NCBI GenBank assembly: GCA_964590075.1
Contig: CAZPXS010000005.1
Span: 111,114-175,113, forward strand
Length of the DNA: 64,000 nucleotides
Reading direction: 5' to 3'
Source: an uncultured Aquificales bacterium
Lineage (GTDB): Bacteria > Thermosulfidibacterota > Thermosulfidibacteria > Thermosulfidibacterales > Thermosulfidibacteraceae
Shown: positions 1 to 64,000 of the stretch, one piece after another
Numbering within the stretch: position 1 is the first letter of the stretch
Layout of the letters: each line of letters begins with the position of its first letter
Made by a program: the position numbers and the translations under genes
Notes under the pieces: generated by a model
What the model was told of the DNA's origin: nothing
Databases searched by the model: none
What the model saw: only the letters and a program-made list of their open reading frames with translations

Positions 1-22
1 TCAGGTACCCTTATTTATAGTT

Positions 23-262
23 GTGATAGTTTCGGTGCTATTCGGTGCCCTTTTATCATCCCTATACTATCTCCTGGATTATTTAAAGCTTAAGTATAGG
101 TTGAGAGAGAAGGATAAGACTATAAAGGATTTAAACAAAAGGTTGAGTGAGTTAGAGGTTCTTATACAGAGAAAAACCGAGCAGGTTGAGAAGATGGATG
201 AAAAAAGTTCAGGGGGAGTAGTGAAGGATGAAGGTGGAACTGGAGAAAGTTTACAATCCTAA
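23..262 (+). CDS. Small membrane-anchored coiled-coil protein, FtsB/DivIC-like (septum formation initiator-like). The reading frame is open to the window edge, so the gene may start upstream.
   Basis: N-terminal hydrophobic helix (VSVLFGALLSSLYYLL) followed by a heptad-like K/E/L-rich coiled coil. GTG at 23 with no in-frame stop upstream in the window. Overlaps the valS start by 35 nt. Confidence 0.3.
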   Translation: MIVSVLFGALLSSLYYLLDYLKLKYRLREKDKTIKDLNKRLSELEVLIQRKTEQVEKMDEKSSGGVVKDEGGTGESLQS

Positions 263-2867
263 GAATGTTGAGGATAAGTGGTTAAAGTTCTGGTTAGAAA
301 GTGGCTTTTTTACAGCCGATGAGAAGGATGATGTTAGACCTACATATTCCATAGTTATTCCTCCACCTAACGTTACAGGCTCTCTACACATGGGGCATGC
401 CCTCAACGCTACACTACAGGATATACTCGTAAGGTATAAGAGGATGCAGGGTTATAACGTACTTTGGGTACCTGGTACCGATCATGCCGGTATTGCTACA
501 CAGACCGTGGTTGAGAGAGAGATAGCTAAGGAGGGTAAGACGAGATGGGACCTTGGTAGAGAGGAGTTTCTTAAGAGAGTTTGGGAATGGAAGGAAAAGT
601 ACGGTAACTACATAGTGGAACAGTTAAAGAGACTCGGTTGTTCCTGTGATTGGACGAGATTGAGATTTACGATGGATGAAGGTTTCTCCCGTGCTGTGAG
701 AGAGGTATTTGTAAGGTTATACGAGGAAGGTTTGATATATAAGGGTAGTTACATAGTAAACTGGTGTCCGAGGTGTCTTACCGCTCTCAGTGATCTCGAG
801 GTTGAGTACGAGGAGGAGGAAGGCTATCTCTGGTATATAAAGTATCCTCTGGAAGGTTCCGATGGTTTCATAACCGTTGCAACTACAAGACCGGAGACTA
901 TGCTTGGTGATACCGCAGTGGCTGTGAATCCTGAGGATGATCGTTACAGGCATCTTGTGGGGAAAAATGTGGTTTTACCCTTTGTGGATAGAAGGATACC
1001 TATAATAGCGGATAGTTACGTTGATCCGGAATTTGGCACTGGGGCGTTAAAGGTGACACCAGCCCATGACCCCTACGACTTTGAGCTTGGTAAAAAACAT
1101 AATCTCCCAGTGGTTGTTGTTATGACGACCGATGGTAGAATGAACGATAATGCCGGTAAGTTTGCTGGTCTTGATAGATACGAGGCGAGAAGAGCGATAG
1201 TAAAGGAACTCGAGGAGATGGGGTTACTTGAAAAGGTCGAACCTATAAGACACTCGGTGGGACATTGTTATAGGTGTAACACGGTAATAGAGCCCTACGT
1301 TTCCGAACAGTGGTTTGTAAAAACAAAGCCTCTTGCCGAGCCTGCTATAAGGGCTGTCGAGGATAAGAAAACGAGGATAATACCGGAGCGTTGGGAAAAA
1401 GTTTATTTTGAATGGATGAGGAATATCCGTGATTGGTGTATATCAAGACAGATATGGTGGGGACATAGGATCCCGGCTTGGTACTGTGAGGATTGTGGTA
1501 AAATAAGTGTTTCTAGGGAAGATATAGTTAAATGTCTACACTGTGGTAGTCTGAATATAAGGCAGGAGGAGGATGTACTTGATACCTGGTTTTCCTCGGC
1601 TTTGTGGCCATTCGGTACCCTCGGTTGGCCTGAGGAGACCGAACTTCTTAAAAAGTTTTACCCAACTAGTTGTTTGGTGACCGGTTTTGATATCCTCTTT
1701 TTCTGGGTAGCGAGAATGATGATGATGGGTCTGAAGTTTATGGGAGATGTTCCCTTTAGAGATGTTTATATACATGCTTTAATAAGGGATGAGCATGGTC
1801 AGAAGATGAGTAAAACAAGAGGTAATGTCATAGATCCTCTGGAGATGATGGAAAAGTATGGTACCGATGCCTTGAGGTTTACACTTACCATACTTGCTGC
1901 TCAGGGTAGGGATATAAGACTATCGGAAAAGAGGATAGAATCTTACAGGAACTTTATAAACAAGATATGGAATGCATCCCGTTTTGTCTTCATGAGTCTC
2001 GATGGTTTTGAGGAGAGGGGAATTAGTAAAGATGAGCTCAGCCTTGCGGATAGATGGATACTATCGAGGCTTAATAAGCTTAAGGATAGAGTAAAGAGGG
2101 CTCTCGATGAGTATGAGTTTGACGAGTATGCTCAGAGTATATACAACTTCTTCTGGCATGAGTTCTGTGATTGGTATATTGAGATTTCCAAACTATACCT
2201 AAAGGAAGAAGCTTCAAAGCTAAGGGTACAGAACATACTGGTTAAAGTTTTGGATGAGGTTATGAGGCTGGCCCACCCTGTGATACCCTTCATAACCGAA
2301 GAAATATGGCAGAACTTACCTATAAGGAAAGAGAGTGAATCGATATGTGTAAGTAAATTCCCAGAGGTTGAGTATGATCTTATAGATGATGAGGCCGAAA
2401 GTTCTATGGGATTGGTGATAGATTTGATCACCGCTATAAGAAACATAAAGTCGGATGTGAATATACCGATAACAAGGAAATTACCCGCTTTAATCAAGTT
2501 GGATGAGGGATTCGAGGGGATAATAGAGGAAGCTAAAGAGTACATAGTGTCTCTAGCTAACCTTAGTGAGCTTACATACGGTTACGATGTTAAGCGTCCA
2601 CCCAAGTCTGGAGTTAGAGTTGTTGGTAGGATTGAAGTTTATGTGCCTTTAGGAGATGTTATAGATGTGGATAGGGAGTTAGAGAGGTTGAAAAAGGAGT
2701 TGAGAAGGGTTGAGGAAAAACTTGAGTTCATAGATAAAAAGTTAAGTAACAGAGAGTTCGTTGAGAAGGCCCCAATGGAGGTTGTACAGAAGGAGATCGA
2801 TAGTAAACAGGAACTCGAAGCTAAGAAGAATAGACTGATTGATGCTATTAAGAGTATCAGTGAGTGA
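228..2867 (+). CDS. valS: Valyl-tRNA synthetase
   Basis: 879 aa. Class I HIGH motif (PPPNVTGSLHMGHA), KMSKS motif (KMSKTRG), editing domain, C-terminal coiled coil typical of ValRS. Confidence 0.95.
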   Translation: MKVELEKVYNPKNVEDKWLKFWLESGFFTADEKDDVRPTYSIVIPPPNVTGSLHMGHALNATLQDILVRYKRMQGYNVLWVPGTDHAGIATQTVVEREIAKEGKTRWDLGREEFLKRVWEWKEKYGNYIVEQLKRLGCSCDWTRLRFTMDEGFSRAVREVFVRLYEEGLIYKGSYIVNWCPRCLTALSDLEVEYEEEEGYLWYIKYPLEGSDGFITVATTRPETMLGDTAVAVNPEDDRYRHLVGKNVVLPFVDRRIPIIADSYVDPEFGTGALKVTPAHDPYDFELGKKHNLPVVVVMTTDGRMNDNAGKFAGLDRYEARRAIVKELEEMGLLEKVEPIRHSVGHCYRCNTVIEPYVSEQWFVKTKPLAEPAIRAVEDKKTRIIPERWEKVYFEWMRNIRDWCISRQIWWGHRIPAWYCEDCGKISVSREDIVKCLHCGSLNIRQEEDVLDTWFSSALWPFGTLGWPEETELLKKFYPTSCLVTGFDILFFWVARMMMMGLKFMGDVPFRDVYIHALIRDEHGQKMSKTRGNVIDPLEMMEKYGTDALRFTLTILAAQGRDIRLSEKRIESYRNFINKIWNASRFVFMSLDGFEERGISKDELSLADRWILSRLNKLKDRVKRALDEYEFDEYAQSIYNFFWHEFCDWYIEISKLYLKEEASKLRVQNILVKVLDEVMRLAHPVIPFITEEIWQNLPIRKESESICVSKFPEVEYDLIDDEAESSMGLVIDLITAIRNIKSDVNIPITRKLPALIKLDEGFEGIIEEAKEYIVSLANLSELTYGYDVKRPPKSGVRVVGRIEVYVPLGDVIDVDRELERLKKELRRVEEKLEFIDKKLSNREFVEKAPMEVVQKEIDSKQELEAKKNRLIDAIKSISE

Positions 2868-3879
2868 GATTTCTGCGCGATGGGGATACGATCCTAAGTT
2901 TTATCCTCTCTATGTGGGTTTGTATCCTCTCTCCTTCATCTATTCGAGTATAGTAAGGTTTAGAAACTTTCTCTATCTAAATGGCTTTTTGAAAAGGGTA
3001 AAACTGAATATACCCGTTATTTCCGTCGGTAACCTTACGATGGGTGGAACAGGTAAAACTCCATTCGTTATAGCCTGTGCTAGATATTTTAGAGGTAAGG
3101 GATTAAAGGTAGGTGTTGTTTCAAAGGGTTACGGTAGAAGGGAAAAGGGGTATAGGTTGATCTTAAGGGATGATATAAGAGATCCCTACGAGTGTTCCTT
3201 TCATTGGGGTGAGGAGGCTGTGCTCGTTGCTATGAAGGCTGATGTTCCTGTTATGGTAAGTGATATTAAGGCGGAGGGAGCTCTTTTACTACAACAGTAC
3301 GGCGTTGATATAGTTATAGTTGACGATGGTTTTCAGCACCTAAGGTTAGAAAGGGATGTTGATGTCCTTCTTGTGGATGGGATAAGGGGGTTCGGTAATA
3401 GATTGGTCTTTCCAGCTGGTCCTCTGAGGGAACCCTTAAGTTCCATTGGTAGGGCAGGCATCATAGTTATAACGAAAGAGAAGAATTACAGCCATCTTTA
3501 TGATATTGGTGGTGTTTTAAATAGGGTTCCCCTTTTCTTCTTTGAGGCGACCTATAATTTTGTCAGGGATGGTAGAAATGTGGATGAGTTACCGGAAGAG
3601 GTTTTTCTCGTTACTCAGGTTGCAAATCCATGGGGTGTGTTGAAGCTAATAAGTGACAGAGGTATCAGAGTAAAGGGTGTCAGGGTTTTCAGGGATCATA
3701 GAAAATACAATTACAGGGATTTTAAGGACCTTATGGGATTGGATGTTGTAATTACTGAAAAGGATCTACTTAATATGTCTAGGGATTTGGTAGAGGATAT
3801 AAGACCCTTTGTAATATCCATGGATGGAGATATAAGTGGCGATATCGGTAAATACCTGGAGGGACTCATTTGGCATTAG
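2839..3879 (+). CDS. lpxK: Tetraacyldisaccharide 4'-kinase (lipid A biosynthesis)
   Basis: P-loop VGNLTMGGTGKTPFV and an N-terminal membrane anchor like E. coli LpxK. Overlaps the valS stop by 29 nt. Confidence 0.85.
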   Translation: MMLLRVSVSEISARWGYDPKFYPLYVGLYPLSFIYSSIVRFRNFLYLNGFLKRVKLNIPVISVGNLTMGGTGKTPFVIACARYFRGKGLKVGVVSKGYGRREKGYRLILRDDIRDPYECSFHWGEEAVLVAMKADVPVMVSDIKAEGALLLQQYGVDIVIVDDGFQHLRLERDVDVLLVDGIRGFGNRLVFPAGPLREPLSSIGRAGIIVITKEKNYSHLYDIGGVLNRVPLFFFEATYNFVRDGRNVDELPEEVFLVTQVANPWGVLKLISDRGIRVKGVRVFRDHRKYNYRDFKDLMGLDVVITEKDLLNMSRDLVEDIRPFVISMDGDISGDIGKYLEGLIWH

Positions 3880-5750
3880 ATAGGGAAAAGATACTCACTA
3901 AATATAGGGAAAGGCTGGTAGTCTTTAAAAGGGTAGTATCCTTTCTTATCCTGGTTTTAATTATCACTGCCTTTTATCTCCAGGTTGTAAGGGGTAACTA
4001 CTATTACGATCTTTCCTTTAAAAATAGTGTTAGGATTTATCCTATATTTGGTTCAAGGGGGATAATCTACGATAGGGATGGCAACATCCTGGCCGATAAT
4101 TTTCCAACCCACGACCTCTATATAATAGGTGAGTATATCTTAAAGGAGTACAGAGAGTGTAACAGGGATGTTACAAAGCTAAAGGTTTACAGGTTTCTGG
4201 TGGATGAGCTGAAGTTGGATCCTAATAGTGTTAAGGAGAAGTTAGAGGAAGCTCTGGAGAATCCCTATCAGCCTGTACTTATAGGTAAGGACATTGAAGA
4301 TTGGATGGTTGCGAAGGTAGAGGCCCTAAACTGGAGTATCCCGGGATTATATACGGAAGTGGGTGAAAAGAGGTATTATCCCTATGGTCCATTATTCTCG
4401 CACGTTCTTGGTTACGTAGGTGAAGCGAATAAGGATGAGGTGGCAAGTTTAACCTATCTACCGGGTGAGTTTGTAGGTAGGGATGGTATCGAGAGGGTTT
4501 ACGAGACCTATCTAAGGGGTATAGGTGGTTGGGAACAATGGGAGGTTGACGCGGTAGGCAGAAGGGTGAGACTCTTAAGAAAAGCCATACCAACAAAGGG
4601 AAACGATCTATACACATCTCTTCTACTACCACTACAACAGAAGGCAATGGAACTTATGGGTAACCATAGTGGCGCGGTGGTTGCTATGGATCCCAATACG
4701 GGTGAGATACTATGTTACTATAGTAGTCCCACCTTTGATCCCAATGCCTTCACAAGGGGTATAAAGAAGTCCGATTGGGATAGGTTAATAAACGATCCCG
4801 GTAAGCCTTTGATAGATAGAGTAAGATACGGTTTATACCCGCCAGGTTCAACCTTTAAGATGACTATGTTACTTGCTGGCTTGATGGAGGGTAAGATAGA
4901 TCAGAATACCTCAGTTACCTGTACCGGAAAGATCTTCTTTGGTAACAGGGATTTTAGGTGCTGGAAAAAGGAAGGGCATGGTGTGGTGAGTCTATACAGG
5001 GCTCTCGTTGAGTCCTGTGATATCTACTTTTATCAGCTAGGTATCAAACTCGGAGTAGATACTATAGAAAAGTACGCGAGGATAGTAGGTTACGGTCAAA
5101 AAACCGGAATAGATATGCCCTCTGAAGCGACAGGTTTAGTTCCAAACAGGGATTGGAAATACAAAGCGTTTAAGCAACCATGGTACCCTGGGGAGACTCT
5201 TCCTTTATCGATAGGACAGGGTTATATGAGAGTTACACCTTTACAACAACTCGTTATGGTATCCTTTTTTGCGAACGGAGGTTACATAGTCCAGCCCCAT
5301 ATCAGAAAGGATATAAACCCCACTGTTATAAAGGTTGATATTCCAAAATCTTACATGGATTTGATAAGAAACGCTATGCTCGGAGTTGTTGAGGATCGGA
5401 GAGGTACAGCCCACGCTACGGTTAAGGTTAAGGATGTATTGATAGCAGGAAAGACAGGTACCGCTCAGGTTGTGGGTAGGGATATAGAGGAAAGGTATAA
5501 GGCTGGTAAACGCATATCTCGCCGGGAATACAGGGAGCATGGTTGGTTTGTAGCCTTCGCACCATTCGATAAGCCACTTATCGCAGTCTCCGTGGTTGTG
5601 GAGCATGGTGGTCATGGTTCTAGTAGTGCCGGGCCAATTGCCAAGGGGATAATTTTGGAGTATCTGAAGTATAAGGGTATTATTTCGGTTTCAGAGGAGA
5701 AAGGAATAGATGAGAGAGGTTTCGATAAACTCAACCTACCACAGGATTAA
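3870..5750 (+). CDS. mrdA: Penicillin-binding protein 2 (elongasome transpeptidase)
   Basis: 626 aa. N-terminal TM, PBP dimerisation region, SxxK (GSTFK), SCD/SxN and KTGT motifs. Start is a TTG at 3870 overlapping the lpxK stop. Confidence 0.85.
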   Translation: MALDREKILTKYRERLVVFKRVVSFLILVLIITAFYLQVVRGNYYYDLSFKNSVRIYPIFGSRGIIYDRDGNILADNFPTHDLYIIGEYILKEYRECNRDVTKLKVYRFLVDELKLDPNSVKEKLEEALENPYQPVLIGKDIEDWMVAKVEALNWSIPGLYTEVGEKRYYPYGPLFSHVLGYVGEANKDEVASLTYLPGEFVGRDGIERVYETYLRGIGGWEQWEVDAVGRRVRLLRKAIPTKGNDLYTSLLLPLQQKAMELMGNHSGAVVAMDPNTGEILCYYSSPTFDPNAFTRGIKKSDWDRLINDPGKPLIDRVRYGLYPPGSTFKMTMLLAGLMEGKIDQNTSVTCTGKIFFGNRDFRCWKKEGHGVVSLYRALVESCDIYFYQLGIKLGVDTIEKYARIVGYGQKTGIDMPSEATGLVPNRDWKYKAFKQPWYPGETLPLSIGQGYMRVTPLQQLVMVSFFANGGYIVQPHIRKDINPTVIKVDIPKSYMDLIRNAMLGVVEDRRGTAHATVKVKDVLIAGKTGTAQVVGRDIEERYKAGKRISRREYREHGWFVAFAPFDKPLIAVSVVVEHGGHGSSSAGPIAKGIILEYLKYKGIISVSEEKGIDERGFDKLNLPQD

Positions 5751-6798
5751 CTGGAGGCTGGTTCTACCGGTTTTGATAATATCCCTCATAGGGTTGTTGA
5801 CTCTTGCGAGTTTAAGTGATGGTCTTTACTATTTTAAGAGACAACTCATCTGGCATATCTTGGGATGCTTCGTATTTATAACCACAGTCCGATTTGTCAC
5901 CTACTCTAAATTGAAGGATAATACCATATTCTATTATCTTATCTGTCTTATTCTGCTACTACTTGTTCTTATAGTGGGAAAGACCGGTAAAGGTGCCCAA
6001 AGGTGGATATCTATAGGTCCTTTGTCCTTACAGCCATCAGAACTTGCTAAAGTCGCACTTGTACTCATCAATTCTAATATCCTAACTCTGTATCATGAGG
6101 TTAAGAAAATACCCTTACCTTTCAAAGAGTTCTTTTTAGCCTCTATACCCACCCTACTTTACTTTCTTATAACCCTTGTTCAGCCGGATCTCGGTACCGC
6201 TCTTATGTTTTGCTTCATAACCGCTACCATGTTTCTATTCGCGGGTGTGAAGAAGAGGGTTTTACTTTTGGTTTTGGTTTTAAGCTTGGTGGCTTCTTAC
6301 GGTGGTTGGCATTTCCTAAAACCATATCAGAAAAACAGGATCTTAGCCTTTATAGATCCCTATCAGGATCCTCAGGGTATAGGCTATCACGTTATACAGT
6401 CCAAGATAGCGATAGGCTCAGGCAAATTCCTCGGCAAGGGTTTTAAAGGAGGTACCCAGAGTAAGCTCAACTTCGTACCTGAAAAACACACGGATTTTAT
6501 ATTCGCTTCCTTTGCTGAGGAGTGGGGTTTTGTTGGTGTTACGATTCTCCTTTTGTTGTATGGTTTTTTCCTCAGTGAGGTCATAGAACTATTCAAGAAT
6601 ACTAAGAGTCTCTTTAGTATGTACGTTTCCGTCGGTATAGTGAGTATATTCTTATGGCATGTTTTTATAAACGTTGGCATGAATATGGGTATACTACCTG
6701 TGGTTGGTGTTCCACTCCCCTTCATGAGCTACGGAGGAACTAGTATAATAATGGGCTATGTTTCTCTAGCTGTACTCAATATAGTTTCGAGGTCTTAG
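5710..6798 (+). CDS. rodA: Rod shape-determining protein RodA (SEDS family)
   Basis: 362 aa polytopic membrane protein with FtsW/RodA/SpoVE signature regions (DLGTALM, PEKHTDFIFA). Sits immediately after mrdA with a 41-nt overlap. Confidence 0.85.
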   Translation: MREVSINSTYHRINWRLVLPVLIISLIGLLTLASLSDGLYYFKRQLIWHILGCFVFITTVRFVTYSKLKDNTIFYYLICLILLLLVLIVGKTGKGAQRWISIGPLSLQPSELAKVALVLINSNILTLYHEVKKIPLPFKEFFLASIPTLLYFLITLVQPDLGTALMFCFITATMFLFAGVKKRVLLLVLVLSLVASYGGWHFLKPYQKNRILAFIDPYQDPQGIGYHVIQSKIAIGSGKFLGKGFKGGTQSKLNFVPEKHTDFIFASFAEEWGFVGVTILLLLYGFFLSEVIELFKNTKSLFSMYVSVGIVSIFLWHVFINVGMNMGILPVVGVPLPFMSYGGTSIIMGYVSLAVLNIVSRS

Positions 6799-6799
6799 T

Positions 6800-7672
6800 A
6801 TGGTGAGGGAGGTTGTTCTAGTCTCTTCATCACCGAGAAGGAGTGAACTTTTAAGAAGGATAGTCCCCTTTTTTAAGGTAGTTAAACCTAACTTTGACGA
6901 TGAATCCCATAGTTCATCACCTATTGATAATGCGATTAAAAAGTTAGGTAGTGTTGAGAGAAGGGAGGGAACTATCTATATTTCTGCCGATACGGCCGTT
7001 ATTGTCGATGGTATGATCCTTGGGAAACCTAACGATAGAGAGGATGCGAGGAGGATGCTTAATTTACTTTCGGGAAGATGGCATATAGTTGAGACGGCGG
7101 TGGTAGTCAGTTTGAACGATTTGACTTTAAAGGAAGTTGTGAGAAGCGAGGTCAGATTTAGGGAGCTTATGGAGGATGAGATCGAGTTTTATCTCGACAC
7201 TGATGAACCTTACGATAAGGCCGGAGCCTATGGAATTCAGGGGTTTGCCGAGGTTTTTGTTAGTGAGCTTAGAGGTTCCTACAGTAATGTGGTTGGGTTG
7301 CCACTAGAGGCTACCTATAGGTTGTTAAGGAAAGTAGGGTATAGGCCTTTTAGGTATACAACTCTAGGTGAGTTTGCGGATATCGTGAGAAGCAAAAATG
7401 CTGGTCCCTTTATGTTAACCTTCGATATAATGTTTAGCGATTGGGATAGATACGTCTATTTTAAAGAGGGTAATTTTGTAAGTGTAGAGAGTTTTTGCGA
7501 ATACATGGGAATACCTTTGGAGGATGTGATAGTTTTCGAGTACTACGATAGTGCTCAGGCTTTGAAGATAACGGTGAAGAGGAACCCTCCATCGGGAAGT
7601 ATCTACGATGATGATATATACGGTGCAACGAGTTATGTGAAACTACTTAAGTATCCCATACCATTGGTCTGA
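6800..7672 (+). CDS. maf: Maf-like nucleoside triphosphate pyrophosphatase with an unusual ~95-aa C-terminal extension
   Basis: The N-terminal ~190 aa matches Maf/YhdE (VLVSSSPRRSELL ... GLPLEATYRLL). A continuous frame then adds a domain of unknown function with no stop in between. Confidence 0.75.
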   Translation: MVREVVLVSSSPRRSELLRRIVPFFKVVKPNFDDESHSSSPIDNAIKKLGSVERREGTIYISADTAVIVDGMILGKPNDREDARRMLNLLSGRWHIVETAVVVSLNDLTLKEVVRSEVRFRELMEDEIEFYLDTDEPYDKAGAYGIQGFAEVFVSELRGSYSNVVGLPLEATYRLLRKVGYRPFRYTTLGEFADIVRSKNAGPFMLTFDIMFSDWDRYVYFKEGNFVSVESFCEYMGIPLEDVIVFEYYDSAQALKITVKRNPPSGSIYDDDIYGATSYVKLLKYPIPLV

Positions 7673-7675
7673 GGC

Positions 7676-8722
7676 ATGCCGAGTTTAGACAGGGATAACT
7701 TGATACTTGCTCTTTCTGAAAGCTTTATAAGCTGGACTACCTTTTGGAAGATTGTGGATAGAGTGGAACTTGAGGATCTACCCAAAAAACTGGATTATCT
7801 AGAAAGTCTTGGTGTGATAAGAAAAAATACGTACAGGATTCTTTCGAGTATAGATTGGTCGAAGGATAGGAAGGGTGAGCTTGAGAAGAGAGGTATTGGC
7901 TACATAACCTTTTACGATCCCAACTACCCTTCAAAGCTCAATAGAATAAAACACCCTCCCTATGTTATCTTTTATAGGGGTAACGTAGAGCTACTTAAGT
8001 TACCGATGGTCGGTATAGTTGGTTCGAGAAAGGCTACCAAACTAGGTAGGGAATTTACCAGGGATGAGGCATCTAATATAGCCAGCAAAGGTTACGTTGT
8101 TGTGAGTGGGTTTGCGCAGGGTATAGATACTGAGGCACATGAGGGGGCTCTGATTTCTGGAAAGACCGTAGCCTGCTTTGGCACTAGTTGCGATGATGTA
8201 TATCCAAGGCAGAATTTTAGGCTCTACGATAGGATGTTGAGTTCCGGTAATCTAGTCATCTCGCCCTTTTATAGATCCTTGAGTCGAAAGTTTGTGTTTC
8301 CATTGAGAAATAGCATTATAAGCGCCCTTTCCGATTATCTTGTTGTAGTGGAAGCCGGTGAAAAAAGTGGAGCTATGATCACCGCTTTCTATGCCTTTGA
8401 GATGGGTGTACCCGTGTATGCTGTGCCTGGTAAACCATGGGATCCATCATCGAAGGGTACAAACAGGTTGATAAAGATGGGAGCAAGGCTATACGAAAGT
8501 TACAGGGACCTCGGTATAGAGGATACCGAAAACCTTGTGGTTAAAGGGAAATATGACAATTATCCAAGGGATTTACCTAATGGGACCTTTACGGTTGAGG
8601 ATTACGCGGATATCAGGGGTATTGAAGTTGAGGAGGCTCAGGTTATACTTATGGAGTTAGAGTTGATGGGTTTTGTTACGAAGGTCGCTCCAGGTATATA
8701 TATGGCTACCGATAGAGGTTAG
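7676..8722 (+). CDS. dprA: DNA processing protein DprA/Smf
   Basis: Rossmann-like DprA core (VGIVGSRKATKLG ... VVSGFAQGIDTEAH) plus a C-terminal winged-helix-like tail. Confidence 0.85.
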   Translation: MPSLDRDNLILALSESFISWTTFWKIVDRVELEDLPKKLDYLESLGVIRKNTYRILSSIDWSKDRKGELEKRGIGYITFYDPNYPSKLNRIKHPPYVIFYRGNVELLKLPMVGIVGSRKATKLGREFTRDEASNIASKGYVVVSGFAQGIDTEAHEGALISGKTVACFGTSCDDVYPRQNFRLYDRMLSSGNLVISPFYRSLSRKFVFPLRNSIISALSDYLVVVEAGEKSGAMITAFYAFEMGVPVYAVPGKPWDPSSKGTNRLIKMGARLYESYRDLGIEDTENLVVKGKYDNYPRDLPNGTFTVEDYADIRGIEVEEAQVILMELELMGFVTKVAPGIYMATDRG

Positions 8723-8727
8723 TTTGG

Positions 8728-10353
8728 ATGATCGCTGAGTTAAATATAAGAAACTTTGGTATAATAGATAGGGTAAGGGTTGAGTTTGGCGAAGGTTTCA
8801 ATGTTATCACAGGGGAGACGGGTAGTGGGAAATCCCTTCTAATAAAGTCTATACCCTTTCTATTTGGTCTTCAAAAGGGAGAATCAACAGGTGGCGAAAC
8901 TGTTATCGAGGCTGTTTTTAGGGAAGTTGCTGGTGAGGTTAAATCTCTACTTGAAGAGCACGGTGTATCCTTTGAGGATGAAGTTATAGTAAGGAGAGTT
9001 GTATCTTCGGGACGATCACGTTTTTATATCAACGACCAGTTGGTAACTCTAAACCTTATGAAAAACCTATTTCCGTATCTTGTAGAAGTACAGGCCCAGA
9101 GGGAATCGCTATCCCTCTTTAATAGACGGAAGTTACTTAACCTTTATGATGAGTTTTGCGGGTTGATCGAAAAGAGAAGGGATTACGAGAGGTTGTATTT
9201 CGATTATATTAGAAGGAAGGAGGAGCTAGAATCTCTGTTAGAGGAGAAGGATAAAATCTATGAGGAGATTTCAAGGTTAAGGGATTTTGTGAGAGAGATT
9301 GAAGAAAGTGGAATACTGGAAGTCGATGAGGAGGAGTTAAAGAGGGAGAGGGAATTACTCGTAAATGCCGAGAGGATCAAATCGGCCTTAAAGAGAGTTT
9401 TGGTGGTTCTATCCGATTCGGAAGTTTCTATCTTTTCACTGGTAAGAGAGGCTATAGGTGGTCTCAGATCGATACAGGGTGTATTTGAGAAGGCGGGAGG
9501 TTATCTCGATATTCTCGATAGGGTTTTGGAATATCTAAAGGAGTTGGAACTATCCATATCGTCCGATTTTGACAGGATAATCTACGACGAGGATAGATTA
9601 AACAGGATCGAAGAGATACTGTGGAACTCGGATAGGATAAGGAGAAAGTACTCTCTTGTATGCGATGAGTTAAAGAGAGAGTATGAGTCTGTAAAACGGA
9701 GACTTATAGAACTTGAGCAAAAGGTCACCGGTTTTGAGGATTTAAAGAGGGAGTTAGAGGAGATTAGAAAATATCTTTTGGAACTTGCAAATAGTCTTTC
9801 CGAGGAGAGAAAAAGGAGAAAGGCTGAGTTTGAGGATAGTATTATAGGTTACCTGGAGACAATGGGGTTTAAAGAGCCAAAGGTTGAGGTTTTATTTGAA
9901 ACCCTCGATGAGCCTAGTATTGGGGGTTTAGATGCTATAAGTTTACTCTTTTCTGCTAATCCTGGTAGTAATCTATACCCTGTTGAGAGGGTGGCATCGG
10001 GTGGTGAGCTATCAAGGCTAATGTTAGCTCTATATCTCGTGGTAAAAAGGAGAGGTGGTGCGACGCTTATCCTTGATGAGATAGATACTGGGATAGGAGG
10101 TTATACCGCTAGGGTAATAGGTGAGCTCTTATCCAACCTATCCCAGTCAAACCAGATTATAGTCGTTACCCATTTTCCACAGATAGCCCAATATGGACAC
10201 AATCATTTTGTGGTTGAAAAGACTTTAAAAGATGGTAAGGTTTATGTTATAGTAAATAAATTAGAGGGTTTAGAAAGGGAAATGGAGCTAAAACGAATGG
10301 TTGGAGAAATAAAAAACACTGTTATGGAAGGTGGAGATGGTGGCTATAGATAA
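8728..10353 (+). CDS. recN: DNA repair protein RecN
   Basis: 541 aa SMC-like protein. N-terminal Walker A (GETGSGKSLLI), long coiled coil, and C-terminal signature/Walker B (ASGGELSRLMLAL ... LILDEIDTGIGG). Confidence 0.9.
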   Translation: MIAELNIRNFGIIDRVRVEFGEGFNVITGETGSGKSLLIKSIPFLFGLQKGESTGGETVIEAVFREVAGEVKSLLEEHGVSFEDEVIVRRVVSSGRSRFYINDQLVTLNLMKNLFPYLVEVQAQRESLSLFNRRKLLNLYDEFCGLIEKRRDYERLYFDYIRRKEELESLLEEKDKIYEEISRLRDFVREIEESGILEVDEEELKRERELLVNAERIKSALKRVLVVLSDSEVSIFSLVREAIGGLRSIQGVFEKAGGYLDILDRVLEYLKELELSISSDFDRIIYDEDRLNRIEEILWNSDRIRRKYSLVCDELKREYESVKRRLIELEQKVTGFEDLKRELEEIRKYLLELANSLSEERKRRKAEFEDSIIGYLETMGFKEPKVEVLFETLDEPSIGGLDAISLLFSANPGSNLYPVERVASGGELSRLMLALYLVVKRRGGATLILDEIDTGIGGYTARVIGELLSNLSQSNQIIVVTHFPQIAQYGHNHFVVEKTLKDGKVYVIVNKLEGLEREMELKRMVGEIKNTVMEGGDGGYR

Positions 10354-10537
10354 GGAAAAGTGTAAGAGTTGTGGCTTGTGTGTAGCCTTTTGTCCGAGAA
10401 AGATATTGGTTTTAAGTGAGAACGATACGAATAGTCAGGGATACCTCTACTCGATATGTATCTCTCAAGAGGAATGCATATCCTGTGGTTTCTGCGCCGA
10501 TATGTGTCCAGATGTTTGTATAGAGGTGTATAGATGA
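10331..10537 (+). CDS. 2x[4Fe-4S] ferredoxin, delta-subunit-like of a 2-oxoacid:ferredoxin oxidoreductase
   Basis: 68 aa with two CxxCxxCxxxCP motifs (CKSCGLCVAFCP; CISCGFCADMCP). Its 4-nt overlap with the downstream alpha-like gene suggests translational coupling. Confidence 0.6.
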   Translation: MEMVAIDKEKCKSCGLCVAFCPRKILVLSENDTNSQGYLYSICISQEECISCGFCADMCPDVCIEVYR

Positions 10538-11589
10538 GAAAGTTATGGAAGGGATGTGATGCTATAGCTGAAGCCGCCATTCAAGCTGGTTGTAGGTTTT
10601 TTGCAGGCTACCCGATTACTCCCCAGTCCCAGATACTGGAGTACATGTCCTGGCGGATGCCAGAGGTAGGTGGTGTGTTTATTCAGTCGGAGAGTGAACT
10701 TGCGGCTATAAACATAGTTATGGGAGCAAGTATAGCTGGTGTCAGAGCAATGACCGCCTCCAGTAGTCCGGGTATAAGCCTTATGCAGGAGGGTATATCC
10801 TACCTTGCCGGTATGGAGCTACCTGCGGTTATAGTTAATGTCAATAGAGGTGGCCCTGGTCTCGGCGGCATACAGCCAAATCAGGGTGACTATTTCCAGT
10901 CTACAAAAGGTGGTGGACATGGCGATTATAGAACATTCGTATTCGCTCCCCATACGGTACAGGAATCGGTTATATGTGTTTTTGATGCCTTCAGAATAGC
11001 CGATGAGTATAGGAATCCTGTAATTATTCATATAGATGGTATTATAGCACAGATGATGGAGTCGGTAGAGATAAATCCGTCCTGGTACACACCCCCTCCT
11101 CCTAAACCTTGGGCTCTAACCGGTTGTTACGGTAGGGAGCCTAGGATTATAAAGAGCCTCTATCTTGGTCCCGGCGAATTAACAGCTCATGACTGGAAGT
11201 TGGCGAAAAAGTACGAATCTATGAAGAAAGAGGTTAAATGGGAAGAGTATATGATAGAAAAGGATGATGAAATGGATCTTCTTATCGTTGCCTTTGGTAC
11301 GAGTGCGAGAGTTGCAAAATACGTAATTAAGGAGCTCAGGTCGGAGGGCTATAGTGTTGGTTTATTTAGACCTATAACCCTCTATCCCTATCCTGATGAT
11401 GCTCTAAGAGCTATCTCGGCTAGATCGAAGAAGATAGTGGTTGTTGAGATGAACACTGGGCAGATGTTGGAGGATGTTGAAAGGATCACGAGAAGAGACC
11501 TATACTTTGTTGGTAAGCCTTCCGATGTCTTTTATCCCGAGGAACTTTATGTAGAACTCAAAAGAATATTGGGGGTAAATCATGGGTAG
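10534..11589 (+). CDS. 2-oxoacid:ferredoxin oxidoreductase alpha subunit (PorA/KorA/VorA-like, domains I+II)
   Basis: 351 aa. N-terminal GCDAIAEAAIQAGCRFFAGYPITPQS is a hallmark of OFOR alpha subunits. The C-terminal part is transketolase-C-like. No beta or gamma subunit follows. Confidence 0.7.
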   Translation: MRKLWKGCDAIAEAAIQAGCRFFAGYPITPQSQILEYMSWRMPEVGGVFIQSESELAAINIVMGASIAGVRAMTASSSPGISLMQEGISYLAGMELPAVIVNVNRGGPGLGGIQPNQGDYFQSTKGGGHGDYRTFVFAPHTVQESVICVFDAFRIADEYRNPVIIHIDGIIAQMMESVEINPSWYTPPPPKPWALTGCYGREPRIIKSLYLGPGELTAHDWKLAKKYESMKKEVKWEEYMIEKDDEMDLLIVAFGTSARVAKYVIKELRSEGYSVGLFRPITLYPYPDDALRAISARSKKIVVVEMNTGQMLEDVERITRRDLYFVGKPSDVFYPEELYVELKRILGVNHG

Positions 11590-13651
11590 AGATCTATTAT
11601 TTGAGATAGGTACTGAAGAGATTCCAGCAAGATTTATGGAGTCTGCCTTTAGTTTTATAGAATCCTATACGAAAGAGAAGTTTAAGGAATACAGGATAGA
11701 TCACGGTAATATAAAGGTTACGGGGACGCCGAGGAGACTCGTTCTTTTCGTGGAGAATGTCGCAGAAAGACAGGCAAGGAAAGAGGAGGAGATAATAGGT
11801 CCGCCTGCTAATAAAGCCTTCGATGCAAGTGGAAACGTGACGAAAGCAGGTGAGGGATTTGCGAGATCCCATGGTGTTAGTGTTTCGGATCTCAAGGTAA
11901 AGAGCACACCAAAGGGCGAGTATGTTTATATAGTCAAGGTCGATGAGGGGAGAGACACAAGGGAGATACTTCCAGAGTTTTTTGTAAACCTGGTCAAGTC
12001 CATTCCCTGGCCTAAGTCGATGAGATGGGGAAGTAGAAGGATAAGGTTTGCAAGACCTATTCATTGGTTTTTGGCTCTCTTTGGAAGTGATGTTATAGAG
12101 TTTGAGATAGAGGATATAAAAAGTGGAAATATTACCTACGGCCATAGGTTCTTGTCCAAAGGGCCGATAGTTATAAAGGAACCTGCAAGTTACTTTTCAA
12201 AACTCAGAGACAATTTTGTCATCGTTGATCATTTGGAAAGGAGAGAGATCATATCCAAGCAGGTGGAGGAATGTGCAAAATCTATAGGTGCTCTACCTGA
12301 AAGGGACGAGAAGTTACTCGATGAGGTGAACTTTTTAGTTGAATATCCAGTTGCTCTACTTGGATCCTTCGAGAAGAAGTACCTCGAACTACCAGAGGAG
12401 GTATTAAAGGTTACGATGAAGGAGCATCAGAGATATTTTCCCGTAGTCTCCAGGGATGGTAGGTTACTGCCTCATTTTGTTGTGGTTGCCAATATCGTAA
12501 CAGATGATATGTCCGTTATAGTTAAGGGTAACGAGAGGGTTTTAAAGGCAAGGCTTAACGATGCGAAGTTCTTCTTTAATGAGGATAGTAAGGTTCCGCT
12601 TGAGGTTATGGTCGAAAAACTTAGGAATGTAGTTTTTCAGGAAAAGCTCGGTACGAGTTACGAAAAGATAATGCGTTTTAGAAGGGTAAGTAACTATCTT
12701 GCCGAAAAACTCGTTCCCGATAAGGTAACTATTGTAGATAGGTGTGCCTACCTTTGTAAGGCGGATCTTGAGTCTCAGATGGTCTATGAGTTTCCTGAGT
12801 TACAGGGTGTTATGGGTAGAGCCTACGCCTATCTTAAGGGTGAAAATCCTGAGGTTGCCGAGGGAATATTTGAGCATTATCTACCGAGATTTGCAGGTGA
12901 TGATTTACCCAAGACCGATGCGGGAGCTATAGTTGGGATAGCGGATAGAATAGATACGATAGTTGGGTATTTTGGTATAGGTGTGGTGCCAACGGGTAGC
13001 GAGGATCCCTATGGGTTAAGAAGGGATGCCTTGGCTATCGTACAGATAATCCTTGATAAGAAGTACAGGATTAGTCTTAGGGAATTGGTAAAACTTGCCA
13101 TTGAGGGATTGTTGGATAAGATAGAGAAGGATCCCAAGGTTCTCGAGGGGGAGGTTCTCAACTTCTTTAGAACAAGGATTTACCATTACTTTGTTAATGA
13201 GGGTATAAGAGGTGATGTGGTAGATGCGGTTTTGGATTCTGGATTCGATGATATCGTTGATGTTAAGCTGAGGGTAGAGTCCCTCTATGAGCTATCGAAG
13301 GATGAAAAGTTCGACGATATAATGAAGACCTTTAAGAGGGTGGTTAACATAATACCCGATGACTTTGAAGAAACTACCGTGGATGAGAATCTGTTTGAAA
13401 AGGATGAGGAAAGGTCTCTCTTTAGAGCCATACTTCAGGTTGAGGAGAGTGTGAGAAAGCATATTATGGGGGAAGATTATAAACTTGCCCTTAATGAGCT
13501 ACTATCTCTGAAACCTGTAGTCGATAGTTTCTTTGATAACGTCCTTGTTATGGATAGGGATGAGAAAAAGCGGAAAAACCGTTTGAGCCTGCTTAATAGA
13601 TTGGGGAGTCTCTTTAGGAGTATAGCTAATCTTAAAAAGGTAACGGTTTAA
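11582..13651 (+). CDS. glyS: Glycyl-tRNA synthetase beta subunit (tetrameric alpha2beta2 type)
   Basis: 689 aa. Characteristic GlyS N-terminus (LLFEIGTEEIPARF), HD-like domain and anticodon-binding C-terminus. Overlaps the preceding gene by 8 nt. glyQ is not in the window. Confidence 0.9.
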   Translation: MGRDLLFEIGTEEIPARFMESAFSFIESYTKEKFKEYRIDHGNIKVTGTPRRLVLFVENVAERQARKEEEIIGPPANKAFDASGNVTKAGEGFARSHGVSVSDLKVKSTPKGEYVYIVKVDEGRDTREILPEFFVNLVKSIPWPKSMRWGSRRIRFARPIHWFLALFGSDVIEFEIEDIKSGNITYGHRFLSKGPIVIKEPASYFSKLRDNFVIVDHLERREIISKQVEECAKSIGALPERDEKLLDEVNFLVEYPVALLGSFEKKYLELPEEVLKVTMKEHQRYFPVVSRDGRLLPHFVVVANIVTDDMSVIVKGNERVLKARLNDAKFFFNEDSKVPLEVMVEKLRNVVFQEKLGTSYEKIMRFRRVSNYLAEKLVPDKVTIVDRCAYLCKADLESQMVYEFPELQGVMGRAYAYLKGENPEVAEGIFEHYLPRFAGDDLPKTDAGAIVGIADRIDTIVGYFGIGVVPTGSEDPYGLRRDALAIVQIILDKKYRISLRELVKLAIEGLLDKIEKDPKVLEGEVLNFFRTRIYHYFVNEGIRGDVVDAVLDSGFDDIVDVKLRVESLYELSKDEKFDDIMKTFKRVVNIIPDDFEETTVDENLFEKDEERSLFRAILQVEESVRKHIMGEDYKLALNELLSLKPVVDSFFDNVLVMDRDEKKRKNRLSLLNRLGSLFRSIANLKKVTV

Positions 13652-13658
13652 GATAGCT

Positions 13659-14195
13659 TTAGAATATAAGTAGTGCTCCTAGGTGAAGGTATTTACCGTC
13701 CATTTGAAGGTTTAGGTTTATCCTGTTTGCCGTTTCAAAAACATCTATACTACAGGCTTCCAGGGATGGATAGGCGAGTTGTGGATGGCGGCAGGAATGG
13801 GGTGTACATCTATCGCATAGTCTACATCTACCCGATAAAAGTGGAAAAACCTTAAATATTCTGAGATCGTAGCAGTATTTTAGGATTGCTACACCGATCT
13901 TTCTCACATCCTCATGGGAGTAACCTGTAAAGAATATTGAGTACTTAAATTCTTTAAGGATTTCCCGCATCCTTTTAGCGTCGGGTGTGTATGGTGGGCA
14001 GGTTCTACTTTTACCGTAATCGGGGCAACCATACTCACACTTTAACCTTACCCACTCTCCAACTACAATCGCACTTGTTGTTGTTACTTTGACTATGGGA
14101 GAACCCAACTCCATTAACTTTTCGGTTATCAGCTTAACCGTTTCCTGTTCTTTACTCATGGGAATGGCTATATATTTACGTATATTACTTGTCAA
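13659..14195 (-). CDS. Predicted metal-binding protein (DUF2284-like, Cys-rich)
   Basis: 178 aa with clustered Cys motifs (CEYGCPDYGKSRTCPPY ... CRLCDRCTPHSC). Convergent with glyS. Confidence 0.45.
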   Translation of the reverse strand: MTSNIRKYIAIPMSKEQETVKLITEKLMELGSPIVKVTTTSAIVVGEWVRLKCEYGCPDYGKSRTCPPYTPDAKRMREILKEFKYSIFFTGYSHEDVRKIGVAILKYCYDLRIFKVFPLLSGRCRLCDRCTPHSCRHPQLAYPSLEACSIDVFETANRINLNLQMDGKYLHLGALLIF

Positions 14196-14250
14196 TAAAT
14201 CTATTTATGGTAAATAAGTCCATAATAAATCTATCAGGGAGGTGAGTGTT

Positions 14251-14703
14251 ATGGCGGCTCTAAAGGAGAGGATAACCCAGGATATGAAGGAGGCGATGAA
14301 GGAGAGGGATATTTTAAAGGTTTCGACGTTGAGACTACTTTTGGCTGAGATTAAAAATAAAGAGATAGATAAGAGAGGTGAACTTACCGATGAGGAGATA
14401 CTCTCTTTGATCCAAAAGGCTGTGAAACAGAGGGAGGAGTCTATAGAGCAGTATAGGAAGGGTAATAGAAGCGATCTGGTGGAGAAGGAAACAAAAGAGA
14501 TAGAGATATTAAAGAGTTATCTACCTGAACCACTTAGTGAAGAGGAACTCGATAGGATAATAGAGGAGACTATAAAAGAAGTTGGGGCTATGGGACCCAA
14601 GGATATGGGAAAGGTTATGAAGGCTATAATGCCAAAGGTCAAGGGCAGGGTGGATGGCAAGATCGTTAATGAAAGGGTGAGTATCAAACTACAGAATATC
14701 TGA
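14251..14703 (+). CDS. yqeY: GatB/YqeY domain protein
   Basis: 150 aa; MAALKERITQDMKEAMKERD ... matches the YqeY family. ATG at 14251 has a GGAGGTG RBS 6 nt upstream. The ORF track started it at an upstream GTG. Confidence 0.75.
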   Translation: MAALKERITQDMKEAMKERDILKVSTLRLLLAEIKNKEIDKRGELTDEEILSLIQKAVKQREESIEQYRKGNRSDLVEKETKEIEILKSYLPEPLSEEELDRIIEETIKEVGAMGPKDMGKVMKAIMPKVKGRVDGKIVNERVSIKLQNI

Positions 14704-14710
14704 TCTTCCT

Positions 14711-17032
14711 ATGGAGGGGGTTAGCTTAGATAGGTTTGATCTAGAAAGATTAGAGTTTAATAAGATAAAGGATGTACTTAGGGGATATGTATCCACATCC
14801 TTGGGACTAGAGGAGGTTGAGGATCTATCACCCTTAGGTGACCTCGATAGAATTGAAACTGAATTCAGGTTTGTTGAGGAGGCCTTTTTAGCTATTACGA
14901 CGGGTGAGGAGCTACCCTTTGCCTCTGTTACGGATGTGAGGGATATAGCCAATAGAAGTAGAATTCCAGGTAGTATCCTACAGCCGATAGAGATCCTCAG
15001 AATAAGGGATCATTTCTTGGTGGCTAAAAAGTTTAAGTTATTGTTGAAAGGCTATGAGAATCTTAGCCAGCTAGCGGATGAGTTGGTTATTTGTGAGGAC
15101 GTTGTAGATAAGATAGGGGAGAAAATAGATGATACAGGCTATATAAGGGATGAGGCGAGTACAGAACTGTCAGTGATAAGATCCAGGATAAGGTCGGTTA
15201 AGAATCGTATCATAAATAGGCTCAGAGAGCTTATAAACAATCCATCTATTTCAAAGGCTCTCCAGGATAGGGAGATCCACTTTAAGGGCGAAAGGTATAC
15301 CTTGGCCATAAGGAATGATATGGCAAGGTTTGTTAAGGGGATAGTCGTTGATGTCTCAAGTAGTGGAGCTACGTTGTTTGTCGAACCTATCGGTATAGTT
15401 GATCTTAACAACGAACTCGTATCTCTGATAGGTATGGAAAAGGCGGAGGAGCGTAAGATCTTAGGTGAGCTAACCTCCATGATTGGTACACATGCGAGAG
15501 CTATTTTAGATAATCTTAGGATAATTGGCAAACTTGATCTCGTATTTGCAAAGGCAAAGTTCATGATAGAGTATAAAGCTAATATACCTAAGGTTGGAAG
15601 GGAAAGGAGGATAGAGATCATCGAGGGAAGACATCCCTTACTTATAAAGGTTAAGGGTTTCGACACGACAGTTCCCATATCGGTTACCTTAAGTAAAGGG
15701 AAGAATACTATAATAATCACCGGCCCCAATATGGGTGGGAAAACGGTTACCCTAAAGACCATAGGTTTACTAACACTTATGGCCCTAAGTGCGATACCTG
15801 TTACGGCATCTAGGGATAGTTACTTTTATTTCGTGGATGGTGTGTACGCTGATATAGGTGATGAGCAGAATATAGAGGGGAGCTTATCTACCTTTGCCGG
15901 TCATATCGTTAACATAAAGAGGATACTCGAGAGGGCAACCGAGAATAGCCTTGTTCTTATAGATGAACTCGGTACGGGTACTGACCCTGTTGAAGGTAGT
16001 GCTTTAGCTACAGCTATTACTGAGAAACTACACTCTCTGGGTTCCTTCAACGTTATAACGACTCACCATAACAGTTTAAAGATGCTCGCTCTTAAGGTGG
16101 AAGGGATAGAGAACGCCTCAGTTGATTTTGATCCCGAGACCCTGGAACCGAAGTATAGACTTATATTGGGCATGGTGGGTAGTAGTAATGCCCTCTATAT
16201 CGCTAGGAGGATAGGATTACCGGAAGATATAATAGATAGGGCGAGCTCTATGATAGGGGATAGGAGGGAAGAGGAGGAGATAAAGCTTGGGATAAAATTT
16301 AGAGAAGAAGCGGAGAGAATGCTAAAAGAGGCAGAAAGGATAAGGGAAGAAGCTCGTTTGGAACTTGATAACGCTAAGAGGGAAGCTGAAAGGTTGATTC
16401 TAGATGCTAGAGACAGGGTAGAATCTCTCATAGAGAGTGTAAAGAGAGAGCTGAGGGACAGTGTTGGTGATTTATCGGGATCTAAGAAGGCCGATAGGGT
16501 TTTAATGGCAAAGAATATACTGAAGGAGTTTGTAAACTCCACTATAGGTAATTTTCAGGAGATAGAAATTGGTGATATAGTTATGGTTCAGGGGTTAAAT
16601 ATAAAGGGGAAAGTGGTTGAGAAAAGAGGTAACAGTTTCAGGATAGATACCGGAAGGATGAGTATGAATGTTTCAAAGGACTCTGTTAGGCTTGTTGAAA
16701 AGGGTAGTGAATCTGTTAGGTCAGAGGGCTTAAAGCAATCTCCCAGGGATATAAATGTATTTTTAGAGAGGCAGAGAAAAACCTTTTTCCCCGAAATTGA
16801 TGTTCGTGGTATGAGGGTTGATGAGGCTATAGCGGAGGTTGATAAGTTTCTAAACGATGCTCTTATTTTTAGCTTTTCTGAGGTTAGGATAATCCATGGT
16901 AAAGGTGAGGGTATATTAAGAAAAGCTATAGAGGAGTACCTTAAAGAGTTCCCATACGTTAGATCCTTTAGGTTGGCGGACGAAAGTGAAGGGGGTAGTG
17001 GAGTAACGGTTGTTTATTTGGATGTAAGGTAA
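14711..17032 (+). CDS. mutS2: Endonuclease MutS2
   Basis: 773 aa. MutS domain III/IV plus ABC ATPase (IITGPNMGGKTVTLKT; LVLIDELGTGTDP). C-terminal Smr domain. Confidence 0.9.
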   Translation: MEGVSLDRFDLERLEFNKIKDVLRGYVSTSLGLEEVEDLSPLGDLDRIETEFRFVEEAFLAITTGEELPFASVTDVRDIANRSRIPGSILQPIEILRIRDHFLVAKKFKLLLKGYENLSQLADELVICEDVVDKIGEKIDDTGYIRDEASTELSVIRSRIRSVKNRIINRLRELINNPSISKALQDREIHFKGERYTLAIRNDMARFVKGIVVDVSSSGATLFVEPIGIVDLNNELVSLIGMEKAEERKILGELTSMIGTHARAILDNLRIIGKLDLVFAKAKFMIEYKANIPKVGRERRIEIIEGRHPLLIKVKGFDTTVPISVTLSKGKNTIIITGPNMGGKTVTLKTIGLLTLMALSAIPVTASRDSYFYFVDGVYADIGDEQNIEGSLSTFAGHIVNIKRILERATENSLVLIDELGTGTDPVEGSALATAITEKLHSLGSFNVITTHHNSLKMLALKVEGIENASVDFDPETLEPKYRLILGMVGSSNALYIARRIGLPEDIIDRASSMIGDRREEEEIKLGIKFREEAERMLKEAERIREEARLELDNAKREAERLILDARDRVESLIESVKRELRDSVGDLSGSKKADRVLMAKNILKEFVNSTIGNFQEIEIGDIVMVQGLNIKGKVVEKRGNSFRIDTGRMSMNVSKDSVRLVEKGSESVRSEGLKQSPRDINVFLERQRKTFFPEIDVRGMRVDEAIAEVDKFLNDALIFSFSEVRIIHGKGEGILRKAIEEYLKEFPYVRSFRLADESEGGSGVTVVYLDVR

Positions 17033-18027
17033 CGTTCCCTTTTGTTACTCCTACGGGATACCGCATCGAGTTCGATTGAGGATCTGATACCCCTTTCGAA
17101 AAGGCAGGTTGCAAGGTAGGCTACCATAAGACCGTTATCTATGCACAGCTTTGGAGATGGAAAATATACCCTGATACCTTTTTTATCAGCCGTTTCCTTG
17201 AATTTTTCCCTGAGTCTTGAGTTACAGGCAACACCACCTGCAACAACAACCCTTGGTATCCCTCTCTCCTCCACAAGTTGTAATGTTTTTGCTATCAGAA
17301 AATCCACAACCCTCTCTTGGAAGGATGCGCATATATCCGCTATCAGTTCATCATCCAGATTCTGGTTCTTCACAAAGTTTACAACGTTAGTTTTTATGCC
17401 CGAGAAGCTAAAGTTGTAATCCGCGACCTTAGGTATAGGGAGCTTTATCTTTGAACTATCACCTTTTTTGGCTATTCTATCTATAATTGGGCCACCTGGG
17501 TATCCTAGATTAAGAATCTTGGCTACCTTATCAAAGGCTTCACCTGCCGCATCATCCAGTGTGATACCCACCTCCTCCACATCCAGATAATCCCTGGCAA
17601 CGAGTAAACTCGTATGTCCACCTGATACCACCAACCCTATAAACGGGAACTCAACTTCTTCTTCCAGCATTATGGCGAATAGATGTGCCTCGATATGATC
17701 GACCCCAACAAGTGGTATACCCGTTGCAAGATGAAGGGCTTTAGCAAAGGTCACTCCTATTATGAGGGATGGGATCAAACCAGGTCTATAGGTTACACCT
17801 ATACAGTCTATATCCTTGAGAGTTACCTTTGCCTCTTTTAAAGCACTATCAAAAAGTGGCAGGATATTATCGAGGTGCTTTCTCGCTGCGATTTCAGGTA
17901 CAACTCCTCCGAATAATGAGTGGATCTTGGCCTGTGAAGAGATGAGGTTAGAAAGTACCTCCCTTTTATCCTTAAGGACCGCTACACCTGTATCGTCACA
18001 GGATGTCTCAATCCCAACGACTATCAT
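17014..18027 (-). CDS. tsaD: tRNA N6-adenosine threonylcarbamoyltransferase (Kae1/TsaD family)
   Basis: MIVVGIETSCDDTGVAVL N-terminus with conserved His/Asp metal site motifs. The internal ATG is preceded by GGAGGA. 3' end overlaps mutS2 convergently by 19 nt. Confidence 0.85.
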   Translation of the reverse strand: MIVVGIETSCDDTGVAVLKDKREVLSNLISSQAKIHSLFGGVVPEIAARKHLDNILPLFDSALKEAKVTLKDIDCIGVTYRPGLIPSLIIGVTFAKALHLATGIPLVGVDHIEAHLFAIMLEEEVEFPFIGLVVSGGHTSLLVARDYLDVEEVGITLDDAAGEAFDKVAKILNLGYPGGPIIDRIAKKGDSSKIKLPIPKVADYNFSFSGIKTNVVNFVKNQNLDDELIADICASFQERVVDFLIAKTLQLVEERGIPRVVVAGGVACNSRLREKFKETADKKGIRVYFPSPKLCIDNGLMVAYLATCLFERGIRSSIELDAVSRRSNKRERYLTSK

Positions 18028-19574
18028 TCCTCTATCCTCCACTTCTCAATATTATACATTATCCCCGCCTTTTTAAGCTCTATCCCCTTTACCTTTCTAT
18101 GTAGGGCTATTAAGCTATCGGGGACATATAGGAAAATATAAGGTTGATCATCGTAGATCAACTTCTGTACCCTTCTATATATTTCTCTTCTCTTTCCGAG
18201 GTCAAACGTTGTTCTTGCAATCTCTAATAGTCTGTCAACCTCTTCGTTTTTGTATCCTATAAAGTTGAACTCTCCCGGTTGGGTTTTTGAGGAGTGCCAT
18301 ATATCGTAGGGATCGGAGTCAAAACCTGTTTGCCATCCAAGTAATACAGCCTGAAAGTTCCTCTCCTCTATGGTTCTGAGTAAAGCCTGCCATTCGAGAA
18401 CCCTTATGTTTACCTTTATCCCAAGTTTTTTTAGTTGGTACTGTATTATCTCTGCAGCAGCTATCCTCTGGTTGTTACCCTGGTTGGTTATTATCGTAAA
18501 TTCGAAAGTTTTTCCATCTTTGACGAGTACACCGTTTTTAAGTTTCCATCCCGCTTCTTCAAGTAGTTTCAAAGCCTTATCAGGATCGTATGGAAATGGC
18601 TTTAGATTGGGATCGTGATACTTTGAGCTTGGAGGGAATATTCCATTAGAGACACTTCCAAATCCAAGTAGGACAACGTCTACTATCATCTTTCTATCGA
18701 TACCGTAACAGAGGGCTTGTCTTACCCTTTTATCTTTAAATAGATCGAGTCTGAGGTTTAGGCCGAGGTAGGTGTAGGAAAAGGAAGGGTAATGGTAGCG
18801 GTTAAAGTTTTTTAAGAGGAAATCACTTTTTGTGAATTCCCTACTATACTGGAAGGGGCTGAGGTTCATAAGGTCGAGCTTTCCAGCCTTTAGTTCCATA
18901 AACATCGTTGAGGAATCGGGTATTATCCTGTAGATTATTCTATCTATCTGCGGCTTACCACCAAAGTAGTTTGGGTTTGCCCTTAGTTTTATGTATCTAC
19001 CTGTTTCCCACCTCTCCAGGATAAAGGGACCTGTGCCTACAGGGTATCTGTTGTACTTTGACCTATTTAAATCCTCATTTTTAAGTAGGTGTTCAGGAAT
19101 TATACCTGTCATCCAGGAATTTAGTGAAAAGGCATAGGGCTTCTTGTATCTTACTACAACTGTGTATTCATCGGGTGCGTAGACTTTATCTACAAGCATG
19201 AATTCACCGCTATAGGGAGTTGCAACGTTTGGATCCACTATCTTTTGGTAGGTAAAGATGACATCTCTGCTGGTAAAAGGTTTGCCATCGTGCCATAGAA
19301 CATTCCTTCTTAGGTGAAATACTATGGTTTTGCCACCATCCCTTATTTCCCAGCTTTCTGCAAGATCACCAACTACGTTTAGATCACCGTCGTATTTTAG
19401 AAGACCGTTGAATATGAGACCACTAACCGTGGCACTCGGGACATCAACGGCAAGTAGCGGCAGTAGTCTCTTAGGCTCTCCTATGCTCCCTATTGTTAGG
19501 GTAGAGGATATACACTTTGAGTAAAGGAGGAATAAGAATAGGATCGAGCTAATGGTTACCCTATACTTTCCCAT
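18024..19574 (-). CDS. ABC transporter substrate-binding protein, family 5 (peptide/nickel type). No permease or ATPase genes are adjacent.
   Basis: 516 aa with an N-terminal signal peptide. Length and motifs are typical of SBP_bac_5 (OppA/DppA/NikA-like). Confidence 0.7.
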   Translation of the reverse strand: MGKYRVTISSILFLFLLYSKCISSTLTIGSIGEPKRLLPLLAVDVPSATVSGLIFNGLLKYDGDLNVVGDLAESWEIRDGGKTIVFHLRRNVLWHDGKPFTSRDVIFTYQKIVDPNVATPYSGEFMLVDKVYAPDEYTVVVRYKKPYAFSLNSWMTGIIPEHLLKNEDLNRSKYNRYPVGTGPFILERWETGRYIKLRANPNYFGGKPQIDRIIYRIIPDSSTMFMELKAGKLDLMNLSPFQYSREFTKSDFLLKNFNRYHYPSFSYTYLGLNLRLDLFKDKRVRQALCYGIDRKMIVDVVLLGFGSVSNGIFPPSSKYHDPNLKPFPYDPDKALKLLEEAGWKLKNGVLVKDGKTFEFTIITNQGNNQRIAAAEIIQYQLKKLGIKVNIRVLEWQALLRTIEERNFQAVLLGWQTGFDSDPYDIWHSSKTQPGEFNFIGYKNEEVDRLLEIARTTFDLGKRREIYRRVQKLIYDDQPYIFLYVPDSLIALHRKVKGIELKKAGIMYNIEKWRIEE

Positions 19575-19786
19575 TCACCATCCGGCTTTTTCCAGAGGAG
19601 CTTTCCTGCAAGTAACTCCTCGAGAGCGATAAAGAACTCTTTTTTGAATCTAGGATTCTGTATAAGTGGGATATCCCCCTGATTTATGAGTTTTGCTCTC
19701 TTTTGAAGTATCACCGACAACCTGTACCTACTATCGAGTGATTCGATACCCCTATTTATCATTTCGACCTTTTTAAGCATGCTCAT
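19556..19786 (-). CDS. rpoZ: Probable RNA polymerase omega subunit
   Basis: 76 aa. SRYRLSVILQKRAKLI parallels the omega core NRFxLVxxAAxRARQL, and ALEELLAGKL parallels the second conserved helix. Sits between secF and the SBP gene. Confidence 0.5.
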   Translation of the reverse strand: MSMLKKVEMINRGIESLDSRYRLSVILQKRAKLINQGDIPLIQNPRFKKEFFIALEELLAGKLLWKKPDGEWESIG

Positions 19787-20703
19787 TTCTTAAACCTCCT
19801 CATTAGTTCTTCCACCTTAAGGGCAATTGGTGTCGCTACATATATGGATGAGTAGGTACCAACTATCGTTCCTATTGTAAAGGCAAGTGCAAAACCTCTT
19901 ATTATCTCATTTCCTAAGAAAAGTAAACTGAGCGAAACGATTAATACCAGCATTGATGTTATTATCGTTCTATTCATCGTTTCTGATATACTTATGTTAA
20001 CTATTCTTTCTATCGGCGTTTTTGATCTATCGAGTTTGGCCAAATTTTCCCTTATCCTATCGTATATTATTATAGTATCGTTTACAGAGTAACCGGCGAT
20101 TGTCAATAGTGCGGCTATTATCTGTAGATCAACCTCAAGGTTGAATAGGGCAAAAACTCCTGCCACGATAAGTACATCGTGAATTATGGCTAATATCGCT
20201 CCCAGTCCAAAATTAAATTTGAATCTCCAGCCTATGTATATGAGCATGGCTAGGCAGCTCAGGATTATCGCTTTTATACTCTTACCGCGTAGTTCCGATC
20301 CAACCTTGGGTCCTACATTCTCAAGCCTTATAACCTTTGCCTTGGGATACATTTTTGACAGTACTCCCATGACTCTATTTTCTATTTCCTTAGGAGGTAA
20401 ACCTACCTCAGGTATCCTGAGAAGTATAGCATTATTACTTCCAAAGGACTGGACGGTTATACCCTTTATTCCTGTGGCGGAAAGTTCGGTTCTTATCCTC
20501 TCAATGTTCGATGTCCCCCCAAGATCTATCTGGATAACCGTTCCTCCTGTGAAATCAACTCCATAGTTGAATAGATTCCCCGTTTTTAACTTATTATACA
20601 CCAGACTAGCTATAGATATTAGAGTCAATAACAGTGAGATTGTGATGAAAAACTTACTTTTACCTATAAAATCAAAGTAAAAGCCTTCCTTTATTAACCT
20701 CAT
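19783..20703 (-). CDS. secF: Protein translocase subunit SecF
   Basis: 306 aa with six TM segments and a SecD/SecF C-terminal domain. Directly follows secD. Confidence 0.9.
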   Translation of the reverse strand: MRLIKEGFYFDFIGKSKFFITISLLLTLISIASLVYNKLKTGNLFNYGVDFTGGTVIQIDLGGTSNIERIRTELSATGIKGITVQSFGSNNAILLRIPEVGLPPKEIENRVMGVLSKMYPKAKVIRLENVGPKVGSELRGKSIKAIILSCLAMLIYIGWRFKFNFGLGAILAIIHDVLIVAGVFALFNLEVDLQIIAALLTIAGYSVNDTIIIYDRIRENLAKLDRSKTPIERIVNISISETMNRTIITSMLVLIVSLSLLFLGNEIIRGFALAFTIGTIVGTYSSIYVATPIALKVEELMRRFKK

Positions 20704-20712
20704 CCTTTGCTC

Positions 20713-22254
20713 CTATATCGGTAGTTTCTTTAGTTTTAGTATATTAACTACAAGTTCGAGTAGGCCCCTCGTAAACAGTATACTTGTTAAAAGGCTTGCC
20801 ACAAGACCTATACCCATGGTAACCGCAAAACCCTTAACAGGCCCTGTTCCATATTCGAAGAGTATCAGTGAAGATATGAGGGTCGTTATATGTGTATCTA
20901 GGACGGTTATCGTTGCTCTACTAAATCCAGCATCAAGAGCGTTTTTAACTGTCCTTCCAAGCCTCAGTTCTTCCCTTATCCTTTCGAATATTATTACGTT
21001 CGAATCGAGAGCCATCGCGGTTGTTAGTGCTAATCCGGCTATACCGGGTAGTGTCAAAGTTGCACCAAAGGCACTCATCGCCCCAAGTATTATGATTAGA
21101 CAGCTCGCCATGGTGATATCTGCCACAAAACCGGCAAGCTTGTAGTAGATTAACATGAACAGGTAAACGAGACCAACACCAACCAAAGTTGCCTTTATAC
21201 CAGTTTTTATAGAATCTTCACCAAGTGATGGTCCTATGGTTCTCATTTCCATTATGGTAACCGGCGCCGGTAATCTCCCAGCCCTTAGTACTATGGCTAG
21301 ATCGTGAGCTTCATCGTAGCTGAAACTCCCCGTTATACTAGCCCTTCCACCTGTTATGGGTTCCTTTATTACAGGAGCTGAATACACGGTGTTATCAAGG
21401 ATTATTGCGAGTCTTTTTCCAACGTTTTCCGTTGTGATTCTCTCGAACAGCTTGGCACCTATAGGGTCAAATTGTATAGCCACATAGGGTTCGTTGTTCA
21501 TACTATCCACCATAACCCTTGCATCCGCTATATGTTCACCTGTGAGAAGCACCTCTTTTTTAACGAGATAGGGTATTTTAATCTCCTTTCCCGTTTTCTT
21601 GTCCACCACTTTTCCATAGAGAATCTCGCTTCCCTCAGGTACGGATCCGTTTGAAACTGAGGATAGTGGGTGTTCCTCATCTAAAAGCCTAAATTCCAAA
21701 CGTGCAGTTTTTCCTATTATGTTTAGGGCTCTTTCAGGATTCACTAAACCTGGAAGCGCTATTATGATCCTATCATCCCCAGCCTTTCTTATGTCAACTT
21801 CCGCAACACCAAACTGATCTATACGGTTCTTTATGACACTTAGAGCTTCATCTAAGGTACTCTTCTTGAGTCTCTCTATCTCACTATCCGTTAACTTTAC
21901 CAATAACTCCCTCTCCGAGAGTTTACTTGTCCTGTAAATACCTAACCTTTCTATTTCCCTTTGCGCTTTATCTAGTTCACTCGCTATTAGTAACCTAACA
22001 ATGATAGCATCATTTTGAACCTTTACATCATCAACATCTATCTTTTCCCTTTCAAGTAAATCTTTGATTATTATAGCACTTTTATCAATGTTTGCCTTTA
22101 TGGCCTCATCGAGGTTAACGCCAAGGGTTAAGAGTATACCACCCTTTAGGTCGAGTCCGAGTTTAACAGGCTCTCCCTTCGTTGTGAGGTATATGAGACT
22201 TATCGTGAATACTACAAGGGGTATAAGAATATATATGAAGTAAAATTTCCTCAT
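20713..22254 (-). CDS. secD: Protein translocase subunit SecD
   Basis: 513 aa with a large periplasmic domain and C-terminal six TM segments. Confidence 0.9.
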   Translation of the reverse strand: MRKFYFIYILIPLVVFTISLIYLTTKGEPVKLGLDLKGGILLTLGVNLDEAIKANIDKSAIIIKDLLEREKIDVDDVKVQNDAIIVRLLIASELDKAQREIERLGIYRTSKLSERELLVKLTDSEIERLKKSTLDEALSVIKNRIDQFGVAEVDIRKAGDDRIIIALPGLVNPERALNIIGKTARLEFRLLDEEHPLSSVSNGSVPEGSEILYGKVVDKKTGKEIKIPYLVKKEVLLTGEHIADARVMVDSMNNEPYVAIQFDPIGAKLFERITTENVGKRLAIILDNTVYSAPVIKEPITGGRASITGSFSYDEAHDLAIVLRAGRLPAPVTIMEMRTIGPSLGEDSIKTGIKATLVGVGLVYLFMLIYYKLAGFVADITMASCLIIILGAMSAFGATLTLPGIAGLALTTAMALDSNVIIFERIREELRLGRTVKNALDAGFSRATITVLDTHITTLISSLILFEYGTGPVKGFAVTMGIGLVASLLTSILFTRGLLELVVNILKLKKLPI

Positions 22255-22257
22255 GGG

Positions 22258-22539
22258 TTACTCCTTGGACTTTCTCTCGACTATACCTGCTATGGCATTT
22301 TTGTTAACTTCAAGTTTTGTGTTTTCATCCACCTTTATTATGACTGTATTCTCTCCTATATGGGTGACGACGCCGTATATTCCACCTATCGTGATTACCT
22401 TATCGCCCTTTTGCAGGCTCTCTATCATCTTTTTGTGTTGTTTCTGCCTTCTCATCTGAGGCCATATAAGTAGGACCCAAAAGATAACGAAGATTAAAAT
22501 TAGAAAAACTAACTGTGTTATCCCCTGTCCCTGCGACAT
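22258..22539 (-). CDS. yajC: Preprotein translocase subunit YajC
   Basis: 93 aa, single TM, with the conserved YajC core (GDKVITIGGIYGVV). Confidence 0.85.
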   Translation of the reverse strand: MSQGQGITQLVFLILIFVIFWVLLIWPQMRRQKQHKKMIESLQKGDKVITIGGIYGVVTHIGENTVIIKVDENTKLEVNKNAIAGIVERKSKE

Positions 22540-22560
22540 TTCTACCTCCCTATTATGAAT

Positions 22561-24039
22561 TTATAGGTTTATAATGCTTTTAAATTCATTAAGGCTAATA
22601 GGCTTTGATAACAGATATCCCTGTATATAGTCAATTCCTATACATCTCAAAATGTCGAGTTCAAGCTTTTCTTCCACCCCCTCTGCAACCGTTATAATCC
22701 CTTCCTTACCAGCTATAATTGATAAACCTGTAACCAACAAACTCTTTTCCTTTGAAATGTTTATCCCATTTATGAGTTCTCTATCTATCTTTATGATATC
22801 GGGGATTCTTTCGGATAGTATCTTTAGTGAGGTGTACCCTGTACCGAAGTCATCTATCGCTATATCGATAGGTATGTTGTTAGTCTTTATAATACTTTTG
22901 AGGTCCATTAGTAGAGTCATTACAAATTCGTCCATGATTTCCCTTTCCGTAAATTCAAAAACCAACCTTATGTTCTTTAAGTTTGCATTCTTTATCTTAT
23001 GAAGAACAGCTTCAAGAAAGTCGGGGTTGGTTATAATGTTAAGGGTTAGATTCAAGGATAGGGAAATCCTTCTATTAGTTAAATTGTCCAATTCGGTAGC
23101 TATTCTTACAGCCTCGTCTATGAGCCAGATTTCAAAGTCGAATATGTAGGGTGATCTTTCCAGAAAATCTATAAAATAACCCGGATTGTATACCCTGTTA
23201 TCCCTATCAACGATCCTTACTAGAAATTCTCCTCCTACCGGTTTTAGGTTCCATGAATCAAAGTATGGTTGTATGAGTAACTTAAATAGCTTTTCATTTA
23301 GAGCCCTCTCTATTAGTTGGGATAGCTCCTTATACTTTAATAGCCTTGTTACATCGAGTATGCTACTTACAACTTCAAGATCTTTTGCCGCCTTTTCTAT
23401 GAGTTCTTCCGGACTTACCCCATCATCTGGATATAAGGCTACACCGCATAGGAATCTATTCTCCTCTCTTCTTGATGTTCTTGGTAAGACTATCAGGTCC
23501 AAATTGGTTAGTACGCTTTCCAACGAGTATTCATCATCAAATGGAATAAAGATAACTACTGCCTTGTCGCTTAGCACACAGGTTTTAAATTCCTTCAGGT
23601 TTAATTTATAGGTAATATCAGTTATCTGTTCTTTTAATTCACTTAAACTAAAATTTAAAGGTTCGATTAAAATAATAAGTGACTTTTTACTTTTAGCGAG
23701 AAGTTCTTTTGTTACGCTTAAGAACACTTGTTTTTCTAAAAATGGTTCTTCAATTTTTTCTAAACATTGTCCCTCATTTAAGTCACAGACGTTTGATTTT
23801 AAGGGTGTTATTAAGTAATATTTATAACTTCTTCCTAAATTCAGATTTCCAGATTCAATATAGTTGTTTACCAAAAATCTATAATCATTCTTTTTTATCA
23901 GTTCAATTACATTTTCAGGATTTTCAAAGTTAGAATAGATAATTCCATCATTTTCATCTGTTACTATCATTAACCGACCTGTATATTTCAACACTTCTTC
24001 CAGAATCCGTAGAATCTCCCTATCCGTATGCTGGGTCAT
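22561..24039 (-). CDS. EAL-domain c-di-GMP phosphodiesterase with an N-terminal domain lacking a GG(D/E)EF motif
   Basis: The C-terminal EAL domain has the catalytic motifs EFLVR, FEFTE, DDFGTGYTS, KIDRE, EGVE and QGY. No GGDEF/GGEEF pentapeptide is visible. The coding region is very AT-rich. Confidence 0.75.
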   Translation of the reverse strand: MTQHTDREILRILEEVLKYTGRLMIVTDENDGIIYSNFENPENVIELIKKNDYRFLVNNYIESGNLNLGRSYKYYLITPLKSNVCDLNEGQCLEKIEEPFLEKQVFLSVTKELLAKSKKSLIILIEPLNFSLSELKEQITDITYKLNLKEFKTCVLSDKAVVIFIPFDDEYSLESVLTNLDLIVLPRTSRREENRFLCGVALYPDDGVSPEELIEKAAKDLEVVSSILDVTRLLKYKELSQLIERALNEKLFKLLIQPYFDSWNLKPVGGEFLVRIVDRDNRVYNPGYFIDFLERSPYIFDFEIWLIDEAVRIATELDNLTNRRISLSLNLTLNIITNPDFLEAVLHKIKNANLKNIRLVFEFTEREIMDEFVMTLLMDLKSIIKTNNIPIDIAIDDFGTGYTSLKILSERIPDIIKIDRELINGINISKEKSLLVTGLSIIAGKEGIITVAEGVEEKLELDILRCIGIDYIQGYLLSKPISLNEFKSIINL

Positions 24040-24679
24040 TCAAGCCTACCTCATCCCAAGCCTTTTTTCTCAGTCTACAGCTTGGGCACTCACCACAGGG
24101 TGGTACTTTCCCTTCATAGCAGGAGAGTGTGTACTTATAATCGACTCCAAGGGATAGACCGAGCTTTATTATCTCACTCTTCTTCATGTTTATAAGGGGT
24201 GACTCTATTCTTATGAGCCTACCAGCGGAACCTACATGGGTACCCAGATTTATGGCCCTTTCCATAGCATCTAGAAATTCTCTTCTACAATCGGGATAGC
24301 CCGAGTAATCAACTTGATTCCACCCACCTACTATAGCTTCCGCCTCCATATTTTCAGCAATTCCACAGGCTATCGATATAAATATACCGTTTCTAAAGGG
24401 AACATAGGTCGTCGGTATAGCATCTACCACCTCTTCCTTAGGTATTTCCATATCTTCGCTAAGTAGTGCACTTCTTAATATACTTTTGAGGTTGAGTTCT
24501 ATTATCTTATGCTTAACATTTAATTTTTTTGTGTGCCATTTTGCAAATTCAATCTCATATCTGTTTTTTTGACCATAATCGAAGGTTATAGCTATCACAT
24601 CCTCAAAATTTCTCTTAGCCCAGTAAAAAGCGGTTGTCGAATCCATCCCTCCCGAGAGAAGTACCACAGCCTTTCTCAA
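24020..24679 (-). CDS. queC: 7-cyano-7-deazaguanine synthase
   Basis: VVLLSGGMDSTT PP-loop and C-terminal zinc motif CGECPSCRLR. Probable TTG start at 24679 preceded by GGAGGAG; the ORF track extends it to a GTG at 24697. Confidence 0.85.
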   Translation of the reverse strand: MRKAVVLLSGGMDSTTAFYWAKRNFEDVIAITFDYGQKNRYEIEFAKWHTKKLNVKHKIIELNLKSILRSALLSEDMEIPKEEVVDAIPTTYVPFRNGIFISIACGIAENMEAEAIVGGWNQVDYSGYPDCRREFLDAMERAINLGTHVGSAGRLIRIESPLINMKKSEIIKLGLSLGVDYKYTLSCYEGKVPPCGECPSCRLRKKAWDEVGLNDPAYG

Positions 24680-24761
24680 TCCCACTCCTCCTCTCACAAC
24701 TTGATAATACTCGTTTTTATGTTATTATTAGTTACTACTATTTTCAAGTGAGGAGGCAAAG

Positions 24762-25862
24762 ATGGACTATAGAATAAGAAAGTGGGCAAACCTACTGGTG
24801 GATTATTCCATAGGAGTTAAAAAGGGTGATGTAGTACAGATAAGAGGAGGAGTTCAGGCTATTCCACTTATCAGAGCCTGTTATGAGGAAGTTTTGAAGA
24901 GAGGGGCTCATCCTATCGTTAGGATATCCTTTGACGGCCAGAATTACCTTTTCTATAAGTATGCAACCGATGAGCAATTGACTTTTCTATCGGAGATAGA
25001 TTATGCCACGGCAAGGACAATAAACGGTTTGATATCAATAATATCCGAGAGTAACACGAGGGAACTTACAAGGATAGACCATACAAAGATAGCAAAGTTC
25101 AGAGCTACCTATAGAAAAATAAGGGATATACTCGATGAAAGGGAACTAAAGGGAGAATTCAGATGGGTTCTCACAGCCTATCCTACCGATAGTCTTGCCC
25201 AGGATAGTGAGATGTCTACAATCGAGTTTGAGGAATTCGTTTACGGTGCCTGTGGGTTAAACGAAGATGATCCCGTTAAGTATTGGAAAGAGGTGGCGGA
25301 AAGGCAGAGTAGGTTCATAGAGCTTCTATCCGGTGGGGATGAAATTAGGATAGTTGGAGAGGATACCGATCTTACTCTCAAGGTCGGTGGTAGACGCTGG
25401 ATAAACTGTTGTGGGGAAAGGAACATGCCCGATGGTGAGATCTTTACCTCTCCCGTCGAAGATTCTGTGGAGGGAGAGATATACTTCGATTTTCCCGCGG
25501 TTTACTCAGGGGTTGAGGTGATAGGTGTTAGACTTACCTTTGAGAAGGGTAGGGTTGTGAAGGCCAAGGCGGAAAAGGGTGAGGATTTTCTACTCAGGAT
25601 GATAGAGACGGATGAGGGGGCAAAGAGTGTAGGGGAGATAGCCTTTGGTTTGAACGACAATATAGTTGTATTTACCAAAGATATACTATTTGACGAAAAG
25701 ATAGGTGGATCGATACATATGGCTCTTGGTGCGAGTTATCCTGAAACAGGTGGTAAAAACAAATCCGGGCTACACTGGGATTTCATAAAGAACATGAAGA
25801 ATAGTGGTAAGGTTTACCTTGACGGTAAGTTGATATATGAGAACGGTAGATTCTTAGTTTGA
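24762..25862 (+). CDS. Aminopeptidase, M29 (AmpS/PepS, thermophilic metalloprotease) family
   Basis: 366 aa; overall layout and N-terminus ([23 protein letters not shown]) match family M29. Good RBS GAGGAGG. Confidence 0.6.
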
Positions 25863-25872
25863 GGGGCATGCT

Positions 25873-27261
25873 GTGAAAAGGGTTATTCTTGCTGGTGGTA
25901 GTGGTACAAGGCTCTGGCCACTTTCAAGAAAAAACTATCCCAAACAGTTTGTGAGATTAGCTAACGGCCTATCCTTCTTTCAGGAGACGGTTAGAAGGTT
26001 AGTGGATCTTGGTAGCTTGAGTGATCTGGTGGTAGTTGCATCCAGAGACTACAGGTTTCTTATAGAAGATGATCTCGTACCCATAGTAGGTAAGGACAAG
26101 TTCGATTTTGATAGAAACATAATTATAGAGCCCGAACCGAAGAATACAGCCTTTGCTATAGCCTGGAGTATACGCTATGGCTTGGAGTTCCTTGGTTGGA
26201 AAAGTGATGATATCGTTGGAGTCTTTCCTTCCGATCATCTCATAGAGCCTATCGATGCTTTTATAGAAACTGTAACTAAGGCTAAAAATCTAGCTGAGAA
26301 AAACTACATAGTTACCATAGGGATAAGACCCAAAAGGGCTGAGGTTGGTTTTGGTTACATCATGAGGGGTGAAAAAATAGGGGAGGGATGTTATCTAGTT
26401 GAGAAGTTTGTAGAAAAGCCATCCCTTGAACTAGCGGAGGTTTACCTTAGGGATGGGCGTTTTTACTGGAACGCGGGAATCTTTGTCTTCAATGTTGCCA
26501 CGATTATCGGGGAGATCTTAAAACATCTTCCCAGCTATAAAGTTATTTTTGATTCCTCCTGGGATAGGTTGATAGAGGGTGGGTATAGGTCTACCGAATC
26601 CATCTCCATAGATTACGGTGTCATAGAAAGGAGTGATAGGGTTGCTCTCGTTGAGGCTAGTTTTAACTGGAGTGACGTTGGATCATGGGATGCCTTTTGT
26701 GAGATTTTCGATGATTTTAATAATGGTAAGACTATACTGATAGATAGTAGTAATACATCCGTTATTTCCGATAGGAGGGTGATAGGGGTTATAGGGGTTG
26801 ATGATGTTGTAGTAGTTGATACCGATGATGCCCTTTTGGTTGCCAAAAAGGGTGAGACACAGAAGGTTAGAAAAATAGTGGATATACTCTCCAGTAACGG
26901 TTTTAGGGAGGCCATAGAGCATAGAACTGTATATAGACCTTGGGGTTCCTATACGGTTTTGGAAGAGGGTGATGGTTTTAAGGTTAAGAGAATCATGGTT
27001 AAACCAGGTGGAAGGTTGAGTTTACAGAGGCATTTTCATAGGAGTGAGCACTGGATCGTAATTAGAGGTACCGCGAAAGTGATAATAGGAGAGAGGGAAT
27101 TTTTCCTAAGGGAAAATGAGTCGACCTATGTCCCTCCGGCCACCATACATAGACTGGAAAATCCCGGGAAAATTCCACTTGAGATGATAGAGATCCAAAC
27201 CGGTTCCTACATAGACGAGGATGATATAGAGAGGCTCGACGACATTTACGGTAGATGTTAG
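25873..27261 (+). CDS. manC: Mannose-1-phosphate guanylyltransferase / mannose-6-phosphate isomerase (bifunctional, type II PMI)
   Basis: N-terminal nucleotidyltransferase motif (ILAGGSGTRLWPLSR) and C-terminal cupin. GTG start. Confidence 0.8.
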   Translation: MKRVILAGGSGTRLWPLSRKNYPKQFVRLANGLSFFQETVRRLVDLGSLSDLVVVASRDYRFLIEDDLVPIVGKDKFDFDRNIIIEPEPKNTAFAIAWSIRYGLEFLGWKSDDIVGVFPSDHLIEPIDAFIETVTKAKNLAEKNYIVTIGIRPKRAEVGFGYIMRGEKIGEGCYLVEKFVEKPSLELAEVYLRDGRFYWNAGIFVFNVATIIGEILKHLPSYKVIFDSSWDRLIEGGYRSTESISIDYGVIERSDRVALVEASFNWSDVGSWDAFCEIFDDFNNGKTILIDSSNTSVISDRRVIGVIGVDDVVVVDTDDALLVAKKGETQKVRKIVDILSSNGFREAIEHRTVYRPWGSYTVLEEGDGFKVKRIMVKPGGRLSLQRHFHRSEHWIVIRGTAKVIIGEREFFLRENESTYVPPATIHRLENPGKIPLEMIEIQTGSYIDEDDIERLDDIYGRC

Positions 27262-29639
27262 TGTTCTTCTAGAATGGAAGTGATTTCCTCAAGAGGCATC
27301 GGTCTGTAAAATAGATATCCCTGAAAGTATCTAACTCCCATCGATCTTAGCGTTTCGAACTGTTCTAAGTTTTCCACACCTTCAGCAACGACCGTTAAAC
27401 CTAGGTTGTGGCATAGCTTAACTATAGCCTCAAGGATTTTTATGTTTTGCATCAACCTTTTGTTACGGATTTCCAACTTTACATTACCACCAATAGAATT
27501 AATAACACCAAGTTCTGTTATAAGACTTCTATCTATTTTTACTCCATCTAAATCTAGCTTCGATATATAGTAAAAATTTGAATATCCACTACCAAAATCA
27601 TCTATCATAAATTTTATTCCACTCTCTTTTAATTCGTTTATTCTCTTTAAAGTTTCATCATCGATTTCCAGAAAATGACTTTCCGTTATTTCTAAATGTA
27701 AATTACTGATTTTATCACGCTTTTTAATGACTTCCAGTAGATTTTTACTTTTAAGAGTTAGTGCAGAAATATTGACGGATATAAAGATATCACTCTTTAG
27801 TCTTCTCAATTCATCGTTAAGACCGATGGTTTCACCTATTAACCTTGTCTCTACTTTTTCTATCAGTCTCGTCCTTTCCAGAATCGGGATGAACTCAGCT
27901 GGAGATACAAGCTTGCCATTTTTGGTAAGTCTCAGTAGACCTTCAAGTCCTACTATTTTAATATTTTCATCAACTATCGGTTGCCAGTAGTACCATAGTT
28001 TCTTCCTGTCGAGTAACTCGTCGATATCTCTTCTGATGTTTAAAATCTCCAAGCTCTTATTAATGACCTCCTCGTTATAAGTCGCTATTGATAGGGCTTC
28101 CTTTTTACCCGAGAATAAGGCTCTCCTTGCCCTATCCACAAGTTCAGGGACAGTTTTCCCATCCGTTGGATAGAAGGCTATTGATCCTCTAAAGGAAAGT
28201 TTTATTTTTCTACCCTCCACATCATATTCTTCAGATAACTCTTTTAGAATACGGTATAATCCGAGATAGGCTGAGTTCTCATCAGGGATGTTTCTCATAA
28301 ATATTAAAAATCTATCCGCCTCCGTCTTACCGATAAAATCTCCTTCGTATACCGTGTTTTTCAGTCTTCTAGCAATTTCTCTTAGGGTTTTATTTCCAAA
28401 ATCGAAACCGTACGCGGTATTTATGTAACCAAAGTCAAGTGGGTCTACCATGGCTACCGCGTAGATCCCATTTTTTTCGGTCGAGATTATCTCTGATACT
28501 ATATCTATGAAGTAAGCTTCCTTTGGAATTTCTGTTATAGGATCAAAAATTATACGATTTTTAATCTGTTCGATGAGTTCTTTGCTTTTATCAAGATCTT
28601 TATCAGCCACTACAAACATTGATATTGTTTCACTATTCAAATTCAAAGCTTCAATTAAAGCATCTATTATTCTTTTATTTGCTATTTTTTCTAAATTATT
28701 TTCGATTGTTTTCTTCAATACATCGAATATTGTTTTCATAGAAGGTTCGATATAATCTTTGTCAACCGAACATAAAACTAGAATTTGTCTAATTTTTTCT
28801 ATGGGTATTATAACCAAGTTAGCGATATCGCATGTATAGAAATATATGTCATTAGATTCTCTTACCAGAGATTTAACTAAGTTAAGTATTCTGTTATAAC
28901 TATCTGGTTCTATCTTTGTAAAATACCCTATGTTTTGTAATTCATCATTTTCTTCTAGCTTTAAAACGATTCCAATATCAACTTTTGTGTTCTCTTCTAT
29001 CAGTTTGAGTAGATTTAGCATGTAATCGTTACAGTTATGAATATTATCTTCCAAGAGGGTATAGGACTTTGCTAGTAATGTATCGAATTCTTTTTGTTTT
29101 TCGACCTTTAGGCCCATTCTTAGATTGGTGAGGTATTTGGATAGGGTTTCTTTAATATCGTTTAGTAGCGTCTTGTATTCTTCTAATATTGATTTTTCCC
29201 TGTCATGAATTAAAATTACATACTCTACCTCATCCTCGATCAGTATAGGTATTGAGGTGGAGCTTTCTATCCCGAATAGAGAGTAGAAATCGTACCAGGG
29301 TTTTGTATCTGGATGATTTAAAACGTCTTCGATAATATAGGCTTCTTTGGTGTAGTAAGCCCATCCTACCGAGCCGTGTTGTGAGGGTAAACCTTCTGGG
29401 AGTTTTATTCTTACCTTTTGGATATAGTTTACAACTTCTTCATCCTGACAACTTACGAATACGGGAATCCATTCTCTGGAGGATTTATCGATCTTACCCA
29501 AGGTGACACTATAGTACCCTATGCTGTTCAATCCTCTCACAAATCCTTTAAGAATGTCCTCCACTTGTGTTTCTTCCGTAAGTGCTTTGGTAAGTACTAG
29601 ATATGCGTGTATTGATTTTTTGTAACTATTTATTTCCAT
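27258..29639 (-). CDS. GAF / degenerate-GGDEF / EAL signalling protein (likely c-di-GMP phosphodiesterase)
   Basis: GGDEF-fold region with EADRF in place of GGDEF. Intact EAL motifs (EGLLRL, EITE, DDFGSGYS, KIDRS, EGVE, QGY). ATG at 29639 with AAGGGG RBS; the ORF track extends it to a TTG at 29669. The middle third has about 22% GC. Confidence 0.8.
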   Translation of the reverse strand: MEINSYKKSIHAYLVLTKALTEETQVEDILKGFVRGLNSIGYYSVTLGKIDKSSREWIPVFVSCQDEEVVNYIQKVRIKLPEGLPSQHGSVGWAYYTKEAYIIEDVLNHPDTKPWYDFYSLFGIESSTSIPILIEDEVEYVILIHDREKSILEEYKTLLNDIKETLSKYLTNLRMGLKVEKQKEFDTLLAKSYTLLEDNIHNCNDYMLNLLKLIEENTKVDIGIVLKLEENDELQNIGYFTKIEPDSYNRILNLVKSLVRESNDIYFYTCDIANLVIIPIEKIRQILVLCSVDKDYIEPSMKTIFDVLKKTIENNLEKIANKRIIDALIEALNLNSETISMFVVADKDLDKSKELIEQIKNRIIFDPITEIPKEAYFIDIVSEIISTEKNGIYAVAMVDPLDFGYINTAYGFDFGNKTLREIARRLKNTVYEGDFIGKTEADRFLIFMRNIPDENSAYLGLYRILKELSEEYDVEGRKIKLSFRGSIAFYPTDGKTVPELVDRARRALFSGKKEALSIATYNEEVINKSLEILNIRRDIDELLDRKKLWYYWQPIVDENIKIVGLEGLLRLTKNGKLVSPAEFIPILERTRLIEKVETRLIGETIGLNDELRRLKSDIFISVNISALTLKSKNLLEVIKKRDKISNLHLEITESHFLEIDDETLKRINELKESGIKFMIDDFGSGYSNFYYISKLDLDGVKIDRSLITELGVINSIGGNVKLEIRNKRLMQNIKILEAIVKLCHNLGLTVVAEGVENLEQFETLRSMGVRYFQGYLFYRPMPLEEITSILEEH

Positions 29640-29747
29640 AGCACGCCCCTTGTTAGATATATATTTCAAAACAATATATCATTTCAATAGAGTTTAACAC
29701 CATTCCGATACTTCATATAATATCAGTTTTCTTAATCTATCCTTATC

Positions 29748-29776
29748 TTGACATGGTACCACTTAGAACATATAAA
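29748..29776 (+). promoter_or_regulatory. Sigma-70-type promoter for the tRNA-Leu/tRNA-Arg transcript
   Basis: TTGACA (29748-29753), 17-nt spacer, TATAAA (29771-29776). tRNA-Leu starts about 25 nt downstream. Confidence 0.45.
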
Positions 29777-29800
29777 ATCATTAGCGATGACTTTAGTGTT

Positions 29801-29886
29801 GCCGGAGTGGCGGAACTGGGAGACGCAGGGGACTCAAAATCCCCCGGGGTTTGAGCCCCGTGCGGGTTCGACTCCCGCCTCCGGCA
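29801..29886 (+). tRNA. tRNA-Leu (anticodon CAA)
   Basis: Manual fold: acceptor GCCGGAG/CTCCGGC, anticodon loop CTCAAAA, long variable arm (GGGG-TTTGAG-CCCC), T-arm GCGGG-TTCGACT-CCCGC, discriminator A. The 3' CCA is not encoded. Confidence 0.85.
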
Positions 29887-29901
29887 TTTTTTCTAAATAG
29901 C

Positions 29902-29978
29902 GCGCCCATAGCTCAACTGGATAGAGCACGGGACTACGGATCCCGGGGTTGGGGGTTCGACTCCTCCTGGGCGCGCCA
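29902..29978 (+). tRNA. tRNA-Arg (anticodon ACG)
   Basis: Manual fold: acceptor GCGCCCA/TGGGCGC, D-arm GCTC..GAGC, anticodon stem CGGGA/TCCCG with loop CTACGGA, T-arm GGGGG-TTCGACT-CCTCC, discriminator G. CCA is encoded and followed by a T-run. Confidence 0.85.
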
Positions 29979-30017
29979 TTTTTTAAATTTATTCTAGGAT
30001 AACTAAGGAAACGCATA

Positions 30018-32645
30018 ATGACGATAATTTTAACTCACGATAACACGGATTTCGATGCCCTTGCCTGTCTCATCGTAGCTAAAAAACTCTATAAGGATGC
30101 CGTAGCCGTAATACCCAATTCCCCCGAAAAAAACGTGAAAGAGTTCATAGAGAGAATGAATCTTGAACCTGCTCTCGTTCCTATAGGTAAGATAGACTTT
30201 AGAAAGGTAGAGAAGGTGGTACTTGTGGATTTTAAGAGATCCGATAGAAGCCATGCTTTCGAAAAATTGGTACAGGAAGGAGTTAGCCCTGAGATCCATA
30301 TCATTGATCATCATTCTCCTCACGAGAGGGATGTAAAGGGTGATATCACTATAATCGACGAGGTAGGAGCCTGCTCAACCCTTATGTTTGAGATAATAGA
30401 GAAAGAAGGGATTGAGCTTGATCAACTTGAGCTATCACTTCTTCTACTGGGAATATATGAGGATACAGGATTTTTCACCTTCTCTTCCACCACCTCTAGA
30501 GACCTGATAGCTGGAGCTAAACTTCTAAGTAAAGGGGCCGACTTATCGTTAGTTTCAGAGTTTCTAAAGAGGGAACTTACTCCCATACAACTTGATATTC
30601 TTAACGAGATGGTAAAAAACGCCTACACCATAAGGGTGGGAGGAGTTGAGGTTGTTATTACGGAATTTAGTAGAGATGAATATATTCCCGATATTGCAGT
30701 TCTAACCCATAAGGTTAAGGAGATTCTGGGAGCCTCGGTTCTCTTCGTTATAGCAAGGCTCGGTGATAGACTCTCCATAATAGCAAGGAGCGACGTTGAC
30801 AAAATCGATGTAGGTAAGATCCTATCAAATTTTGGAGGTGGTGGTCACAAATACGCTGCAAGTTGCACGGTAAAGGATCTTACACCGATTCAGGTTAGGG
30901 AAAGACTTGTGGAAATAGTATCCAACTCTCTCGCGAGAAAACTCACAGCTAAGGATATAATGACGGTGCCTCCTATAATAGTCTTCCCTCATGCCACTTT
31001 GAAAGAGGCGGAGGAGATACTCCTAAAGTTCAACATAAACGCGTTACCTGTTGTTAGTGATAGAGATGGGAAGGTTTTGGGTATAATTACGAGACAGATC
31101 GTGGAGAGAGCTTTATACCATGGTTTAGCTGAATCAAAGGTAGAGGATTACATGATAACCTCGATGGCCATCGCTAGCGAGGATACACCGATCGATAAAC
31201 TCGAGGAGATGATGTTGACGAAACTACAGAGAATAATACCTGTTGTTGATGACTCTGGAGTTCTGGTAGGAGTCGTAACAAGGGGAGAACTTCTAAAAGC
31301 GGTTTACGAGGAAACCTACAGGGAAACCTATAAAAGGGAAGCAGGCCTATTTAGAAAAAATGTTTACAGTCTCTTCCGAGAGAGGGTACCGAAGAGGATA
31401 CTCGATATAATAGAGACGGCAAGGGAGGTTGGTGAATCCTTAGGTCTAAATGTGTATGTTGTTGGCGGTTTTGTTAGGGATCTCATACTTAAGGTAGAAA
31501 ATTATGATCTTGATTTTGTTGTTGAAGGGGATGGAGTAACCTTTGCCAAGGTTTTTGCAGAAAGACTCAACTGTAGGGTAAGTATTCACGAGAAGTTTGA
31601 AACGGCGGTTGTTATATTCCCCGACGGCTACAGGGTGGACGTTTCAACAGCGAGGATGGAGTATTACGAGTCACCGGCAAGTCTACCTAAGGTGGTGAGA
31701 GGTTCGATTAAACGAGATCTCTATAGGAGAGATTTCACCATAAATGCTATGGCGGTAAAGGTTACGGGAGAGGATGCCTATACCCTTTTTGACTACTACG
31801 GAGGCATGAGGGATATAAAGGATAGGCTTATAAACGTTATTCATAATCTTAGCTTTGTTGAAGATCCAACGAGAGCCTTTAGAGCCGTCAGATTTGAACA
31901 GAGATACAACTTCCGAATAGGACCACAGACAGAGAGACTTATAAAAATAGCGATAAAGGAAGGTATATTTGAGAGGTTAAGTGGTAAAAGGATATTCAAC
32001 GAATTAAAACATATGCTTTCGGAGAAGAATGCTTTAAAAATGATCAAAAGGATGGAGGAACTCGGCATTCTAAGATACATTCATCCTAAGTTGAAATGTG
32101 ACATAGAGATGGAGAGAGCTTTTGAGAGTGTGAGGGAGGTGATAGCCTGGTATGAGTTACTGTTTAAGAGGGAACAACCCGAGGCATGGCTTGTGAACAT
32201 GATGGCTCTTCTATTCAGATTAGACGTGAAGGAGATAGAGAGTATAGCGCTATGGTTTAACCTTTCGAGAGAGGAAAGGGAAGCTCTCTTATTAGGTATT
32301 ACAAAATTTAAAGAGGTATTGTCTAAATTGACCACTACCAACGATAGGGTCGAGATATACTGGCTATTGAAGCCCTATCCTCTTGAAGCTCTTCTCTTCT
32401 TTCTTGCCATGGCTGAGGATGATGAGGCTAAGCAGAAAATCGGAATTTTTCTCATGGAACTTTTAGATGTTAAGACTGAGATATCAGGTAGGGACATACT
32501 CAATCTTGGGGTAAAGCCTGGACCTATCGTTGGGGCTCTTCTTAAAAAGGTTCTTGAGGCGAGGGTAAGGGGTGAGGTCAAAAGTAGGGATGAAGAGCTA
32601 AACCTTGCAAGTAGATTGGTTAGGGAAATTATAGCTACTACTTAA
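30018..32645 (+). CDS. Multidomain DHH/DHHA1 phosphoesterase - CBS pair - tRNA nucleotidyltransferase/poly(A) polymerase head-domain protein (candidate CCA-adding enzyme)
   Basis: 875 aa. N-terminal DHH motifs (LTHDNTDFDALA; IIDHH), GGGH of DHHA1, two CBS-like segments, then Pol-beta-type nucleotidyltransferase (GGFVRD...DLDF) and an RNA-binding tail. Confidence 0.7.
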   Translation: MTIILTHDNTDFDALACLIVAKKLYKDAVAVIPNSPEKNVKEFIERMNLEPALVPIGKIDFRKVEKVVLVDFKRSDRSHAFEKLVQEGVSPEIHIIDHHSPHERDVKGDITIIDEVGACSTLMFEIIEKEGIELDQLELSLLLLGIYEDTGFFTFSSTTSRDLIAGAKLLSKGADLSLVSEFLKRELTPIQLDILNEMVKNAYTIRVGGVEVVITEFSRDEYIPDIAVLTHKVKEILGASVLFVIARLGDRLSIIARSDVDKIDVGKILSNFGGGGHKYAASCTVKDLTPIQVRERLVEIVSNSLARKLTAKDIMTVPPIIVFPHATLKEAEEILLKFNINALPVVSDRDGKVLGIITRQIVERALYHGLAESKVEDYMITSMAIASEDTPIDKLEEMMLTKLQRIIPVVDDSGVLVGVVTRGELLKAVYEETYRETYKREAGLFRKNVYSLFRERVPKRILDIIETAREVGESLGLNVYVVGGFVRDLILKVENYDLDFVVEGDGVTFAKVFAERLNCRVSIHEKFETAVVIFPDGYRVDVSTARMEYYESPASLPKVVRGSIKRDLYRRDFTINAMAVKVTGEDAYTLFDYYGGMRDIKDRLINVIHNLSFVEDPTRAFRAVRFEQRYNFRIGPQTERLIKIAIKEGIFERLSGKRIFNELKHMLSEKNALKMIKRMEELGILRYIHPKLKCDIEMERAFESVREVIAWYELLFKREQPEAWLVNMMALLFRLDVKEIESIALWFNLSREEREALLLGITKFKEVLSKLTTTNDRVEIYWLLKPYPLEALLFFLAMAEDDEAKQKIGIFLMELLDVKTEISGRDILNLGVKPGPIVGALLKKVLEARVRGEVKSRDEELNLASRLVREIIATT

Positions 32646-32656
32646 GAGAGGCCAAA

Positions 32657-33979
32657 GTGAAATTTATAATCCATCTACATTTCTATCAGCCTCCAAGGTA
32701 CGATCCGAAAAGTGGTAATTACTACGTGGAGGAAAGTGCTTATCCCTTTAAGAACTGGAACGAAAGGATATCGGCGGAATGTTACAAACCTATCATACCA
32801 ATGTTACCCTATGTTAGCTACAATTTTGGTCCTACCCTGATCGAATGGATGAAGAAGGAAAAGCCAGAGCTATTTAAGAGTGTAGTTGAAATCACAAGAA
32901 GGGTAAAGGGTGCTATCTTTCAGCCCTACTATCATATAATAATGCCGCTTGCAGATAATTTCATGAAGGAGGTTAACTTTGTCTGGGGTATCAGGTATTT
33001 TAAAAGAATCTTTGGTTTTTCTCCTATAGGTTGCTGGCTTCCCGAGTGTGCGGTCGATACCGCAACTCTCAAGATTATGAGGAAGGAGGGTGTAAGATTC
33101 ACCATACTAGGGGAGGATCAGGTTAGGGGAAGTAGGGGTAGTGGCCTATATAGGGTAAGGGGTATCGATGGCCTCTATGTCTTTGTCTTTGATAGACCCG
33201 TTTCCGGGACCATAGCTTTCGGGGATGAGAGATTCTATAGGAAGGATCTGGTTAACTATATCGGGAAAGAAATAAGGAGAAAGGGAATAGTTATTTCTGC
33301 GACCGATGGTGAAACATTCGGACATCATAAAAAGGAAGGTATTAGGGCACTAAAGAAGCTTTTTAGGGCAGATTTACTCGGATTTTCCTTAAACGATGCC
33401 TTTAAGTTAGATTTGGTAAAAGGGGAAGTGGAGGTTATCGATAATACATCCTGGAGTTGTCCACACGGTTTGGTAAGGTGGTATGATCACTGCGGTTGTT
33501 CCACCGGTACCCATCCCGGTTGGAACCAGAGGTGGAGAAGACCCTTGAGGGAAGCCATGAATTGGTTAACCGATAAGGTCTATAGGTTTATGTTCCCATT
33601 TTTTGAGGAGTTGAACCTCGATTATAGAAGTCTCATTTTGTCCTATGTTGATTACATGAGCTACCCCGAGTGGGTTGTTTACGGTTGGTTGGGTGATTTT
33701 ACTAAGATAAAGGATGATAAGCTTTTGAGGAGGATAAAACTGTTTCTCGATTGTTATAGGTTCTGTATCGCCATGTACACATCCTGTGGTTGGTTCTTCG
33801 ATGATCCGACGGGTCCAGAAACACAGATAGTTCTAAGATTTGCAAAAAGGGTTGTGGAGATTCTGGAAGAAATCACAGGTTACCATATAGAGGAAGGCTT
33901 TCTCGATAGGTTGGCTAACGCAAAAAGCAACGTCCCCCTCTTTGGGACGGCAAGAGAAGTTTACAGAAGACTCAATTAA
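32657..33979 (+). CDS. Glycoside hydrolase family 57 protein (alpha-glucan-active enzyme)
   Basis: 440 aa. The N-terminal HLHFYQPPR motif and overall pattern are typical of GH57. Confidence 0.65.
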   Translation: MKFIIHLHFYQPPRYDPKSGNYYVEESAYPFKNWNERISAECYKPIIPMLPYVSYNFGPTLIEWMKKEKPELFKSVVEITRRVKGAIFQPYYHIIMPLADNFMKEVNFVWGIRYFKRIFGFSPIGCWLPECAVDTATLKIMRKEGVRFTILGEDQVRGSRGSGLYRVRGIDGLYVFVFDRPVSGTIAFGDERFYRKDLVNYIGKEIRRKGIVISATDGETFGHHKKEGIRALKKLFRADLLGFSLNDAFKLDLVKGEVEVIDNTSWSCPHGLVRWYDHCGCSTGTHPGWNQRWRRPLREAMNWLTDKVYRFMFPFFEELNLDYRSLILSYVDYMSYPEWVVYGWLGDFTKIKDDKLLRRIKLFLDCYRFCIAMYTSCGWFFDDPTGPETQIVLRFAKRVVEILEEITGYHIEEGFLDRLANAKSNVPLFGTAREVYRRLN

Positions 33980-34769
33980 AGTGAATCCTGATCTTTCTTG
34001 ATCTCCAATCGGGGAATCTACTAGCTACACTTCCCAGATAAATGAATATCTCAAGCACATCAAAACTACCTATTACAGCCGATAGACCTTTACCTTTTGC
34101 ACTTTCAAAGTTTGGGTATATACCACTTACCTCTACATCCCCAAAGGTTATATTTTTAATATCTCTATCTATGAGCATGCTTTTTTCTATGTTGGTTATG
34201 ATATTTCCGAAGCTATCCGCAAATAGAGCCACACCTTCAATATAGTCTTCTCCTACGGTTACCTCTGGAATACTGATATCAACTATCTCCCTTCTTTCTA
34301 TAGGTTTTGCCACAGAGATTATAGGTAGTCCAAGTGATAAGAAGGCAGAGATAGGAGCAAATATATCCCTACCGTGGAAGGTGCTACTTGTGGGCTTTAA
34401 GTAGTAACTACTATTGTCGATATAATATATCCTGTCTCCTTCCTCAAAGATGTTTGAAAGGAGGCCGTTATCGGGAGCCAAAAATATATAGTCTTGTTTT
34501 AACTTATAAAGAATCAGTATTCTTCTTGAGGTTCCAACCTGTGGATCTACAACAGAGACGAATATGGTACCGCTGGGGAAAAATCTGTAGGACCTTTTTA
34601 GGATAAAAGAGGCCTCGATAACATTTCCCGCCTCTATCTCGTGGGTTAGATCTATCAAGGTAACGTCTCTATTGATACTTAAAATAACACCTTTCATTAT
34701 TCCAACAAAACAACTGTTACCAAAATCGGTAAGAAGTGTAATTATTCTCTTTACCTCTCTATCCTCCAT
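33972..34769 (-). CDS. S-adenosyl-L-methionine hydroxide adenosyltransferase (DUF62, fluorinase/chlorinase-like family)
   Basis: 265 aa. Conserved LTDFG and APDNGLL motifs. Overlaps the GH57 gene convergently. Confidence 0.7.
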
Positions 34770-36196
34770 GACGTTGTACCATCCGGCTTATCCTCAAGCA
34801 CTATACCTTTGCTCTTAAGATAATCTCTGATTTCATCGGCCCTTTTGAAGTTTTTCTCCTTTCTCGCTACCCTCCTTTCCTCAACCAGTTTCTCTATCTC
34901 TTCAACGGGAAGAGGTAAACCTTCGCTACTCATTTTGAACCATCTATCAGGTTCCTCTAAAAGTATTCCAAACACATCGTTTATGTCATTTATGAATTCC
35001 CTCATTATCCTGGATATCGATATTTTTTGAGATTTTGATAGTCCTCCGTGCTCTATGAGCCTATTGTAATCCCTTACGGCTTCGAAAAATTTTGCAAGGG
35101 CTATAGCGGTGTTAAAATCATCATCCATGGCACTATAGAAACCTTCCCTGTATTCATTAAACTTTTGCTCAATATCCTTACTGATACCTGACTCTTGATC
35201 GTAGGAGTCTTTTAGGATTTCCCCTATCCTTTCCTTTGTTCTATAGAGTTTATCAAGTGCTTCCTTCTCCGCTTCGATCTTTTCGTAGCTAAAGTCAAAG
35301 GGACTTCTATAGTGCACTCTCAGAAAGGCGAGTTTTAAAGCATCCGGATGGTAGCTGTTTAGTATATCCCTTATAAGAATTATGTTACCAAGGGACTTAC
35401 TCATCTTCTCTCCCTTTATATTTACAAAACCGTTGTGTAACCAGTATCTTACGAAAGGCTTACCCGTTGCTGATTCGCTCTGGGCTATCTCGTTTTCATG
35501 GTGTGGAAATATCAGATCCATACCCCCACCATGGATGTCGAAGGTTTCTCCGAGATACTTCATACTCATGGCGGAACATTCTATATGCCATCCCGGTCTT
35601 CCCTTACCCCATGGTGATTCCCAGTATGGTTCTCCGGGCTTTGATGATTTCCATAGGGCAAAATCAAGTGGATTCTTTTTTCTCTCATCCACTTCGATTC
35701 TTGCACCCGCTAACAATTCCTCCTTCTTTCTACCCGATAGTTTCCCATAATCCTTGAACTTATCTACCTCAAAGTATACATCTCCATCTACAACATAGGC
35801 GTAACCCTTATCCACGAGGATATTCACAAGATCGATTATCTCCTTTATGTGCTCTGTAGCCTTGGGTTCATAGGTTGGTTTTATAAGGTTGAGTTTTTCA
35901 GTATCCTCGTAGTAAGCCAGTATGTACTTTTCGGCTATCTCTTTCCAGCTTTTATTTTCTCTGTTAGCCATATTTATTATCTTATCGTCTATATCTGTAA
36001 AGTTTCTAACGAACTTTACCTTATAGCCCTTCTTCATAAGGTATCTTACTATTACGTCGAATACCACGAGGTTTCTCGCATGACCTATATGGCAATAATC
36101 GTAAACAGTTACTCCGCAGGTGTATATTCCTATCTCTCCATCTCTTAGAGGTATAAGATCCTCTTTTTTAAAACCCATTGTGTTTGTCACCAACAT
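34751..36196 (-). CDS. cysS: Cysteinyl-tRNA synthetase
   Basis: 481 aa. HIGH motif (CHIGHARN), KMSKS motif (KMSKS), zinc-binding Cys. AAGGAGGAG RBS. Confidence 0.9.
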
Positions 36197-37247
36197 GACT
36201 AAACTCCTCCTTGATCTTTAGTATATCTTCAAGGCTCTCCATAAAAGCATCGGTAATGGCAGGATCGAATTGTTTCCCCGAATTTTCCTTTATAATCCTT
36301 ATTACTTCCCAGGTATCCATGGCTTTTCTGTAAACTCTATCTGAGGTACAGGCATCGAAAAAGTCCACAATTGCCACGATTCTTGCCTCAAGTGGTATCT
36401 CCTCGCCTCTAATACCAAAGGGATAGCCTGTACCATCCCATCTCTCGTGATGGTATAGTGCTATGTTTGCAGCACATACCAACAGAGGATGTTCGGAACC
36501 ACTTAGTATATCATAGCCAATAAGAGTGTGTTTCTTTATAATCTCGAATTCTTCCTCCGTTAATTTACCAGGTTTTAGCAAGATGTTGTCAGGGATTCCT
36601 ATCTTACCTATATCATGCATGGGTGAGGCTAACCCGATCAATCTACACCTTTCTCTGTTTAATCCAAGGGTTTCGGCTATCTTTCTTGACATTATACCTA
36701 CTCTCTTTGTATGCCATCCTGTATCGTCGTCTCTGTATTCTGCCGCTTTACCCAATCTATGGATAACCTCTTCGTGTACAGCCTCGAGTTTATTTATGGC
36801 TTCCTTTAGGATTTTTGTTCTCTTTTCCACCTCCTCCTCGAGTAACCTATTATAGCTATCCATAAGTTCATAATAGTTCTTAACCTTTATGGAGTTGGTT
36901 AGTCTTATGATAAGGTCTTCTCTATCATAAGGTTTGGTTATAAAATCGTGTGCTCCCTTTTCGAAGGCTATTTTCTTTGTTTCGCTATCTTCTAAAGCTG
37001 TAACGACTATAACGGGTGTTCTATTTAGATCGTACTTTTCGGATAGTCTTTCCAATACCTCAATACCACTCATTTCTGGCATTATGATATCTAATATAAC
37101 CACATCAGGTTTTTCCCTTTCATATAATTCTATAGCTTCCTTTCCACTAGTTGCGGCTATAACCTCGTAACCATAGAGTCTAAGGATTCCAGAGAGGGTT
37201 ATAATATTTATATCCTCATCGTCAACCACCAAAACCTTTCCTTTCAT
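36168..37247 (-). CDS. Response regulator with HD-GYP c-di-GMP phosphodiesterase output domain
   Basis: CheY-like receiver (VLVVDDE ... D of ILDIIMP) plus HD-GYP ([11 protein letters not shown]). ATG at 37247 with TAGGAGGG RBS; the ORF track extends it to 37277. Confidence 0.8.
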
Positions 37248-37329
37248 TTTCCCTCCTAACCTGATATTATAATACAAACTAAACTATAAAACAAACTAAA
37301 CATAATACAATCTTGGTGGAGGGGTAAAG

Positions 37330-37731
37330 ATGTACCATAAAATATCCTTGAGATCAACGAAGCGCGAAGAACTGATAGATATTACGGGGGATGTTAGAAA
37401 GGTGGTAAGGGCAAGTGGTGTTAAAAACGGTGTGTGTTATCTCTACGTACCTCACACAACGGCAGGTATAATAATAAATGAAAATGCCGATCCATCGGTT
37501 AAGGAGGATATTGAAGCGGTATTGAGTAAACTTGTACCTAGATCCGCAAGTTACAGACATCTGGAAGGAAATGCCGATAGTCACATCAAATCTTCTATAG
37601 TTGGTAACACTATCTTTGTTTTTGTGGAGGATGGTGATATAGTTCTCGGTACCTGGCAGGGTATATTTTTTGCGGAGTTTGACGGTCCAAGAACGAGAAA
37701 TGTCTTGGTTAAGATTGTCAGGGAGGGTTGA
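37330..37731 (+). CDS. yjbQ: YjbQ/UPF0047 family protein (secondary thiamine-phosphate synthase-like)
   Basis: 133 aa with the family motifs [11 protein letters not shown] and GTWQGIF. GGAGGGG RBS. Confidence 0.75.
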
Positions 37732-37736
37732 TCATT

Positions 37737-38510
37737 ATGGATAATAAACATCCCTTTGAAAGGCTTGTATGGATAATGAAGGAACTGAGGTCGAAATGTC
37801 CCTGGGATAGGGTTCAGACGAGGGAATCCCTAAAACCCTACATAATAGAGGAAGCTTACGAGGTCGTATCCGCGATTGAGGATAACGATCCTTCCAAGTT
37901 AAGGGAAGAGCTGGGGGATCTACTGTTACAGATAGTGTTTCAGGCAGAGATAGCGAGTGAAAGGGAGGAATTCGATATATACGATGTGATAGAATTTCTG
38001 TGTGATAAATTAATAAGAAGGCACCCCCATGTTTTCGGTAATCTGAAGGTTGAGGATAAGGAGAGGGTACTCGAAAATTGGGAGAAGATAAAGGCTAAGG
38101 AGAAAAGGGAAAAAGAGAGTGTTTTAGACGGTGTCCCCGACAATTTGCCCTCTTTACTTGCTGCCTATAGGCTTCAGGAGAAGGCTTCGCGCCTTGGTTT
38201 TGATTGGTCCAGAATAGAAGATGTATGGAGGAAGGTGGGTGAGGAGCTCGATGAACTAAGGGAAGCGATGGAGAAGGAGGATAAGGAGGAGATAGAGGCC
38301 GAGTTGGGAGACCTATTATTTGCAATAGCTAACCTCGCAAGATTCCTGGATGTGGACCCCGAAGGTGCTTTGAGAAAGTGTAATAGGAGATTCAAGGAGA
38401 GGTTCAAATATATAGAGAGGAGCTTAAAGGAGAGAGGATTAAAGTGGGAGGATGTTGATCTTGAATATCTGGATAAATTGTGGGAGGAGGCAAAGAGAAA
38501 AGGACTGTAA
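37737..38510 (+). CDS. mazG: Nucleoside triphosphate pyrophosphohydrolase MazG
   Basis: Tandem MazG domains (CPWDRVQT ... [12 protein letters not shown]; second copy [14 protein letters not shown]). Confidence 0.8.
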
Positions 38511-38513
38511 TTT

Positions 38514-39752
38514 ATGATCAGGAAAAGGCTGGTAATCTTTGTCGCCCTTTTAAATTTCGCGATACTATGTGTAATTGGTTTGTTAACTTATATAAGGTAT
38601 GATCTTGTTGTTAAAAGAGCACTGAGGTTACAGGCTATCGGTTTTATGATACCCTTAAAGAGCTTGGTGAAAAATATGGATCCTAGTCTATTAAGCAGAA
38701 ATCCAAATCTATTCTACGACATGCTACTAGATGAAAGGTGGGAAGGGCTGGCGTACGTTGCACTCCTTGATGAAAGGGGAAGATTCGTTGTCCATTCAAA
38801 CCTTCGTCTTATAGGAAAGTTCAGCCATTCCTTTGAAAACACAAAAAACTTTCCTTTGGAAAGGATAAGAAGGCTAAAAACTGGCTACGAAGTGTATGAG
38901 TACGATGATATGGTCAAGGTAGGGAATAGAAATTATATACTGAGAGTGGTTTTATTTACAGATCCAGTTAAAAGTAGTTTCTACGTTGTCAAAGTGATAT
39001 CATTTGTTTCATTCTTGCTTGCATTTAGTATGTTGCCAATAGGTTATGGTTTTTATTATGTTTTGAAAAGGGAAGAAAAGATAAGATCAAAGCTCGATGA
39101 ATTAGAAAAAATAGCTTTTATATCAAAAATTTTTGCTCATGAGATTAGAAATCCTCTTGCTACGATAAAGGGATTTGTGGAATTTTTAATGGAAAAATTA
39201 GAAAGTAATATATATATTGAGTATTTATACGTTATGAAAAGCGAAGTTGAAAAAATAGAAAAATTGATTCAAAAGCTTGTTGCCTTTAGTTATGGTGTAA
39301 ATGCTTCTACAGAGAGTTTTGACCTTGTTGTTTTTCTAAAGGATCTGATAGAGAGGTTTTCTAGAATTTATCCTGATGTAGATTTTAAAATCTATTCTAA
39401 ACGGGATAGTATAGAGGTTAAATATCCGAGAGAGAAGCTCGAGATTGTTATGGAAAACATAATATCCAACGCCGTGGAGGCTTTTGGTGACGATTTTAGG
39501 GGTACTCCTCAGGTTGTAGTTGAAGTTGGTGAAGTCCCTGATTATTATTTAATAAAGGTTGTGGACAATGGAGTTGGTATAGAAGAGGATGTACTTAAAA
39601 AGGTGTTTGATCCCTTTTTCACCACTAAGGAAAAGGGGATGGGATTAGGTCTTGCTATAGTTTACAGGTTCGTTAAGGAGATGGGCGGAAAGATAAGAAT
39701 AGAGAGTGTCAGGGGTAGGGGAACGGAGGTTACCCTATGTCTTCCAAAATAA
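38514..39752 (+). CDS. Sensor histidine kinase (two TM segments flanking a ~130-aa periplasmic domain; ZraS/HydH-like layout)
   Basis: HisKA H-box (FAHEIRNPLATIKGF) and HATPase_c N/G boxes (ISNAVEAF; DNGVGI; GMGLGLAIV). The central coding region is extremely AT-rich. Confidence 0.8.
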   Translation: MIRKRLVIFVALLNFAILCVIGLLTYIRYDLVVKRALRLQAIGFMIPLKSLVKNMDPSLLSRNPNLFYDMLLDERWEGLAYVALLDERGRFVVHSNLRLIGKFSHSFENTKNFPLERIRRLKTGYEVYEYDDMVKVGNRNYILRVVLFTDPVKSSFYVVKVISFVSFLLAFSMLPIGYGFYYVLKREEKIRSKLDELEKIAFISKIFAHEIRNPLATIKGFVEFLMEKLESNIYIEYLYVMKSEVEKIEKLIQKLVAFSYGVNASTESFDLVVFLKDLIERFSRIYPDVDFKIYSKRDSIEVKYPREKLEIVMENIISNAVEAFGDDFRGTPQVVVEVGEVPDYYLIKVVDNGVGIEEDVLKKVFDPFFTTKEKGMGLGLAIVYRFVKEMGGKIRIESVRGRGTEVTLCLPK

Positions 39753-41038
39753 TGGTTGTTGAGGATGATAGATCCTTCGCCTTTTTCCTAAAGACCCTTC
39801 TGGTTGATAGCGGCTTTAACGTTACCGTATTTAACGATCCTAGTGAAGCTTTGAAAAAACTTTTAGTTGAACAACCGAGGTTAGTCCTTGTTGATCTCAA
39901 AATGCCTAAGATGGATGGTTTAACCTTTATTGAGAGGGCAAAGAGTATACTACCCTTTTCGGATTTTATTGTAATTACTGCCTTTGGAAGTATCCCGAGT
40001 GCGGTTGAAGCTATCAAGAAGGGGGCTACCGATTATGTTACAAAGCCTATACCGGATGTGAAGGAGTTTATAGGTAGGATAAGATCGATCGCTGGAAAGA
40101 AGGATTTTTTAGATAGATCTACCAGTGATATACCACCACTTGATGTTGTTTTTGCCGGTATCGAGGATATCTACGAAAGGATAGTTGAGGTTGCCAAAAC
40201 CGACATAACGGTAACTCTCTACGGTGAAACTGGTACTGGTAAAAGCCTGATTGCAAGGATAATTCACAATCTGAGTGGAAGGAAAGGTGAATTCGTTGAT
40301 ATAAACTGCGCCAGTATCCCGGAAACTCTTATGGAGAGTGAACTTTTCGGTTTCAATAAGGGTGCCTTCACTGGAGCTATAAAGGATAAACCGGGGAAGT
40401 TTGAAATTGCGGATGGGGGCACTATATTTTTCGATGAGATCGGTGAGATGAGTTACGCTTTACAGGCCAAGCTTCTCAAGGTTATTCAGGAAAAGAGATT
40501 TGAGAGGATAGGGGGAGTAAAGCCTATGGAGGTTGATGTAAGATTCATATTTGCCACAAACAAAAAATTGGAAGAACTAGTTAGGGAGGGGAAGTTTAGA
40601 GAGGATCTTTACTATAGGATAAATGTTTTTCCCATAAACATACCTCCACTACGGGATAGGAAGGAGCATATACTTAAAATAGCGGGTTACATAGCCGATA
40701 GGGTATTTAGGAAGTTAGGTAGGGAAAAGAAAGAGTTTAGTAATAGATCGATAGATATACTTTTAAATTACAGTTGGCCGGGTAACATTAGGGAACTCGA
40801 GAATGTCATAGAAAGGTCTATACTTATGAGTAAAGGCGATTATATAGAGGTAGAGATCAATGTTACAAACTATAGTCTAAAAGAGGGAAACACCACTGAT
40901 TTAAAGGAGTTGGAGAAAATAGCTATAATAGATGCTCTTAAGAAGAGCGGAGGAAACAAATCAAAGGCATCAAAAATACTAGGTATATCTCTTAGAACGC
41001 TTTATAATAAACTTAAGAAGTACAACCTTGACTATTGA
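39737..41038 (+). CDS. Sigma-54-dependent response regulator (NtrC/ZraR family)
   Basis: Receiver domain, AAA+ sigma-54 activator domain ([12 protein letters not shown]; GAFTGA; EIGEMS), and C-terminal Fis-type HTH ([19 protein letters not shown]). Overlaps the kinase gene by 16 nt. Confidence 0.85.
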
Positions 41039-41045
41039 TACTTGA

Positions 41046-41555
41046 CTATTGATAATACCACATGAAGGATCTCATCCTTTTTATAAAGGGTCTGGTACAT
41101 AGTCTATCGGAACAATTTTGCCAACAGGCACATCTTGGACCTCTGAATATATAGGTCATCCTGGTTTTAATGTCTCTTATAGCCCTTGCTACTATTATTA
41201 CCTCTATCGGTTTCTCCTGTTTTAGTATCTTTGTACCTATGATCTCCAGGACATCCCCTTCCTTGATATTACAGTTTATTCTTCTATAATACCAGCTTGG
41301 CCCAAGAATAACGGTATAGATGTTATTGTCTCTCTCAACCTTTAGCATAACAGGCCCCTGTTCGGGGACAAGTATATCCACCACTTTACCCTTAATATAT
41401 AGTTCCGTATTTTCATCGTAGTCTTGAAATATGAGCTCTTCTTCAGCGTAGGCGTATCTGTCGAGTATTGAAAAATTCATGGTAACTATTATTAAGAGAA
41501 AAATTAAGAGATGGAGGAGGCCCTTATAACGGGCACTCCTCCCTTTATGGATCAA
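41046..41555 (-). CDS. Exported hypothetical protein, OB-fold-like (BOF/YgiW-like pattern), Cys-rich C-terminus
   Basis: The TTG start overlaps the upstream gene's TGA (TTGA). Signal peptide MIHKGRSARYKGLLHLLIFLLIIVT...AYA|EEE. Mature part shows alternating hydrophobic beta-strand pattern (GKVVDILVPEQGPVMLKVERDNNIYTVILGP...GDVLEIIGTKI). Tail is CACWQNCSDRLC. Confidence 0.45.
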   Translation of the reverse strand: MIHKGRSARYKGLLHLLIFLLIIVTMNFSILDRYAYAEEELIFQDYDENTELYIKGKVVDILVPEQGPVMLKVERDNNIYTVILGPSWYYRRINCNIKEGDVLEIIGTKILKQEKPIEVIIVARAIRDIKTRMTYIFRGPRCACWQNCSDRLCTRPFIKRMRSFMWYYQ

Positions 41556-42037
41556 CCGCAGCAGCACGAACAAGCAGCCCCCATCTCCATTTCTAATCTG
41601 CATGCCCCTTTGTGCCCTTTGTTAAATTTATGGCCATATCCCGGACTGAGGATATGGCCAACTACAAAGGGAGGTAGGCCGGATGAGATTGCCTTCTTCT
41701 CCAATTCAAACCTCAGTTCACTAATCTCCTTTTGCTTTTCGATTACCCTGTTCCAGTCCGGATTTTGTGTACAGGCTAAACTCCTTATTTCAGCTCTCAG
41801 CTTTATTATCCTATCAATGGTAGACTTATTCTCCTCTTTAAACTTCTCTATCCTCTGGGGTGGGGTATTAGCCAACTGCTGTTTCATATTGGGACAGTAG
41901 CAACCATAGTAATGGTAATAGTTAGTACCGTTATCCCCACTTGCCGTGGATCCCTGAGACTCCGCTTTTACTACCACTAAAGTACCTATCATTGCCGCTA
42001 CGAGAACCCCAATTCCTAATTTCTTAACCATTCCCAT
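41552..42037 (-). CDS. Periplasmic ZraP/CpxP/Spy-like (heavy-metal-resistance-family-like) protein with Cys/His-rich tail
   Basis: Signal peptide MGMVKKLGIGVLVAAMIGTLVVVKA, Tyr/His/Cys motif YYHYYGCYCP, helical K/E-rich middle, C-terminal GYGHKFNKGHKGAC...CSCCCG. GGAGGGGAG RBS. A sigma-54 promoter lies upstream. Confidence 0.5.
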   Translation of the reverse strand: MGMVKKLGIGVLVAAMIGTLVVVKAESQGSTASGDNGTNYYHYYGCYCPNMKQQLANTPPQRIEKFKEENKSTIDRIIKLRAEIRSLACTQNPDWNRVIEKQKEISELRFELEKKAISSGLPPFVVGHILSPGYGHKFNKGHKGACRLEMEMGAACSCCCG

Positions 42038-42071
42038 TCTCCCCTCCTAACGTGAAGTTTTGTTTATTATA

Positions 42072-42088
42072 AGCTAAATTTGTGCCAC
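42072..42088 (-). promoter_or_regulatory. Candidate sigma-54 (-24/-12) promoter for the ZraP-like operon
   Basis: Minus strand reads TGGCACaaattTAGCt: GG and GC at correct 10-nt spacing, TGGCAC exact, -12 element TaGC (one mismatch from TTGC). Lies about 35 nt upstream of the ATG. Confidence 0.5.
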
Positions 42089-42157
42089 AAGAATATAGAT
42101 ATTTAAATTACTGTTAAAATTAAACTTTTTATTACAAACTAGTTCGGAGAAGGTGGT

Positions 42158-42203
42158 AAATTTGCAATTTTTTCAAACTACACTATGAAAAATTTGCAAA
42201 TTT
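42158..42203. promoter_or_regulatory. Two AAATTTGCAA(A/T)TTT palindromic elements, candidate enhancer (UAS) sites for the NtrC-family regulator
   Basis: AAATTTGCAATTTT at 42158-42171 and the perfect 14-bp palindrome AAATTTGCAAATTT at 42190-42203. They sit about 70-130 bp upstream of the sigma-54 promoter. Confidence 0.35.
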
Positions 42204-44268
42204 ATGATATAAACCTTGCATCTACCACGTACATCCTTCCATCTTTTGTTATTCTGAGTGGGTTTATCTCACCTTCCTTGAGTATGTCTATGGCTATGGG
42301 TATGTGGGAGAATACACTAACGAGTTTGGCAAGACTCTCAATATCGACCTTAACACCCCCTCTTATTCCTGTTAGGATCTTGTAAGATTTTATGGACTTT
42401 ATCATATCTATGGCCTCTTCGACACTTGTAGGAGATACGCTGAAACTTACATCCTTTAAAACCTCAACGAAGATACCACCGAGACCGAACATGGTCATAG
42501 GTCCAAAGGTATCATCCTTACTAAAACCTATTATAATGTCTATGCCATCTCCCACCATCTCTTCTATAACATATCCCTCTGGCTCCCTTCCGAGTTTTTT
42601 CCTAACCCTATCTCCCATACCATCGATTTCCCTTAATAACTCCTCGGTTGATCTTATACCTACCACTACACCCCCTATATCCGACTTATGTAGTATCTCA
42701 GGATCATACACTTTAAGAACAAGTGGGAAGCCTATCTCTAAACTCGCCCTTTCAGCCTCATCTTTACTTCTTACCAGTATCGCCTTGGCTACAGGAAATC
42801 CTATTTTCTCCAGTATCTTTAAAGAGTCAAATTCGGGGTAACTTCTCCCCGGCTGGATATCCTCAATGAGACTAGATCTAATTTTCTCCACCAATTCTAC
42901 ATCTTCCCTTATGCTATAGTGCTTTTCCTTTAAGTACCTATTTATGGTGTCTAAGGCCTTGATTCCGCGTTCCGGAAAGGGAAAGTTAGGTATTCCATTT
43001 TCTCTCAGTATTCTTGTGCCCTCCGATACCCTTGCTCTACCTATAAAGCTGGCTATTATAGGTTTCCTTCCTTTGTGTTTTACTATCGATTTTGCTACAT
43101 CAGGGATATCTGTCATCAACTGTGGTGTTAAAATAACGAGTATTGCGTCAACATTCTCATCATCTAAAAGTGCTTCAATGGCCCACTCGTATCTTTTGTG
43201 ATCCGCGTCTCCTATCACATCAACGGGATTGTAGAAGTTAGCCATGGGAGGAAGCTTTTCCTTAAGTCTTTCTATGGTCTTCTTCGATAGTTCCGCAAGT
43301 TTCAACGTGGAGGATTCTATGGCATCTGAGGCTATTATACCTGGACCTCCTGCATTTGTAACTATGCCTATTCTTTCAACCGGTTTTACCTCTACGCTCG
43401 AGATCAGTCTTGCAATATCGAAGAGTTCTTCAAGGGTGTTTACCCTCAGGATACCAGCTTTCTTAAAGGCAGCATCGTAAGCCGTATCACTACCTGTAAT
43501 TGATCCTGTGTGACTACTTGCCGCTTTCTTACCCGAAGCCGTCCTTCCTACCTTTATCGCAACAATCGGTTTTTTGAGGGAAGCCTTGGATGCAGCTTCA
43601 ATAAACCTTCTGCCATCCTTTAATCCCTCTATATACATCAGTATTATCTCCGTTTCCGGATCATCGGCGAGAAACTCTATAAATTCTGTTGCCGTAAGAT
43701 CAGCCTGGTTACCCAGACTAACTACCTTTGAAAACCCTACCCTTTCGTCCAGGGCCCAATCAAAGAATGCACTCAGAACAGCTCCTGATTGCGATATAAC
43801 TCCTACGGGTCCCTTAGGGGGAAATACCCTTGCAAAGGTCGCGTTGAGGTTTGAGTGTGTATCCATCACACCTAGGCAATTGGGACCAACGAGTCTTATA
43901 CCGTATTTCCTTGCGGTACTTAAAAGTTCATCCTGTAGTCTTTTACCTTCCTCTGTTTCACCAAAACCCGCACTTATTACCACTACCGCCTTTGTCCCTA
44001 TTCTACCAAGTTTATCAAGCGCATCTATACAGGCTTTCGGGGGAATCACTAAAATGGCTAAATCTGGAGCCTCAGGAAGCCTATCCATATCGGGATAGCA
44101 TTCAAAACCCATCACATCTGTATAATTTGGGTTTACACAATATACCTTTCCTTTATAATTAGCATCCTTTATATTTTTTACTATAGAGTATCCAACCTTT
44201 GTTGGATTTAGAGTTGCTCCAACTATCGCTAAGCTTTTTGGCTTAAAGAATTTTTCGATATCCTTCAT
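42202..44268 (-). CDS. Acetyl-CoA synthetase (ADP-forming), fused alpha/beta (NDP-forming acyl-CoA synthetase family)
   Basis: N-terminal CoA-binding plus succinyl-CoA-synthetase-like domains (SLAIVGAT...; catalytic His region SHTGSITG), C-terminal ATP-grasp. ATG at 44268 with TGGAGGT RBS. Confidence 0.75.
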   Translation of the reverse strand: MKDIEKFFKPKSLAIVGATLNPTKVGYSIVKNIKDANYKGKVYCVNPNYTDVMGFECYPDMDRLPEAPDLAILVIPPKACIDALDKLGRIGTKAVVVISAGFGETEEGKRLQDELLSTARKYGIRLVGPNCLGVMDTHSNLNATFARVFPPKGPVGVISQSGAVLSAFFDWALDERVGFSKVVSLGNQADLTATEFIEFLADDPETEIILMYIEGLKDGRRFIEAASKASLKKPIVAIKVGRTASGKKAASSHTGSITGSDTAYDAAFKKAGILRVNTLEELFDIARLISSVEVKPVERIGIVTNAGGPGIIASDAIESSTLKLAELSKKTIERLKEKLPPMANFYNPVDVIGDADHKRYEWAIEALLDDENVDAILVILTPQLMTDIPDVAKSIVKHKGRKPIIASFIGRARVSEGTRILRENGIPNFPFPERGIKALDTINRYLKEKHYSIREDVELVEKIRSSLIEDIQPGRSYPEFDSLKILEKIGFPVAKAILVRSKDEAERASLEIGFPLVLKVYDPEILHKSDIGGVVVGIRSTEELLREIDGMGDRVRKKLGREPEGYVIEEMVGDGIDIIIGFSKDDTFGPMTMFGLGGIFVEVLKDVSFSVSPTSVEEAIDMIKSIKSYKILTGIRGGVKVDIESLAKLVSVFSHIPIAIDILKEGEINPLRITKDGRMYVVDARFIS

Positions 44269-44318
44269 TTTGTACCTCCATTTAGTTTTTTTATTTATTA
44301 AATAATCTTCCATGAGAG

Positions 44319-44347
44319 TTGTCAAAGAATGCTTGTTCAGTTATAAT
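44319..44347 (+). promoter_or_regulatory. Sigma-70-type promoter for cinA
   Basis: TTGTCA, 17-nt spacer, TATAAT (44342-44347). The ATG at 44357 is only about 10 nt after the -10, suggesting a leaderless or near-leaderless transcript. The same hexamer reads TTGACA on the minus strand, giving the divergent acs promoter. Confidence 0.4.
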
Positions 44348-44356
44348 GGAAAAACC

Positions 44357-45577
44357 ATGGTTAGATTTGCGGTATGTGCGATAGGTAGTGAGATATTGGA
44401 TGGTATAGTAGAGGAGAGAAACTCAAGGAGAATTGCTGATTTTCTATCAGCTTATGGTTGTAATTTTTTCGAGAAGGTAGAGGTTAGGGATGATATTGAC
44501 TCTATAGTTGCGGTTTTTGAGTTATTGTCTGGATTTGTGGATCTTATCGTCACAACAGGGGGATTGGGTCCTACAGAGGATGATCTTACGAGAGAGGCTA
44601 TAGCTAAATTCTACGGCATTCCACTTAGGTTTGATGAATCTCTCTGGAATGTGATAGTTGGAAAGATAAGGGAGAGAGGTAGGGAACCTAAGGAGAGCCA
44701 TAGGAGAATGGCCTATGTCCCAGAAGGAGCCATCCTTATTGACAATCCATGGGGACTTGCATGTGGGATAGTGGTAAAGGGAAAGCCGATTCTGGTAGCT
44801 TTGCCTGGTGTTCCGAGAGAGCTTGAAGCCATGTTGGAGAAGGTACCAATGATACTTGGTTTTGAAAGGACAGATTATCTCGTAAAGACGGTTAAGATAA
44901 TAGGTATGAGGGAATCGGAGGTCAATGAGATTGCTAGAGACATTCTAAAGCCCTTTGCGATAAAGTGGGGTACCGTTATAAAGGAACCCGAGGTATGGAT
45001 AAGACTCGAGGGGAAAGGCGGGATAATTAGGGTTGTAACAGATACCCTAAGAAAAGCCTTTGGTATTAATTTATACGGTGAGGATGGCGATACTATTGAA
45101 GCTGTGGTAGGTAGGCTTTTAGTGGAGAATGGTTTGAGCATTGCTACCTGTGAGTCTGCTACGGGTGGATTGGTCGCTAGTTTGATAACAGATGTATCTG
45201 GTTCGTCAAACTACTTTAAGGGTTCGATAGTAGCTTACACTGAGGAAGCAAAGATAAAGGTAGCAGGTGTTCCTGAAAGTATTATAGAAAAATACACGGT
45301 TTATAGTCACGAGGTCGCAAGGCTTATGGCGAAAAGGGTAAGGGAGATATTTGGTGCGGATATAGGTGTCTCGACCACTGGTATAGCCGGTCCAACAGGC
45401 GGTGACGATTTAAATCCTGTAGGGAGAATCTACATAGGTCTATCTACAGCCCATAGCTTGGATAGCTATTCCTTTGACTTTCATTACGATCGGGTGAAAA
45501 ATAAAGTAGCCTTCGCGAAAACTGCCCTTGATATTGTAAGGAGGGGCATTATTGCCAAGGGTATTTGTGGCGATTGA
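44357..45577 (+). CDS. cinA: Competence/damage-inducible protein CinA (MocF-like domain plus C-terminal NMN deamidase domain)
   Basis: MVRFAVCAIGSEILDG N-terminus and GGLGPTEDDLT motif. C-terminal CinA domain (ATCESATGG). Confidence 0.75.
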   Translation: MVRFAVCAIGSEILDGIVEERNSRRIADFLSAYGCNFFEKVEVRDDIDSIVAVFELLSGFVDLIVTTGGLGPTEDDLTREAIAKFYGIPLRFDESLWNVIVGKIRERGREPKESHRRMAYVPEGAILIDNPWGLACGIVVKGKPILVALPGVPRELEAMLEKVPMILGFERTDYLVKTVKIIGMRESEVNEIARDILKPFAIKWGTVIKEPEVWIRLEGKGGIIRVVTDTLRKAFGINLYGEDGDTIEAVVGRLLVENGLSIATCESATGGLVASLITDVSGSSNYFKGSIVAYTEEAKIKVAGVPESIIEKYTVYSHEVARLMAKRVREIFGADIGVSTTGIAGPTGGDDLNPVGRIYIGLSTAHSLDSYSFDFHYDRVKNKVAFAKTALDIVRRGIIAKGICGD

Positions 45578-46112
45578 TGTACCCGATGATATAAAGAGAC
45601 TAATCTATAGGGATATCGAAAGGATGAAGGATCACGGTGTTAGGGCATCCTTCCCTAAAAGGGAGGCTTTACATCTGACTATAAAGTTTCTGGGCGATGT
45701 CGCTATAGATAGGATTGGTAGAATAGTGGATTCACTCAAGGATGTGGCAGTGAGAGTTAAAGGTTTTGAGCTAACGGTAAAAAATAGGGGGGTATTCCCG
45801 AATTCTACAAGGCCCAGGGTTGTTTGGGTAGGTGTAGATGGTTCTCCGAGTCTTGAAAAGTTGAAGAATTTGGTTGACGATACTCTAGAGAAACTCGGTT
45901 TTAGTAGGGAGGATAGAGAATTCAAACCTCACGTAACTATAGCGAGGATAAAGTGGCTTGACGAGGCAGGAAGAAGTTTTATAAAAGGGTTGATAAGCGA
46001 AGAGGTCCTATACGGAACCTTTAGGGTTGAGAAGATTGTTTTATATGAGAGTATACTAAAACCGGATGGGGCGGTTTATAGAGTTATAGAAGAATTTCAT
46101 CTGGGGGTATAG
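45552..46112 (+). CDS. thpR: RNA 2',3'-cyclic phosphodiesterase (ThpR/LigT, 2H family)
   Basis: Two HxT/S motifs (HLTIKFLG; HVTIARI). Start (TTG) overlaps the cinA stop. Confidence 0.75.
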   Translation: MPRVFVAIDVPDDIKRLIYRDIERMKDHGVRASFPKREALHLTIKFLGDVAIDRIGRIVDSLKDVAVRVKGFELTVKNRGVFPNSTRPRVVWVGVDGSPSLEKLKNLVDDTLEKLGFSREDREFKPHVTIARIKWLDEAGRSFIKGLISEEVLYGTFRVEKIVLYESILKPDGAVYRVIEEFHLGV

Positions 46113-46113
46113 G

Positions 46114-46290
46114 ATGGCGAAGGAAGATAAGGTAAGGGAGGAGTTATATAAGATAGATGAGGAGTTGGAGTATCTTTTTAAGAGATTCGAGGAGTTACTT
46201 GAAAAGAGAAGAAAGATTTTAGAGAAGGCAAAGAGTGAAGGGACAAAAAGTAGTGAAAAGAAGATAAAGATGGAAAAGTATAGGACATGA
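46114..46290 (+). CDS. Small charged coiled-coil protein (58 aa), hypothetical
   Basis: ATG lies 1 nt after the thpR stop. Its stop overlaps the dgt ATG (ATGA). K/E-rich helical sequence. Below the ORF-track size cut-off. Confidence 0.3.
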
Positions 46291-47327
46291 GAGAACTGGA
46301 AGTTAAAAAAAACTATCTGGAGTATGAGGAAAGATTCTTACATAAGAAGGCTACTAAAAGTGGTTCTACAAGGGGAAGGTTAAGGGAAGAAGATCCCTGC
46401 CCAATAAGGACGGAGTTTCAGAGGGATAGGGATAGAATCATTCATTCTAAGTCCTTTAGAAGACTTAAACACAAGACTCAAGTTTTTATAGCCCCCGGCG
46501 GTGATCACTATAGGACGAGGCTCACCCATACTCTTGAGGTTGCGCAGATAGCCAGGACAATAGCGAGGGCCCTGAGGTTGAACGAAGATTTAGTTGAAGC
46601 TATCAGTCTTGGTCACGATCTAGGGCATACCCCCTTTGGTCATGCTGGTGAGAAGGTTTTAAACGAGCTATTGAGGGATGGTTTCCATCATGCAAGACAG
46701 AGTCTAAGGGTTGTGGATTATCTTGAAAGGGATGGTATGGGATTGAATCTCACAACTGAGGTGAGGGACGGTATTTTAAATCATTCCAAGGGTTTTGGTC
46801 CTATACTACCCGATCCTAACAATAGACCCCTTACGCTCGAGGCGGAGGTTGTAAGAATATCCGATGTTATAGCCTATGTTAATCATGATCTCGATGATGC
46901 CTTAAGGGCAGGATTGATTAGCGAGTCCGAGATACCTCCCATAGTCTTTAGAGTTTTAGGTAAGACTCATTCCGAAAGAATAAATACCCTTGTGACTTCG
47001 GTTATAAAAAGAACGATTGAGATCGATTACGATCATATAGCTATCGATGAGGATATACTCAATGCTCTTGAAGAGTTGAGAAGATTTTTGGCTTTGAGGG
47101 TTTATAATCATCCCTTTGTTGTCAGGGAAGTGGAAAAATCTGAAAAGATAATAAGAGATCTCTTTTACCTATTTCTTGAGAACGAGGAACTAATAAAGAC
47201 TAAGTGGTTTAACTCTAACGATCCACCTGAGATAAGGGTAGCAGACTATATCTCTGGAATGACGGATAGATACGCTTTAAAGTTATACAGCGATTATTTT
47301 ATACCTAGTGGATGGGGGAAGATATGA
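46287..47327 (+). CDS. dgt: dGTP triphosphohydrolase-like HD-domain protein
   Basis: HD motif ([10 protein letters not shown] ... [14 protein letters not shown]) and an N-terminus typical of the Dgt family. Confidence 0.8.
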
Positions 47328-48604
47328 GGGAGAAAAGTAGATTACTCTTTGAAAAGGCCAAAAAACTTATGCCTGGTGGTGTTAACAGTCCCGTGAGGTC
47401 TTTTATAAGTGTAGGGGGTGATCCCTTTGTAGTCTCAAGGGCTAAAGGTTCTAGGATATACGATGTAGATGGGAATAGCTATATAGATTACGTTATGAGC
47501 TGGGGGCCACTAATTCTTGGTCATGCTCACGATGAGGTGGTAGGTTATATACGTGAAGTGGTCGGTAACGGTACATCCTATGGAATTACGTGTGAACTGG
47601 AAATAATGATGGCGGAAAAGGTGGTATCTGCCATAAGAAGCTTGGAAAGGGTGAGATTTGTGAACTCTGGTACCGAAGCTGTAATGAGTGCTATAAGACT
47701 CGCAAGAGCCTATACGGGAAGGAAGAAGATAGTTAAGTTTGAGGGTTGTTACCATGGACATGCCGATGCGCTTCTCGTTAAGGCAGGTAGTGGTGTACTT
47801 ACACTTGGTATTCCAGGAACACCTGGTATTCCCGAGGAGGTTGTTAGTAACACTATAGTAACTAAATACAACGATATCGAAGCCATAAGAGATGTTTTTG
47901 AGAGATACGGAGATGATATAGCCTGTGTTATAATTGAACCTGTGGTTGGAAATAGCGGAGTTATAATTCCTAAGAAAGGATTCCTCGAAGAGTTGAGAGA
48001 TTTAACTAAAAAGTACGGTGCCCTATTGATCTTTGATGAGGTTATAACCGGTTTTAGGCTTTCATACGGTGGTGCCCAGGAGTACTTCGATATAGATCCC
48101 GATATAACCTGTCTTGGTAAGATAATAGGGGGTGGATTACCCGTAGGGGCCTACGGTGGTAGAGCTGAAATAATGGATATGGTAGCACCGAGTGGCCCAG
48201 TCTATCAGGCAGGTACCTTATCGGGCAATCCCATAGCTATGGCCGCAGGATTAAAGACAATCGAGATACTGGAGAGAGATAATCCGTATGGAAGTCTTGA
48301 GGAAAAGACAAGGTATCTTGCTACCGAGATATCTAAGATCTTTGAGGAGAGGGGGATACCGGTTACAATAAACTACATAGCCTCTATGATTTCGGTGTTC
48401 TTCAAAGAGCCTCCCGTCGAATCCTTCGATGATGCCGTAAAATCGGATACTAAGCTTTACAGTGAGTTCTTCAGGAAACTTCTGGATAACGGTGTCTATC
48501 TACCTCCAAGCCAGTTTGAAGCCTGGTTTTTATCCACTGCCCATAGTAGGGAGGATCTGGATAGAACAATCGAAGCCATAAGAAAGGTTGTGAAGGAGAT
48601 TTAG
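47324..48604 (+). CDS. hemL: Glutamate-1-semialdehyde 2,1-aminomutase
   Basis: [10 protein letters not shown] motif and PLP lysine region ([17 protein letters not shown]). An alternative ATG at 47312 is possible. Confidence 0.9.
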
Positions 48605-48613
48605 AGGTGGGTC

Positions 48614-49378
48614 ATGGCAAAGGTCATTATACCGGCACTGATCTTTATATTTATGTTTCTTATAATACTATCCAACTTGATAATTGTTGTACCTGAGTAT
48701 GAAAGAGCGGTTGTCTTTAGGCTGGGTAGATATATAGCTACAAAAGGTCCAGGTTTAGTCCTACTAATCCCCTTTATAGACAGGGCAGTTAGGGTGAGTC
48801 TAAGGACCGTTGTTATGGATGTTCCTCCCCAGGACGTGATTACCAGGGATAATGTATCTGTGAAGGTGAATGCAGTTGTCTATTTCAGGGTGGTTTTGCC
48901 TGAAAAGGCTGTGCTTGAAGTTGAAGATTATATGTTCGCAACCAGTCAGCTTGCCCAAACAACTTTAAGAAGTGTCCTTGGAGAGGTTGAACTCGATGAG
49001 CTCTTAGCCCATAGGGATAAGATAAACTCAAGATTACAGAACATCCTCGATGAACATACCGATCCCTGGGGAATAAAGGTTACCACTGTTGAGGTAAAGC
49101 ATGTGGACCTACCTCAGGAGATGCAAAGAGCGATGGCAAAGCAGGCGGAGGCTGAGAGGGAAAGGAGGGCAAAAATCATATCAGCGGAAGGTGAATATCA
49201 GGCTGCAACTAAGATAGCGGAGGCTGCTGAGATAATAAAGAAAAACCCAGTTGCATTACAACTCAGGTTCTTGCAAACTATGGTTGAAGTGGCTTCGGAA
49301 AAGAACTCTTCCATTATTATTCCCATACCGATCGAACTAATAAAACCCTTTATCGAAAAGGATGAAAATAAAAGTTAG
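48614..49378 (+). CDS. SPFH/band-7 (stomatin-like) membrane protein
   Basis: N-terminal TM segment, SPFH domain ([15 protein letters not shown] ... [18 protein letters not shown]), and coiled-coil tail. Confidence 0.8.
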
Positions 49379-49386
49379 CGGAACGG

Positions 49387-49415
49387 TTGACATTACATTC
49401 ACTTACTGGTAAATA
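49387..49415 (+). promoter_or_regulatory. Candidate promoter of the atpZ-atpI-atpB-atpE operon
   Basis: TTGACA, 17-nt spacer, TAAATA. The atpZ ATG at 49423 is only 8 nt beyond. Confidence 0.35.
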
Positions 49416-49422
49416 GGAAGCC

Positions 49423-49690
49423 ATGAAAAAGATACTCGAGGACATAAGGAAGGAAGGTAAACTAATAAAAATTATAACAAGATTAAGTGCTATTGGACTT
49501 GAGCTTGTCTTTTCCATAATGATAGGTTTAGGAGCTGGGATAGTTTTCGATAATATTTTTAAAACGAGGCCGTGGGGCTTACTCGCTTTTTTGTAATGGG
49601 CATAATTGCTGGATTTAGAACCATGTTTAAAGAAGTCAAAAAGGGATTGAGGGACTTAGAGAGGAATGAGAAGGGAAGAGGAGATAGTTA
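49423..49690 (+). pseudogene. atpZ: atpZ-like (F-ATPase gene-1/AtpR family) small membrane protein interrupted by a +1 frameshift in a T6 run
   Basis: Frame 1 gives MKKILEDIRKEGKLIKIITRLSAIGLELVFSIMIGLGAGIVFDNIFKTRPWGLLAFL, with a stop at 49594. The family-typical continuation FFVMGIIAGFRTMFKEVKKGL... is in the +1 frame after the run cttttttg at 49585-49592. Confidence 0.45.
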
Positions 49691-49695
49691 AAGGA

Positions 49696-50028
49696 ATGTT
49701 GAAAAAAGGCCTTTTATTGTGCCTTTTTTTGAGTCTGTTGATGGTTATAATAGCGGGGAAGTCTCCTTCTACATTAGGTCTAATTATTGGGATGTTTATG
49801 GCGTACCTCGATTTTTTAAGTATAGTGATTTTTGTCAAAGCCATTCTTAGGGATAATAGCAAATCGTTTTTTCTTGTGTTACAAGTATTGAAGTATATGA
49901 TCATTACTATTATAGTTGCAAATATGTTTATTAAAGCTATAGTTGATCCGTTATATTTTGTTTTGGGATTGCTATTTTTGCCTGTAATTCCTTTTTTAGA
50001 AGTTAAAAAACTAGTTACAAAATATTGA
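49696..50028 (+). CDS. atpI: ATP synthase protein I-like (AtpI) small membrane protein
   Basis: About 110 aa with four hydrophobic helices, positioned immediately upstream of atpB. The ORF track extends it to 49666. Confidence 0.45.
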
Positions 50029-50044
50029 TGGGAGGGAAGAGAGG

Positions 50045-50725
50045 ATGTATCATCCCTTTGTTATAAGTTTTTTGGGCGAGAAGTTACAGCATGTATCACT
50101 CTTTATTACAGTAGGCTTGATCTTAATAATTATAGCTCTTCTCGTTAAAAGCAGAATTTCTATAGTTCCTGGAGCGTTGCAGAATGTTATGGAAGTTTTT
50201 GTAGAGGGTATCTATGATTTCGTGTCAGGTGTTATACCCTATGAGGCAAGAAAACATGTGCCTCTCATAGCTACAGTTTTTATTTTTATCCTCTTTTCAA
50301 ATTGGATAGGAAACATTCCCGGTTTCATATCGCCTACGGCCAACTGGAATACGACTATAGCTCCTGCTATTGTGGTCTTTGTATATTACCACGCTCAGGG
50401 TATTAAGAAACATGGTATAGTAAAATACCTCAAGCACTTTATGGGGCCTGTTGCTTTTATGGCACCGGTTATATTTATACTTGAAACGATAGGACACTTC
50501 GCCAGGGTATTATCTCTCTCTTTACGTCTTTTTGGTAACATAATGGGTGAGGAAACACTTGCTGTCATTCTATTCTCCCTTGTACCCCTTATAGTTCCAA
50601 TACCCTTTATGTTCCTTTCTTTGTTCTTCGGATTTGTTCAGGCTCTTGTTTTTACGTTACTTACCACCGTTTATATTTCCCTTGCAGTTGAAGAGGAGCA
50701 CGAAGAGCACGGGGAGCATCATTAA
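50045..50725 (+). CDS. atpB: F0F1 ATP synthase subunit a
   Basis: 226 aa. Conserved Arg-containing helix ([14 protein letters not shown]). Unusual E/H-rich C-terminal tail ([11 protein letters not shown]). Confidence 0.85.
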
Positions 50726-50759
50726 TGGCTACAATAAACTTTAAAGGAGGGATGTAGTT

Positions 50760-51110
50760 ATGAGGAATGCGTTGAGGGTGGTTAGTTTCAGTCTGGTTGC
50801 TCTTTTAGCCGCTGTACCTGCCTTTGCGGAGGATCTTAAGGTAGCGGCACTTGATGCGATGAGATGGGCGGTACTTGCCGCAGCTTTTGGCCTGGGATTT
50901 GCTGCTGGACTTTGCGGTATAGCCCAGGGTTTGAGCGTTAAGTCTGCTATGGAAGGTATAGCAAGAAACCCGGAGGCATCCGGTAAAATTACCGTTGCTA
51001 TGATTATAGGTCTTGCGATGATCGAGGCTCTTACGATTTATTGTTTGGTAGTAGCTCTTATCATACTCTTTGCCGACCCTATCAAGGCAGTAAAAATAAT
51101 AGGCGGTTAA
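50760..51110 (+). CDS. atpE: F0F1 ATP synthase subunit c with N-terminal signal-like extension
   Basis: 116 aa. Two-helix hairpin with carboxylate helix ([22 protein letters not shown]). The N-terminal ~30 aa resemble a signal peptide (AVPAFA|ED). Confidence 0.8.
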
Positions 51111-51121
51111 TACTAGTTTAT

Positions 51122-51157
51122 CAAGGGGTAGGAGTTCAATCCTACCCCTTGATTTTT
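51122..51157 (+). terminator. Rho-independent terminator after atpE
   Basis: CAAGGGGTAGGA-gttcaa-TCCTACCCCTTG hairpin followed by ATTTTT. No atpF/H/A/G/D/C genes follow. Confidence 0.6.
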
Positions 51158-51164
51158 AATAATA

Positions 51165-51182
51165 GTTGTGATTGTTAACACA
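51165..51182. promoter_or_regulatory. Rex-box-like inverted repeat upstream of rex (candidate autoregulation site)
   Basis: TTGTGAttgttaACACAA versus the Rex operator consensus TTGTGAA-N4-TTCACAA (11 of 14 half-site positions). It sits just upstream of a TTGACA hexamer at 51190. Confidence 0.35.
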
Positions 51183-51216
51183 ATAAAGCTTGACAAACCA
51201 AGAGGAGGGGATGGGA

Positions 51217-51861
51217 ATGAGATTTAAGATACCTGAGGTTACTATTACAAGACTTTCGCTGTACCTAAGGTGTTTGAATGAGCTTGAGAACGAGGGTGTT
51301 GATGTAGTCTCTTCAAGTGAACTGGGGGAGAGATGCGGGCTTAATCCCGCACAGATAAGGAAAGATCTCGCCTACTTTGGTGAATTTGGTACAAGGGGAG
51401 TAGGTTATTACCTTAAGGAACTTAAAGAAGATATAAAGAGAGTGCTAGGTCTTGATAAAGAATGGGAAGTTGCACTAATTGGAGTTGGTAATCTAGGAAA
51501 GGCACTGCTATCTTATCAAGGGTTTAAAAGACATGGTTTTAAAATAACAGTTGCCTTTGATAAGGTAATAGATGAGGATAAGAAAAAGGCTATACCAGAG
51601 GGTTGTGAACTTTACAATGCCGACAGCATGGAGGAGATCATAAAGAAAAGGAACATCAAGCTTGCGATTGTAGCCGTTAATCCACAGGGATTACAGGAAG
51701 TTATCGATAGACTGGTAAAGGCTGGAATTAAAGGTATACTTAACTTTGTACCGGCAAGGGTTTATACTCCACCGGGAGTGGTTATAAGAACCATCGATCT
51801 ATCTATTGAAATGGAAACTCTCACCTATTACGTTAACTTGAAGTTGCAGGAAGGTCTATAA
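51217..51861 (+). CDS. rex: Redox-sensing transcriptional repressor Rex
   Basis: Winged-helix N-terminus ([16 protein letters not shown]) and Rossmann NADH-binding domain ([13 protein letters not shown]). GGAGGGG RBS. Confidence 0.8.
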
Positions 51862-51862
51862 T

Positions 51863-51895
51863 AAAAAAAGGGCTCCAGAGGGAGCCCTTTTTTTT
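51863..51895. terminator. Bidirectional rho-independent terminator between rex (+) and rpsI (-)
   Basis: A7 - AGGGCTCC agag GGAGCCCT - T8. The rpsI stop codon overlaps the T-run. Confidence 0.6.
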
Positions 51896-52286
51896 ATCTT
51901 TTTCTCCACTGGAAGCCTCTACGGGCTTTGTGTCTACCGTATTTCTTCCTTTCGACGATTCTTGCATCTCTTGTAAGTAGACCAGCCTTCTTGAGGATAG
52001 GTCTAAGCTCTGGGTTAAAGGCAAGTAATGCCTTTGCTATTCCGTATCTTATCGCATCGGCCTGGCTTGCTATACCGCCTCCTTTAACATTAACCTTAAT
52101 ATCAAATTCACCCATCTTCCCAACAAGTTCAAGCGGCTCAAATATCAAAGACCTCAAGGATTCTCTCGGTATATACTCGTTTAGGGAACGTCCATTAATC
52201 TCAACGTTGCCACTACCAGGTCTCATCCATATTCTAGCTATGGATGTTTTCCTCTTTCCAACTCCATGATAAACAATCTGTGCCAT
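51894..52286 (-). CDS. rpsI: 30S ribosomal protein S9
   Basis: 130 aa with a C-terminal ...[14 protein letters not shown] typical of S9. Confidence 0.9.
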
Positions 52287-52305
52287 CCTCCATCTCCTCC
52301 GAGTA

Positions 52306-52737
52306 CTAAATTTCTATCTTTTCAGGTTTCTGTGCCAAATGTGGATGATTTGGGCCGCTATACACCTTCAACTTCTTCAACATTCTCCTTGCAAGGTTGT
52401 TCTTCGGTAACATCCCCTTCACCGCATGCCATATAAGAAACTCTGGCTTCTTCTCAAGATAGTCTTTTGCAGTTCTACACTTTATACCACCAAAATAGCC
52501 GGTATGTCTCCAGTATAGTTTTTTCTCAATCTTCTTACCCGTTAATCTTACCTTCTCAGCGTTTACTACAACTACAAAGTCACCACAATCCACATTTGGA
52601 GTATATATGGGTTTGTGCTTACCCATCAGAATTGTCGCTATTTTACTTGCAAGCCTTCCTAGCACCTTGTCCTTTGCATCGATAAGGTACCATTTTCTCT
52701 CAACATCCTTTTTGTTTGCCATAAAGGTTTTTTGCAT
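52306..52737 (-). CDS. rplM: 50S ribosomal protein L13
   Basis: 143 aa, KKWYLIDA...GRLAS N-terminus of L13. On the minus strand upstream there is TTGACA, a 17-nt spacer and TATAAG at about 52775-52803. Confidence 0.9.
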
Positions 52738-52824
52738 ATTCCATCCCTCCTCATAAATCTTGCCTTTCCGCTTATATTAGTTTAGCGAATATTTGTCAAG
52801 CCTTTTTTGCTTTTAAGGTAAATT

Positions 52825-54240
52825 TTAACTTATATCGAAGCAGATGAGTTTTATCTCTGTCATCTCCTGGATGGTGTATCTCGGCCCTTCCCTACCTATC
52901 CCCGAATCCTTAACTCCACCGTATGGCATAACATCCACTCGGAACGTTGGAACATCGTTTATTATCACACCTCCTACCTCTACCTCAAGAGCTGCTTTCC
53001 AGGCTTTGTTTATGTCGCTGGTGAATATGCCAGCCTGTAAGCCATAGGTTGAATCGTTAGCTTCCCTTATACCTTCCTCAAAGGATTTTACAGGATTTAT
53101 GATCACAACGGGACCGAAGGCCTCTTCTCTAAAGAGCTTGGTATCCTTTGGACAGTTAACTATAACCGTTGGCTCAAGGATGGCACCTTCTCTCTTCCCG
53201 CCCCTTACCAGTTTAGCACCTTTTTCAACCGCTTCCTTGATCCACTCTTCCACCCTGATAGCCTCTCTCTCCTCTATCATCGGCCCCATATCGGTCTCTT
53301 CCAGTAGCTGGTTACCTACCTTTAACTTTTCTGTCTCTTTAACGAATCTATCCACAAAATCATCGAATATCTCCTCTTCCACGAAGATCCTCTGTACCGA
53401 TATGCAGACCTGTCCTGCAAGGGCATAGGAGGCAAGTACAACCCTTGGGAAGACTTTGTTAAAGTTAGCATCCTTAGCAACGATAACCGCTGAGTTTGAC
53501 CCGAGTTCCATCGTTATCTTCTTGTAACCTGCCACATGACATATCCTTTTACCTACATCTCTACTTCCCGTGAAGGAAACCTTCCTCACATCGGGATGGG
53601 CTACAAGCGTCTCTCCTACCTCTCCTCCGGATCCGGTGATCACCTGAAAGGCAAGAGGCGGTACACCGGCCTCTAGGAATATCTCCCCGAGTTTCAAGCA
53701 GGCAAGGGGAGTGACCGAGGCAGGCTTTAGGATAACAGCATTTCCACAGGCAAGGGCTGGAGCTATTTTGTGCATCGAGAGATTAACAGGAAAATTAAAT
53801 GGACTTATTGCTACAACCACACCAACGGGTACCCTTATATACATTCCTATTTTACCTTTCCCCGTTGGTGCTGAATCAAACCTTACCTCTTCACCGAATA
53901 CCCTCTTTGCTTCCTCGGCTGATAGAATCAAAGTTTGAAGAGCCCTTGCAACTTCACCACGGGCCTCCCTAATGGTTTTACCAACCTCCATTGAGATAGT
54001 TTTCGCAAGTTCCTCCTTTCTCTCCTCCATTATCCTTGCCGCCCTCATAAGAATCTCGTATCTCTCGTAACTCGAGAGCTTGGCGATCTCTCTTTGACCT
54101 TTCTTAGCATACTCAACCGCCTTTACAGCGTCTTCACCTGTGGCCATGGGAACTGTGTCTATGATACTGTTGTCAAAGGGATTTCTTACCTCTATCTTTC
54201 TCTCCCTATCTACCCACTCTCCACCTAAGAGCATCCTCAT
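52825..54240 (-). CDS. NAD(P)+-dependent aldehyde dehydrogenase
   Basis: 471 aa. Catalytic Cys region ([12 protein letters not shown]), Glu motif (ELGSNSA), glycine-rich NAD site (FTGSRDVG). Confidence 0.8.
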
Positions 54241-54251
54241 GGTATACCTCC

Positions 54252-54767
54252 TTAAGTTAACTGGTGTTTTATTTTATTTATTACCATAATATCGGTAGGA
54301 AAAGCCATATCAAGCTCCCTAATGTTCTCGTAGCTAAAAAATCCCAGTTCCGATAGGTCACTACCTGCCTTTAATTCCCCATCCACTATCTTTCCGAAAA
54401 ACCATACACCTACCGTGGGATGTTCCGGATTATGCCAGTTTGAGAGCACTTCCACTATATCATAAATCTCAACCAGTAAACCGGTTTCCTCTCTAAATTC
54501 CCTTTTAGCCGCTTCTCTTATATCCTCCCCAAATTCAACATGTCCACAGGGTATACACCATTTCCCTTTAAAGGGGTCTCTATTTCTCCTACCAAGTAAC
54601 AGCCTTTTGTTCTCTAGGACAACTACAGCGACACCTACGGTTGGATTCAAAAAGTTTCTGAATCCACAGTTTCTACAGATCGGCCTTATCCTTTCATCAA
54701 ATATATAACTCATTTTGTTACCACAGTAAGGGCAGTATCTATAGTACCTTGCTATGTGCTTTCTCAT
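54252..54767 (-). CDS. Nudix hydrolase with N-terminal C4 zinc ribbon (NudC-like, possible NADH pyrophosphatase)
   Basis: CPYCG...CRNCG zinc ribbon, then Nudix box ([23 protein letters not shown]). ATG at 54767; the ORF track extends it to a TTG at 54803. Confidence 0.65.
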
Positions 54768-54796
54768 ACTTCTACTAATAACATAACCAGCCGGTA

Positions 54797-54825
54797 TTGA
54801 CAAAGAATTTTTTACATTGTATTTT
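54797..54825 (+). promoter_or_regulatory. Sigma-70-type promoter of the fadR-fadN-fadA-fadE operon
   Basis: TTGACA (54797-54802), 17-nt spacer, TATTTT (54820-54825). Confidence 0.45.
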
Positions 54826-54832
54826 TGGATTT

Positions 54833-54850
54833 AATGAGTGACTACTCATT
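54833..54850. promoter_or_regulatory. Inverted repeat AATGAGT-N4-ACTCATT, candidate TetR-family FadR operator
   Basis: Perfect 7-bp arms immediately downstream of the -10, flanked by TCATTCAT. The half-site resembles the B. subtilis FadR (YsiA) box core ..ATGA../..TCATTCA. It lies in the 100-bp divergent region shared with the nudix-aldH transcript. Confidence 0.4.
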
Positions 54851-54867
54851 CATGTAAGGAGGGGAAA

Positions 54868-55464
54868 TTGCCTAGGGTAAAGAGTCCGAATAAGAGGGAG
54901 ATTATAATAGATGCTGCAGAGAAGGTTTTTGCAAGTAAAGGTTATCACAATGCCAGGATTTCGGATGTAGCCAAAGAAGCTAATGTAGCGGAAGGTACTA
55001 TATATCTTTACTTCGAAAGTAAGGAAGATCTACTTCTGGCTATATTCAAGGATAGGATGGGTAAATGGGTGGAAGGGTTGAAGATGGAGTTATCAAAGGT
55101 TTCCGGTAGCCCGATAGAAAAGTTGAGAACTATAATCAACAGTCATTTTACGACACTTTACAATAACCCCCACTGGGCTCAGCTTGTACAGGTTGAGTTG
55201 AGAGCCTGTAGTGTATTCATGCGTGGTGGGAGTACTCCCGAGCTGAGGGAGTACATAAGGGTTATAGAAGCTGTACTTGAGGAGGGTAAGAGAGAAGGTC
55301 TTTTCGATGAGAACCTCAACATATGGGTATCAGCCAGGATGTTGCTTGGAATACTGGATGAATTTTCAACAATATGGGTTTTGAAGAAAAGACTCGATCT
55401 ACCATCATTGGTAGATGTTGTTTTAGATATCTATACGAAGGGTATTCTAAAAAGGGAGGTGTAA
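54868..55464 (+). CDS. fadR: TetR-family transcriptional regulator, FadR(YsiA)-like fatty-acid degradation repressor
   Basis: TetR HTH ([24 protein letters not shown]) plus a C-terminal ligand-binding domain. TTG at 54868 has an AAGGAGGGG RBS 5 nt upstream. The ORF-track GTG start at 54838 would lie inside the operator. Confidence 0.7.
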
Positions 55465-55466
55465 TA

Positions 55467-57845
55467 ATGGGTTACAAGATTAAAAAAGCCGTAGTTTTGG
55501 GTGCTGGTACTATGGGGGCTGGAATTGCAGCCCATCTTGCCAACGTTGGTATTCCTGTACTTTTACTTGATATTCCGGCAAAGGAAGGTCCCGATAGAAA
55601 CGCCATAGTAAGAGGTGGGTTTGAGAGAGCCTTGAAGTCGAAACCGCCCGCCTTTTACCACAAAAGTTTCGCGGAATTGATTGAGATAGGTAACTTTGAG
55701 GATGATATGCCAAAAATCCATGATGCCGATCTCATAATTGAGGCTGTTCTTGAGCAACTCGATGTTAAGAGGAAACTCTTCTTGGAGGTCGAGAAGTATA
55801 GGAGGCCGGGTAGCATAGTTGCTACCAATACTTCGGGTATATCGATAAATAAGATAGCGGAAGGTTTTAGCGATGATTTTAGGAAACATTTCATAGGTAT
55901 GCATTTCTTCAATCCACCCCGTTACATGAAACTACTCGAGATAATCCCCGGTAAGGATACACTCAAGGAAGTGGTAGATTTTGTTGCAGATTTTGGTGAA
56001 AGGGTTCTCGGTAAGGGTATAGTTTACGCTAAGGATACTCCCAACTTTATAGCCAACAGGATAGGTACCTTTGGTATGATGTATACACTTAAGCTCATGG
56101 AAGAGCTCAAGATGACCGTGGAAGAGGTAGACGCTATCACCGGTAAAGCAGTAGGTAGGCCAAAAATGGCTACCTTTAGATTAGCCGATCTTGTCGGTGT
56201 GGATATACTCTATCATGTTGCTCTGAATGTCTATGAGAATGCTCCCAACGATGAGATGAGGGATATATTCAAACCACCACAATGGCTCGAAAGAATGCTA
56301 CAGGAAAAACTCCTTGGAGATAAGACCAAGGCTGGCTTTTATAAGAAAGCCACGATCAACGGTAAGAAGGTGAATCTGGTACTTGATCTTGAAACATTCC
56401 AGTATAGAGAACCTGCAAAACCTACCTTCCCCTCTCTAGAGATGGCAAAGACAGAAGAGGATATAAAGAACAGATTGAGAATAATGTGTTATGGTAAGGA
56501 TAAGGCGAGTATATTCACCTGGAAGTCTATCAGTGCTTTACTGATCTACTCCGCCAACAGGATACCAGAGATTGCGGATGATATTGTTCAGATAGACAAC
56601 GCTATGAAATGGGGATTCAACTGGGAATTAGGTCCCTTTGAGATATGGGATGCAATAGGTGTTAGAAAATCGGTAGAAAGAATGGAAAAAGAGGGCATGG
56701 TAGTTCCCAATAAGGTAAAAAGAATGCTCGAGAAGAATGCAGAATCCTTCTACAAGGAGGAGAATGGAGTAGTATACTACTGGGATTTTGCTACGGAAAG
56801 CTATAAAGAGGTCCCAACAAAGCCCGAGATCATCAATCTTGCAATACTAAAGAGAAACAACAGGGTTATAAAGGAAAACGCCGATGCTTCTCTCATAGAT
56901 CTCGGGGATGGTGTCCTTTGTCTCGAATTCCATACAAAGATGAACGCTCTTGGTGCCGGGATACTTCAGATGCTTGAAGAAGCACTGGAGGAGGTTGATA
57001 AAAACCATCTTGGTCTTGTTATCGCTAATCAGGGTCAGCATTTCTCAGCGGGAGCCAATCTTGCCATAATCCTGTCTGCTATTCAGGAAGAGGAGTGGGA
57101 TGAGATAGACTATATGGTAAGGGCTTTCCAGAAGGCCACCATGTCTATGAAGTTATTTGAAAAACCGATAGTTTCTGCACCCTTTAACATCACGGTAGGT
57201 GGTGGCTGCGAGTTTTGTCTACATACACACAGAATAAGAGCACATGCCGAACTATACATGGGACTTGTTGAGGTAGGAGTTGGTTTGGTACCGGCAGGTG
57301 GCGGAACCAAGGAAATGTTATTGAGGTTGGTAGATTCCTATGTACCCGAGGATATGCCAAGGGGTGTGGTGGTAGATCCTTTCCCTCACCTAAGAAGAGC
57401 CCTAGAAACCATAGCTATGGCGAAGGTCTCATCAAGTGCCTACGAAGCAAAGGAAATGGGCTTCCTAAAGGAATGTGATAGCATCTCTGTAAATAGGGAT
57501 TATCTCATCTACGAGGCGAAACAGGTTGTCCTGAACCTTGTAAAGGAAGGGTTTAAACCACCAAGGGTTAGAAAGGTAAAGATGACAGGTAGAGATGGAT
57601 TCTCCTTCCTTAAGATGCTCATCTACAATATGCAGGTTGGTGGATGGATATCCGAACATGATGCCAAGATCGCCACATGGATAGCCAAGATCCTAACTGG
57701 TGGTGATGTACTACCTGGTACCGTTATGACAGAGTGGGATATACTGGACCTTGAAAGGGAAGCTTTCCTATCACTGTGCGGTGAACCCAAGACCAAGGAT
57801 AGAATAGTTCACATGTTAACTACAGGTAAACCATTGAGAAATTAA
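55467..57845 (+). CDS. fadN: Bifunctional 3-hydroxyacyl-CoA dehydrogenase (N-terminal) / enoyl-CoA hydratase (C-terminal), FadN-type
   Basis: 793 aa. N-terminal Rossmann [12 protein letters not shown], 3HCDH motifs, C-terminal crotonase fold. ATG at 55467 with AAAGGGAGGTG RBS. The ORF-track 5' extension reads through the fadR 3' end. Confidence 0.85.
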
Positions 57846-57868
57846 AAATTTTAAAGAGAGGTGTAACT

Positions 57869-59062
57869 ATGAGGCAAGCGGTTATAGTTTCTGCTGTAAG
57901 GACTGCGGTGGGTAAGGCTCCTAAGGGAACCTTAAAGGATACGAGGCCTGATGATCTCGCAGGCCTCGTGGTTAGAGAAGTTGTCAGAAGAGCGGGAATC
58001 GATCCTTCACTTGTTGAAGATGTTATTATGGGCTGTGCCTTCCCCGAAGGTGAACAGGGGATGAATATCGGAAGAATTGCCGCTATCAAGGCAGGTCTTC
58101 CAACGAGCGCCTGTGGTATGACCATAAACAGGTTCTGCTCATCCGGGCTACAGGCTATAGCTATAGCCGCAGGGCATATCCTGTCTGGCTATGCGGATGT
58201 GATAGTAGCAGGTGGTGTGGAATCTATGAGTATGATTCCAATGGGAGGACTCAGACAGACCGCCAATCCAGAGCTTATGGATTCCTTCCCACAGTTATAC
58301 ATGGCTATGGGTAACACTGCGGAGATCGTTGCGGAGAGATATGGTATAACGAGAGAGGAACAGGATCAGTTTGCCTATAGATCCCATATGAGAGCTGCAA
58401 AGGCCATAAAAGAGGGTAAGTTTGATGAAGAGATAGTGCCCGTAAGGACAAGGGTCCTTAGACAGAGACCGGATGGTACTACATACGAGGAAGAAGTTGA
58501 ATTTAAGGTGGATGAGGGAGTAAGGCCAGATACAACGATAGAGGCTCTTAGCAAGTTACCTCCTGCCTTCTGGCCACCTGGTAAAGGTACCGTTACTGCT
58601 GGAAACTCCTCCCAGATGTCTGATGGAGCTGCCTGTGTTCTCATAATGTCCGACAAGAAGGCTCAGGAACTTGGATTAAAGCCACTTGCCATATTCAGGG
58701 GTTTTGCTGTAGGTGGTGTTGATCCTGAGGTTATGGGGATTGGTCCTACCGTTGCTGTACCCAAGTTACTTGAAAGAACTGGCTTAAAAATTGAGGACAT
58801 AGATCTGATAGAGTTGAACGAAGCTTTTGCCGCTCAGTCACTCGCCTGTATAAAGATTCTCGGTTGGAAGGAGATCATGGAGGACAAGATCAATGTCAAC
58901 GGAGGAGCCATAGCTCTCGGTCATCCGCTTGGTTGTACAGGTGCGAAACTAACGGTACAGTTGATCTACGAATTGAGAAGAAGGGGTGGCAAGTACGGGA
59001 TAGTCACCATGTGTATTGGTGGTGGTATGGGAGCGGCAGGTCTATTCGAAATAGTTTATTAA
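57869..59062 (+). CDS. fadA: Acetyl-CoA C-acyltransferase (thiolase)
   Basis: 397 aa. Active-site Cys ([10 protein letters not shown]), His ([15 protein letters not shown]) and C-terminal Cys (MCIGGGMG). Confidence 0.9.
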
Positions 59063-59086
59063 ACCAAATAATTGGAGGAGGTTATT

Positions 59087-60853
59087 ATGGCAGAGTTTAA
59101 AAAGGGTGGGATTTTCCTTGTAGAATCTGCAAATCCAAAGGATGTCTTCATTCCTGAGGAGTTTACCGAAGAACAGAGGATGTTTGCTAAGACCGCGGAA
59201 GATTTCATCAAGAAAGAGGTAATGCCCCATGCCGATGAGATTGAGAAGAAGAATTACGAAGTGCATGTTGAAATCTTCAGAAAGGCTGGTGAACTTGGCT
59301 TACTAGGTGTGGAGGTACCGGAGGAATACGGTGGGCTTGGGCTTGATAAGGTAAGCGCTATGCTTGTTAGTGAAAAGATGTCAACCGGTATAAGTTCATT
59401 TACCACCACCGTTATGGCCCACACAGGTATAGGAACTCTACCGTTACTATACTTTGGAACCGAGGAACAGAAACAGAAATATCTACCTAAACTCGCAACT
59501 GGCGAATGGATTGGTGCTTATGCCTTAACCGAGACCAACGCAGGTAGTGATGCTATGAACATAAAAACGAAAGCGGTAAGGGAAGGTGACTATTGGGTTC
59601 TTAACGGTTCCAAACAGTTTATAACAAACGCAGGTTTTGCCAATCTTTTCACCGTCTATGCAAAGGTTGATGGTGAGAAGATGGCAGCATTCTTGGTGGA
59701 AAGAAATACGGAAGGTTTTACCATTGGTCCCGAAGAACATAAGATGGGAATAGTCGGTTCATCCACATGTCCTTTGTACTTCGATAACGCAAAGGTACCC
59801 AAAGAGAACCTATTAGGTGGAGAGGAGTGGATAGGTAAGGGACATCTAATAGCTTTCAACGTACTAAACATAGGTAGATATAAACTTGCAATGGGAGCTC
59901 TTGGTGGTAGTAAGGTAGCTCTCGAGGAAGCTGTTAAATACACAAATCAGAGACAACAGTTTGGAAGACCTATATCCAGCTTTGACATGATAAAGGAAAA
60001 GATAGCTAGAATGGCTACCAAAATATGGGCCCTCGAGTCCGCGACATATAGAACTGCTGGTATGATAGAGGAAGCCTTCCAGAAACTTCAGGATAGAAGC
60101 CCGATAGATAGATTATCGGAATACGCTATAGAATGTTCTATCCTTAAGGTTTACGGATCAGAGGTATTGGATAGGGTGGTTGATGATGCTCTACAGTGTT
60201 ACGGTGGTTACGGCTATACCGAAGAGTATCCTGCCGCAAGAGCCTATAGAGATGCTAGGATTAACAGGATCTGGGAAGGTACCAACGAGATTAACAGATT
60301 GGTTATAGTTGCTACCATAGCCAGAAAGGCAGAGAAGGGAGATATACCGCTTATTCAGGCTGCTACGAAGGTTGGTAAGGAAATTCTTACACTAATGCCT
60401 CAGGCACTATTGAAGCCCGGTTTCTTAGCCGAAGAGAAACTCCTCGTAGATATGGTGAGAACCCTACTGTTACTTACAAGTGGTATAGCGGTCCAAAAGT
60501 TCAAGGACAAGTTGAGAGATGAACAGATAGTTGTAGAAGCTCTGGCCGATATAGCTATAAATCTGTTTGTTATGGAAAGTGCATTACTAAGGACCCTGAA
60601 ACTCTACGAGGAATTTGGAGAGGATAAAGTCAAGTACCAAAAGGCCCTTACAAAATACCTATTTTATCTCACCTTGCCTATAGTGAACCATAATGCTGTT
60701 AAGGTTATAACTTCCTGTGAAACTGGAGACACCTTGAGAACACAGATGTCACTGATAAGGAAACTCACGAGATGGTACATACCCGATAATCCTGTGAGCC
60801 TTATAAGAACCATAGCAGACAAGGTTATAGAAGAGGAAAAGTATCCATTCTAA
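59087..60853 (+). CDS. fadE: Acyl-CoA dehydrogenase (long, FadE/YusJ-type)
   Basis: 589 aa. ACAD N/M/C domains (GAYALTETNAGSD; catalytic Glu region YGGYGYTEEYP) plus a C-terminal extension. GGAGGAGG RBS before the ATG at 59087. Confidence 0.85.
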   Translation: MAEFKKGGIFLVESANPKDVFIPEEFTEEQRMFAKTAEDFIKKEVMPHADEIEKKNYEVHVEIFRKAGELGLLGVEVPEEYGGLGLDKVSAMLVSEKMSTGISSFTTTVMAHTGIGTLPLLYFGTEEQKQKYLPKLATGEWIGAYALTETNAGSDAMNIKTKAVREGDYWVLNGSKQFITNAGFANLFTVYAKVDGEKMAAFLVERNTEGFTIGPEEHKMGIVGSSTCPLYFDNAKVPKENLLGGEEWIGKGHLIAFNVLNIGRYKLAMGALGGSKVALEEAVKYTNQRQQFGRPISSFDMIKEKIARMATKIWALESATYRTAGMIEEAFQKLQDRSPIDRLSEYAIECSILKVYGSEVLDRVVDDALQCYGGYGYTEEYPAARAYRDARINRIWEGTNEINRLVIVATIARKAEKGDIPLIQAATKVGKEILTLMPQALLKPGFLAEEKLLVDMVRTLLLLTSGIAVQKFKDKLRDEQIVVEALADIAINLFVMESALLRTLKLYEEFGEDKVKYQKALTKYLFYLTLPIVNHNAVKVITSCETGDTLRTQMSLIRKLTRWYIPDNPVSLIRTIADKVIEEEKYPF

Positions 60854-60867
60854 TCTCTAATGGTGAA

Positions 60868-60898
60868 GGCGGGGTCGATAGTTACCCCGCCTTTTTTT
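60868..60898 (+). terminator. Rho-independent terminator after fadE
   Basis: GGCGGGGT-cgatagtt-ACCCCGCC hairpin followed by T7. Confidence 0.7.
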
Positions 60899-60931
60899 AA
60901 CAAAAAATTTTAAATAAAATGCTGTTTAATA

Positions 60932-60960
60932 TTGACAGTTTAAAAGAATTTTGATAATAC
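60932..60960 (+). promoter_or_regulatory. Sigma-70-type promoter for the secreted hypothetical / fadD / fadL unit
   Basis: TTGACA (60932-60937), 17-nt spacer, TAATAC (60955-60960). Confidence 0.45.
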
Positions 60961-60980
60961 TCTGTATGGGAGGTAGAAAA

Positions 60981-61634
60981 ATGTTTGAAAGATTAAGGAT
61001 ATCCACAACATTCACCGTAATAATTTTGATGGTAGTTTTTGGTAAAAATGTTTATTCTGAGGAATGCTCACAAATTTTAAAACAAAGTTTATCGAAAGTT
61101 GAAAAGATTAAGGATTACAGTGCGATAGTAGAGACCTTTAATAAAAAGGGTAAATTGGAGGAAACTACGGTTTATGATTATAAGTATCTTAGTCCTGGTT
61201 ACATAAGGATGAAGGTTATTGAAGGTAGGAAGAAGGGCGGAGAGGTATTTTTCGATCCTAAGGCTTATAAGGTGAAGGGTTGTAAAAGTGTTGTTTTTAA
61301 GTTTTGCAAGGAGTTCAATCCCGATGACAACGATATAAGATCCATTAGAGGGGTGAGAGTCTTTGAAACAAGCCTTGTAAACATTCTAAAGGATACCGAA
61401 AAGAACCTCTCAAAGGGAGTCTGTTCCGTTAAAACTGAAGGTGCCTTTGATGTCCTTGAGATCAACTTAGGAGAAAAGGATAAGGATGTGGATAGGATAG
61501 TCCTAAAGATAGGAAAGAAAGATTTTATCCCCTATGTCTGGGAAAAGTACGGTAACAACCAACTATTATATAGGTTATCCATTAAGAATCTCAAAACTAA
61601 CATTGGGTTAAAACTTGAAGAACTTGCTCTATAG
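60981..61634 (+). CDS. Secreted/periplasmic hypothetical protein (about 217 aa) inside the fatty-acid utilisation cluster
   Basis: ATG at 60981 with GGGAGG RBS. Signal peptide MFERLRISTTFTVIILMVVFGKNVYS|EE. Beta-rich, K/E-rich mature part with three Cys. AT-rich (about 30% GC) relative to its neighbours. Confidence 0.5.
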   Translation: MFERLRISTTFTVIILMVVFGKNVYSEECSQILKQSLSKVEKIKDYSAIVETFNKKGKLEETTVYDYKYLSPGYIRMKVIEGRKKGGEVFFDPKAYKVKGCKSVVFKFCKEFNPDDNDIRSIRGVRVFETSLVNILKDTEKNLSKGVCSVKTEGAFDVLEINLGEKDKDVDRIVLKIGKKDFIPYVWEKYGNNQLLYRLSIKNLKTNIGLKLEELAL

Positions 61635-61644
61635 GGAGGTGACG

Positions 61645-63315
61645 ATGGCTGAGGTATCTACAGAGAGTATATATCTAAAAAAACCTTGGTTAAAAAACTA
61701 TCCAGAGGAGGTACCAGAAACTCTCAAATATCCCGATGAACCTCTATACTGGCTCCTTGATGAAGCCTATCGTGAATTCAAGGATAAAATAGCCATGGTA
61801 TTCTACGATAAAAAATGGACCTATAGAGAACTATATGATGCACATTTAAGATTGGCATATTTTCTACAAAAGGAGCTAAATGTAAAACCTCAGCAGAGAA
61901 TCGCTCTATTACTTCCAAACTGTCCTCTTTATCCTATCAGTTACTTTGGTATCCTCAGGATAAACGGAATAGTTGTTCAATTAAATCCTCTTTACAGTGA
62001 GTATGAACTAGAAAAGCTCATAGAGGATAGTGGTAGCGAGATCATCATTACCTTAGATATACTAACTCATAAGCTCGAAAGGGCGGTAGAAAAAGGTCTC
62101 ATAAAGACCATTATCTTCTCCAATATGAAGGATTTCTTACCATTTCCCCTTAATCTACTCTTCCCACTGAAAACATGGAGGTTACCCAAGCTAAAATCAA
62201 AGAAGGCAAGGATGATAAACTTTAAGGATATTCCGTATGGGAAGCCTGATAGTGTCAATATAGTGCCCGATGAGGACGTGGCGGTTTTTCAGTATACGGG
62301 AGGTACAACCGGCTTATCCAAGGCAGCGATGCTGACTCATAAGAATATACTATCCAATGTGATACAACTTGCCGCTTGGGCCTATAAAGCGGAGAGAGGC
62401 AAAGAGGTAACTCTTGCGGTCTTACCTTTTTTCCATGTTTATGGTATGACCGTTGGAATGCTTTTTACGATATACGCTGGTGGGACTCTCGTTCTTGAGC
62501 CAAGGTTTGATGTAGAAAGGGTTGTAAAGCTCATAGAAAAATATAGAGTCACAATGCTACCTGGTGTGCCCACGATGTACGTGGCTATTAATAAGGTTGC
62601 CTCGAGTAAAAAGGTCGATCTTACTAGTATGAAATTCTGTTTGAGTGGTGGTGCTCCATTACCGGTTGAGGTGGCCAACGAGTTCGAGAAATTGACGGGA
62701 GCAACCTTGAGAGAAGGATACGGATTGTCAGAAACAAGTCCAGTGACTCATGCCAATTTAGCCTACGCTCCGCCAAGAAAGGGCAGTATAGGAATCCCTG
62801 TACCCGATACTCTGGCTAGGATAGTGGATGTTGAGAGTGGTAAGGAGGTTCCAGTTGGTACACCTGGTGAACTCTGTATAAAGGGACCTCAGGTTATGAA
62901 GGGTTACTGGAATAGACCCGAGGAGAATAAAATAGCTTTCGATGAGGAAGGGTGGTTCCATACCGGTGATATAGCCATTATGGATGAGGACGGTTATTTC
63001 TATATAGTTGATAGAAAGAAGGATATGATAATCGCAGGTGGTTACAACATTTATCCAAGGGAGGTGGAAGAGGTTTTATATGCTCATCCCAAGGTTTTAG
63101 AGGCAGCGGTTGTTGGTGTCAAAGACGAGTATAGGGGAGAGACCGTTAAGGCCTATATAGTGCTAAAGTCGGGTATGACCGCTACCGCCGATGAGATAAT
63201 CAGTTTCTGTAAAGAAAGACTCGCATCATACAAGGTACCAAAGATCGTAGAGTTCGTGAATGAGTTACCGAAAAGTCCTATAGGTAAGGTTTTGAAGAGG
63301 GAATTGAGAAAGTGA
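61645..63315 (+). CDS. fadD: Long-chain-fatty-acid--CoA ligase (AMP-forming)
   Basis: AMP-binding motif (FQYTGGTTGLSKAAMLTHKN), GYGLSET, and C-terminal PKSPIGKVLKRELR. ATG at 61645 with GGGAGGTGA RBS. Confidence 0.85.
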   Translation: MAEVSTESIYLKKPWLKNYPEEVPETLKYPDEPLYWLLDEAYREFKDKIAMVFYDKKWTYRELYDAHLRLAYFLQKELNVKPQQRIALLLPNCPLYPISYFGILRINGIVVQLNPLYSEYELEKLIEDSGSEIIITLDILTHKLERAVEKGLIKTIIFSNMKDFLPFPLNLLFPLKTWRLPKLKSKKARMINFKDIPYGKPDSVNIVPDEDVAVFQYTGGTTGLSKAAMLTHKNILSNVIQLAAWAYKAERGKEVTLAVLPFFHVYGMTVGMLFTIYAGGTLVLEPRFDVERVVKLIEKYRVTMLPGVPTMYVAINKVASSKKVDLTSMKFCLSGGAPLPVEVANEFEKLTGATLREGYGLSETSPVTHANLAYAPPRKGSIGIPVPDTLARIVDVESGKEVPVGTPGELCIKGPQVMKGYWNRPEENKIAFDEEGWFHTGDIAIMDEDGYFYIVDRKKDMIIAGGYNIYPREVEEVLYAHPKVLEAAVVGVKDEYRGETVKAYIVLKSGMTATADEIISFCKERLASYKVPKIVEFVNELPKSPIGKVLKRELRK

Positions 63316-63378
63316 AAAATAACTGTGAAGTGAACTTTGGTAGAGGTTACTCAGCAATAAAATTTAAGGAGGTGGGTT

Positions 63379-64000
63379 ATGTTAGCTATCTTTACTAGTT
63401 TGTTCCTATTTTTCTTTACATTCCTAATATCTGGTGTAGCGGTAGCGGGCAATGTTGAAACACTTGGTGTAGGAGCTAAGGCTACTTCGTTAGGTGGTGC
63501 TTTTTCTGCAAGAGCCGATGATTTTTCGGCCATGTATTACAATCCCGCAGGTATAGTTCAGCTTAGTAGACCTCAGATTTCTGTAGGAACAAGTATAGTC
63601 AACCCATCCCTTGCAGCAAAGACCGATTATAGAAATGAATACGAGGAAGTTATTGGTGGGTTTAGTAAAGATAAGAGCCAGTTGTTAGTCTATCCACATG
63701 CCGGTTTTATCTATCCCTTCCAGCTATTCGGGAAAAAGGCGGCCTTTGGAATTGCCACCTATGTACCCTACGGTCTGTGGCTTGGGTGGAAGGAAGATCC
63801 GAGTAAAAACCCAGGTGCCTATAATACCTATGAATCCTGGTACTATAGGGTAGTTTCCGCATCTCCTACTTTAGCTATCCAGTTGACCGATAGACTGATG
63901 GTTGGTTTTAACGTTGCCTTCGGTAACTCCCACTCGGGTGTGTATAGAAGGATTTATCAGAGTCCATTTATAGTCCAAACGGGAACTCTTATTTCTGGAT
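63379..64000 (+). CDS. fadL: FadL/OmpP1/TodX-family outer-membrane long-chain fatty acid (hydrophobic compound) channel, 5' part only
   Basis: Signal peptide plus N-terminal hatch motif (GAKATSLGGAFSARADDFSAMYYNPAGI). AAGGAGGTG RBS. Runs off the window end. Confidence 0.7.
   Translation, partial: MLAIFTSLFLFFFTFLISGVAVAGNVETLGVGAKATSLGGAFSARADDFSAMYYNPAGIVQLSRPQISVGTSIVNPSLAAKTDYRNEYEEVIGGFSKDKSQLLVYPHAGFIYPFQLFGKKAAFGIATYVPYGLWLGWKEDPSKNPGAYNTYESWYYRVVSASPTLAIQLTDRLMVGFNVAFGNSHSGVYRRIYQSPFIVQTGTLISG

Follow-up and report, generated by a model that had tools for sequence, protein, structure and literature searches.

In E. coli Cca, a class II tRNA nucleotidyltransferase and a metal-dependent phosphoesterase are combined in one protein, which offers a functional analogy for the healing of 3' ends. 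The phosphoesterase part of Cca is an HD domain at the C-terminus and there is no CBS pair, whereas the protein analyzed here carries an N-terminal DHH/DHHA1 module. Fusions of this latter type have been remarked on since Tomita & Weiner 2001, according to the account in PMC7947759, which describes the N-terminal extension as frequent among A-adding enzymes and states that "its function is still unclear" (PMC7947759, 2020). Nrn and CBS domains, described as typical of such enzymes, are carried by both CCA- and A-adding ones, and the Nrn and CBS module is reported to leave nucleotidyltransferase catalysis unaffected in vitro (PMC13514080, 2026). Native Thermotoga maritima TM0715, for which full CCA addition has been demonstrated, also bears both domains (PMC8208693, PMC13514080), and its solved structures (3H37-3H3A, 5HC9) cover the C-terminal half only. 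The Aquifex aeolicus A-adding enzyme (1VFG, 4WBY-4WC6) has the same kind of N-terminal extension and a proven CC-adding partner. Synechocystis Sll1253, the G. sulfurreducens A-adding enzyme and Ntr4, a Desulfovibrio-type enzyme that Acanthamoeba has acquired, combine the same nanoRNase/pAp-phosphatase-like domain with the A-adding architecture (PMC11622646, PMC7947759). They are ~40-44% identical to the protein studied here, and these enzymes or their close relatives have been assayed, whereas our protein is known from its sequence.

We analyzed a 64-kb stretch of DNA (hereafter, the window) in which a gene for such a fusion lies directly downstream of two tRNA genes. The gene belongs, as an ordinary member, to a widespread and already described bacterial enzyme family; publications and curated family models already cover its architecture, its wide distribution and the question posed by its N-terminal half. 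The features of the locus are as follows:

29748..29776, forward strand: candidate sigma-70-type promoter, read from the sequence (TTGACA at 29748-29753, 17-nt spacer, TATAAA at 29771-29776)
29801..29886, forward strand: tRNA-Leu(CAA), class II with a long variable arm (ARAGORN; Rfam RF00005, 53.4 bits; sequence)
29902..29978, forward strand: tRNA-Arg(ACG) with encoded CCA (ARAGORN; Rfam, 61.7 bits; sequence)
30005..30009, forward strand: Shine-Dalgarno-like AAGGA, 8 nt before the ATG (sequence)
30018..32645, forward strand: 875-aa ORF, Nrn(DHH/DHHA1)-CBS-class II tRNA nucleotidyltransferase, A-adding or CCA-adding (Pfam, NF041569, homologues)
30024..30923, forward strand: phosphoesterase module, DHH (aa 3-146) and DHHA1 (aa 227-302) (Pfam)
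30948..31307, forward strand: CBS pair, aa ~311-430 (Pfam CBS, 2.8e-25, two stretches)
31317..31346, forward strand: flexible linker between the N-terminal module and the nucleotidyltransferase, aa 434-443 (AlphaFold2 pLDDT)
31452..32642, forward strand: class II nucleotidyltransferase, with head (PolyA_pol, aa 479-605), neck/RNA-binding region (PolyA_pol_RNAbd, aa 631-693), and body and tail to aa 875 (Pfam, PDB, Foldseek)
32657..33979, forward strand: GH57 and DUF3536 gene, 12 nt past the stop codon of the fusion gene (Pfam)

The TTGACA-17-TATAAA sequence is the sole exact match in the 64-kb window, for which shuffled sequences give an expectation of 0.03, and its predicted start falls ~15-18 nt 5' of tRNA-Leu. 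In a relative whose fusion protein is 75% identical (L005), a -35 TTGAC and a -10 TATA occupy the same positions, and a further promoter-like site that precedes the tRNAs in the window (TTAACA-16-TATAAT, 29694-29721) is not kept. The Rfam gathering score for the tRNA calls is 29. The acceptor strands of tRNA-Leu are GCCGGAG and CTCCGGC, and its discriminator (A29886) is followed by TTTTTT, so that CCA is not encoded. The ARAGORN register for this tRNA is shifted by one base with respect to the sequence reading. The body of tRNA-Arg spans 29902-29975 and ends in discriminator G29975, followed by CCA (29976-29978) and then by TTTTTT. The ORF begins 39 nt after this CCA, and we detected neither a terminator hairpin nor a promoter-like site in the intervening 39-nt spacer; L005 has AGGAG in place of the AAGGA element, at a similar distance to the start. 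Given the unique promoter match and the features of this spacer, it is plausible that both tRNAs and the fusion gene are co-transcribed from TTGACA-17-TATAAA.

An initial annotation of this DNA had reported a tRNA-Leu without CCA beside a tRNA-Arg with CCA, co-transcribed from this promoter. ARAGORN, Rfam and the sequence itself bear out the tRNA pair, the candidate promoter lies at 29748-29776, and co-transcription stands as a plausible reading of the sequence. The annotation had further held that a CCA-adding activity is required; the CCA-less tRNA-Leu agrees with this, but the same holds for most bacteria and is no special feature of the locus. Its use of the tRNA pair as a source of information on the enzyme did not survive comparison with relatives. 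The tRNA-Arg of L005 has CTA where the window has CCA, so that neither tRNA of its pair encodes CCA and the encoded CCA is not conserved, and no tRNA lies directly upstream of the fusion gene in any of 80 distant and 4 intermediate relatives (0/84). The tRNA pair was found beside the fusion gene only in the species of the window and in L005. The adjacency is probably a lineage-specific accident, outside the mechanism of the enzyme, and this tRNA neighborhood should not guide hypotheses.

Pfam annotation confirmed the 875-aa DHH-DHHA1-CBS-nucleotidyltransferase order that had been proposed, with scores of 42.0 bits for DHH (gathering score 28.1), 31.3 for DHHA1 (25.9), 102.8 for PolyA_pol (PF01743; cutoff 23) and 35.6 for PolyA_pol_RNAbd (PF12627; cutoff 22). 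The ORF N-terminus aligns with those of its homologues. The architecture is a recognized one: beyond the early remarks on it cited above, the NCBIfam model of full-length A-adding enzymes (NF041569) aligns positions 1-878 of its 880 with residues 1-869 of the protein, and the fusion is carried by at least 596 species genomes and at least 2245 protein clusters. The statement that the function of the DHH and CBS part is not established agrees with the published work (PMC7947759, PMC13514080). The NF041569 score of the whole protein is 784.9 bits, well under the curated equivalog cutoff of 1440, so that the protein would not receive the A-adding name under the NCBI rule; by themselves, the N-terminal 310 aa score 251 bits and the CBS part 98 bits. 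We also considered an E. coli-type multifunctional CCA protein and rejected it, the ORF having no HD domain match and scoring 98.1 bits against 451 for NF008137.

The closest solved structures by sequence are 3H37 (2e-82, 281 bits) and then 4WBY (1e-60, 209 bits), and Foldseek comparisons with solved nucleotidyltransferases gave TM-scores relative to the target of 0.77-0.87. TM0715 is the top match in sequence and fold (residues 447-861, target TM-score 0.77), and the tightest fold match is the Aquifex A-adding enzyme (target TM-score 0.87, rmsd 3.0); in the polymerase half they are 37% and 35% identical to our protein, respectively. The AlphaFold2 model of the ORF has a mean pLDDT of 89.8 and a pTM of 0.52, with pLDDT below 50 solely at aa 434-443, and in this model the relative placement of the N-terminal and polymerase halves is undefined. 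In full, the best explanation of the ORF is, with high probability, that it is an orthologue of the CCA- or A-adding enzymes whose characterized examples are Thermotoga TM0715, Aquifex AQ_411 and Synechocystis Sll1253.

Residue conservation was scored in 139 relatives (38-75% identity), using for each residue the sequences that cover it. The residues of DHH motifs I (D11/D13), II (D71), III (D97-H98-H99) and IV (D149), as well as the DHHA1 GGGH (274-277), are conserved in 130-139 of the 139 relatives, with shortfalls that correspond to ORF-calling gaps, E for D149 in nine sequences and a single E at 276. The nucleotidyltransferase motifs comprise GGFVRD (483-488), D497xD499, the third carboxylate D541, RRDF (570-573) and EDPTR (615-619), in which G483, G484, V486, R487, D488, D497, D499, D541, R570, R571, D572, E615, D616 and R619 are invariant or nearly so. 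Both catalytic centers, including the carboxylates presupposed by the earlier reading, are intact, and the DHH/DHHA1 active site is conserved as strictly as the polymerase active site across these 139 diverse members. Its full conservation over the family indicates that the DHH/DHHA1 module is under selection as an enzyme, and speaks against a view of the "dispensable" extension as a relic and in favor of a functional enzyme. The second CBS domain presents a ribose-binding-type motif (G418-V-V-T-R-G-E; family consensus G-V-I-T-R-x-D), and the flexible loop of the polymerase reads P553-A-S-L-P557 (family consensus P-A/G-A-L-P).

With regard to the polymerase half, the sequence comparisons point to an enzyme that probably adds A76 alone to tRNA-CC, in which case another gene of the genome would supply the CC-adding enzyme, and addition of the whole CCA would be the less probable outcome, if a credible one. 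A neighbor-joining tree built from the polymerase half places the window protein inside a clade with Geobacteraceae and Desulfovibrio fusions, and the A-only activity is favored because the lineage of this clade has assayed A-adding members, one from G. sulfurreducens and another, Ntr4 of Acanthamoeba, that is akin to the enzymes of Desulfovibrio (PMC7947759). A PAALP-type flexible-loop motif is said to typify A-adding enzymes (PMC7947759), and the PASLP of our protein resembles it; the motif does not discriminate, however, since the CCA-adding T. maritima enzyme, which shares motifs A-E, has the similar PAKLP. We regard it as possible, though somewhat doubtful, that the protein is instead the sole and complete CCA-adding enzyme of the organism, acting like TM0715 without a CC-adding partner. 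Such an enzyme would fit the top solved match, which is the CCA-adding one of T. maritima (281 bits, where the Aquifex A-adding enzyme reaches 209), the score beneath the A-adding equivalog cutoff (NF041569), and the need for de novo CCA synthesis in the lineage, on tRNA-Leu in the window and on both tRNAs in L005. It would likewise fit the presence of Nrn/CBS domains in CCA- and A-adding enzymes alike (PMC13514080) and the fact that no second enzyme was seen, there being no second class II nucleotidyltransferase within the 64-kb window and only Aquificae proteins among the results of a search with the Aquifex CC-adding fragment as query. Against this, identity over the polymerase half to the T. 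maritima and Aquifex enzymes is nearly equal and both are outgroups in the tree, the nearer clade contains lineages with experimentally split CC/A systems (PMC7947759, PMC8208693), and the absence of a partner is uninformative because the search was confined to 64 kb of the genome. Homologue records labeled "polyA polymerase" or "polynucleotide adenylyltransferase" and the Pfam name PolyA_pol might suggest a poly(A) polymerase in place of a tRNA CCA-end enzyme, but the PcnB models score far under their cutoffs (TIGR01942, 108.8 bits against 305.65; NF008634, 63.5 against 702) and the nearest characterized relatives are tRNA CCA- or A-adding enzymes, which makes this reading extremely improbable.

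Judging from its motifs, the N-terminal module most probably works as a GdpP/NrnA-like phosphoesterase under the control of adenine nucleotides. Its nearest solved structures are the GdpP catalytic domain, TM1595, NrnA and DhhP (Foldseek, 1e-16 to 1e-18), with which it shares all DHH motifs and the GGGH and aligns over an ARS...GGGGH nucleotide-binding segment; these proteins are stand-alone and ~22-24% identical, whereas the one in the window protein shares its chain with a CBS pair and a polymerase. In fold and motifs the module resembles NrnA, yet it is no orthologue of it by its NF053633 score (49-53 bits against a cutoff of 350). CBS family II pyrophosphatases likewise combine a DHH-superfamily hydrolase with an adenine-nucleotide-sensing CBS pair (PMC7226116, PMC11172384) and by analogy provide the best precedent for CBS gating of a hydrolase. 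A fused, CBS-regulated inorganic pyrophosphatase that clears the PPi released by nucleotide addition would agree with this hallmark combination (PMC7226116) and with weak matches to family II models (NF003877, 37-40 bits; PRK14869 variants) and to PDB entries 2ENX and 1I74 (~1e-4). We consider it very unlikely: the second domain is DHHA1 with GGGH and there is no DHHA2 match, the CBS pair sits after DHHA1, outside the DHH domain, none of the pyrophosphatase models comes near its cutoff (top 54 bits against 411), and nucleotide phosphodiesterase matches are better by 8-10 orders of magnitude in E-value. CBS-pyrophosphatases, in contrast to the window protein, have DHHA2, a CBS pair within the DHH domain and a DRTGG domain. 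By its sequence features, the extension is classed as GdpP/NrnA-like and not as pyrophosphatase-like. The initial annotation had read the tRNA pair and the fusion as a functional unit in which DHH-CBS and polymerase would carry out ligand-regulated tRNA 3'-end healing or quality control. Healing of this sort would clear damaged nucleotides, or a phosphate in the 3' or the 2',3'-cyclic form, ahead of re-addition. In its favor are the family-wide conservation of the DHH/DHHA1 active site, which points to selection as an enzyme, the fact that the fusion is stable across 596 or more species, the plausible co-transcription with the tRNAs, and the analogous, non-homologous HD phosphoesterase domain of the E. 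coli CCA enzyme. It would also suit the chemistry of NrnA-type enzymes, which act as pAp 3'-phosphatases and short-oligonucleotide exonucleases (PMC9757072, PMC5593865). Nevertheless, none of the 84 other relatives shows the tRNA adjacency, the contrast between a CCA-less and a CCA-encoding tRNA is not kept, the N-terminal module is reported to leave nucleotide addition in vitro unchanged (PMC13514080), the AlphaFold2 model, with its disordered linker and a pTM of 0.52, does not set the two active sites in a defined position to each other, and our literature search turned up no reported activity on tRNA ends, so that we deem this proposal unlikely.

The mechanism that we propose for the CCA- or A-adding orthologue is one in which the C-terminal half would act as a class II protein-templated polymerase completing or repairing the tRNA 3' CCA end, joined through the flexible linker to an independently folded phosphoesterase of the GdpP/NrnA/DhhP type that is predicted to be catalytically competent and metal-dependent. 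The phosphoesterase would probably be gated by binding of an adenine nucleotide to the CBS pair, as in CBS-pyrophosphatases, and its candidate substrates comprise short single-stranded 3' ends of RNA, oligonucleotides, and 3'-phosphates (pAp-like chemistry). The tRNAs would probably be transcribed with the gene from TTGACA-17-TATAAA and then excised by RNase P and by maturation at their 3' ends. A more specific and rather improbable version, resting on active-site conservation and fusion stability, is that DHH/DHHA1 and CBS together perform nucleotide-gated 3'-end processing of the single-stranded NCCA tail of tRNA, stripping a 3'-phosphate or 2',3'-cyclic phosphate or trimming A76. Were this so, DHH-CBS and an A-adding domain would together switch the chargeability of tRNA reversibly, or restore it by repair, under the control of energy charge or a second messenger. 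The window makes the hypothesis of regulated 3'-end repair no more testable than do the characterized Thermotoga, Aquifex and Synechocystis enzymes, and these proteins, having been expressed already, are the better starting point for the function of the extension.

No evidence ties the function of the downstream GH57 and DUF3536 gene to that of the fusion gene. Such a gene lies directly downstream of, or overlaps, the fusion gene also in P0002, P0005, P0016 and P0026, and it is probably part of the same transcription unit, as a neighbor conserved in the clade.

Analysis of the 875-aa window protein with Pfam bore out the domain order proposed in the initial annotation, in which a DHH/DHHA1 phosphoesterase is followed by a CBS pair, a nucleotidyltransferase head and an RNA-binding part:

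aa 3-146: DHH
aa 227-302: DHHA1
aa about 311-430: two CBS domains
aa 479-605: PolyA_pol head
aa 631-693: PolyA_pol_RNAbd
C-terminus: tRNA_NucTran2_2, a weak match

The top NCBIfam model was NF041569, "A-adding tRNA nucleotidyltransferase", a full-length model that aligned at positions 1-878 of 880 with residues 1-869 of the query, with a score of 785 bits that lies below the curated cutoff of 1440; it was again the top match when the DHH part and the CBS part were each searched alone. Among solved structures, residues 447-861 matched the Thermotoga maritima CCA-adding enzyme TM0715 (TmCCA; 3H37, 2e-82) and the Aquifex A-adding enzyme (4WBY and 1VFG, about 1e-60), and a poly(A) polymerase reading of the protein was considered and rejected. 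Residues 1-310 matched DhhP, the GdpP catalytic domain, TM1595 and NrnA (1e-11 to 4e-14).

An AlphaFold2 model calculated with 60 homologues (mean pLDDT 89.8, pTM 0.52) contains a single disordered segment (434-443), and thus predicts two confidently folded halves joined by a flexible linker, with their mutual orientation not defined. Foldseek comparison with the PDB paired the predicted C-terminal half with TmCCA and the Aquifex A-adding enzyme (TM-score relative to target 0.77-0.87) and the N-terminal half with GdpP, TM1595, NrnA and DhhP; no solved chain among these matches covered both halves.

Residue conservation was judged on two alignments, of 60 and 139 homologues with 38-75% identity to the window protein. 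In both, the DHH motifs I-IV (D11, D13, D71, D97-H98-H99 and D149), the DHHA1 residues R257-S258 and G274-G-G-H277, and, in the polymerase half, motif A (GGxVRD 483-488, D497xD499 and D541), motif B (R570-R-D-F) and motif D (E615-D-x-x-R619) are invariant or nearly so. The nucleotidyltransferase head, for which the initial annotation had raised a possible lack of catalytic carboxylates, thus retains them in conserved form. The ribose-binding-type motif usual in such domains, G-h-h-T-R-x-D/E, is present in the second CBS domain. Since the phosphoesterase site is as strictly conserved as the polymerase site, these alignments argue that the N-terminal extension is a working enzyme.

The fusion is widespread. 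At E<=1e-10, 2245 protein clusters matched, the best 120 of which all share the five-domain composition, and a genome scan identified at least 596 species carrying it. The best 80 of these species belong to Desulfobacterota, Nitrospirota and Methylomirabilota; the top identity among the matches listed was 42%, and these include neither the window's genome nor its closest named relative, a Thermosulfidibacteraceae MAG (GCA_049968655.1) with 75% identity. The architecture has already been described (Erber et al.), and a survey of DHH/DHHA1 proteins contains a "CCA-adding enzymes" cluster (PMC9757072). The feature is real and was accurately described, but nothing sets it apart from other members of this known, curated family.

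Upstream of the fusion gene, ARAGORN identified exactly two tRNA genes in the 64 kb, both supported by Rfam (53.4 bits at 29801-29886 and 61.7 bits at 29902-29975). Together with reading of the sequence, these searches recovered every element of the locus that had been claimed, here listed with a second promoter-like site:

29694-29721, plus strand: TTAACA-16-TATAAT, a promoter-like site that matches 11 of 12 consensus positions, 54 nt ahead of TTGACA
29748-29753 and 29771-29776, plus strand: candidate promoter, TTGACA and TATAAA separated by 17 nt
29801-29886, plus strand: tRNA-Leu(CAA), acceptor strands GCCGGAG/CTCCGGC, discriminator A29886, then TTTTTTCTAAATAGC
29902-29975, plus strand: tRNA-Arg(ACG), acceptor strands GCGCCCA/TGGGCGC, discriminator G29975, CCA at 29976-29978, then TTTTTT
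30018-32645, plus strand: fusion ORF of 875 codons, starting 39 nt past the CCA, with AAGGA 8 nt before the ATG

The ARAGORN register for tRNA-Leu is off by one base; because TTTTTTCTAAATAGC comes directly after discriminator A29886 in the sequence, this tRNA has no encoded CCA. TTGACA-17-TATAAA is the single exact match in 64 kb, against 0.03 expected by chance, and comparison with one relative, the 75% MAG, shows a -35 TTGAC and a -10 TATA at the same position. TTAACA-16-TATAAT, which scores higher as a promoter-like site, is not kept in that relative and was rejected as the true promoter; it could also be tied to the region of a divergent gene (27258-29669, minus strand) encoding an 803-aa protein with a weak GAF domain followed by GGDEF and EAL. 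The counterpart of this protein in the 75% relative has extra PAS domains. In the window, a separate gene for a 492-aa EAL-only protein lies 3 kb further along (22561-24039, minus strand). Both genes belong to c-di-GMP signalling, with no evident tie to the fusion and tRNA locus.

Neither a promoter-like site nor a terminator hairpin was found in the spacer between tRNA-Arg and the ATG, and folding of this region recovered the T-arm only (z-score 0.87). A gene encoding a GH57 and DUF3536 protein (32657-33979, plus strand) starts 12 nt past the fusion stop codon, which it overlaps in relatives. Given the conserved promoter cores, this uninterrupted spacer and the closeness of the GH57 gene, we infer that one transcript plausibly spans tRNA-Leu, tRNA-Arg, the enzyme gene and the GH57 gene. 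Operons combining tRNAs and mRNA are well known, as in the E. coli tRNA-tufB operon.

The GH57 gene, which has no obvious link to tRNA metabolism, directly follows or overlaps the fusion stop in the window, in the 75% relative (locus L005, 12643-13956) and in three of four relatives at 48-58% identity, and is absent from the 80 Desulfobacterota/Nitrospirota loci; counterparts in loci of other relatives lie at L089 6606-8294, L090 6670-8475 and L091 6625-8421. At 437-440 aa, the proteins of the window and of Thermosulfidibacteraceae are short compared with the others (562-601 aa); their GH57 match begins at profile position 70, and only half of DUF3536 is covered.

The initial annotation had drawn attention to the tRNA pair next to the fusion gene. 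The pair is also upstream of the gene in the 75% relative, and no tRNA lies directly upstream in any of the 80 distant relatives (the nearest is 1.5 kb off, in one locus) or of the four intermediate ones (48-58% identity). Judged by N-terminal sequences, the conserved neighbours in the distant loci are housekeeping genes. Upstream is a recombinase resembling XerD; downstream are trpS-, scpA- and scpB-like genes, one similar to a pseudouridine synthase gene, and one for a small membrane protein that may be a peptidase. The tRNA neighbourhood is thus not meaningful: with a few dozen tRNA loci to fall behind and many lineages sampled, such adjacency can arise by chance in a single lineage. The contrast between a CCA-less and a CCA-bearing tRNA is not kept either: in the 75% relative (L005 9796-9969) neither tRNA encodes CCA, TAACC following tRNA-Leu and tRNA-Arg ending GCG CTA TTTT, one transition apart from the window's CCA. 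Because both tRNAs there are without it, de novo CCA synthesis appears obligatory in this lineage.

Housekeeping genes related to tRNA are frequent in the window, scattered on both strands (228-2867, 11582-13651, 17014-18042, 24020-24697 and 34751-36196); they encode a class I aminoacyl-tRNA synthetase with a ValRS C-terminal arm, a glycyl-tRNA synthetase beta subunit, TsaD, QueC and, at the last position, a class I synthetase of CysRS type. This richness is probably a coincidence.

In identity, the polymerase half is closer to the Geobacteraceae, Geomonas and Desulfovibrio fusions (42-44%) than to TmCCA (37%) or the Aquifex A-adding enzyme (35%), and in a neighbour-joining tree it falls within these fusions, with the latter two enzymes as outgroups. 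According to PMC7947759 and work cited in PMC11784652, CC- and A-adding enzymes are separate in Geobacter, and A-only addition is described for Acanthamoeba Ntr4, which shares about 40% identity with the putative A-adding enzymes of Desulfovibrio. Bracketing by Geobacter, Ntr4 and the Aquifex A-adding enzyme therefore favours A-only addition, and on these sequence comparisons we lean towards the window protein adding A only. Its flexible loop, PASLP, resembles the "A-adding" PAALP, a likeness that is not decisive because the CCA-adding TmCCA has PAKLP.

Since tRNA-Leu is encoded without CCA, the cell needs a means of adding CC: the fusion enzyme itself or a partner elsewhere in the genome. Searching the window by tblastn with the protein's own polymerase half and with a fragment of an Aquifex CC-adding enzyme, reconstructed by way of the PDB 3WFO alignment, returned the fusion gene alone, and the 80 distant loci contain no CC-adding gene or second nucleotidyltransferase within 3 kb of it. 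The same fragment gave 39 matches in a collection of 5.8 billion proteins, all named members being Aquificae and none identifiable as Thermosulfidibacterota, in a word-index search that cannot reach a divergent partner. Some homologues (P0125-P0155; Hydrogenothermaceae, Sulfurihydrogenibium and Aquificae where named) comprise only head and neck, about 300-320 aa vs 525 aa in the Aquifex CC-adding enzyme, and may be a shortened CC-adding form; related fragments of that enzyme bear an HD domain.

We found no paper assigning a function to the DHH-CBS module of these enzymes; that question is a real one which others have already recognised, and the present locus offers no particular way into it. 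A pyrophosphatase reading was rejected, the module having DHHA1 rather than DHHA2 and matching family II pyrophosphatase structures at about 1e-4 only; its kin are GdpP, NrnA and DhhP. With this fold, intact invariant metal and substrate motifs and a flexible tether, the module is predicted to hydrolyse phosphoesters, its target being the 3' end of a short single-stranded RNA, a nanoRNA or dinucleotide, or else a pAp-like 3'-phosphate. An adenine nucleotide bound to the CBS pair would gate this activity, on the pattern of CBS-pyrophosphatases (PMC7226116, PMC11172384). One reading, as initially proposed, has the module healing or trimming tRNA ends on behalf of the adjoining polymerase, which would parallel the HD domain of E. 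coli Cca; the other sees in it a housekeeping nanoRNase that is merely inherited together with the polymerase. The sequence by itself does not separate the two.

Elsewhere in the window, a SAM hydroxide adenosyltransferase gene (SAM_HAT_N/C; 33972-34769, minus strand) is convergent with the GH57 gene and has 19 nt in common with the CysRS-type synthetase gene; a terminator-like hairpin (minus strand, 33949-33931) lies within the 3' end of the GH57 ORF. A 290-aa ORF (6800-7672, plus strand) fuses a Maf-like domain, of a nucleotide pyrophosphatase family, to DUF4387 among cell-wall and shape genes (LpxK, a penicillin-binding protein and an FtsW/RodA-family protein). Finally, 2.6 copies of the 17-nt unit TATAATACAAACTAAAC (37268-37310) stand at the start of an HD-domain response-regulator ORF (36168-37277, minus strand) and extend into the intergenic region ahead of the next plus-strand gene.

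Follow-up and report, generated by a model that had tools for sequence, protein, structure and literature searches.

A probable envelope or metal stress module of the ZraPSR type, under sigma-54 control and with an additional conserved OB-fold protein

Introduction

The locus described here raises the question of whether a two-component system that converges on an operon for two small exported proteins is a distant counterpart of the enterobacterial ZraPSR system, and of what the second of these proteins is. It lies in a stretch of DNA of 64,000 nucleotides (the window), where the genes of a sensor kinase and a regulator run towards an operon of two genes on the opposite, minus strand. A sequence-only reading had proposed a ZraPSR-like metal or envelope stress module with an extra OB-fold partner. 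In E. coli, control of zraP through sigma-54 by the adjacent two-component system is established according to references cited in PMC12314577, and ZraPSR is discussed there as a response to envelope stress that parallels CpxPAR. Our results suggest that the locus is probably a sigma-54-dependent envelope or metal stress module of the ZraPSR type with one extra conserved protein, and that a role in metal stress may be proposed by analogy.

Results

Organization of the locus

All the sequence features named in the earlier reading are present, at or a few bases from the positions it gave (Table 1). The convergent arrangement also stands, with the correction that the regulator gene (end 41038) and the gene 2 ORF (end 41046) are separated by 7 nt and not by 8 bp. 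The kinase gene starts 4 nt past the mazG stop codon and is therefore probably co-transcribed with yjbQ-mazG; no sigma-54 motif was found upstream of it. In contrast to E. coli zraSR, the genes of kinase and regulator seem to be expressed together with yjbQ-mazG and to lack sigma-54 autoregulation. A search for rpoN found no copy within the 64-kb window.

Table 1. Features of the locus, in window coordinates, with the basis of each assignment
Feature	Position	Strand	Basis
Sensor histidine kinase gene	38514..39752	+	HisKA + HATPase_c
NtrC-type regulator (sigma-54 enhancer-binding protein) gene	39737..41038	+	Response_reg, Sigma54_activat, AAA_lid_14, HTH_8
Gene 2, MamS_MamX OB-fold protein, 169 aa	41046..41555	-	start TTG 41555
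GC-rich RNA hairpin (predicted)	41513..41542	-	local folding
Gene 1, exported ZraP-like protein, 161 aa	41552..42037	-	remote homology + fold
Shine-Dalgarno AGGAGGGGAG	42039..42048	-	read from sequence
Sigma-54 promoter TGGCAC-N5-TAGCT (predicted)	42072..42087	-	pattern match + conservation
Upstream activator sequence (UAS), two 13-bp sites (putative)	42157..42204	.	inverted repeat + conservation

Kinase and regulator

The proposed sensor kinase with a periplasmic domain is borne out by its HisKA and HATPase_c domains and by two hydrophobic segments (approximately residues 1-33 and 152-180) flanking an extracytoplasmic domain of about 120 aa, in the order TM1, periplasmic domain, TM2, DHp and CA, with no Pfam match to a HAMP or PAS domain. 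Over 371 residues, which include part of the periplasmic domain, it shares 25% identity with E. coli ZraS, and this domain can be aligned with those of two syntenic relatives (L001 and L083), of Nitrospiraceae kinases and of ZraS, with G78, G89, H94 and S95 invariant. The regulator is of the NtrC type, as had been stated, with a receiver (Response_reg, 3.9e-22), an AAA+ domain (Sigma54_activat, 3.1e-66) whose GAFTGA is encoded at nt 40361, and a Fis-type HTH (HTH_8, 1.4e-16). Its sequence identity to ZraR (40%) hardly exceeds that to AtoC (38%), and its HTH and UAS look more AtoC-like, both of which count against a ZraPSR reading. AtoS and AtoC are the best NCBIfam matches for kinase and regulator, both sub-threshold, and the regulator falls below all NCBIfam equivalog cut-offs.

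Promoter and upstream activator sites

The 164-nt leader of the operon contains the -24/-12 element that had been predicted and two 13-bp sites of the TGCAA-N3-TTGCA type. The element, TGGCACAAATTTAGCT (42087-42072), has its -24 GG at 42086-42085 and its -12 GC at 42074-42073, deviates from TGGCAC-N5-TTGCW at one position and places the predicted transcription start near 42061; the gene 1 ATG at 42037 is 5 nt from the GGAGG core of the Shine-Dalgarno sequence. On its own the pattern is not significant within the window, where two matches with at most one mismatch compare with 0.79 expected, the second (at 4670) lying inside a 626-aa ORF. It rises above chance because it is conserved in relatives (TGGCATATGATTAGCT in L001, TGGCAAAGATTTAGCT in L083), because paired enhancer-like sites adjoin it, and because 14 of 22 homologous gene pairs have a sigma-54 motif in front of them, where 0.034 would be expected per 420 nt.

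The two upstream sites (42163-42175 and 42186-42198; TGCAAATTTTTCA and TGAAAAAATTGCA on the coding strand) form an inverted repeat of 19 nt with a spacer of 10 nt, whose arms are 95% complementary and whose centre lies about 95 nt from the -24 element on its upstream side; they are two of the five matches to TGCAANNNTTGCA (at most one mismatch) in the 64 kb, against 0.92 expected. Both are kept in L001 and L083, with spacers of 20 and 19 nt; the start-to-start distance is 23 nt in the window and 33 and 32 nt in these syntenic relatives, a difference of about one helical turn, and promoter and sites are conserved there amid a diverged background. Nitrospiraceae loci L008-L014 have paired TGCA-N5-TGCA sites in the same position, and those Nitrospiraceae loci with homologues of all four genes combine a sigma-54 element with a site of this type. 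Such phylogenetic conservation of promoter and putative enhancer supports the sigma-54 operon proposed earlier. Against it count the Syntrophales pairs, whose UAS is of another kind and consists of TGGATA repeats, and six pairs from Desulfobaccales and Desulfobacterales with no recognisable sigma-54 motif.

The ZraP-like protein

The gene 1 product has a signal peptide, whose likely cleavage site follows VKA25, and an N-terminal stretch rich in Tyr, His and Cys. Residues 51-130 make up its helical hairpin core, and it also carries a GYGHKFNKGHKG motif and a Cys-rich tail with CSCCCG at the end. The motifs YYHYYGCYCP, GYGHKFNKGHKGAC...CSCCCG and CACWQNCSDRLC that had been pointed out are all found in the translations of the two genes. 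It gave no direct Pfam or NCBIfam match, and its connection to PF13801 (Metal_resist) runs through its relatives: an exhaustive profile search returned 48 remote ones, PF13801 is matched by 33 of the 46 that were aligned (the window protein aside) and LTXXQ by a few, and hhalign gave 99.5% (E 7.5e-23). The AF2 model of the core (pLDDT 86-95) is a helical hairpin, for which the top six Foldseek matches in the PDB are Salmonella ZraP (3LAY; E-value 0.09), with CpxP among the lower-ranked ones. A lineage-only profile did not retrieve ZraP from the PDB and E. coli ZraP, when compared directly, gives a weak match (7.8% probability), so that, with PF13801 not reached directly, the link is transitive and structural. 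From these comparisons gene 1 is best regarded as a remote ZraP/Metal_resist homologue with a predicted ZraP-like hairpin, in agreement with the likeness to ZraP, CpxP and Spy suggested before.

The L083 homologue (P0012) also has a Cys-rich tail (...RCHCGCCACGCCG). In L001 stop codons interrupt the tail and in L007 its reading frame is lost, and it is therefore not essential everywhere. Nitrospiraceae homologues lack Cys-rich tails and have Gly/Met-rich ones instead; as a correction to the earlier reading, the Cys-rich tails are lineage-specific additions.

The OB-fold protein and the gene junction

The gene 2 product begins with a signal peptide or anchor (residues ~8-35, AYA/EEE) and carries the motifs YDENTE, LGPSWYY and, at the C-terminus, CxCWQNCxDxLC, followed by a basic tail. 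Its start is most likely the TTG at 41555-41553, which overlaps the gene 1 stop as TTGA, and not the upstream ATG at 41603 of the listed ORF. Precomputed matches assign gene 2 and its homologues to MamS_MamX (PF26390), and the protein, exported or membrane-anchored, has an OB fold, as its beta pattern had suggested. Membership of BOF/YgiW was ruled out: PF04076 gave no match even at E<=10, and YgiW is absent from the top structural matches.

The hairpin at the junction (GGAGGAG-U-GCCC ... GGGC-CUCCUCC) lies 10 nt past the stop codon of gene 1, inside the first gene 2 codons, with a U-rich stretch after it. The best local fold that holds it reaches -23.1 kcal/mol (45-nt folding window), and for folds of 96-99 nt across the junction z is about -2.4 both in the window and in L001, and -0.45 in L007. 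Equivalent hairpins of other sequence occupy the same position in L001, L007 and L083, and strong intercistronic hairpins are present in many other ZraP-like/MamS-like pairs. The hairpin is a candidate intra-operon attenuator or mRNA-stabilising element.

Recurrence in other genomes

A ZraP-like gene lies directly upstream of the MamS-like gene at no fewer than 19 of the 70 loci encoding a MamS-like protein, and the pair recurs in several anaerobic bacterial phyla, being common in Nitrospirota and Desulfobacterota (labels from record titles). Five remote gene 1 homologues were looked up; four (P0009, P0010, P0012, P0015) have a MamS_MamX gene directly downstream, and for the fifth (P0011) the contig, 1.6 kb long, stops 183 nt past the gene. 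Seen from both sides, the pairing is thus reciprocal. In Nitrospiraceae L011, L013 and L014, genes for the kinase, enhancer-binding protein (EBP), ZraP-like and MamS-like proteins follow on one strand, with a homologous kinase sensor domain, the same type of UAS, a sigma-54 promoter and a similar EBP HTH region, and this joint occurrence of the four gene types favours the original interpretation. Adjacency of kinase and regulator to the pair is kept in three diverged syntenic lineages and, in a different, colinear order, in Nitrospiraceae; some Nitrospiraceae pair loci have no EBP within 5 kb (e.g., L010).

Discussion

The locus resembles ZraPSR of E. coli and Salmonella in its two-TM kinase with a periplasmic sensor of alpha/beta type and no HAMP or PAS domain, in its NtrC-type regulator, at 40% identity to ZraR, and in its sigma-54-dependent target, an exported helical-hairpin protein with Gly/His/Cys-rich ends whose best PDB fold match is Salmonella ZraP. 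It differs in being convergent rather than divergent, in kinase and regulator genes that lack a sigma-54 promoter, in a degenerate LTXXQ motif (TPPQ) and a gene 1 that falls below Pfam and direct-profile detection, in a TGCAA-N3-TTGCA-like UAS, and in a co-transcribed OB-fold gene, whereas enterobacterial zraP stands alone. Outside Enterobacteria, a sigma-54 regulator with GAFTGA has been assigned to zraP (DVU3384) and to 'envelope stress response' in D. vulgaris (DVU3381/DVU3382; PMC4641369), where the listed regulon comprises zraP and the kinase-regulator operon only, a MamS-like partner is not reported, and the regulator autoregulates, as ours apparently does not.

The DNA-binding side of the system recalls AtoSC of E. 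coli, whose HTH (a stretch of 15 residues against LGISRRALMYKLQEY) resembles that of our regulator and whose enhancer half-sites at the ato promoter (TGCAGAAATTTGCA) resemble the window sites, although with a spacing of N6 rather than N5. AtoS is, however, larger (609 aa by coordinates) and carries cytoplasmic sensor domains (HAMP/PAS), for which the window kinase has no Pfam match, and the AtoSC targets, the fatty-acid catabolism genes atoDAEB, are unrelated. The locus shares with CpxP, Spy and CpxAR the superfamily of periplasmic helical-hairpin modulators and chaperones and the principle that an accessory protein feeds back on its kinase, but CpxR is an OmpR-type sigma-70 regulator and there is no OB-fold partner. 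BOF/YgiW proteins are small exported OB-fold proteins too, and are induced by two-component systems under envelope stress. In the gene 2 product a hydrophobic anchor at the N-terminus precedes an OB-fold barrel, the layout predicted for MamS, which was itself modelled on YgiW (PMC3905215); gene 2 differs from MamS and MamX in lacking magnetosome gene context and magnetochrome haems, in its pairing with a sigma-54-controlled ZraP-like gene and in its lineage-specific CxCWxxC.

The same regulatory architecture could instead answer sulfur, polysulfide or thiol-redox stress in a sulfur-metabolising thermophile, with the Cys segments carrying persulfide or polysulfide, or sensing redox state, in its periplasm. 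The closest relatives bear the annotation Thermosulfidibacteraceae, and the Cys clusters (CCCG, CxCWxxC, GCCCG) are concentrated in this lineage and absent from Nitrospiraceae homologues. We consider this unlikely, as the conserved core (ZraP-like plus OB fold) is independent of the clusters, the Cys tail is interrupted in L001, and the characterised members (ZraP, CnrX-type) handle metals or misfolded proteins.

Less likely still is that the two proteins govern how metal sulfide or iron minerals nucleate or grow in the periplasm, with the two-component system sensing mineral or metal load. The phyla in which the pair is common, Nitrospirota and Desulfobacterota, include magnetotactic lineages. 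MamS and MamX influence magnetite crystals, and deletion of MamS alters crystal size (PMC3905215). No other magnetosome genes were found in the window neighbourhood or the listed loci, however, and the MamS_MamX domain is widespread in genomes without further magnetosome genes in the flanks fetched.

There is also little to recommend the view that the convergence is incidental and that another EBP drives the sigma-54 promoter. The two units share no control region, the genes of kinase and regulator look like part of the yjbQ-mazG transcription unit, and loci such as L010 lack a nearby EBP, but the adjacency is kept across diverged lineages and the Nitrospiraceae loci share the sensor domain, a similar HTH and the UAS type. 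That the inverted repeat terminates the upstream acetyl-CoA synthetase gene (ORF 42202-44325), at whose stop codon it starts and where a long hairpin is possible and Rfam gives a miRNA-like match at chance level only, is highly improbable given its AU-rich stem with no U-tract after it, half-sites conserved while the spacer shifts from 10 to 19-20 nt, and sites that are still present in L001, whose upstream gene has decayed to a pseudogene, and recur in Nitrospiraceae, where the upstream gene is the EBP.

In the ZraPSR-type module that we favour, the kinase would sense a periplasmic cue through its ZraS-like extracytoplasmic domain and phosphorylate the regulator, which would bind the two conserved upstream sites and activate sigma-54 RNA polymerase at the conserved promoter, with transcription from near 42061. 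The transcript would encode the exported ZraP-like hairpin protein, which by analogy with ZraP may act as a chaperone or metal buffer and feed back on the kinase, and, by translation coupled through the TTGA overlap, the exported or anchored OB-fold protein, while the GC-rich hairpin probably raises the level of the ZraP-like protein above that of its partner. Both proteins carry Cys-rich motifs in this lineage, which may serve to bind thiophilic metals in an anoxic periplasm. We found no description of a ZraP-like and MamS/MamX-type gene pair in the literature searched, and the comparisons presented here support the conserved second, OB-fold protein as what is new with respect to the known ZraPSR system.

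Results

The two plus-strand genes of the locus encode a histidine kinase and an NtrC-type response regulator, the second overlapping the first by 16 nt, and both converge on the minus-strand operon of gene 1 and gene 2 (coordinates are collected in the table). The gap between the regulator and the convergent operon, put at 8 bp in the sequence-only reading, counts 7 nt. The kinase has an extracytoplasmic domain of ~120 aa between hydrophobic segments at about residues 1-33 and 152-180, which is the layout of a periplasmic sensor held by two transmembrane segments and followed directly by the DHp-CA core; a Pfam scan detected no HAMP or PAS domain in it. The regulator combines a receiver, an HTH_8 domain and, in its AAA+ domain, a GAFTGA motif encoded at nt 40361, as do enhancer-binding proteins (EBPs) of the NtrC family. 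Because the kinase starts 4 nt past mazG, and because no sigma-54-like motif was seen upstream of it, kinase and regulator are probably co-expressed with yjbQ-mazG. Divergently from this gene row runs a gene for a fusion of a response regulator with an HD_5 (HD-GYP-type) domain; synteny of the complete arrangement extends to L001 and L083, the loci of two relatives, so the kinase and regulator may belong to a larger conserved unit.

Features of the sigma-54 locus and of its surroundings in the window
Feature	Position	Strand	Remarks
Sigma-54-like match TGGCGCGGTGGTTGCT	4670-4685	+	inside a 626-aa ORF (3870-5750)
Response regulator fused to HD_5	36168-37277	-	divergent from yjbQ-mazG-kinase-regulator
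yjbQ-mazG	37330-38510	+
Histidine kinase	38514-39752	+	Pfam HisKA, HATPase_c
NtrC-type response regulator	39737-41038	+	Pfam Response_reg, Sigma54_activat, AAA_lid_14, HTH_8
Gene 2 (ORF)	41046-41603	-	ends 7 nt past the regulator stop
GC-rich hairpin	41513-41542	-	10 nt past the gene 1 stop, within the first gene 2 codons
Gene 1 (ORF)	41552-42037	-	first gene of the convergent operon
Sigma-54 promoter TGGCACAAATTTAGCT	42087-42072	-	one mismatch to TGGCAC-N5-TTGCW
Inverted repeat, 19-nt arms	42157-42175 and 42186-42204		spacer 10 nt
ADP-forming acetyl-CoA synthetase	42202-44325	-	upstream of the operon

The near-consensus -24/-12 element described in the sequence-only reading was recovered and is conserved in L001 and L083. 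It has GG at -24, GC at -12 and the exact spacing between them, with a gene downstream and an EBP nearby. The pattern alone is not significant (2 matches in 64 kb versus 0.79 expected), and the second match in the window, which lies inside an ORF, is probably due to chance. Farther upstream, the inverted repeat forms a candidate upstream activator sequence (UAS), with a TGCAA-N3-TTGCA-type 13-mer at the core of each arm, the two being 23 nt apart; where 0.92 such sites (at most one mismatch) would be expected in the window, only five occur, among them the two of the UAS. The gene 1 homologue of L001 is 48% identical and its leader is otherwise diverged, but both half-sites and a TGGCA-N6-TTAGCTTAT block are kept, with the distance from UAS to promoter unchanged and the half-site spacer exactly 10 nt longer. 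In L083, the third syntenic lineage (gene 1 ~34% identical), the sites are TGAAAAAGTTGCA and TGCAAATTTTTCA, separated by 19 nt, and the promoter is TGGCAAAGATTTAGCT. That the repeat might instead be the terminator of the upstream gene was considered and rejected, and the one match of an Rfam scan of 40900-42400, mir-235 on the UAS palindrome, is at chance level. The upstream synthetase gene itself encodes an intact protein of 707 aa in the window and of 696 aa in L083; frameshifts, stops and deletions have left a decayed pseudogene of it in the L001 lineage (L001:8500-9750).

All the protein motifs quoted for gene 1 and gene 2 in the sequence-only reading were found in the translations. Gene 1 has a predicted signal peptide, MGMVKKLGIGVLVAAMIGTLVVVKA, cleaved before ES; residues 3-27 form a hydrophobic segment. 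Its direct Pfam and NCBIfam scans were empty (PF13801, Metal_resist, gave no match at E<=0.1, and none even at E<=10 with P0002, a homologue 48% identical), so that the ZraP type proposed for it finds its support in profile homology and fold, and not in the direct PF13801 search. Word-indexed homologue searches gave just 2 to 6 relatives (two for gene 1), and an exhaustive profile search was required: a three-sequence profile run with HMMER against 1.8 billion proteins retrieved 48 relatives (E 3.8e-11 to 1e-3), and 33 of the 46 relatives that were aligned, the window protein not being counted, match PF13801 (best 5.8e-17). The lineage profile aligned with that of 39 relatives across the helical core (hhalign, 99.5%, E 7.5e-23), and the enlarged profile matches Salmonella ZraP (3LAY) at 5.6e-17. 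The AF2 model is a confident helical hairpin (residues 51-130, pLDDT 86-95), for which the six top Foldseek matches in the PDB are 3LAY chains (probability 0.98-1.0, TM(target) 0.50-0.68, E only 0.09), with CnrX and CpxP lower in the list. The lineage-only profile, however, did not retrieve 3LAY from PDB sequences at E<=10, and the hhalign comparison of A2 with E. coli ZraP was weak (probability 7.8%, E 0.0044), though in the correct register. By these profile and model comparisons gene 1 is therefore a divergent member of the ZraP/Metal_resist superfamily and not a ZraP orthologue. Its LTXXQ motif is degenerate, with LANTPPQRIEKF at the position of the relatives' LTPEQxxK. One related metagenome contig, L007, opens with a Nextera transposase adaptor (L007:1-47, ...AGATGTGTATAAGAGACAG), and the N-terminus MCIRDS of database protein P0001 is thus an artefact.

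The tail of gene 1, GAACSCCCG in the window, differs in behaviour between lineages. It is uninterrupted and Cys-rich in L083 (RCHCGCCACGCCG) and lies in a different frame in the low-coverage contig L007. The frame in L001, which comes from a Thermosulfidibacteraceae relative, reads ...KDA-stop-HFCHGD-stop-LGDASHCCCGNQPGAVLWCCCG-stop, with two TAG codons and a final TGA (L001:10466-10558, equivalent to window 41552-41610), a sequence identical in six independent assemblies, whose Cys/His-rich tail is homologous to the uninterrupted ones of the window and L083. It would be either a recent relic or a product of UAG readthrough. General recoding of TAG as the cause was rejected, TAG being an ordinary stop codon in the window; the fragments of the neighbouring synthetase in L001, considered with it, stem from frameshifts and deletions. 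We also rejected an origin of the Cys-rich tail as a by-product of overlap with the Leu-rich N-terminus of gene 2 (CTG CTG becoming TGC TGC one base on), because the L083 tail is Cys-rich with just a 4-nt ATGA overlap.

That same junction bears on where gene 2 begins. Gene callers place its start at ATG 41603, TTG 41573 or GTG 41567, in the window or at equivalent codons in relatives. Sequence comparison favours TTG 41555-41553, a codon that shares bases with the gene 1 stop in the sequence TTGA. L001 has the same TTGA, where one annotation begins the gene 2 homologue, and in L083 the equivalent place reads ATGA. The resulting 169-aa protein would plausibly carry a signal peptide or anchor (MIHKGRSARYKG-LLHLLIFLLIIV-...AYA, then EEE), and the overlap implies translational coupling of gene 2 to gene 1.

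As to its family, precomputed matches to PF26390 (MamS_MamX) exist for P0003 (99% identical to gene 2), P0004 and the homologues in L001 and L083. Our own Pfam scans of gene 2 and P0004 returned without this model, which was apparently not in the Pfam copy scanned, and NCBIfam brought nothing useful for gene 2 either. The AF2 model begins with a helix, forms a beta-barrel over residues 49-142 and ends in a tail of low confidence, and gene 2 is predicted to have the N-terminal membrane segment and OB-fold barrel of MamS_MamX proteins; the model was matched by Foldseek to the LysRS OB domain (E 3e-5). The OB fold suspected from the sequence was thereby supported; BOF/YgiW (PF04076), named there as a family to check, gave no match at E<=10. 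MamS itself has been modelled on YgiW as an OB fold (PMC3905215). At the C-terminus, RG-x2-CxCWxxC is kept in all four lineages of the window's group, and Nitrospiraceae homologues retain only FRD-x2-C-x-P-x-W. A single locus often contains two or three MamS-like paralogues, and Bacteroidota/Rhodothermales-type MAGs encode MamS-like tandem-domain proteins with a Gly/Arg/Met-rich linker (for both, L010, L012, L015-L018, L041, L050; proteins P0006-P0008).

A U-rich stretch follows the GC-rich hairpin at the start of gene 2; the best local fold of 45 nt that includes this hairpin has -23.1 kcal/mol. Hairpins of differing sequence occupy the equivalent site in L001 (L001:10541-10568), L007 and L083 (L083:5434-5452), and many ZraP-like/MamS-like pairs of other phyla have strong intercistronic hairpins, reaching -32 to -35 kcal/mol in Desulfobaccales/Desulfobacterales loci. 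A generic terminator scan did not flag the window hairpin because its U-tract is imperfect. All this would fit attenuation within the operon, or a hairpin that stabilises the gene 1 message.

Recurrence of the pair was assessed in a one-genome-per-species scan, which gave 70 loci encoding MamS-like proteins; by local profile searches on the six-frame ORFs of these loci, at least 19 have a ZraP-like gene directly upstream in the same orientation. In three Nitrospiraceae loci (L011, L013, L014) a kinase and an EBP gene are followed by the ZraP-like and the MamS-like gene, and the sensor domain of their kinases is homologous to that of the window kinase (E 1e-10 to 1e-17). Fourteen of 22 pairs carry a sigma-54 motif (GG and GC fixed, at most two mismatches) just upstream of the ZraP-like gene, against a background of 0.034 per 420 nt, and two of the eight that lack it are truncated by contig ends. 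Where the window has its UAS, the Nitrospiraceae leaders have a pair of TGCA-N5-TGCA sites 20-22 nt apart, and their EBPs share with the window regulator the HTH segment LGISLR[ST]L-x-YK[IL]K-x-Y. Pairs of the Syntrophales/Smithellaceae (L015, L016, L017, L039, L049) have sigma-54 promoters with TGGATA/TATCCA repeats instead of TGCAA/TTGCA, implying that a different EBP probably controls the pair there. In a reverse lookup, a MamS_MamX gene was directly downstream of four of five remote gene 1 homologues (P0009, P0010, P0012, P0015); the fifth, P0011, has just 183 nt of sequence behind it before its 1.6-kb contig ends. When metagenomes were scanned for the conserved junction of gene 1 and gene 2, the matches listed were unrelated loci, none of them encoding the pair, and the literature searched yielded no description of the pair.

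Discussion

Work on ZraPSR, an envelope stress system that responds to zinc and has been linked to antibiotic tolerance, has been confined almost entirely to enterobacteria. Judged by sequence and comparison, our locus is probably a system of the ZraPSR kind plus a conserved MamS/MamX-type second gene, and the module with a second partner proposed from the sequence was read essentially correctly. What emerges from the sequences, the models and their comparison across relatives is the list of parts with its promoter and enhancer, the homology and predicted fold of both proteins, and their conserved linkage. The window regulator is 40% identical to ZraR and 38% to AtoC, and the kinase resembles ZraS in architecture and in a weak alignment of the periplasmic domains. 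The AtoS/AtoC models of NCBIfam score above those of ZraS/ZraR, none reaching its equivalog cut-off (129 bits versus 479 for ZraS, 340 versus 760 for ZraR), and the HTH and enhancer half-sites resemble those of AtoC and the ato promoter. The ato enhancer site is TGCAGAAATTTGCA, with N6 spacing (PMC3118216). Unlike the window operon with its second gene, E. coli zraP stands alone, divergent from zraSR. In D. vulgaris, zraP and an envelope stress response have been ascribed to a sigma-54 two-component system (PMC4641369).

In the most likely mechanism, the kinase would perceive a signal in the periplasm and phosphorylate the regulator, which would bind both UAS sites, recognised here by their conservation, and activate sigma-54-dependent transcription from near 42061. 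The proteins of gene 1 and gene 2 would then be exported, the former acting as a ZraP-like chaperone with a metal-buffering and feedback role, and the OB-fold protein possibly as its partner. The Cys-rich motifs of this lineage suggest thiophilic metals or sulfur species as ligands.

It is conceivable, although we would consider it rather unlikely, that the MamS/MamX OB-fold domain is generally a dedicated partner of ZraP-type periplasmic proteins, the two forming a widespread and unrecognised envelope/metal stress pair, usually under sigma-54 control, across relatives of the Thermosulfidibacteraceae, Nitrospirota and Desulfobacterota, and that the magnetosome proteins MamS and MamX are recruits from it. 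If true, this would give a first functional handle on the MamS domain.

For the biology of these organisms, the locus indicates that ZraPSR logic is present, with two additions, in deep-branching thermophilic anaerobes and in Nitrospiraceae. For an uncharacterised EBP it supplies a clear candidate enhancer motif together with a promoter, which should ease binding and reporter experiments. The pair also gives a testable context for the MamS domain, known from magnetosome formation, and the conservation of a MamS/MamX-type neighbour in many genomes suggests that there the ZraP-type protein works with a membrane-proximal partner.

Follow-up and report, generated by a model that had tools for sequence, protein, structure and literature searches.

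Fatty acids are insoluble in water, and the way in which they move on from FadL, their channel in the outer membrane, to the inner membrane and the acyl-CoA ligase FadD is an acknowledged gap in the textbook pathway, and this periplasmic step of the classical model has been called "still unclear" (PMC9329746). The locus described here raises the question of whether some bacteria encode a dedicated protein for it: in the stretch of DNA that was analysed (64,000 nucleotides, hereafter the window), a gene for a small secreted protein is located between the beta-oxidation gene fadE and a fadD-fadL pair. The initial annotation suggested a periplasmic fatty-acid carrier between FadL and FadD at this locus and described the gene as an inserted one belonging to no known family. 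The carrier idea gains from a predicted LolA-superfamily fold, from linkage to fadD and fadL and from operon signals, whereas the insertion, the unknown family and the contrast in GC content fall away. We consider the chances to be about even that this LolA-like protein is a periplasmic carrier that receives long acyl chains from the outer-membrane channel and hands them on to the inner membrane and FadD.

The gene is surrounded by fatty-acid genes on both sides (table 1). The product of the gene that follows it matches the NCBIfam models for long-chain ligases with E-values of 1e-148 to 1e-175, under their equivalog cutoffs. The FadL-type channel initially annotated after the ligase is borne out by its Toluene_X match, obtained with the partial protein of the window and improving to E 5.4e-46 for the full-length protein of 495 aa in L001, where the gene is followed by a terminator hairpin. 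With a FadL-family channel and a FadD ligase in one unit, the locus has the composition of a fatty-acid uptake and activation system.

Table 1. Features of the beta-oxidation unit and of the adjoining LolA-like/fadD/fadL unit, in window coordinates.
Feature	Position	Strand	Remarks
FadR (TetR/YsiA-type) operator palindrome TGAGTGActacTCATTCA	54835..54852	+	between tetR promoter-like site and tetR RBS
Beta-oxidation unit upstream	54868..60853	+	gene calls of L001, shifted by 50980
tetR/fadR	54868-55464	+	part of beta-oxidation unit
fadN, 3-hydroxyacyl-CoA dehydrogenase/enoyl-CoA hydratase	55467-57845	+	part of beta-oxidation unit
fadA, thiolase	57869-59062	+	part of beta-oxidation unit
fadE, acyl-CoA dehydrogenase	59087-60853	+	last gene of beta-oxidation unit
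Intrinsic terminator after fadE	60865..60898	+	11-bp G+C-rich stem (60865-60875/60884-60894), 8-nt loop, T-run to 60898
Promoter-like site TTGACA-17-TAATAC with TG extension	60932..60960	+	TTGACA 60932-60937, 17-nt spacer, TAATAC 60955-60960 preceded by TG; arrangement also 5' of L003 ortholog
RBS GGGAGGT of LolA-like gene	60968..60975	+	6-7 nt 5' of ATG
Gene for LolA-superfamily periplasmic protein, candidate acyl-chain carrier	60981..61634	+	217 aa; divergent DUF1571/LolA_like relative
Predicted Sec signal peptide	60981..61061	+	residues 1-27, cleavage after VYS; read from sequence
fadD RBS GGGAGGTG	61634..61641	+	starts at last base of LolA-like stop codon
Long-chain acyl-CoA ligase, FadD-type	61645..63315	+	556 aa; AMP-binding match E 9e-99
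FadL/TodX-family outer-membrane channel	63379..64000	+	cut by window end; FadL/Toluene_X E 2.7e-15 (partial)

The open reading frame of the LolA-like gene extends from the ATG at 60981 to a TAG at 61632-61634, and its product is the 217-aa protein with a cleavable-type signal peptide that had been annotated there. A TTG start at 60951 (227 aa) was rejected; it overlaps the promoter-like site and is without an RBS, and gene callers choose the ATG on identical contigs. The predicted signal comprises recognisable n-, h- and c-regions (MFERLR, a 15-residue hydrophobic core and VYS/EE) and is of the signal-peptidase-I type, leaving a mature protein of approximately 190 aa. The protein has no lipobox, and even a loose match to one occurs in just 5 of 81 family members. 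The 64-kb window contains no paralog.

Assignment of the protein to a family depended on the sensitivity of the search. A word-indexed homolog search returned 8 matches only, and it was an exhaustive HMM search that tied the protein to DUF1571 and LolA_like, so that the label "unknown family" no longer applies. The clade profile retrieved 468 representative proteins, among which the fad-linked clade is a small, distinct subgroup (14 at E <= 1e-30), and it picks up genuine DUF1571 proteins at E-values down to 1e-40. When 81 family members were scanned against the DUF families, as had been suggested, DUF1571 was matched by 45, LolA_like by 29 (best E 2.3e-9) and MucB_RseB by 7. The window protein itself has no match to DUF1571 (PF07608) at E <= 1, a model that its close relatives match faintly, and none to LolA_like (PF17131); against Pfam LolA (PF03548) it scores 15.5 bits, below the family threshold of 23.6, and its best NCBIfam match, the Flavobacterium LolA1 model (LolA1_Flavo), reaches 20 bits against a cutoff of 100. 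A sequence search of the PDB was unproductive, its best match being an unrelated protein at E 0.022. These profiles place the protein at the edge of the family, as a divergent relative of DUF1571 and LolA_like.

Structure prediction had been proposed as a check for a LolA/LppX-like fold, and the model obtained from the 81-sequence alignment, which replaced a mediocre one built on 8 sequences (pLDDT 75.8), is of the LolA superfamily. It predicts an incompletely closed beta-barrel, with 11 antiparallel strands accompanied by alpha-helices, as in LolA, and its structural matches include LolA, RseB, LprG and LppX. LolA proteins, LolA3 of Porphyromonas gingivalis among them, make up the majority of these matches. 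A sequence-based proxy for a cavity, the hydrophobicity of inward- versus outward-facing strands, gave no clear signal.

This predicted fold also admits a regulatory role, in which the protein would resemble RseB/MucB and act as a sensor of periplasmic lipid that relays a regulatory signal. We regard this as very unlikely. RseB and MucB are two-domain proteins of 260-290 aa encoded with sigma-E and an anti-sigma factor, and the LolA-like protein shares neither trait: it is a single domain of 217 aa without the RseB C-terminal domain, and sigma or anti-sigma genes occur in none of the loci. In addition, the cluster already has a TetR-type repressor, a cytoplasmic protein whose operator can be recognised, to account for its regulation.

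A second alternative follows from the LolA matches themselves, namely that the protein is a LolA paralog dedicated to biogenesis, a chaperone that takes a lipoprotein or its partner channel to the outer membrane and carries no substrate. All characterised LolA proteins hold lipoproteins by their acyl chains, LolA proteins dominate the structural matches, and specialised LolA paralogs exist, such as the matched LolA3, with a Flavobacterium LolA1 as the best NCBIfam model. Beta-barrel proteins are, however, normally escorted by SurA or Skp rather than by LolA, and the unit contains no lipoprotein, lolCDE or lolB gene. Gene order, considered next, also speaks against a chaperone, and we judge it quite unlikely.

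The contexts of the gene were compared across lineages of the clade; genome and metagenome scans with the clade alignment recovered close relatives only. A FadD ortholog is the next gene in all 13 distinct lineages (32-100% identity), with 2-20 nt between the two. Third in order is a gene for FadL in 8 of the lineages, and in 3 others one for an orphan outer-membrane-like protein of 602 aa with no similarity to FadL and no Pfam, NCBIfam or PDB match. The co-occurrence with fadL and fadD anticipated by the initial annotation is thus strict for fadD and partial for fadL. As the carrier-ligase pair is constant while the outer-membrane partner is swapped, this pattern fits a role tied to the substrate and not to a single partner; a chaperone would have an interchangeable client in the outer membrane and a tight partner, FadD, in the cytoplasm. 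Distant DUF1571 relatives that were sampled lie in unrelated contexts unlinked to fad, after rpoA-rplQ or beside a phosphoglycerate mutase gene. Taken in its entirety, the DUF1571 family is not specific to fatty acids.

The same conservation bears on the view that the gene is a foreign or orphan one, AT-rich and unconnected with fatty-acid metabolism, that came to lie between fadE and fadD. The gene has its own terminator and promoter boundary, and its GC content of 35.2% is under that of the neighbouring genes (41-48%) and the window mean (41.2%, sd 3.2), placing it in the lowest 6% of equal-sized windows. The contrast of about 30% against about 45% given in the initial annotation is nevertheless overstated, as only the intergenic region, at 31.5%, and the gene's first 120 nt, at 27.5%, come near 30%. 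The GC3 of the gene is near normal at 38.5%; the partial fadL has 37.7%, and tetR, fadA, fadE and fadD have 41-44%. We attribute the low GC content to the lysine-rich composition of the mature protein, which is basic (15.8% lysine; 37 K+R vs 28 D+E), and not to foreign origin. No mobile-element genes or repeats flank the gene, and all 13 lineages, the most divergent of them at 32% identity, share its position beside orthologous neighbours. Because this synteny is conserved, a foreign insertion is effectively refuted and we consider it exceedingly improbable.

The boundaries of the gene suggest that it is expressed together with fadD and fadL. The terminator after fadE, although missed by a simple pattern scan, is borne out by its folding energy of -20.2 kcal/mol (z -3.7; 1 of 200 shuffles equally stable). 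The promoter annotated upstream of the gene is present as a promoter-like site, a match that alone is little proof given that such sites are no more frequent in the region than in shuffled sequence (6 found vs 7.4 expected); it is supported by TTGACT-17-TATACT upstream of the L003 ortholog, which is 59% identical. Downstream, the reported overlap of the stop codon with the ligase RBS was found as described: in TAGGGAGGTGacgATG the fadD RBS starts with the stop-codon G, and the intergenic gap is 10 nt. Strong hairpins stand at both ends of the LolA-like/fadD/fadL unit, after fadE and, in L001, after fadL, with no terminator hairpins inside it. These signals fit one predicted transcription unit bracketed by terminators, in line with the co-transcription that had been put forward as a check. 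The 127-nt spacer in front of the gene gave sub-threshold Rfam noise only in a search for structured RNAs or riboswitches.

An 18-bp FadR-type palindrome, found at tetR, fadE and ALDH promoters, is located directly 5' of the LolA-like gene in 8 of the 13 lineages. The window has the tetR copy only; no FadR box was found 5' of its LolA-like gene, either with up to 3 mismatches or with a looser regular expression, so the case for co-regulation with the beta-oxidation genes, which the operators suggest, is confined to the relatives.

From the predicted fold, the secretion signal and the gene linkage we infer that the protein binds an acyl chain in a usable cavity and transfers it inwards. Long-chain fatty acids, or related long-chain aliphatic compounds, would enter via the channel, and a soluble LolA-superfamily protein made from the same transcript as FadD and this outer-membrane channel for hydrophobic substrates would pick up the acyl chain on the periplasmic side of the outer membrane. 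The carrier would shield the chain across the aqueous periplasm and release it at the inner membrane, where it would flip and be trapped by FadD as acyl-CoA for the neighbouring beta-oxidation enzymes. The LolA-like/fad cluster contains no gene for an inner-membrane acceptor.

A related possibility draws on the same fold and linkage evidence and overlaps with the carrier model, from which it differs solely in the directionality of transfer. The protein may be a periplasmic buffer or serve outer-membrane lipid housekeeping, sequestering toxic free fatty acids or drawing them out of the outer membrane's inner leaflet, with no directed hand-over to FadD. An extraction step is plausible, as the substrate of FadL exits laterally into the outer membrane (PMC9329746), and the basic, lysine-rich mature protein would suit anionic membrane surfaces. 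The tight pairing with fadD and the FadR box shared with catabolic genes point instead to flux into catabolism, and we think a buffering role fairly unlikely.

Among known systems, the carrier proposed here resembles LolA in form, likewise a Sec-exported soluble periplasmic protein of roughly 180-200 residues. LolA has a housekeeping context, takes lipoproteins outward and works with LolCDE and then LolB or the outer membrane, whereas the LolA-like gene belongs to a catabolic fadD-fadL operon, its product is proposed to move a free acyl chain inward and its loci have no lol genes. A LolA gene need not adjoin lolCDE or lolB. DUF1571 and LolA_like ("outer membrane lipoprotein-sorting protein") are true sequence homologs of the clade and are uncharacterised; the window protein reaches neither model. 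The mycobacterial LolA-fold lipid carriers LprG, LppX and LprF are lipid-anchored lipoproteins that act in exporting lipids to the envelope, unlike the present protein, which is without a lipobox and linked to import and catabolism. MlaC resembles it in function only, as a soluble periplasmic ferry of lipids between an outer-membrane complex and the inner membrane; its fold and family are unrelated, no similarity between the two was seen or anticipated, and no MlaFEDB-type inner-membrane partner is encoded here.

The classical FadL-FadD system of Escherichia coli also has a channel of the FadL family and a FadD ligase, together with beta-oxidation genes controlled by a fatty-acid-type repressor, but it has no periplasmic component, whereas here a third, periplasmic gene heads the operon. 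To our knowledge, E. coli and most bacteria having FadL and FadD do without such a protein. The repressors also differ, FadR of E. coli being GntR-type and the one described here TetR/YsiA-type. That a LolA paralog can belong to the lipid gene cluster of one particular pathway has a precedent in ApeL, the LolA-like protein of aryl-polyene gene clusters (PMC8253772). The apeL gene is accompanied by genes for an RND transporter and a LolB-like protein, and ApeL serves a biosynthetic lipid moving outward; at the present locus there is no RND or LolB-like gene, and the LolA-like protein is paired with an acyl-CoA ligase and an uptake channel of the outer membrane. We found no paper describing a LolA-like carrier of this kind with FadL-FadD, nor one on LolA within a fadL/fadD gene cluster. 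In the literature searched, the sole paper linking a LolA-like protein with FadL concerns an unrelated MMPL-LolA fusion in Thalassolituus, and no paper mentioning DUF1571 was found.

The fad-linked clade is a concrete and clonable candidate for the missing periplasmic step. Its gene partners define an obvious reconstitution system, and a soluble protein of 190 residues from thermophile-related lineages may be stable and crystallisable. Should the protein turn out to be a chaperone or a sensor instead, its strict pairing with fadD would still have to be explained. More broadly, we suggest, at slightly less than even confidence, that FadL-FadD import has in this clade its first dedicated shuttle across the periplasm for long-chain fatty acids or related long-chain aliphatics, a LolA fold recruited for inward transport that supplies this step in at least some diderms. 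If so, the LolA fold, familiar from lipoproteins moving outward, would gain a role in bringing nutrients in, a branch of DUF1571 would receive its first function, and there would be a guide to searching other bacteria.

The LolA-like gene encodes, as initially annotated, a 217-residue protein with a signal peptide, predicted from its sequence to be of signal-peptidase-I type (MFERLR, a 15-residue hydrophobic core, then VYS/EE); inspection revealed no lipobox, and most of its relatives likewise carry a signal of this type and no lipobox. It scores below threshold against Pfam LolA (15.5 bits, cutoff 23.6) and NCBIfam LolA1_Flavo (20 bits, cutoff 100), and only eight relatives emerged when 5.8 billion proteins were searched with a word index. 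An exhaustive HMM search queried with the alignment of these eight recovered 468 representatives at E ≤ 1e-3, only 14 of them at E ≤ 1e-30, and among 81 aligned members the DUF1571 model was matched by 45, LolA_like by 29 and the MucB_RseB N-domain by 7. The search against DUF families suggested initially thus ties a protein then considered to be of unknown family to DUF1571/LolA_like, of which it is, on sequence comparison, a homolog, while not being a LolA member by sequence threshold.

A LolA/LppX-like fold, one of those envisaged by the initial annotation, was recovered in the predicted structure, with structural matches to 4mxt (a LolA-like protein of Bacteroides uniformis; 15.7), TTHA1012 (14.5), RseB (13.4), Escherichia coli LolA (13.2), LprF, LprG and LppX (10.8–11.6) and LolB (10.3–10.6), and also to a LolA crystallized with stearic acid (8t5t). 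Foldseek concurs on a LolA fold (probability 1.0, TM up to 0.62/0.70). As modeled, the protein is secreted, consists of one LolA-fold domain and lies at the margin of two uncharacterized families, DUF1571 and LolA_like. To our knowledge, all characterized members of the fold (LolA, LprG, LppX) shield acyl chains. A role as an RseB-like sensor is very improbable, since the RseB C-domain is missing and there are no sigma or anti-sigma genes in the loci. Both subclades have four cysteines in the mature protein at different positions, with C148 the only common column.

Features of the locus and of related loci. Positions are those of the window unless a related locus fetched for comparison (L-number) is named.
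Feature	Position	Strand	Remarks
TetR/YsiA-type repressor (tetR)	54868-55464	+	first gene of beta-oxidation unit
Fused 3-hydroxyacyl-CoA dehydrogenase/enoyl-CoA hydratase	55467-57845	+	beta-oxidation unit
Thiolase (fadA)	57869-59062	+	beta-oxidation unit
Long acyl-CoA dehydrogenase (fadE)	59087-60853	+	last gene of beta-oxidation unit
Terminator after fadE	60865-60898	+	11-bp G+C-rich hairpin, then T-run
Promoter-like site, LolA-like gene	60932-60960	+	TTGACA (60932-60937), 17 nt, TAATAC (60955-60960), TG extension
LolA-like gene	60981-61634	+	ATG 60981, preceded by RBS GGGAGGT; stop TAG 61632-61634; 217 aa
fadD	61645-63315	+	ATG 61645; 556 aa; 10-nt gap from LolA-like gene
FadL/Toluene_X protein	from 63379, past window end	+	full length 495 aa in L001
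18-bp palindrome TGAGTGActacTCATTCA	54835-54852		tetR promoter region
Palindromes, related loci	L005 434/4725/6681/9951; L008 2988/8122; L011 2754/5096; L018 2656/7881; L006 1799; L013 1299; L017 349; L026 606
Secreted protein in FadL's place after fadD	L003 11502-13310; L010 2705-4543; L016 2401-4197		602-612 aa

The terminator claimed initially after fadE was supported by folding (−20.2 kcal/mol, z −3.7 against shuffles), having escaped a simple pattern scan. Another strong hairpin (−21.6 kcal/mol, z −4.05) lies 3′ of fadL in L001, a contig identical to the window that continues beyond 64000. With predicted terminators on both sides, the lolA-like, fadD and fadL genes are read as a three-gene unit. 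The fadD RBS (GGGAGGTG) begins at the final G of the LolA-like stop codon and a FadL-type channel follows the ligase, both as first described, across an unstructured 63-nt spacer (folding z −0.15). The claim that the LolA-like gene has its own promoter probably holds: promoter-like sites are no more frequent in the region than in shuffled sequence, but TTGACA-17-TAATAC is probably the promoter because a counterpart, TTGACT-17-TATACT, occupies the equivalent position in L003, likewise behind a terminator, where the encoded ortholog is 59% identical in protein sequence. The strings TATTGACA and AAGAATTTT are common to the promoter-like sites of tetR (54797–54825) and the LolA-like gene (60930–60956), which may reflect chance in AT-rich spacers or a common promoter architecture.

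To place the gene in context, 31 loci were collected and their ORFs annotated by BLASTP against the proteins of the window locus. They represent 13 lineages of the close clade (32–100% identity to the window protein), the named relatives being a Thermosulfidibacter sp. MAG and a Thermodesulfobacteriota MAG. A FadD ortholog (34–100% identity) comes next after the LolA-like gene in all 13 (gap 2–20 nt), and the third gene is FadL (59–71% identity) in eight, an unrelated secreted protein replacing FadL in three, and hidden by the contig end in two; the co-occurrence with fadL and fadD, proposed initially as a check, is therefore found in this clade. On the 5′ side lies fadE, either directly or with aldehyde dehydrogenase and GMC oxidoreductase genes. 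This synteny refutes an insertion without meaning, which can hardly be credited, and makes "inserted" an inapt description. The G+C content is 35.2% and not the approximately 30% first given, compared with 41–48% for neighbors and a window mean of 41.2% (sd 3.2), so that the gene ranks among the lowest 6% of windows of its length; GC3 is 38.5% (41–44% in tetR, fadA, fadE and fadD, 37.7% in the partial fadL). The AT-richness is explained by amino-acid composition, lysine making up 15.8% of the mature protein. Between the same lineage pairs (window 60981–61634 against L005, L006, L008, L010, L013 and L018), the LolA-like protein has evolved considerably faster than its operon partners, retaining 37–40% identity versus ∼59% for FadD, 60–70% for FadL and ∼60% for FadE.

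Three distant DUF1571 relatives sampled (27–32% identity) lack fad linkage, lying after rpoA-rplQ, beside phosphoglycerate mutase and beside a nucleotidyltransferase-like gene; by gene order, therefore, the linkage is a property of a small subclade and not of the whole family. A DUF1571 relative with 29% identity (L027 4129–4758, L028 4361–4990) directly follows rpsM-rpsK-rpsD-rpoA-rplQ and precedes a tRNA methyltransferase-like gene, a setting that points to housekeeping work in the envelope for other branches of the family.

The 602–612-residue protein has an outer-membrane-like composition and a C-terminal ...GVRFIF, with no transmembrane helix beyond the signal peptide. Pfam, NCBIfam and PDB searches gave no match, and the protein does not resemble FadL. 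In all three lineages the gene after it encodes a second AMP-binding ligase, and the protein may represent a new family of outer-membrane channels that admit hydrophobic substrates. That the LolA-like protein is a chaperone dedicated to a lipoprotein or to the channel is quite unlikely given this swapped partner and the lack of lol or lipoprotein genes at the locus. Past the fadL terminator, the window's continuation (L001 13950–20117) encodes a 156-residue hypothetical protein, iron-type alcohol dehydrogenase, aldehyde dehydrogenase, amidase and a second acyl-CoA ligase; together with the aldehyde dehydrogenase and GMC oxidoreductase upstream in other lineages, these genes indicate that substrates may include long-chain alcohols, aldehydes or amides besides free fatty acids. 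The 156-residue protein (L001 13950–14420) has hydrophobic ends and no family match, its sole PDB match, a sterol carrier protein 2 domain, being non-significant (E 0.73).

The palindrome at the tetR promoter, the only one in the window, is similar to the operator recognized by YsiA/FadR of Bacillus, and the C-terminal domain of the TetR/YsiA-type repressor encoded in the window matches a YsiA-like model. This putative YsiA/FadR-type TetR operator (TGAGTGA-N4-TCATTCA) marks what is, by its distribution, a small regulon in related lineages, occurring 5′ of tetR, fadE and aldehyde dehydrogenase and, in 8 of 13 lineages, directly upstream of the LolA-like gene, whose unit thus appears in those lineages to share a FadR-type regulon with the beta-oxidation genes. 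It is absent upstream of the gene in the window lineage, L003, L020 and L029, where the spacer holds a terminator or large hairpin (upstream sequence in L016 was too short to score). Putative co-regulation with beta-oxidation is accordingly claimed for the relatives and not for the window lineage.

The best-supported reading, at roughly even confidence, is that the LolA-like protein is a periplasmic carrier of acyl chains: it is secreted and has the LolA fold, its gene is coupled to fadD in what looks like a stoichiometric manner, its outer-membrane partner can be exchanged, relatives place it under catabolic regulation, and the fold's characterized members shield acyl chains, the LolA with bound stearic acid among the examples. 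The fatty-acid carrier proposed initially is borne out in fold, secretion signal and linkage, to which operon anatomy and, in relatives, an operator common with beta-oxidation genes are added, whereas we infer what the ligand is, that a cavity exists and which way transfer runs. A factor that buffers or extracts the substrate but does not deliver it directionally, a reading that overlaps the carrier, is unlikely. Substrate leaves FadL sideways, entering the outer membrane, and how it then crosses the periplasm has been described as unclear (PMC9329746); the LolA-like protein would be placed to serve this step.

Such a carrier is proposed to work similarly to LolA, LprG and MlaC. LolA paralogs dedicated to one pathway are known from export; ApeL of aryl-polyene clusters, for instance, is encoded together with a LolB-like protein and an RND pump (PMC8253772), whereas the LolA-like protein sits in a FadL-FadD import unit. 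Within incomplete literature coverage, so that an earlier description is possible, we encountered no account of such a unit with a LolA-fold protein, no paper mentioning DUF1571 and none that brings LolA, FadL, FadD and a gene cluster together; the one paper pairing "LolA-like" with "FadL" deals with a different protein, an MMPL fusion. The clade is narrow and its comparative signal unusually clean, and the carrier, as predicted from sequence and fold, makes the old question of the periplasmic step of fatty acids directly testable.
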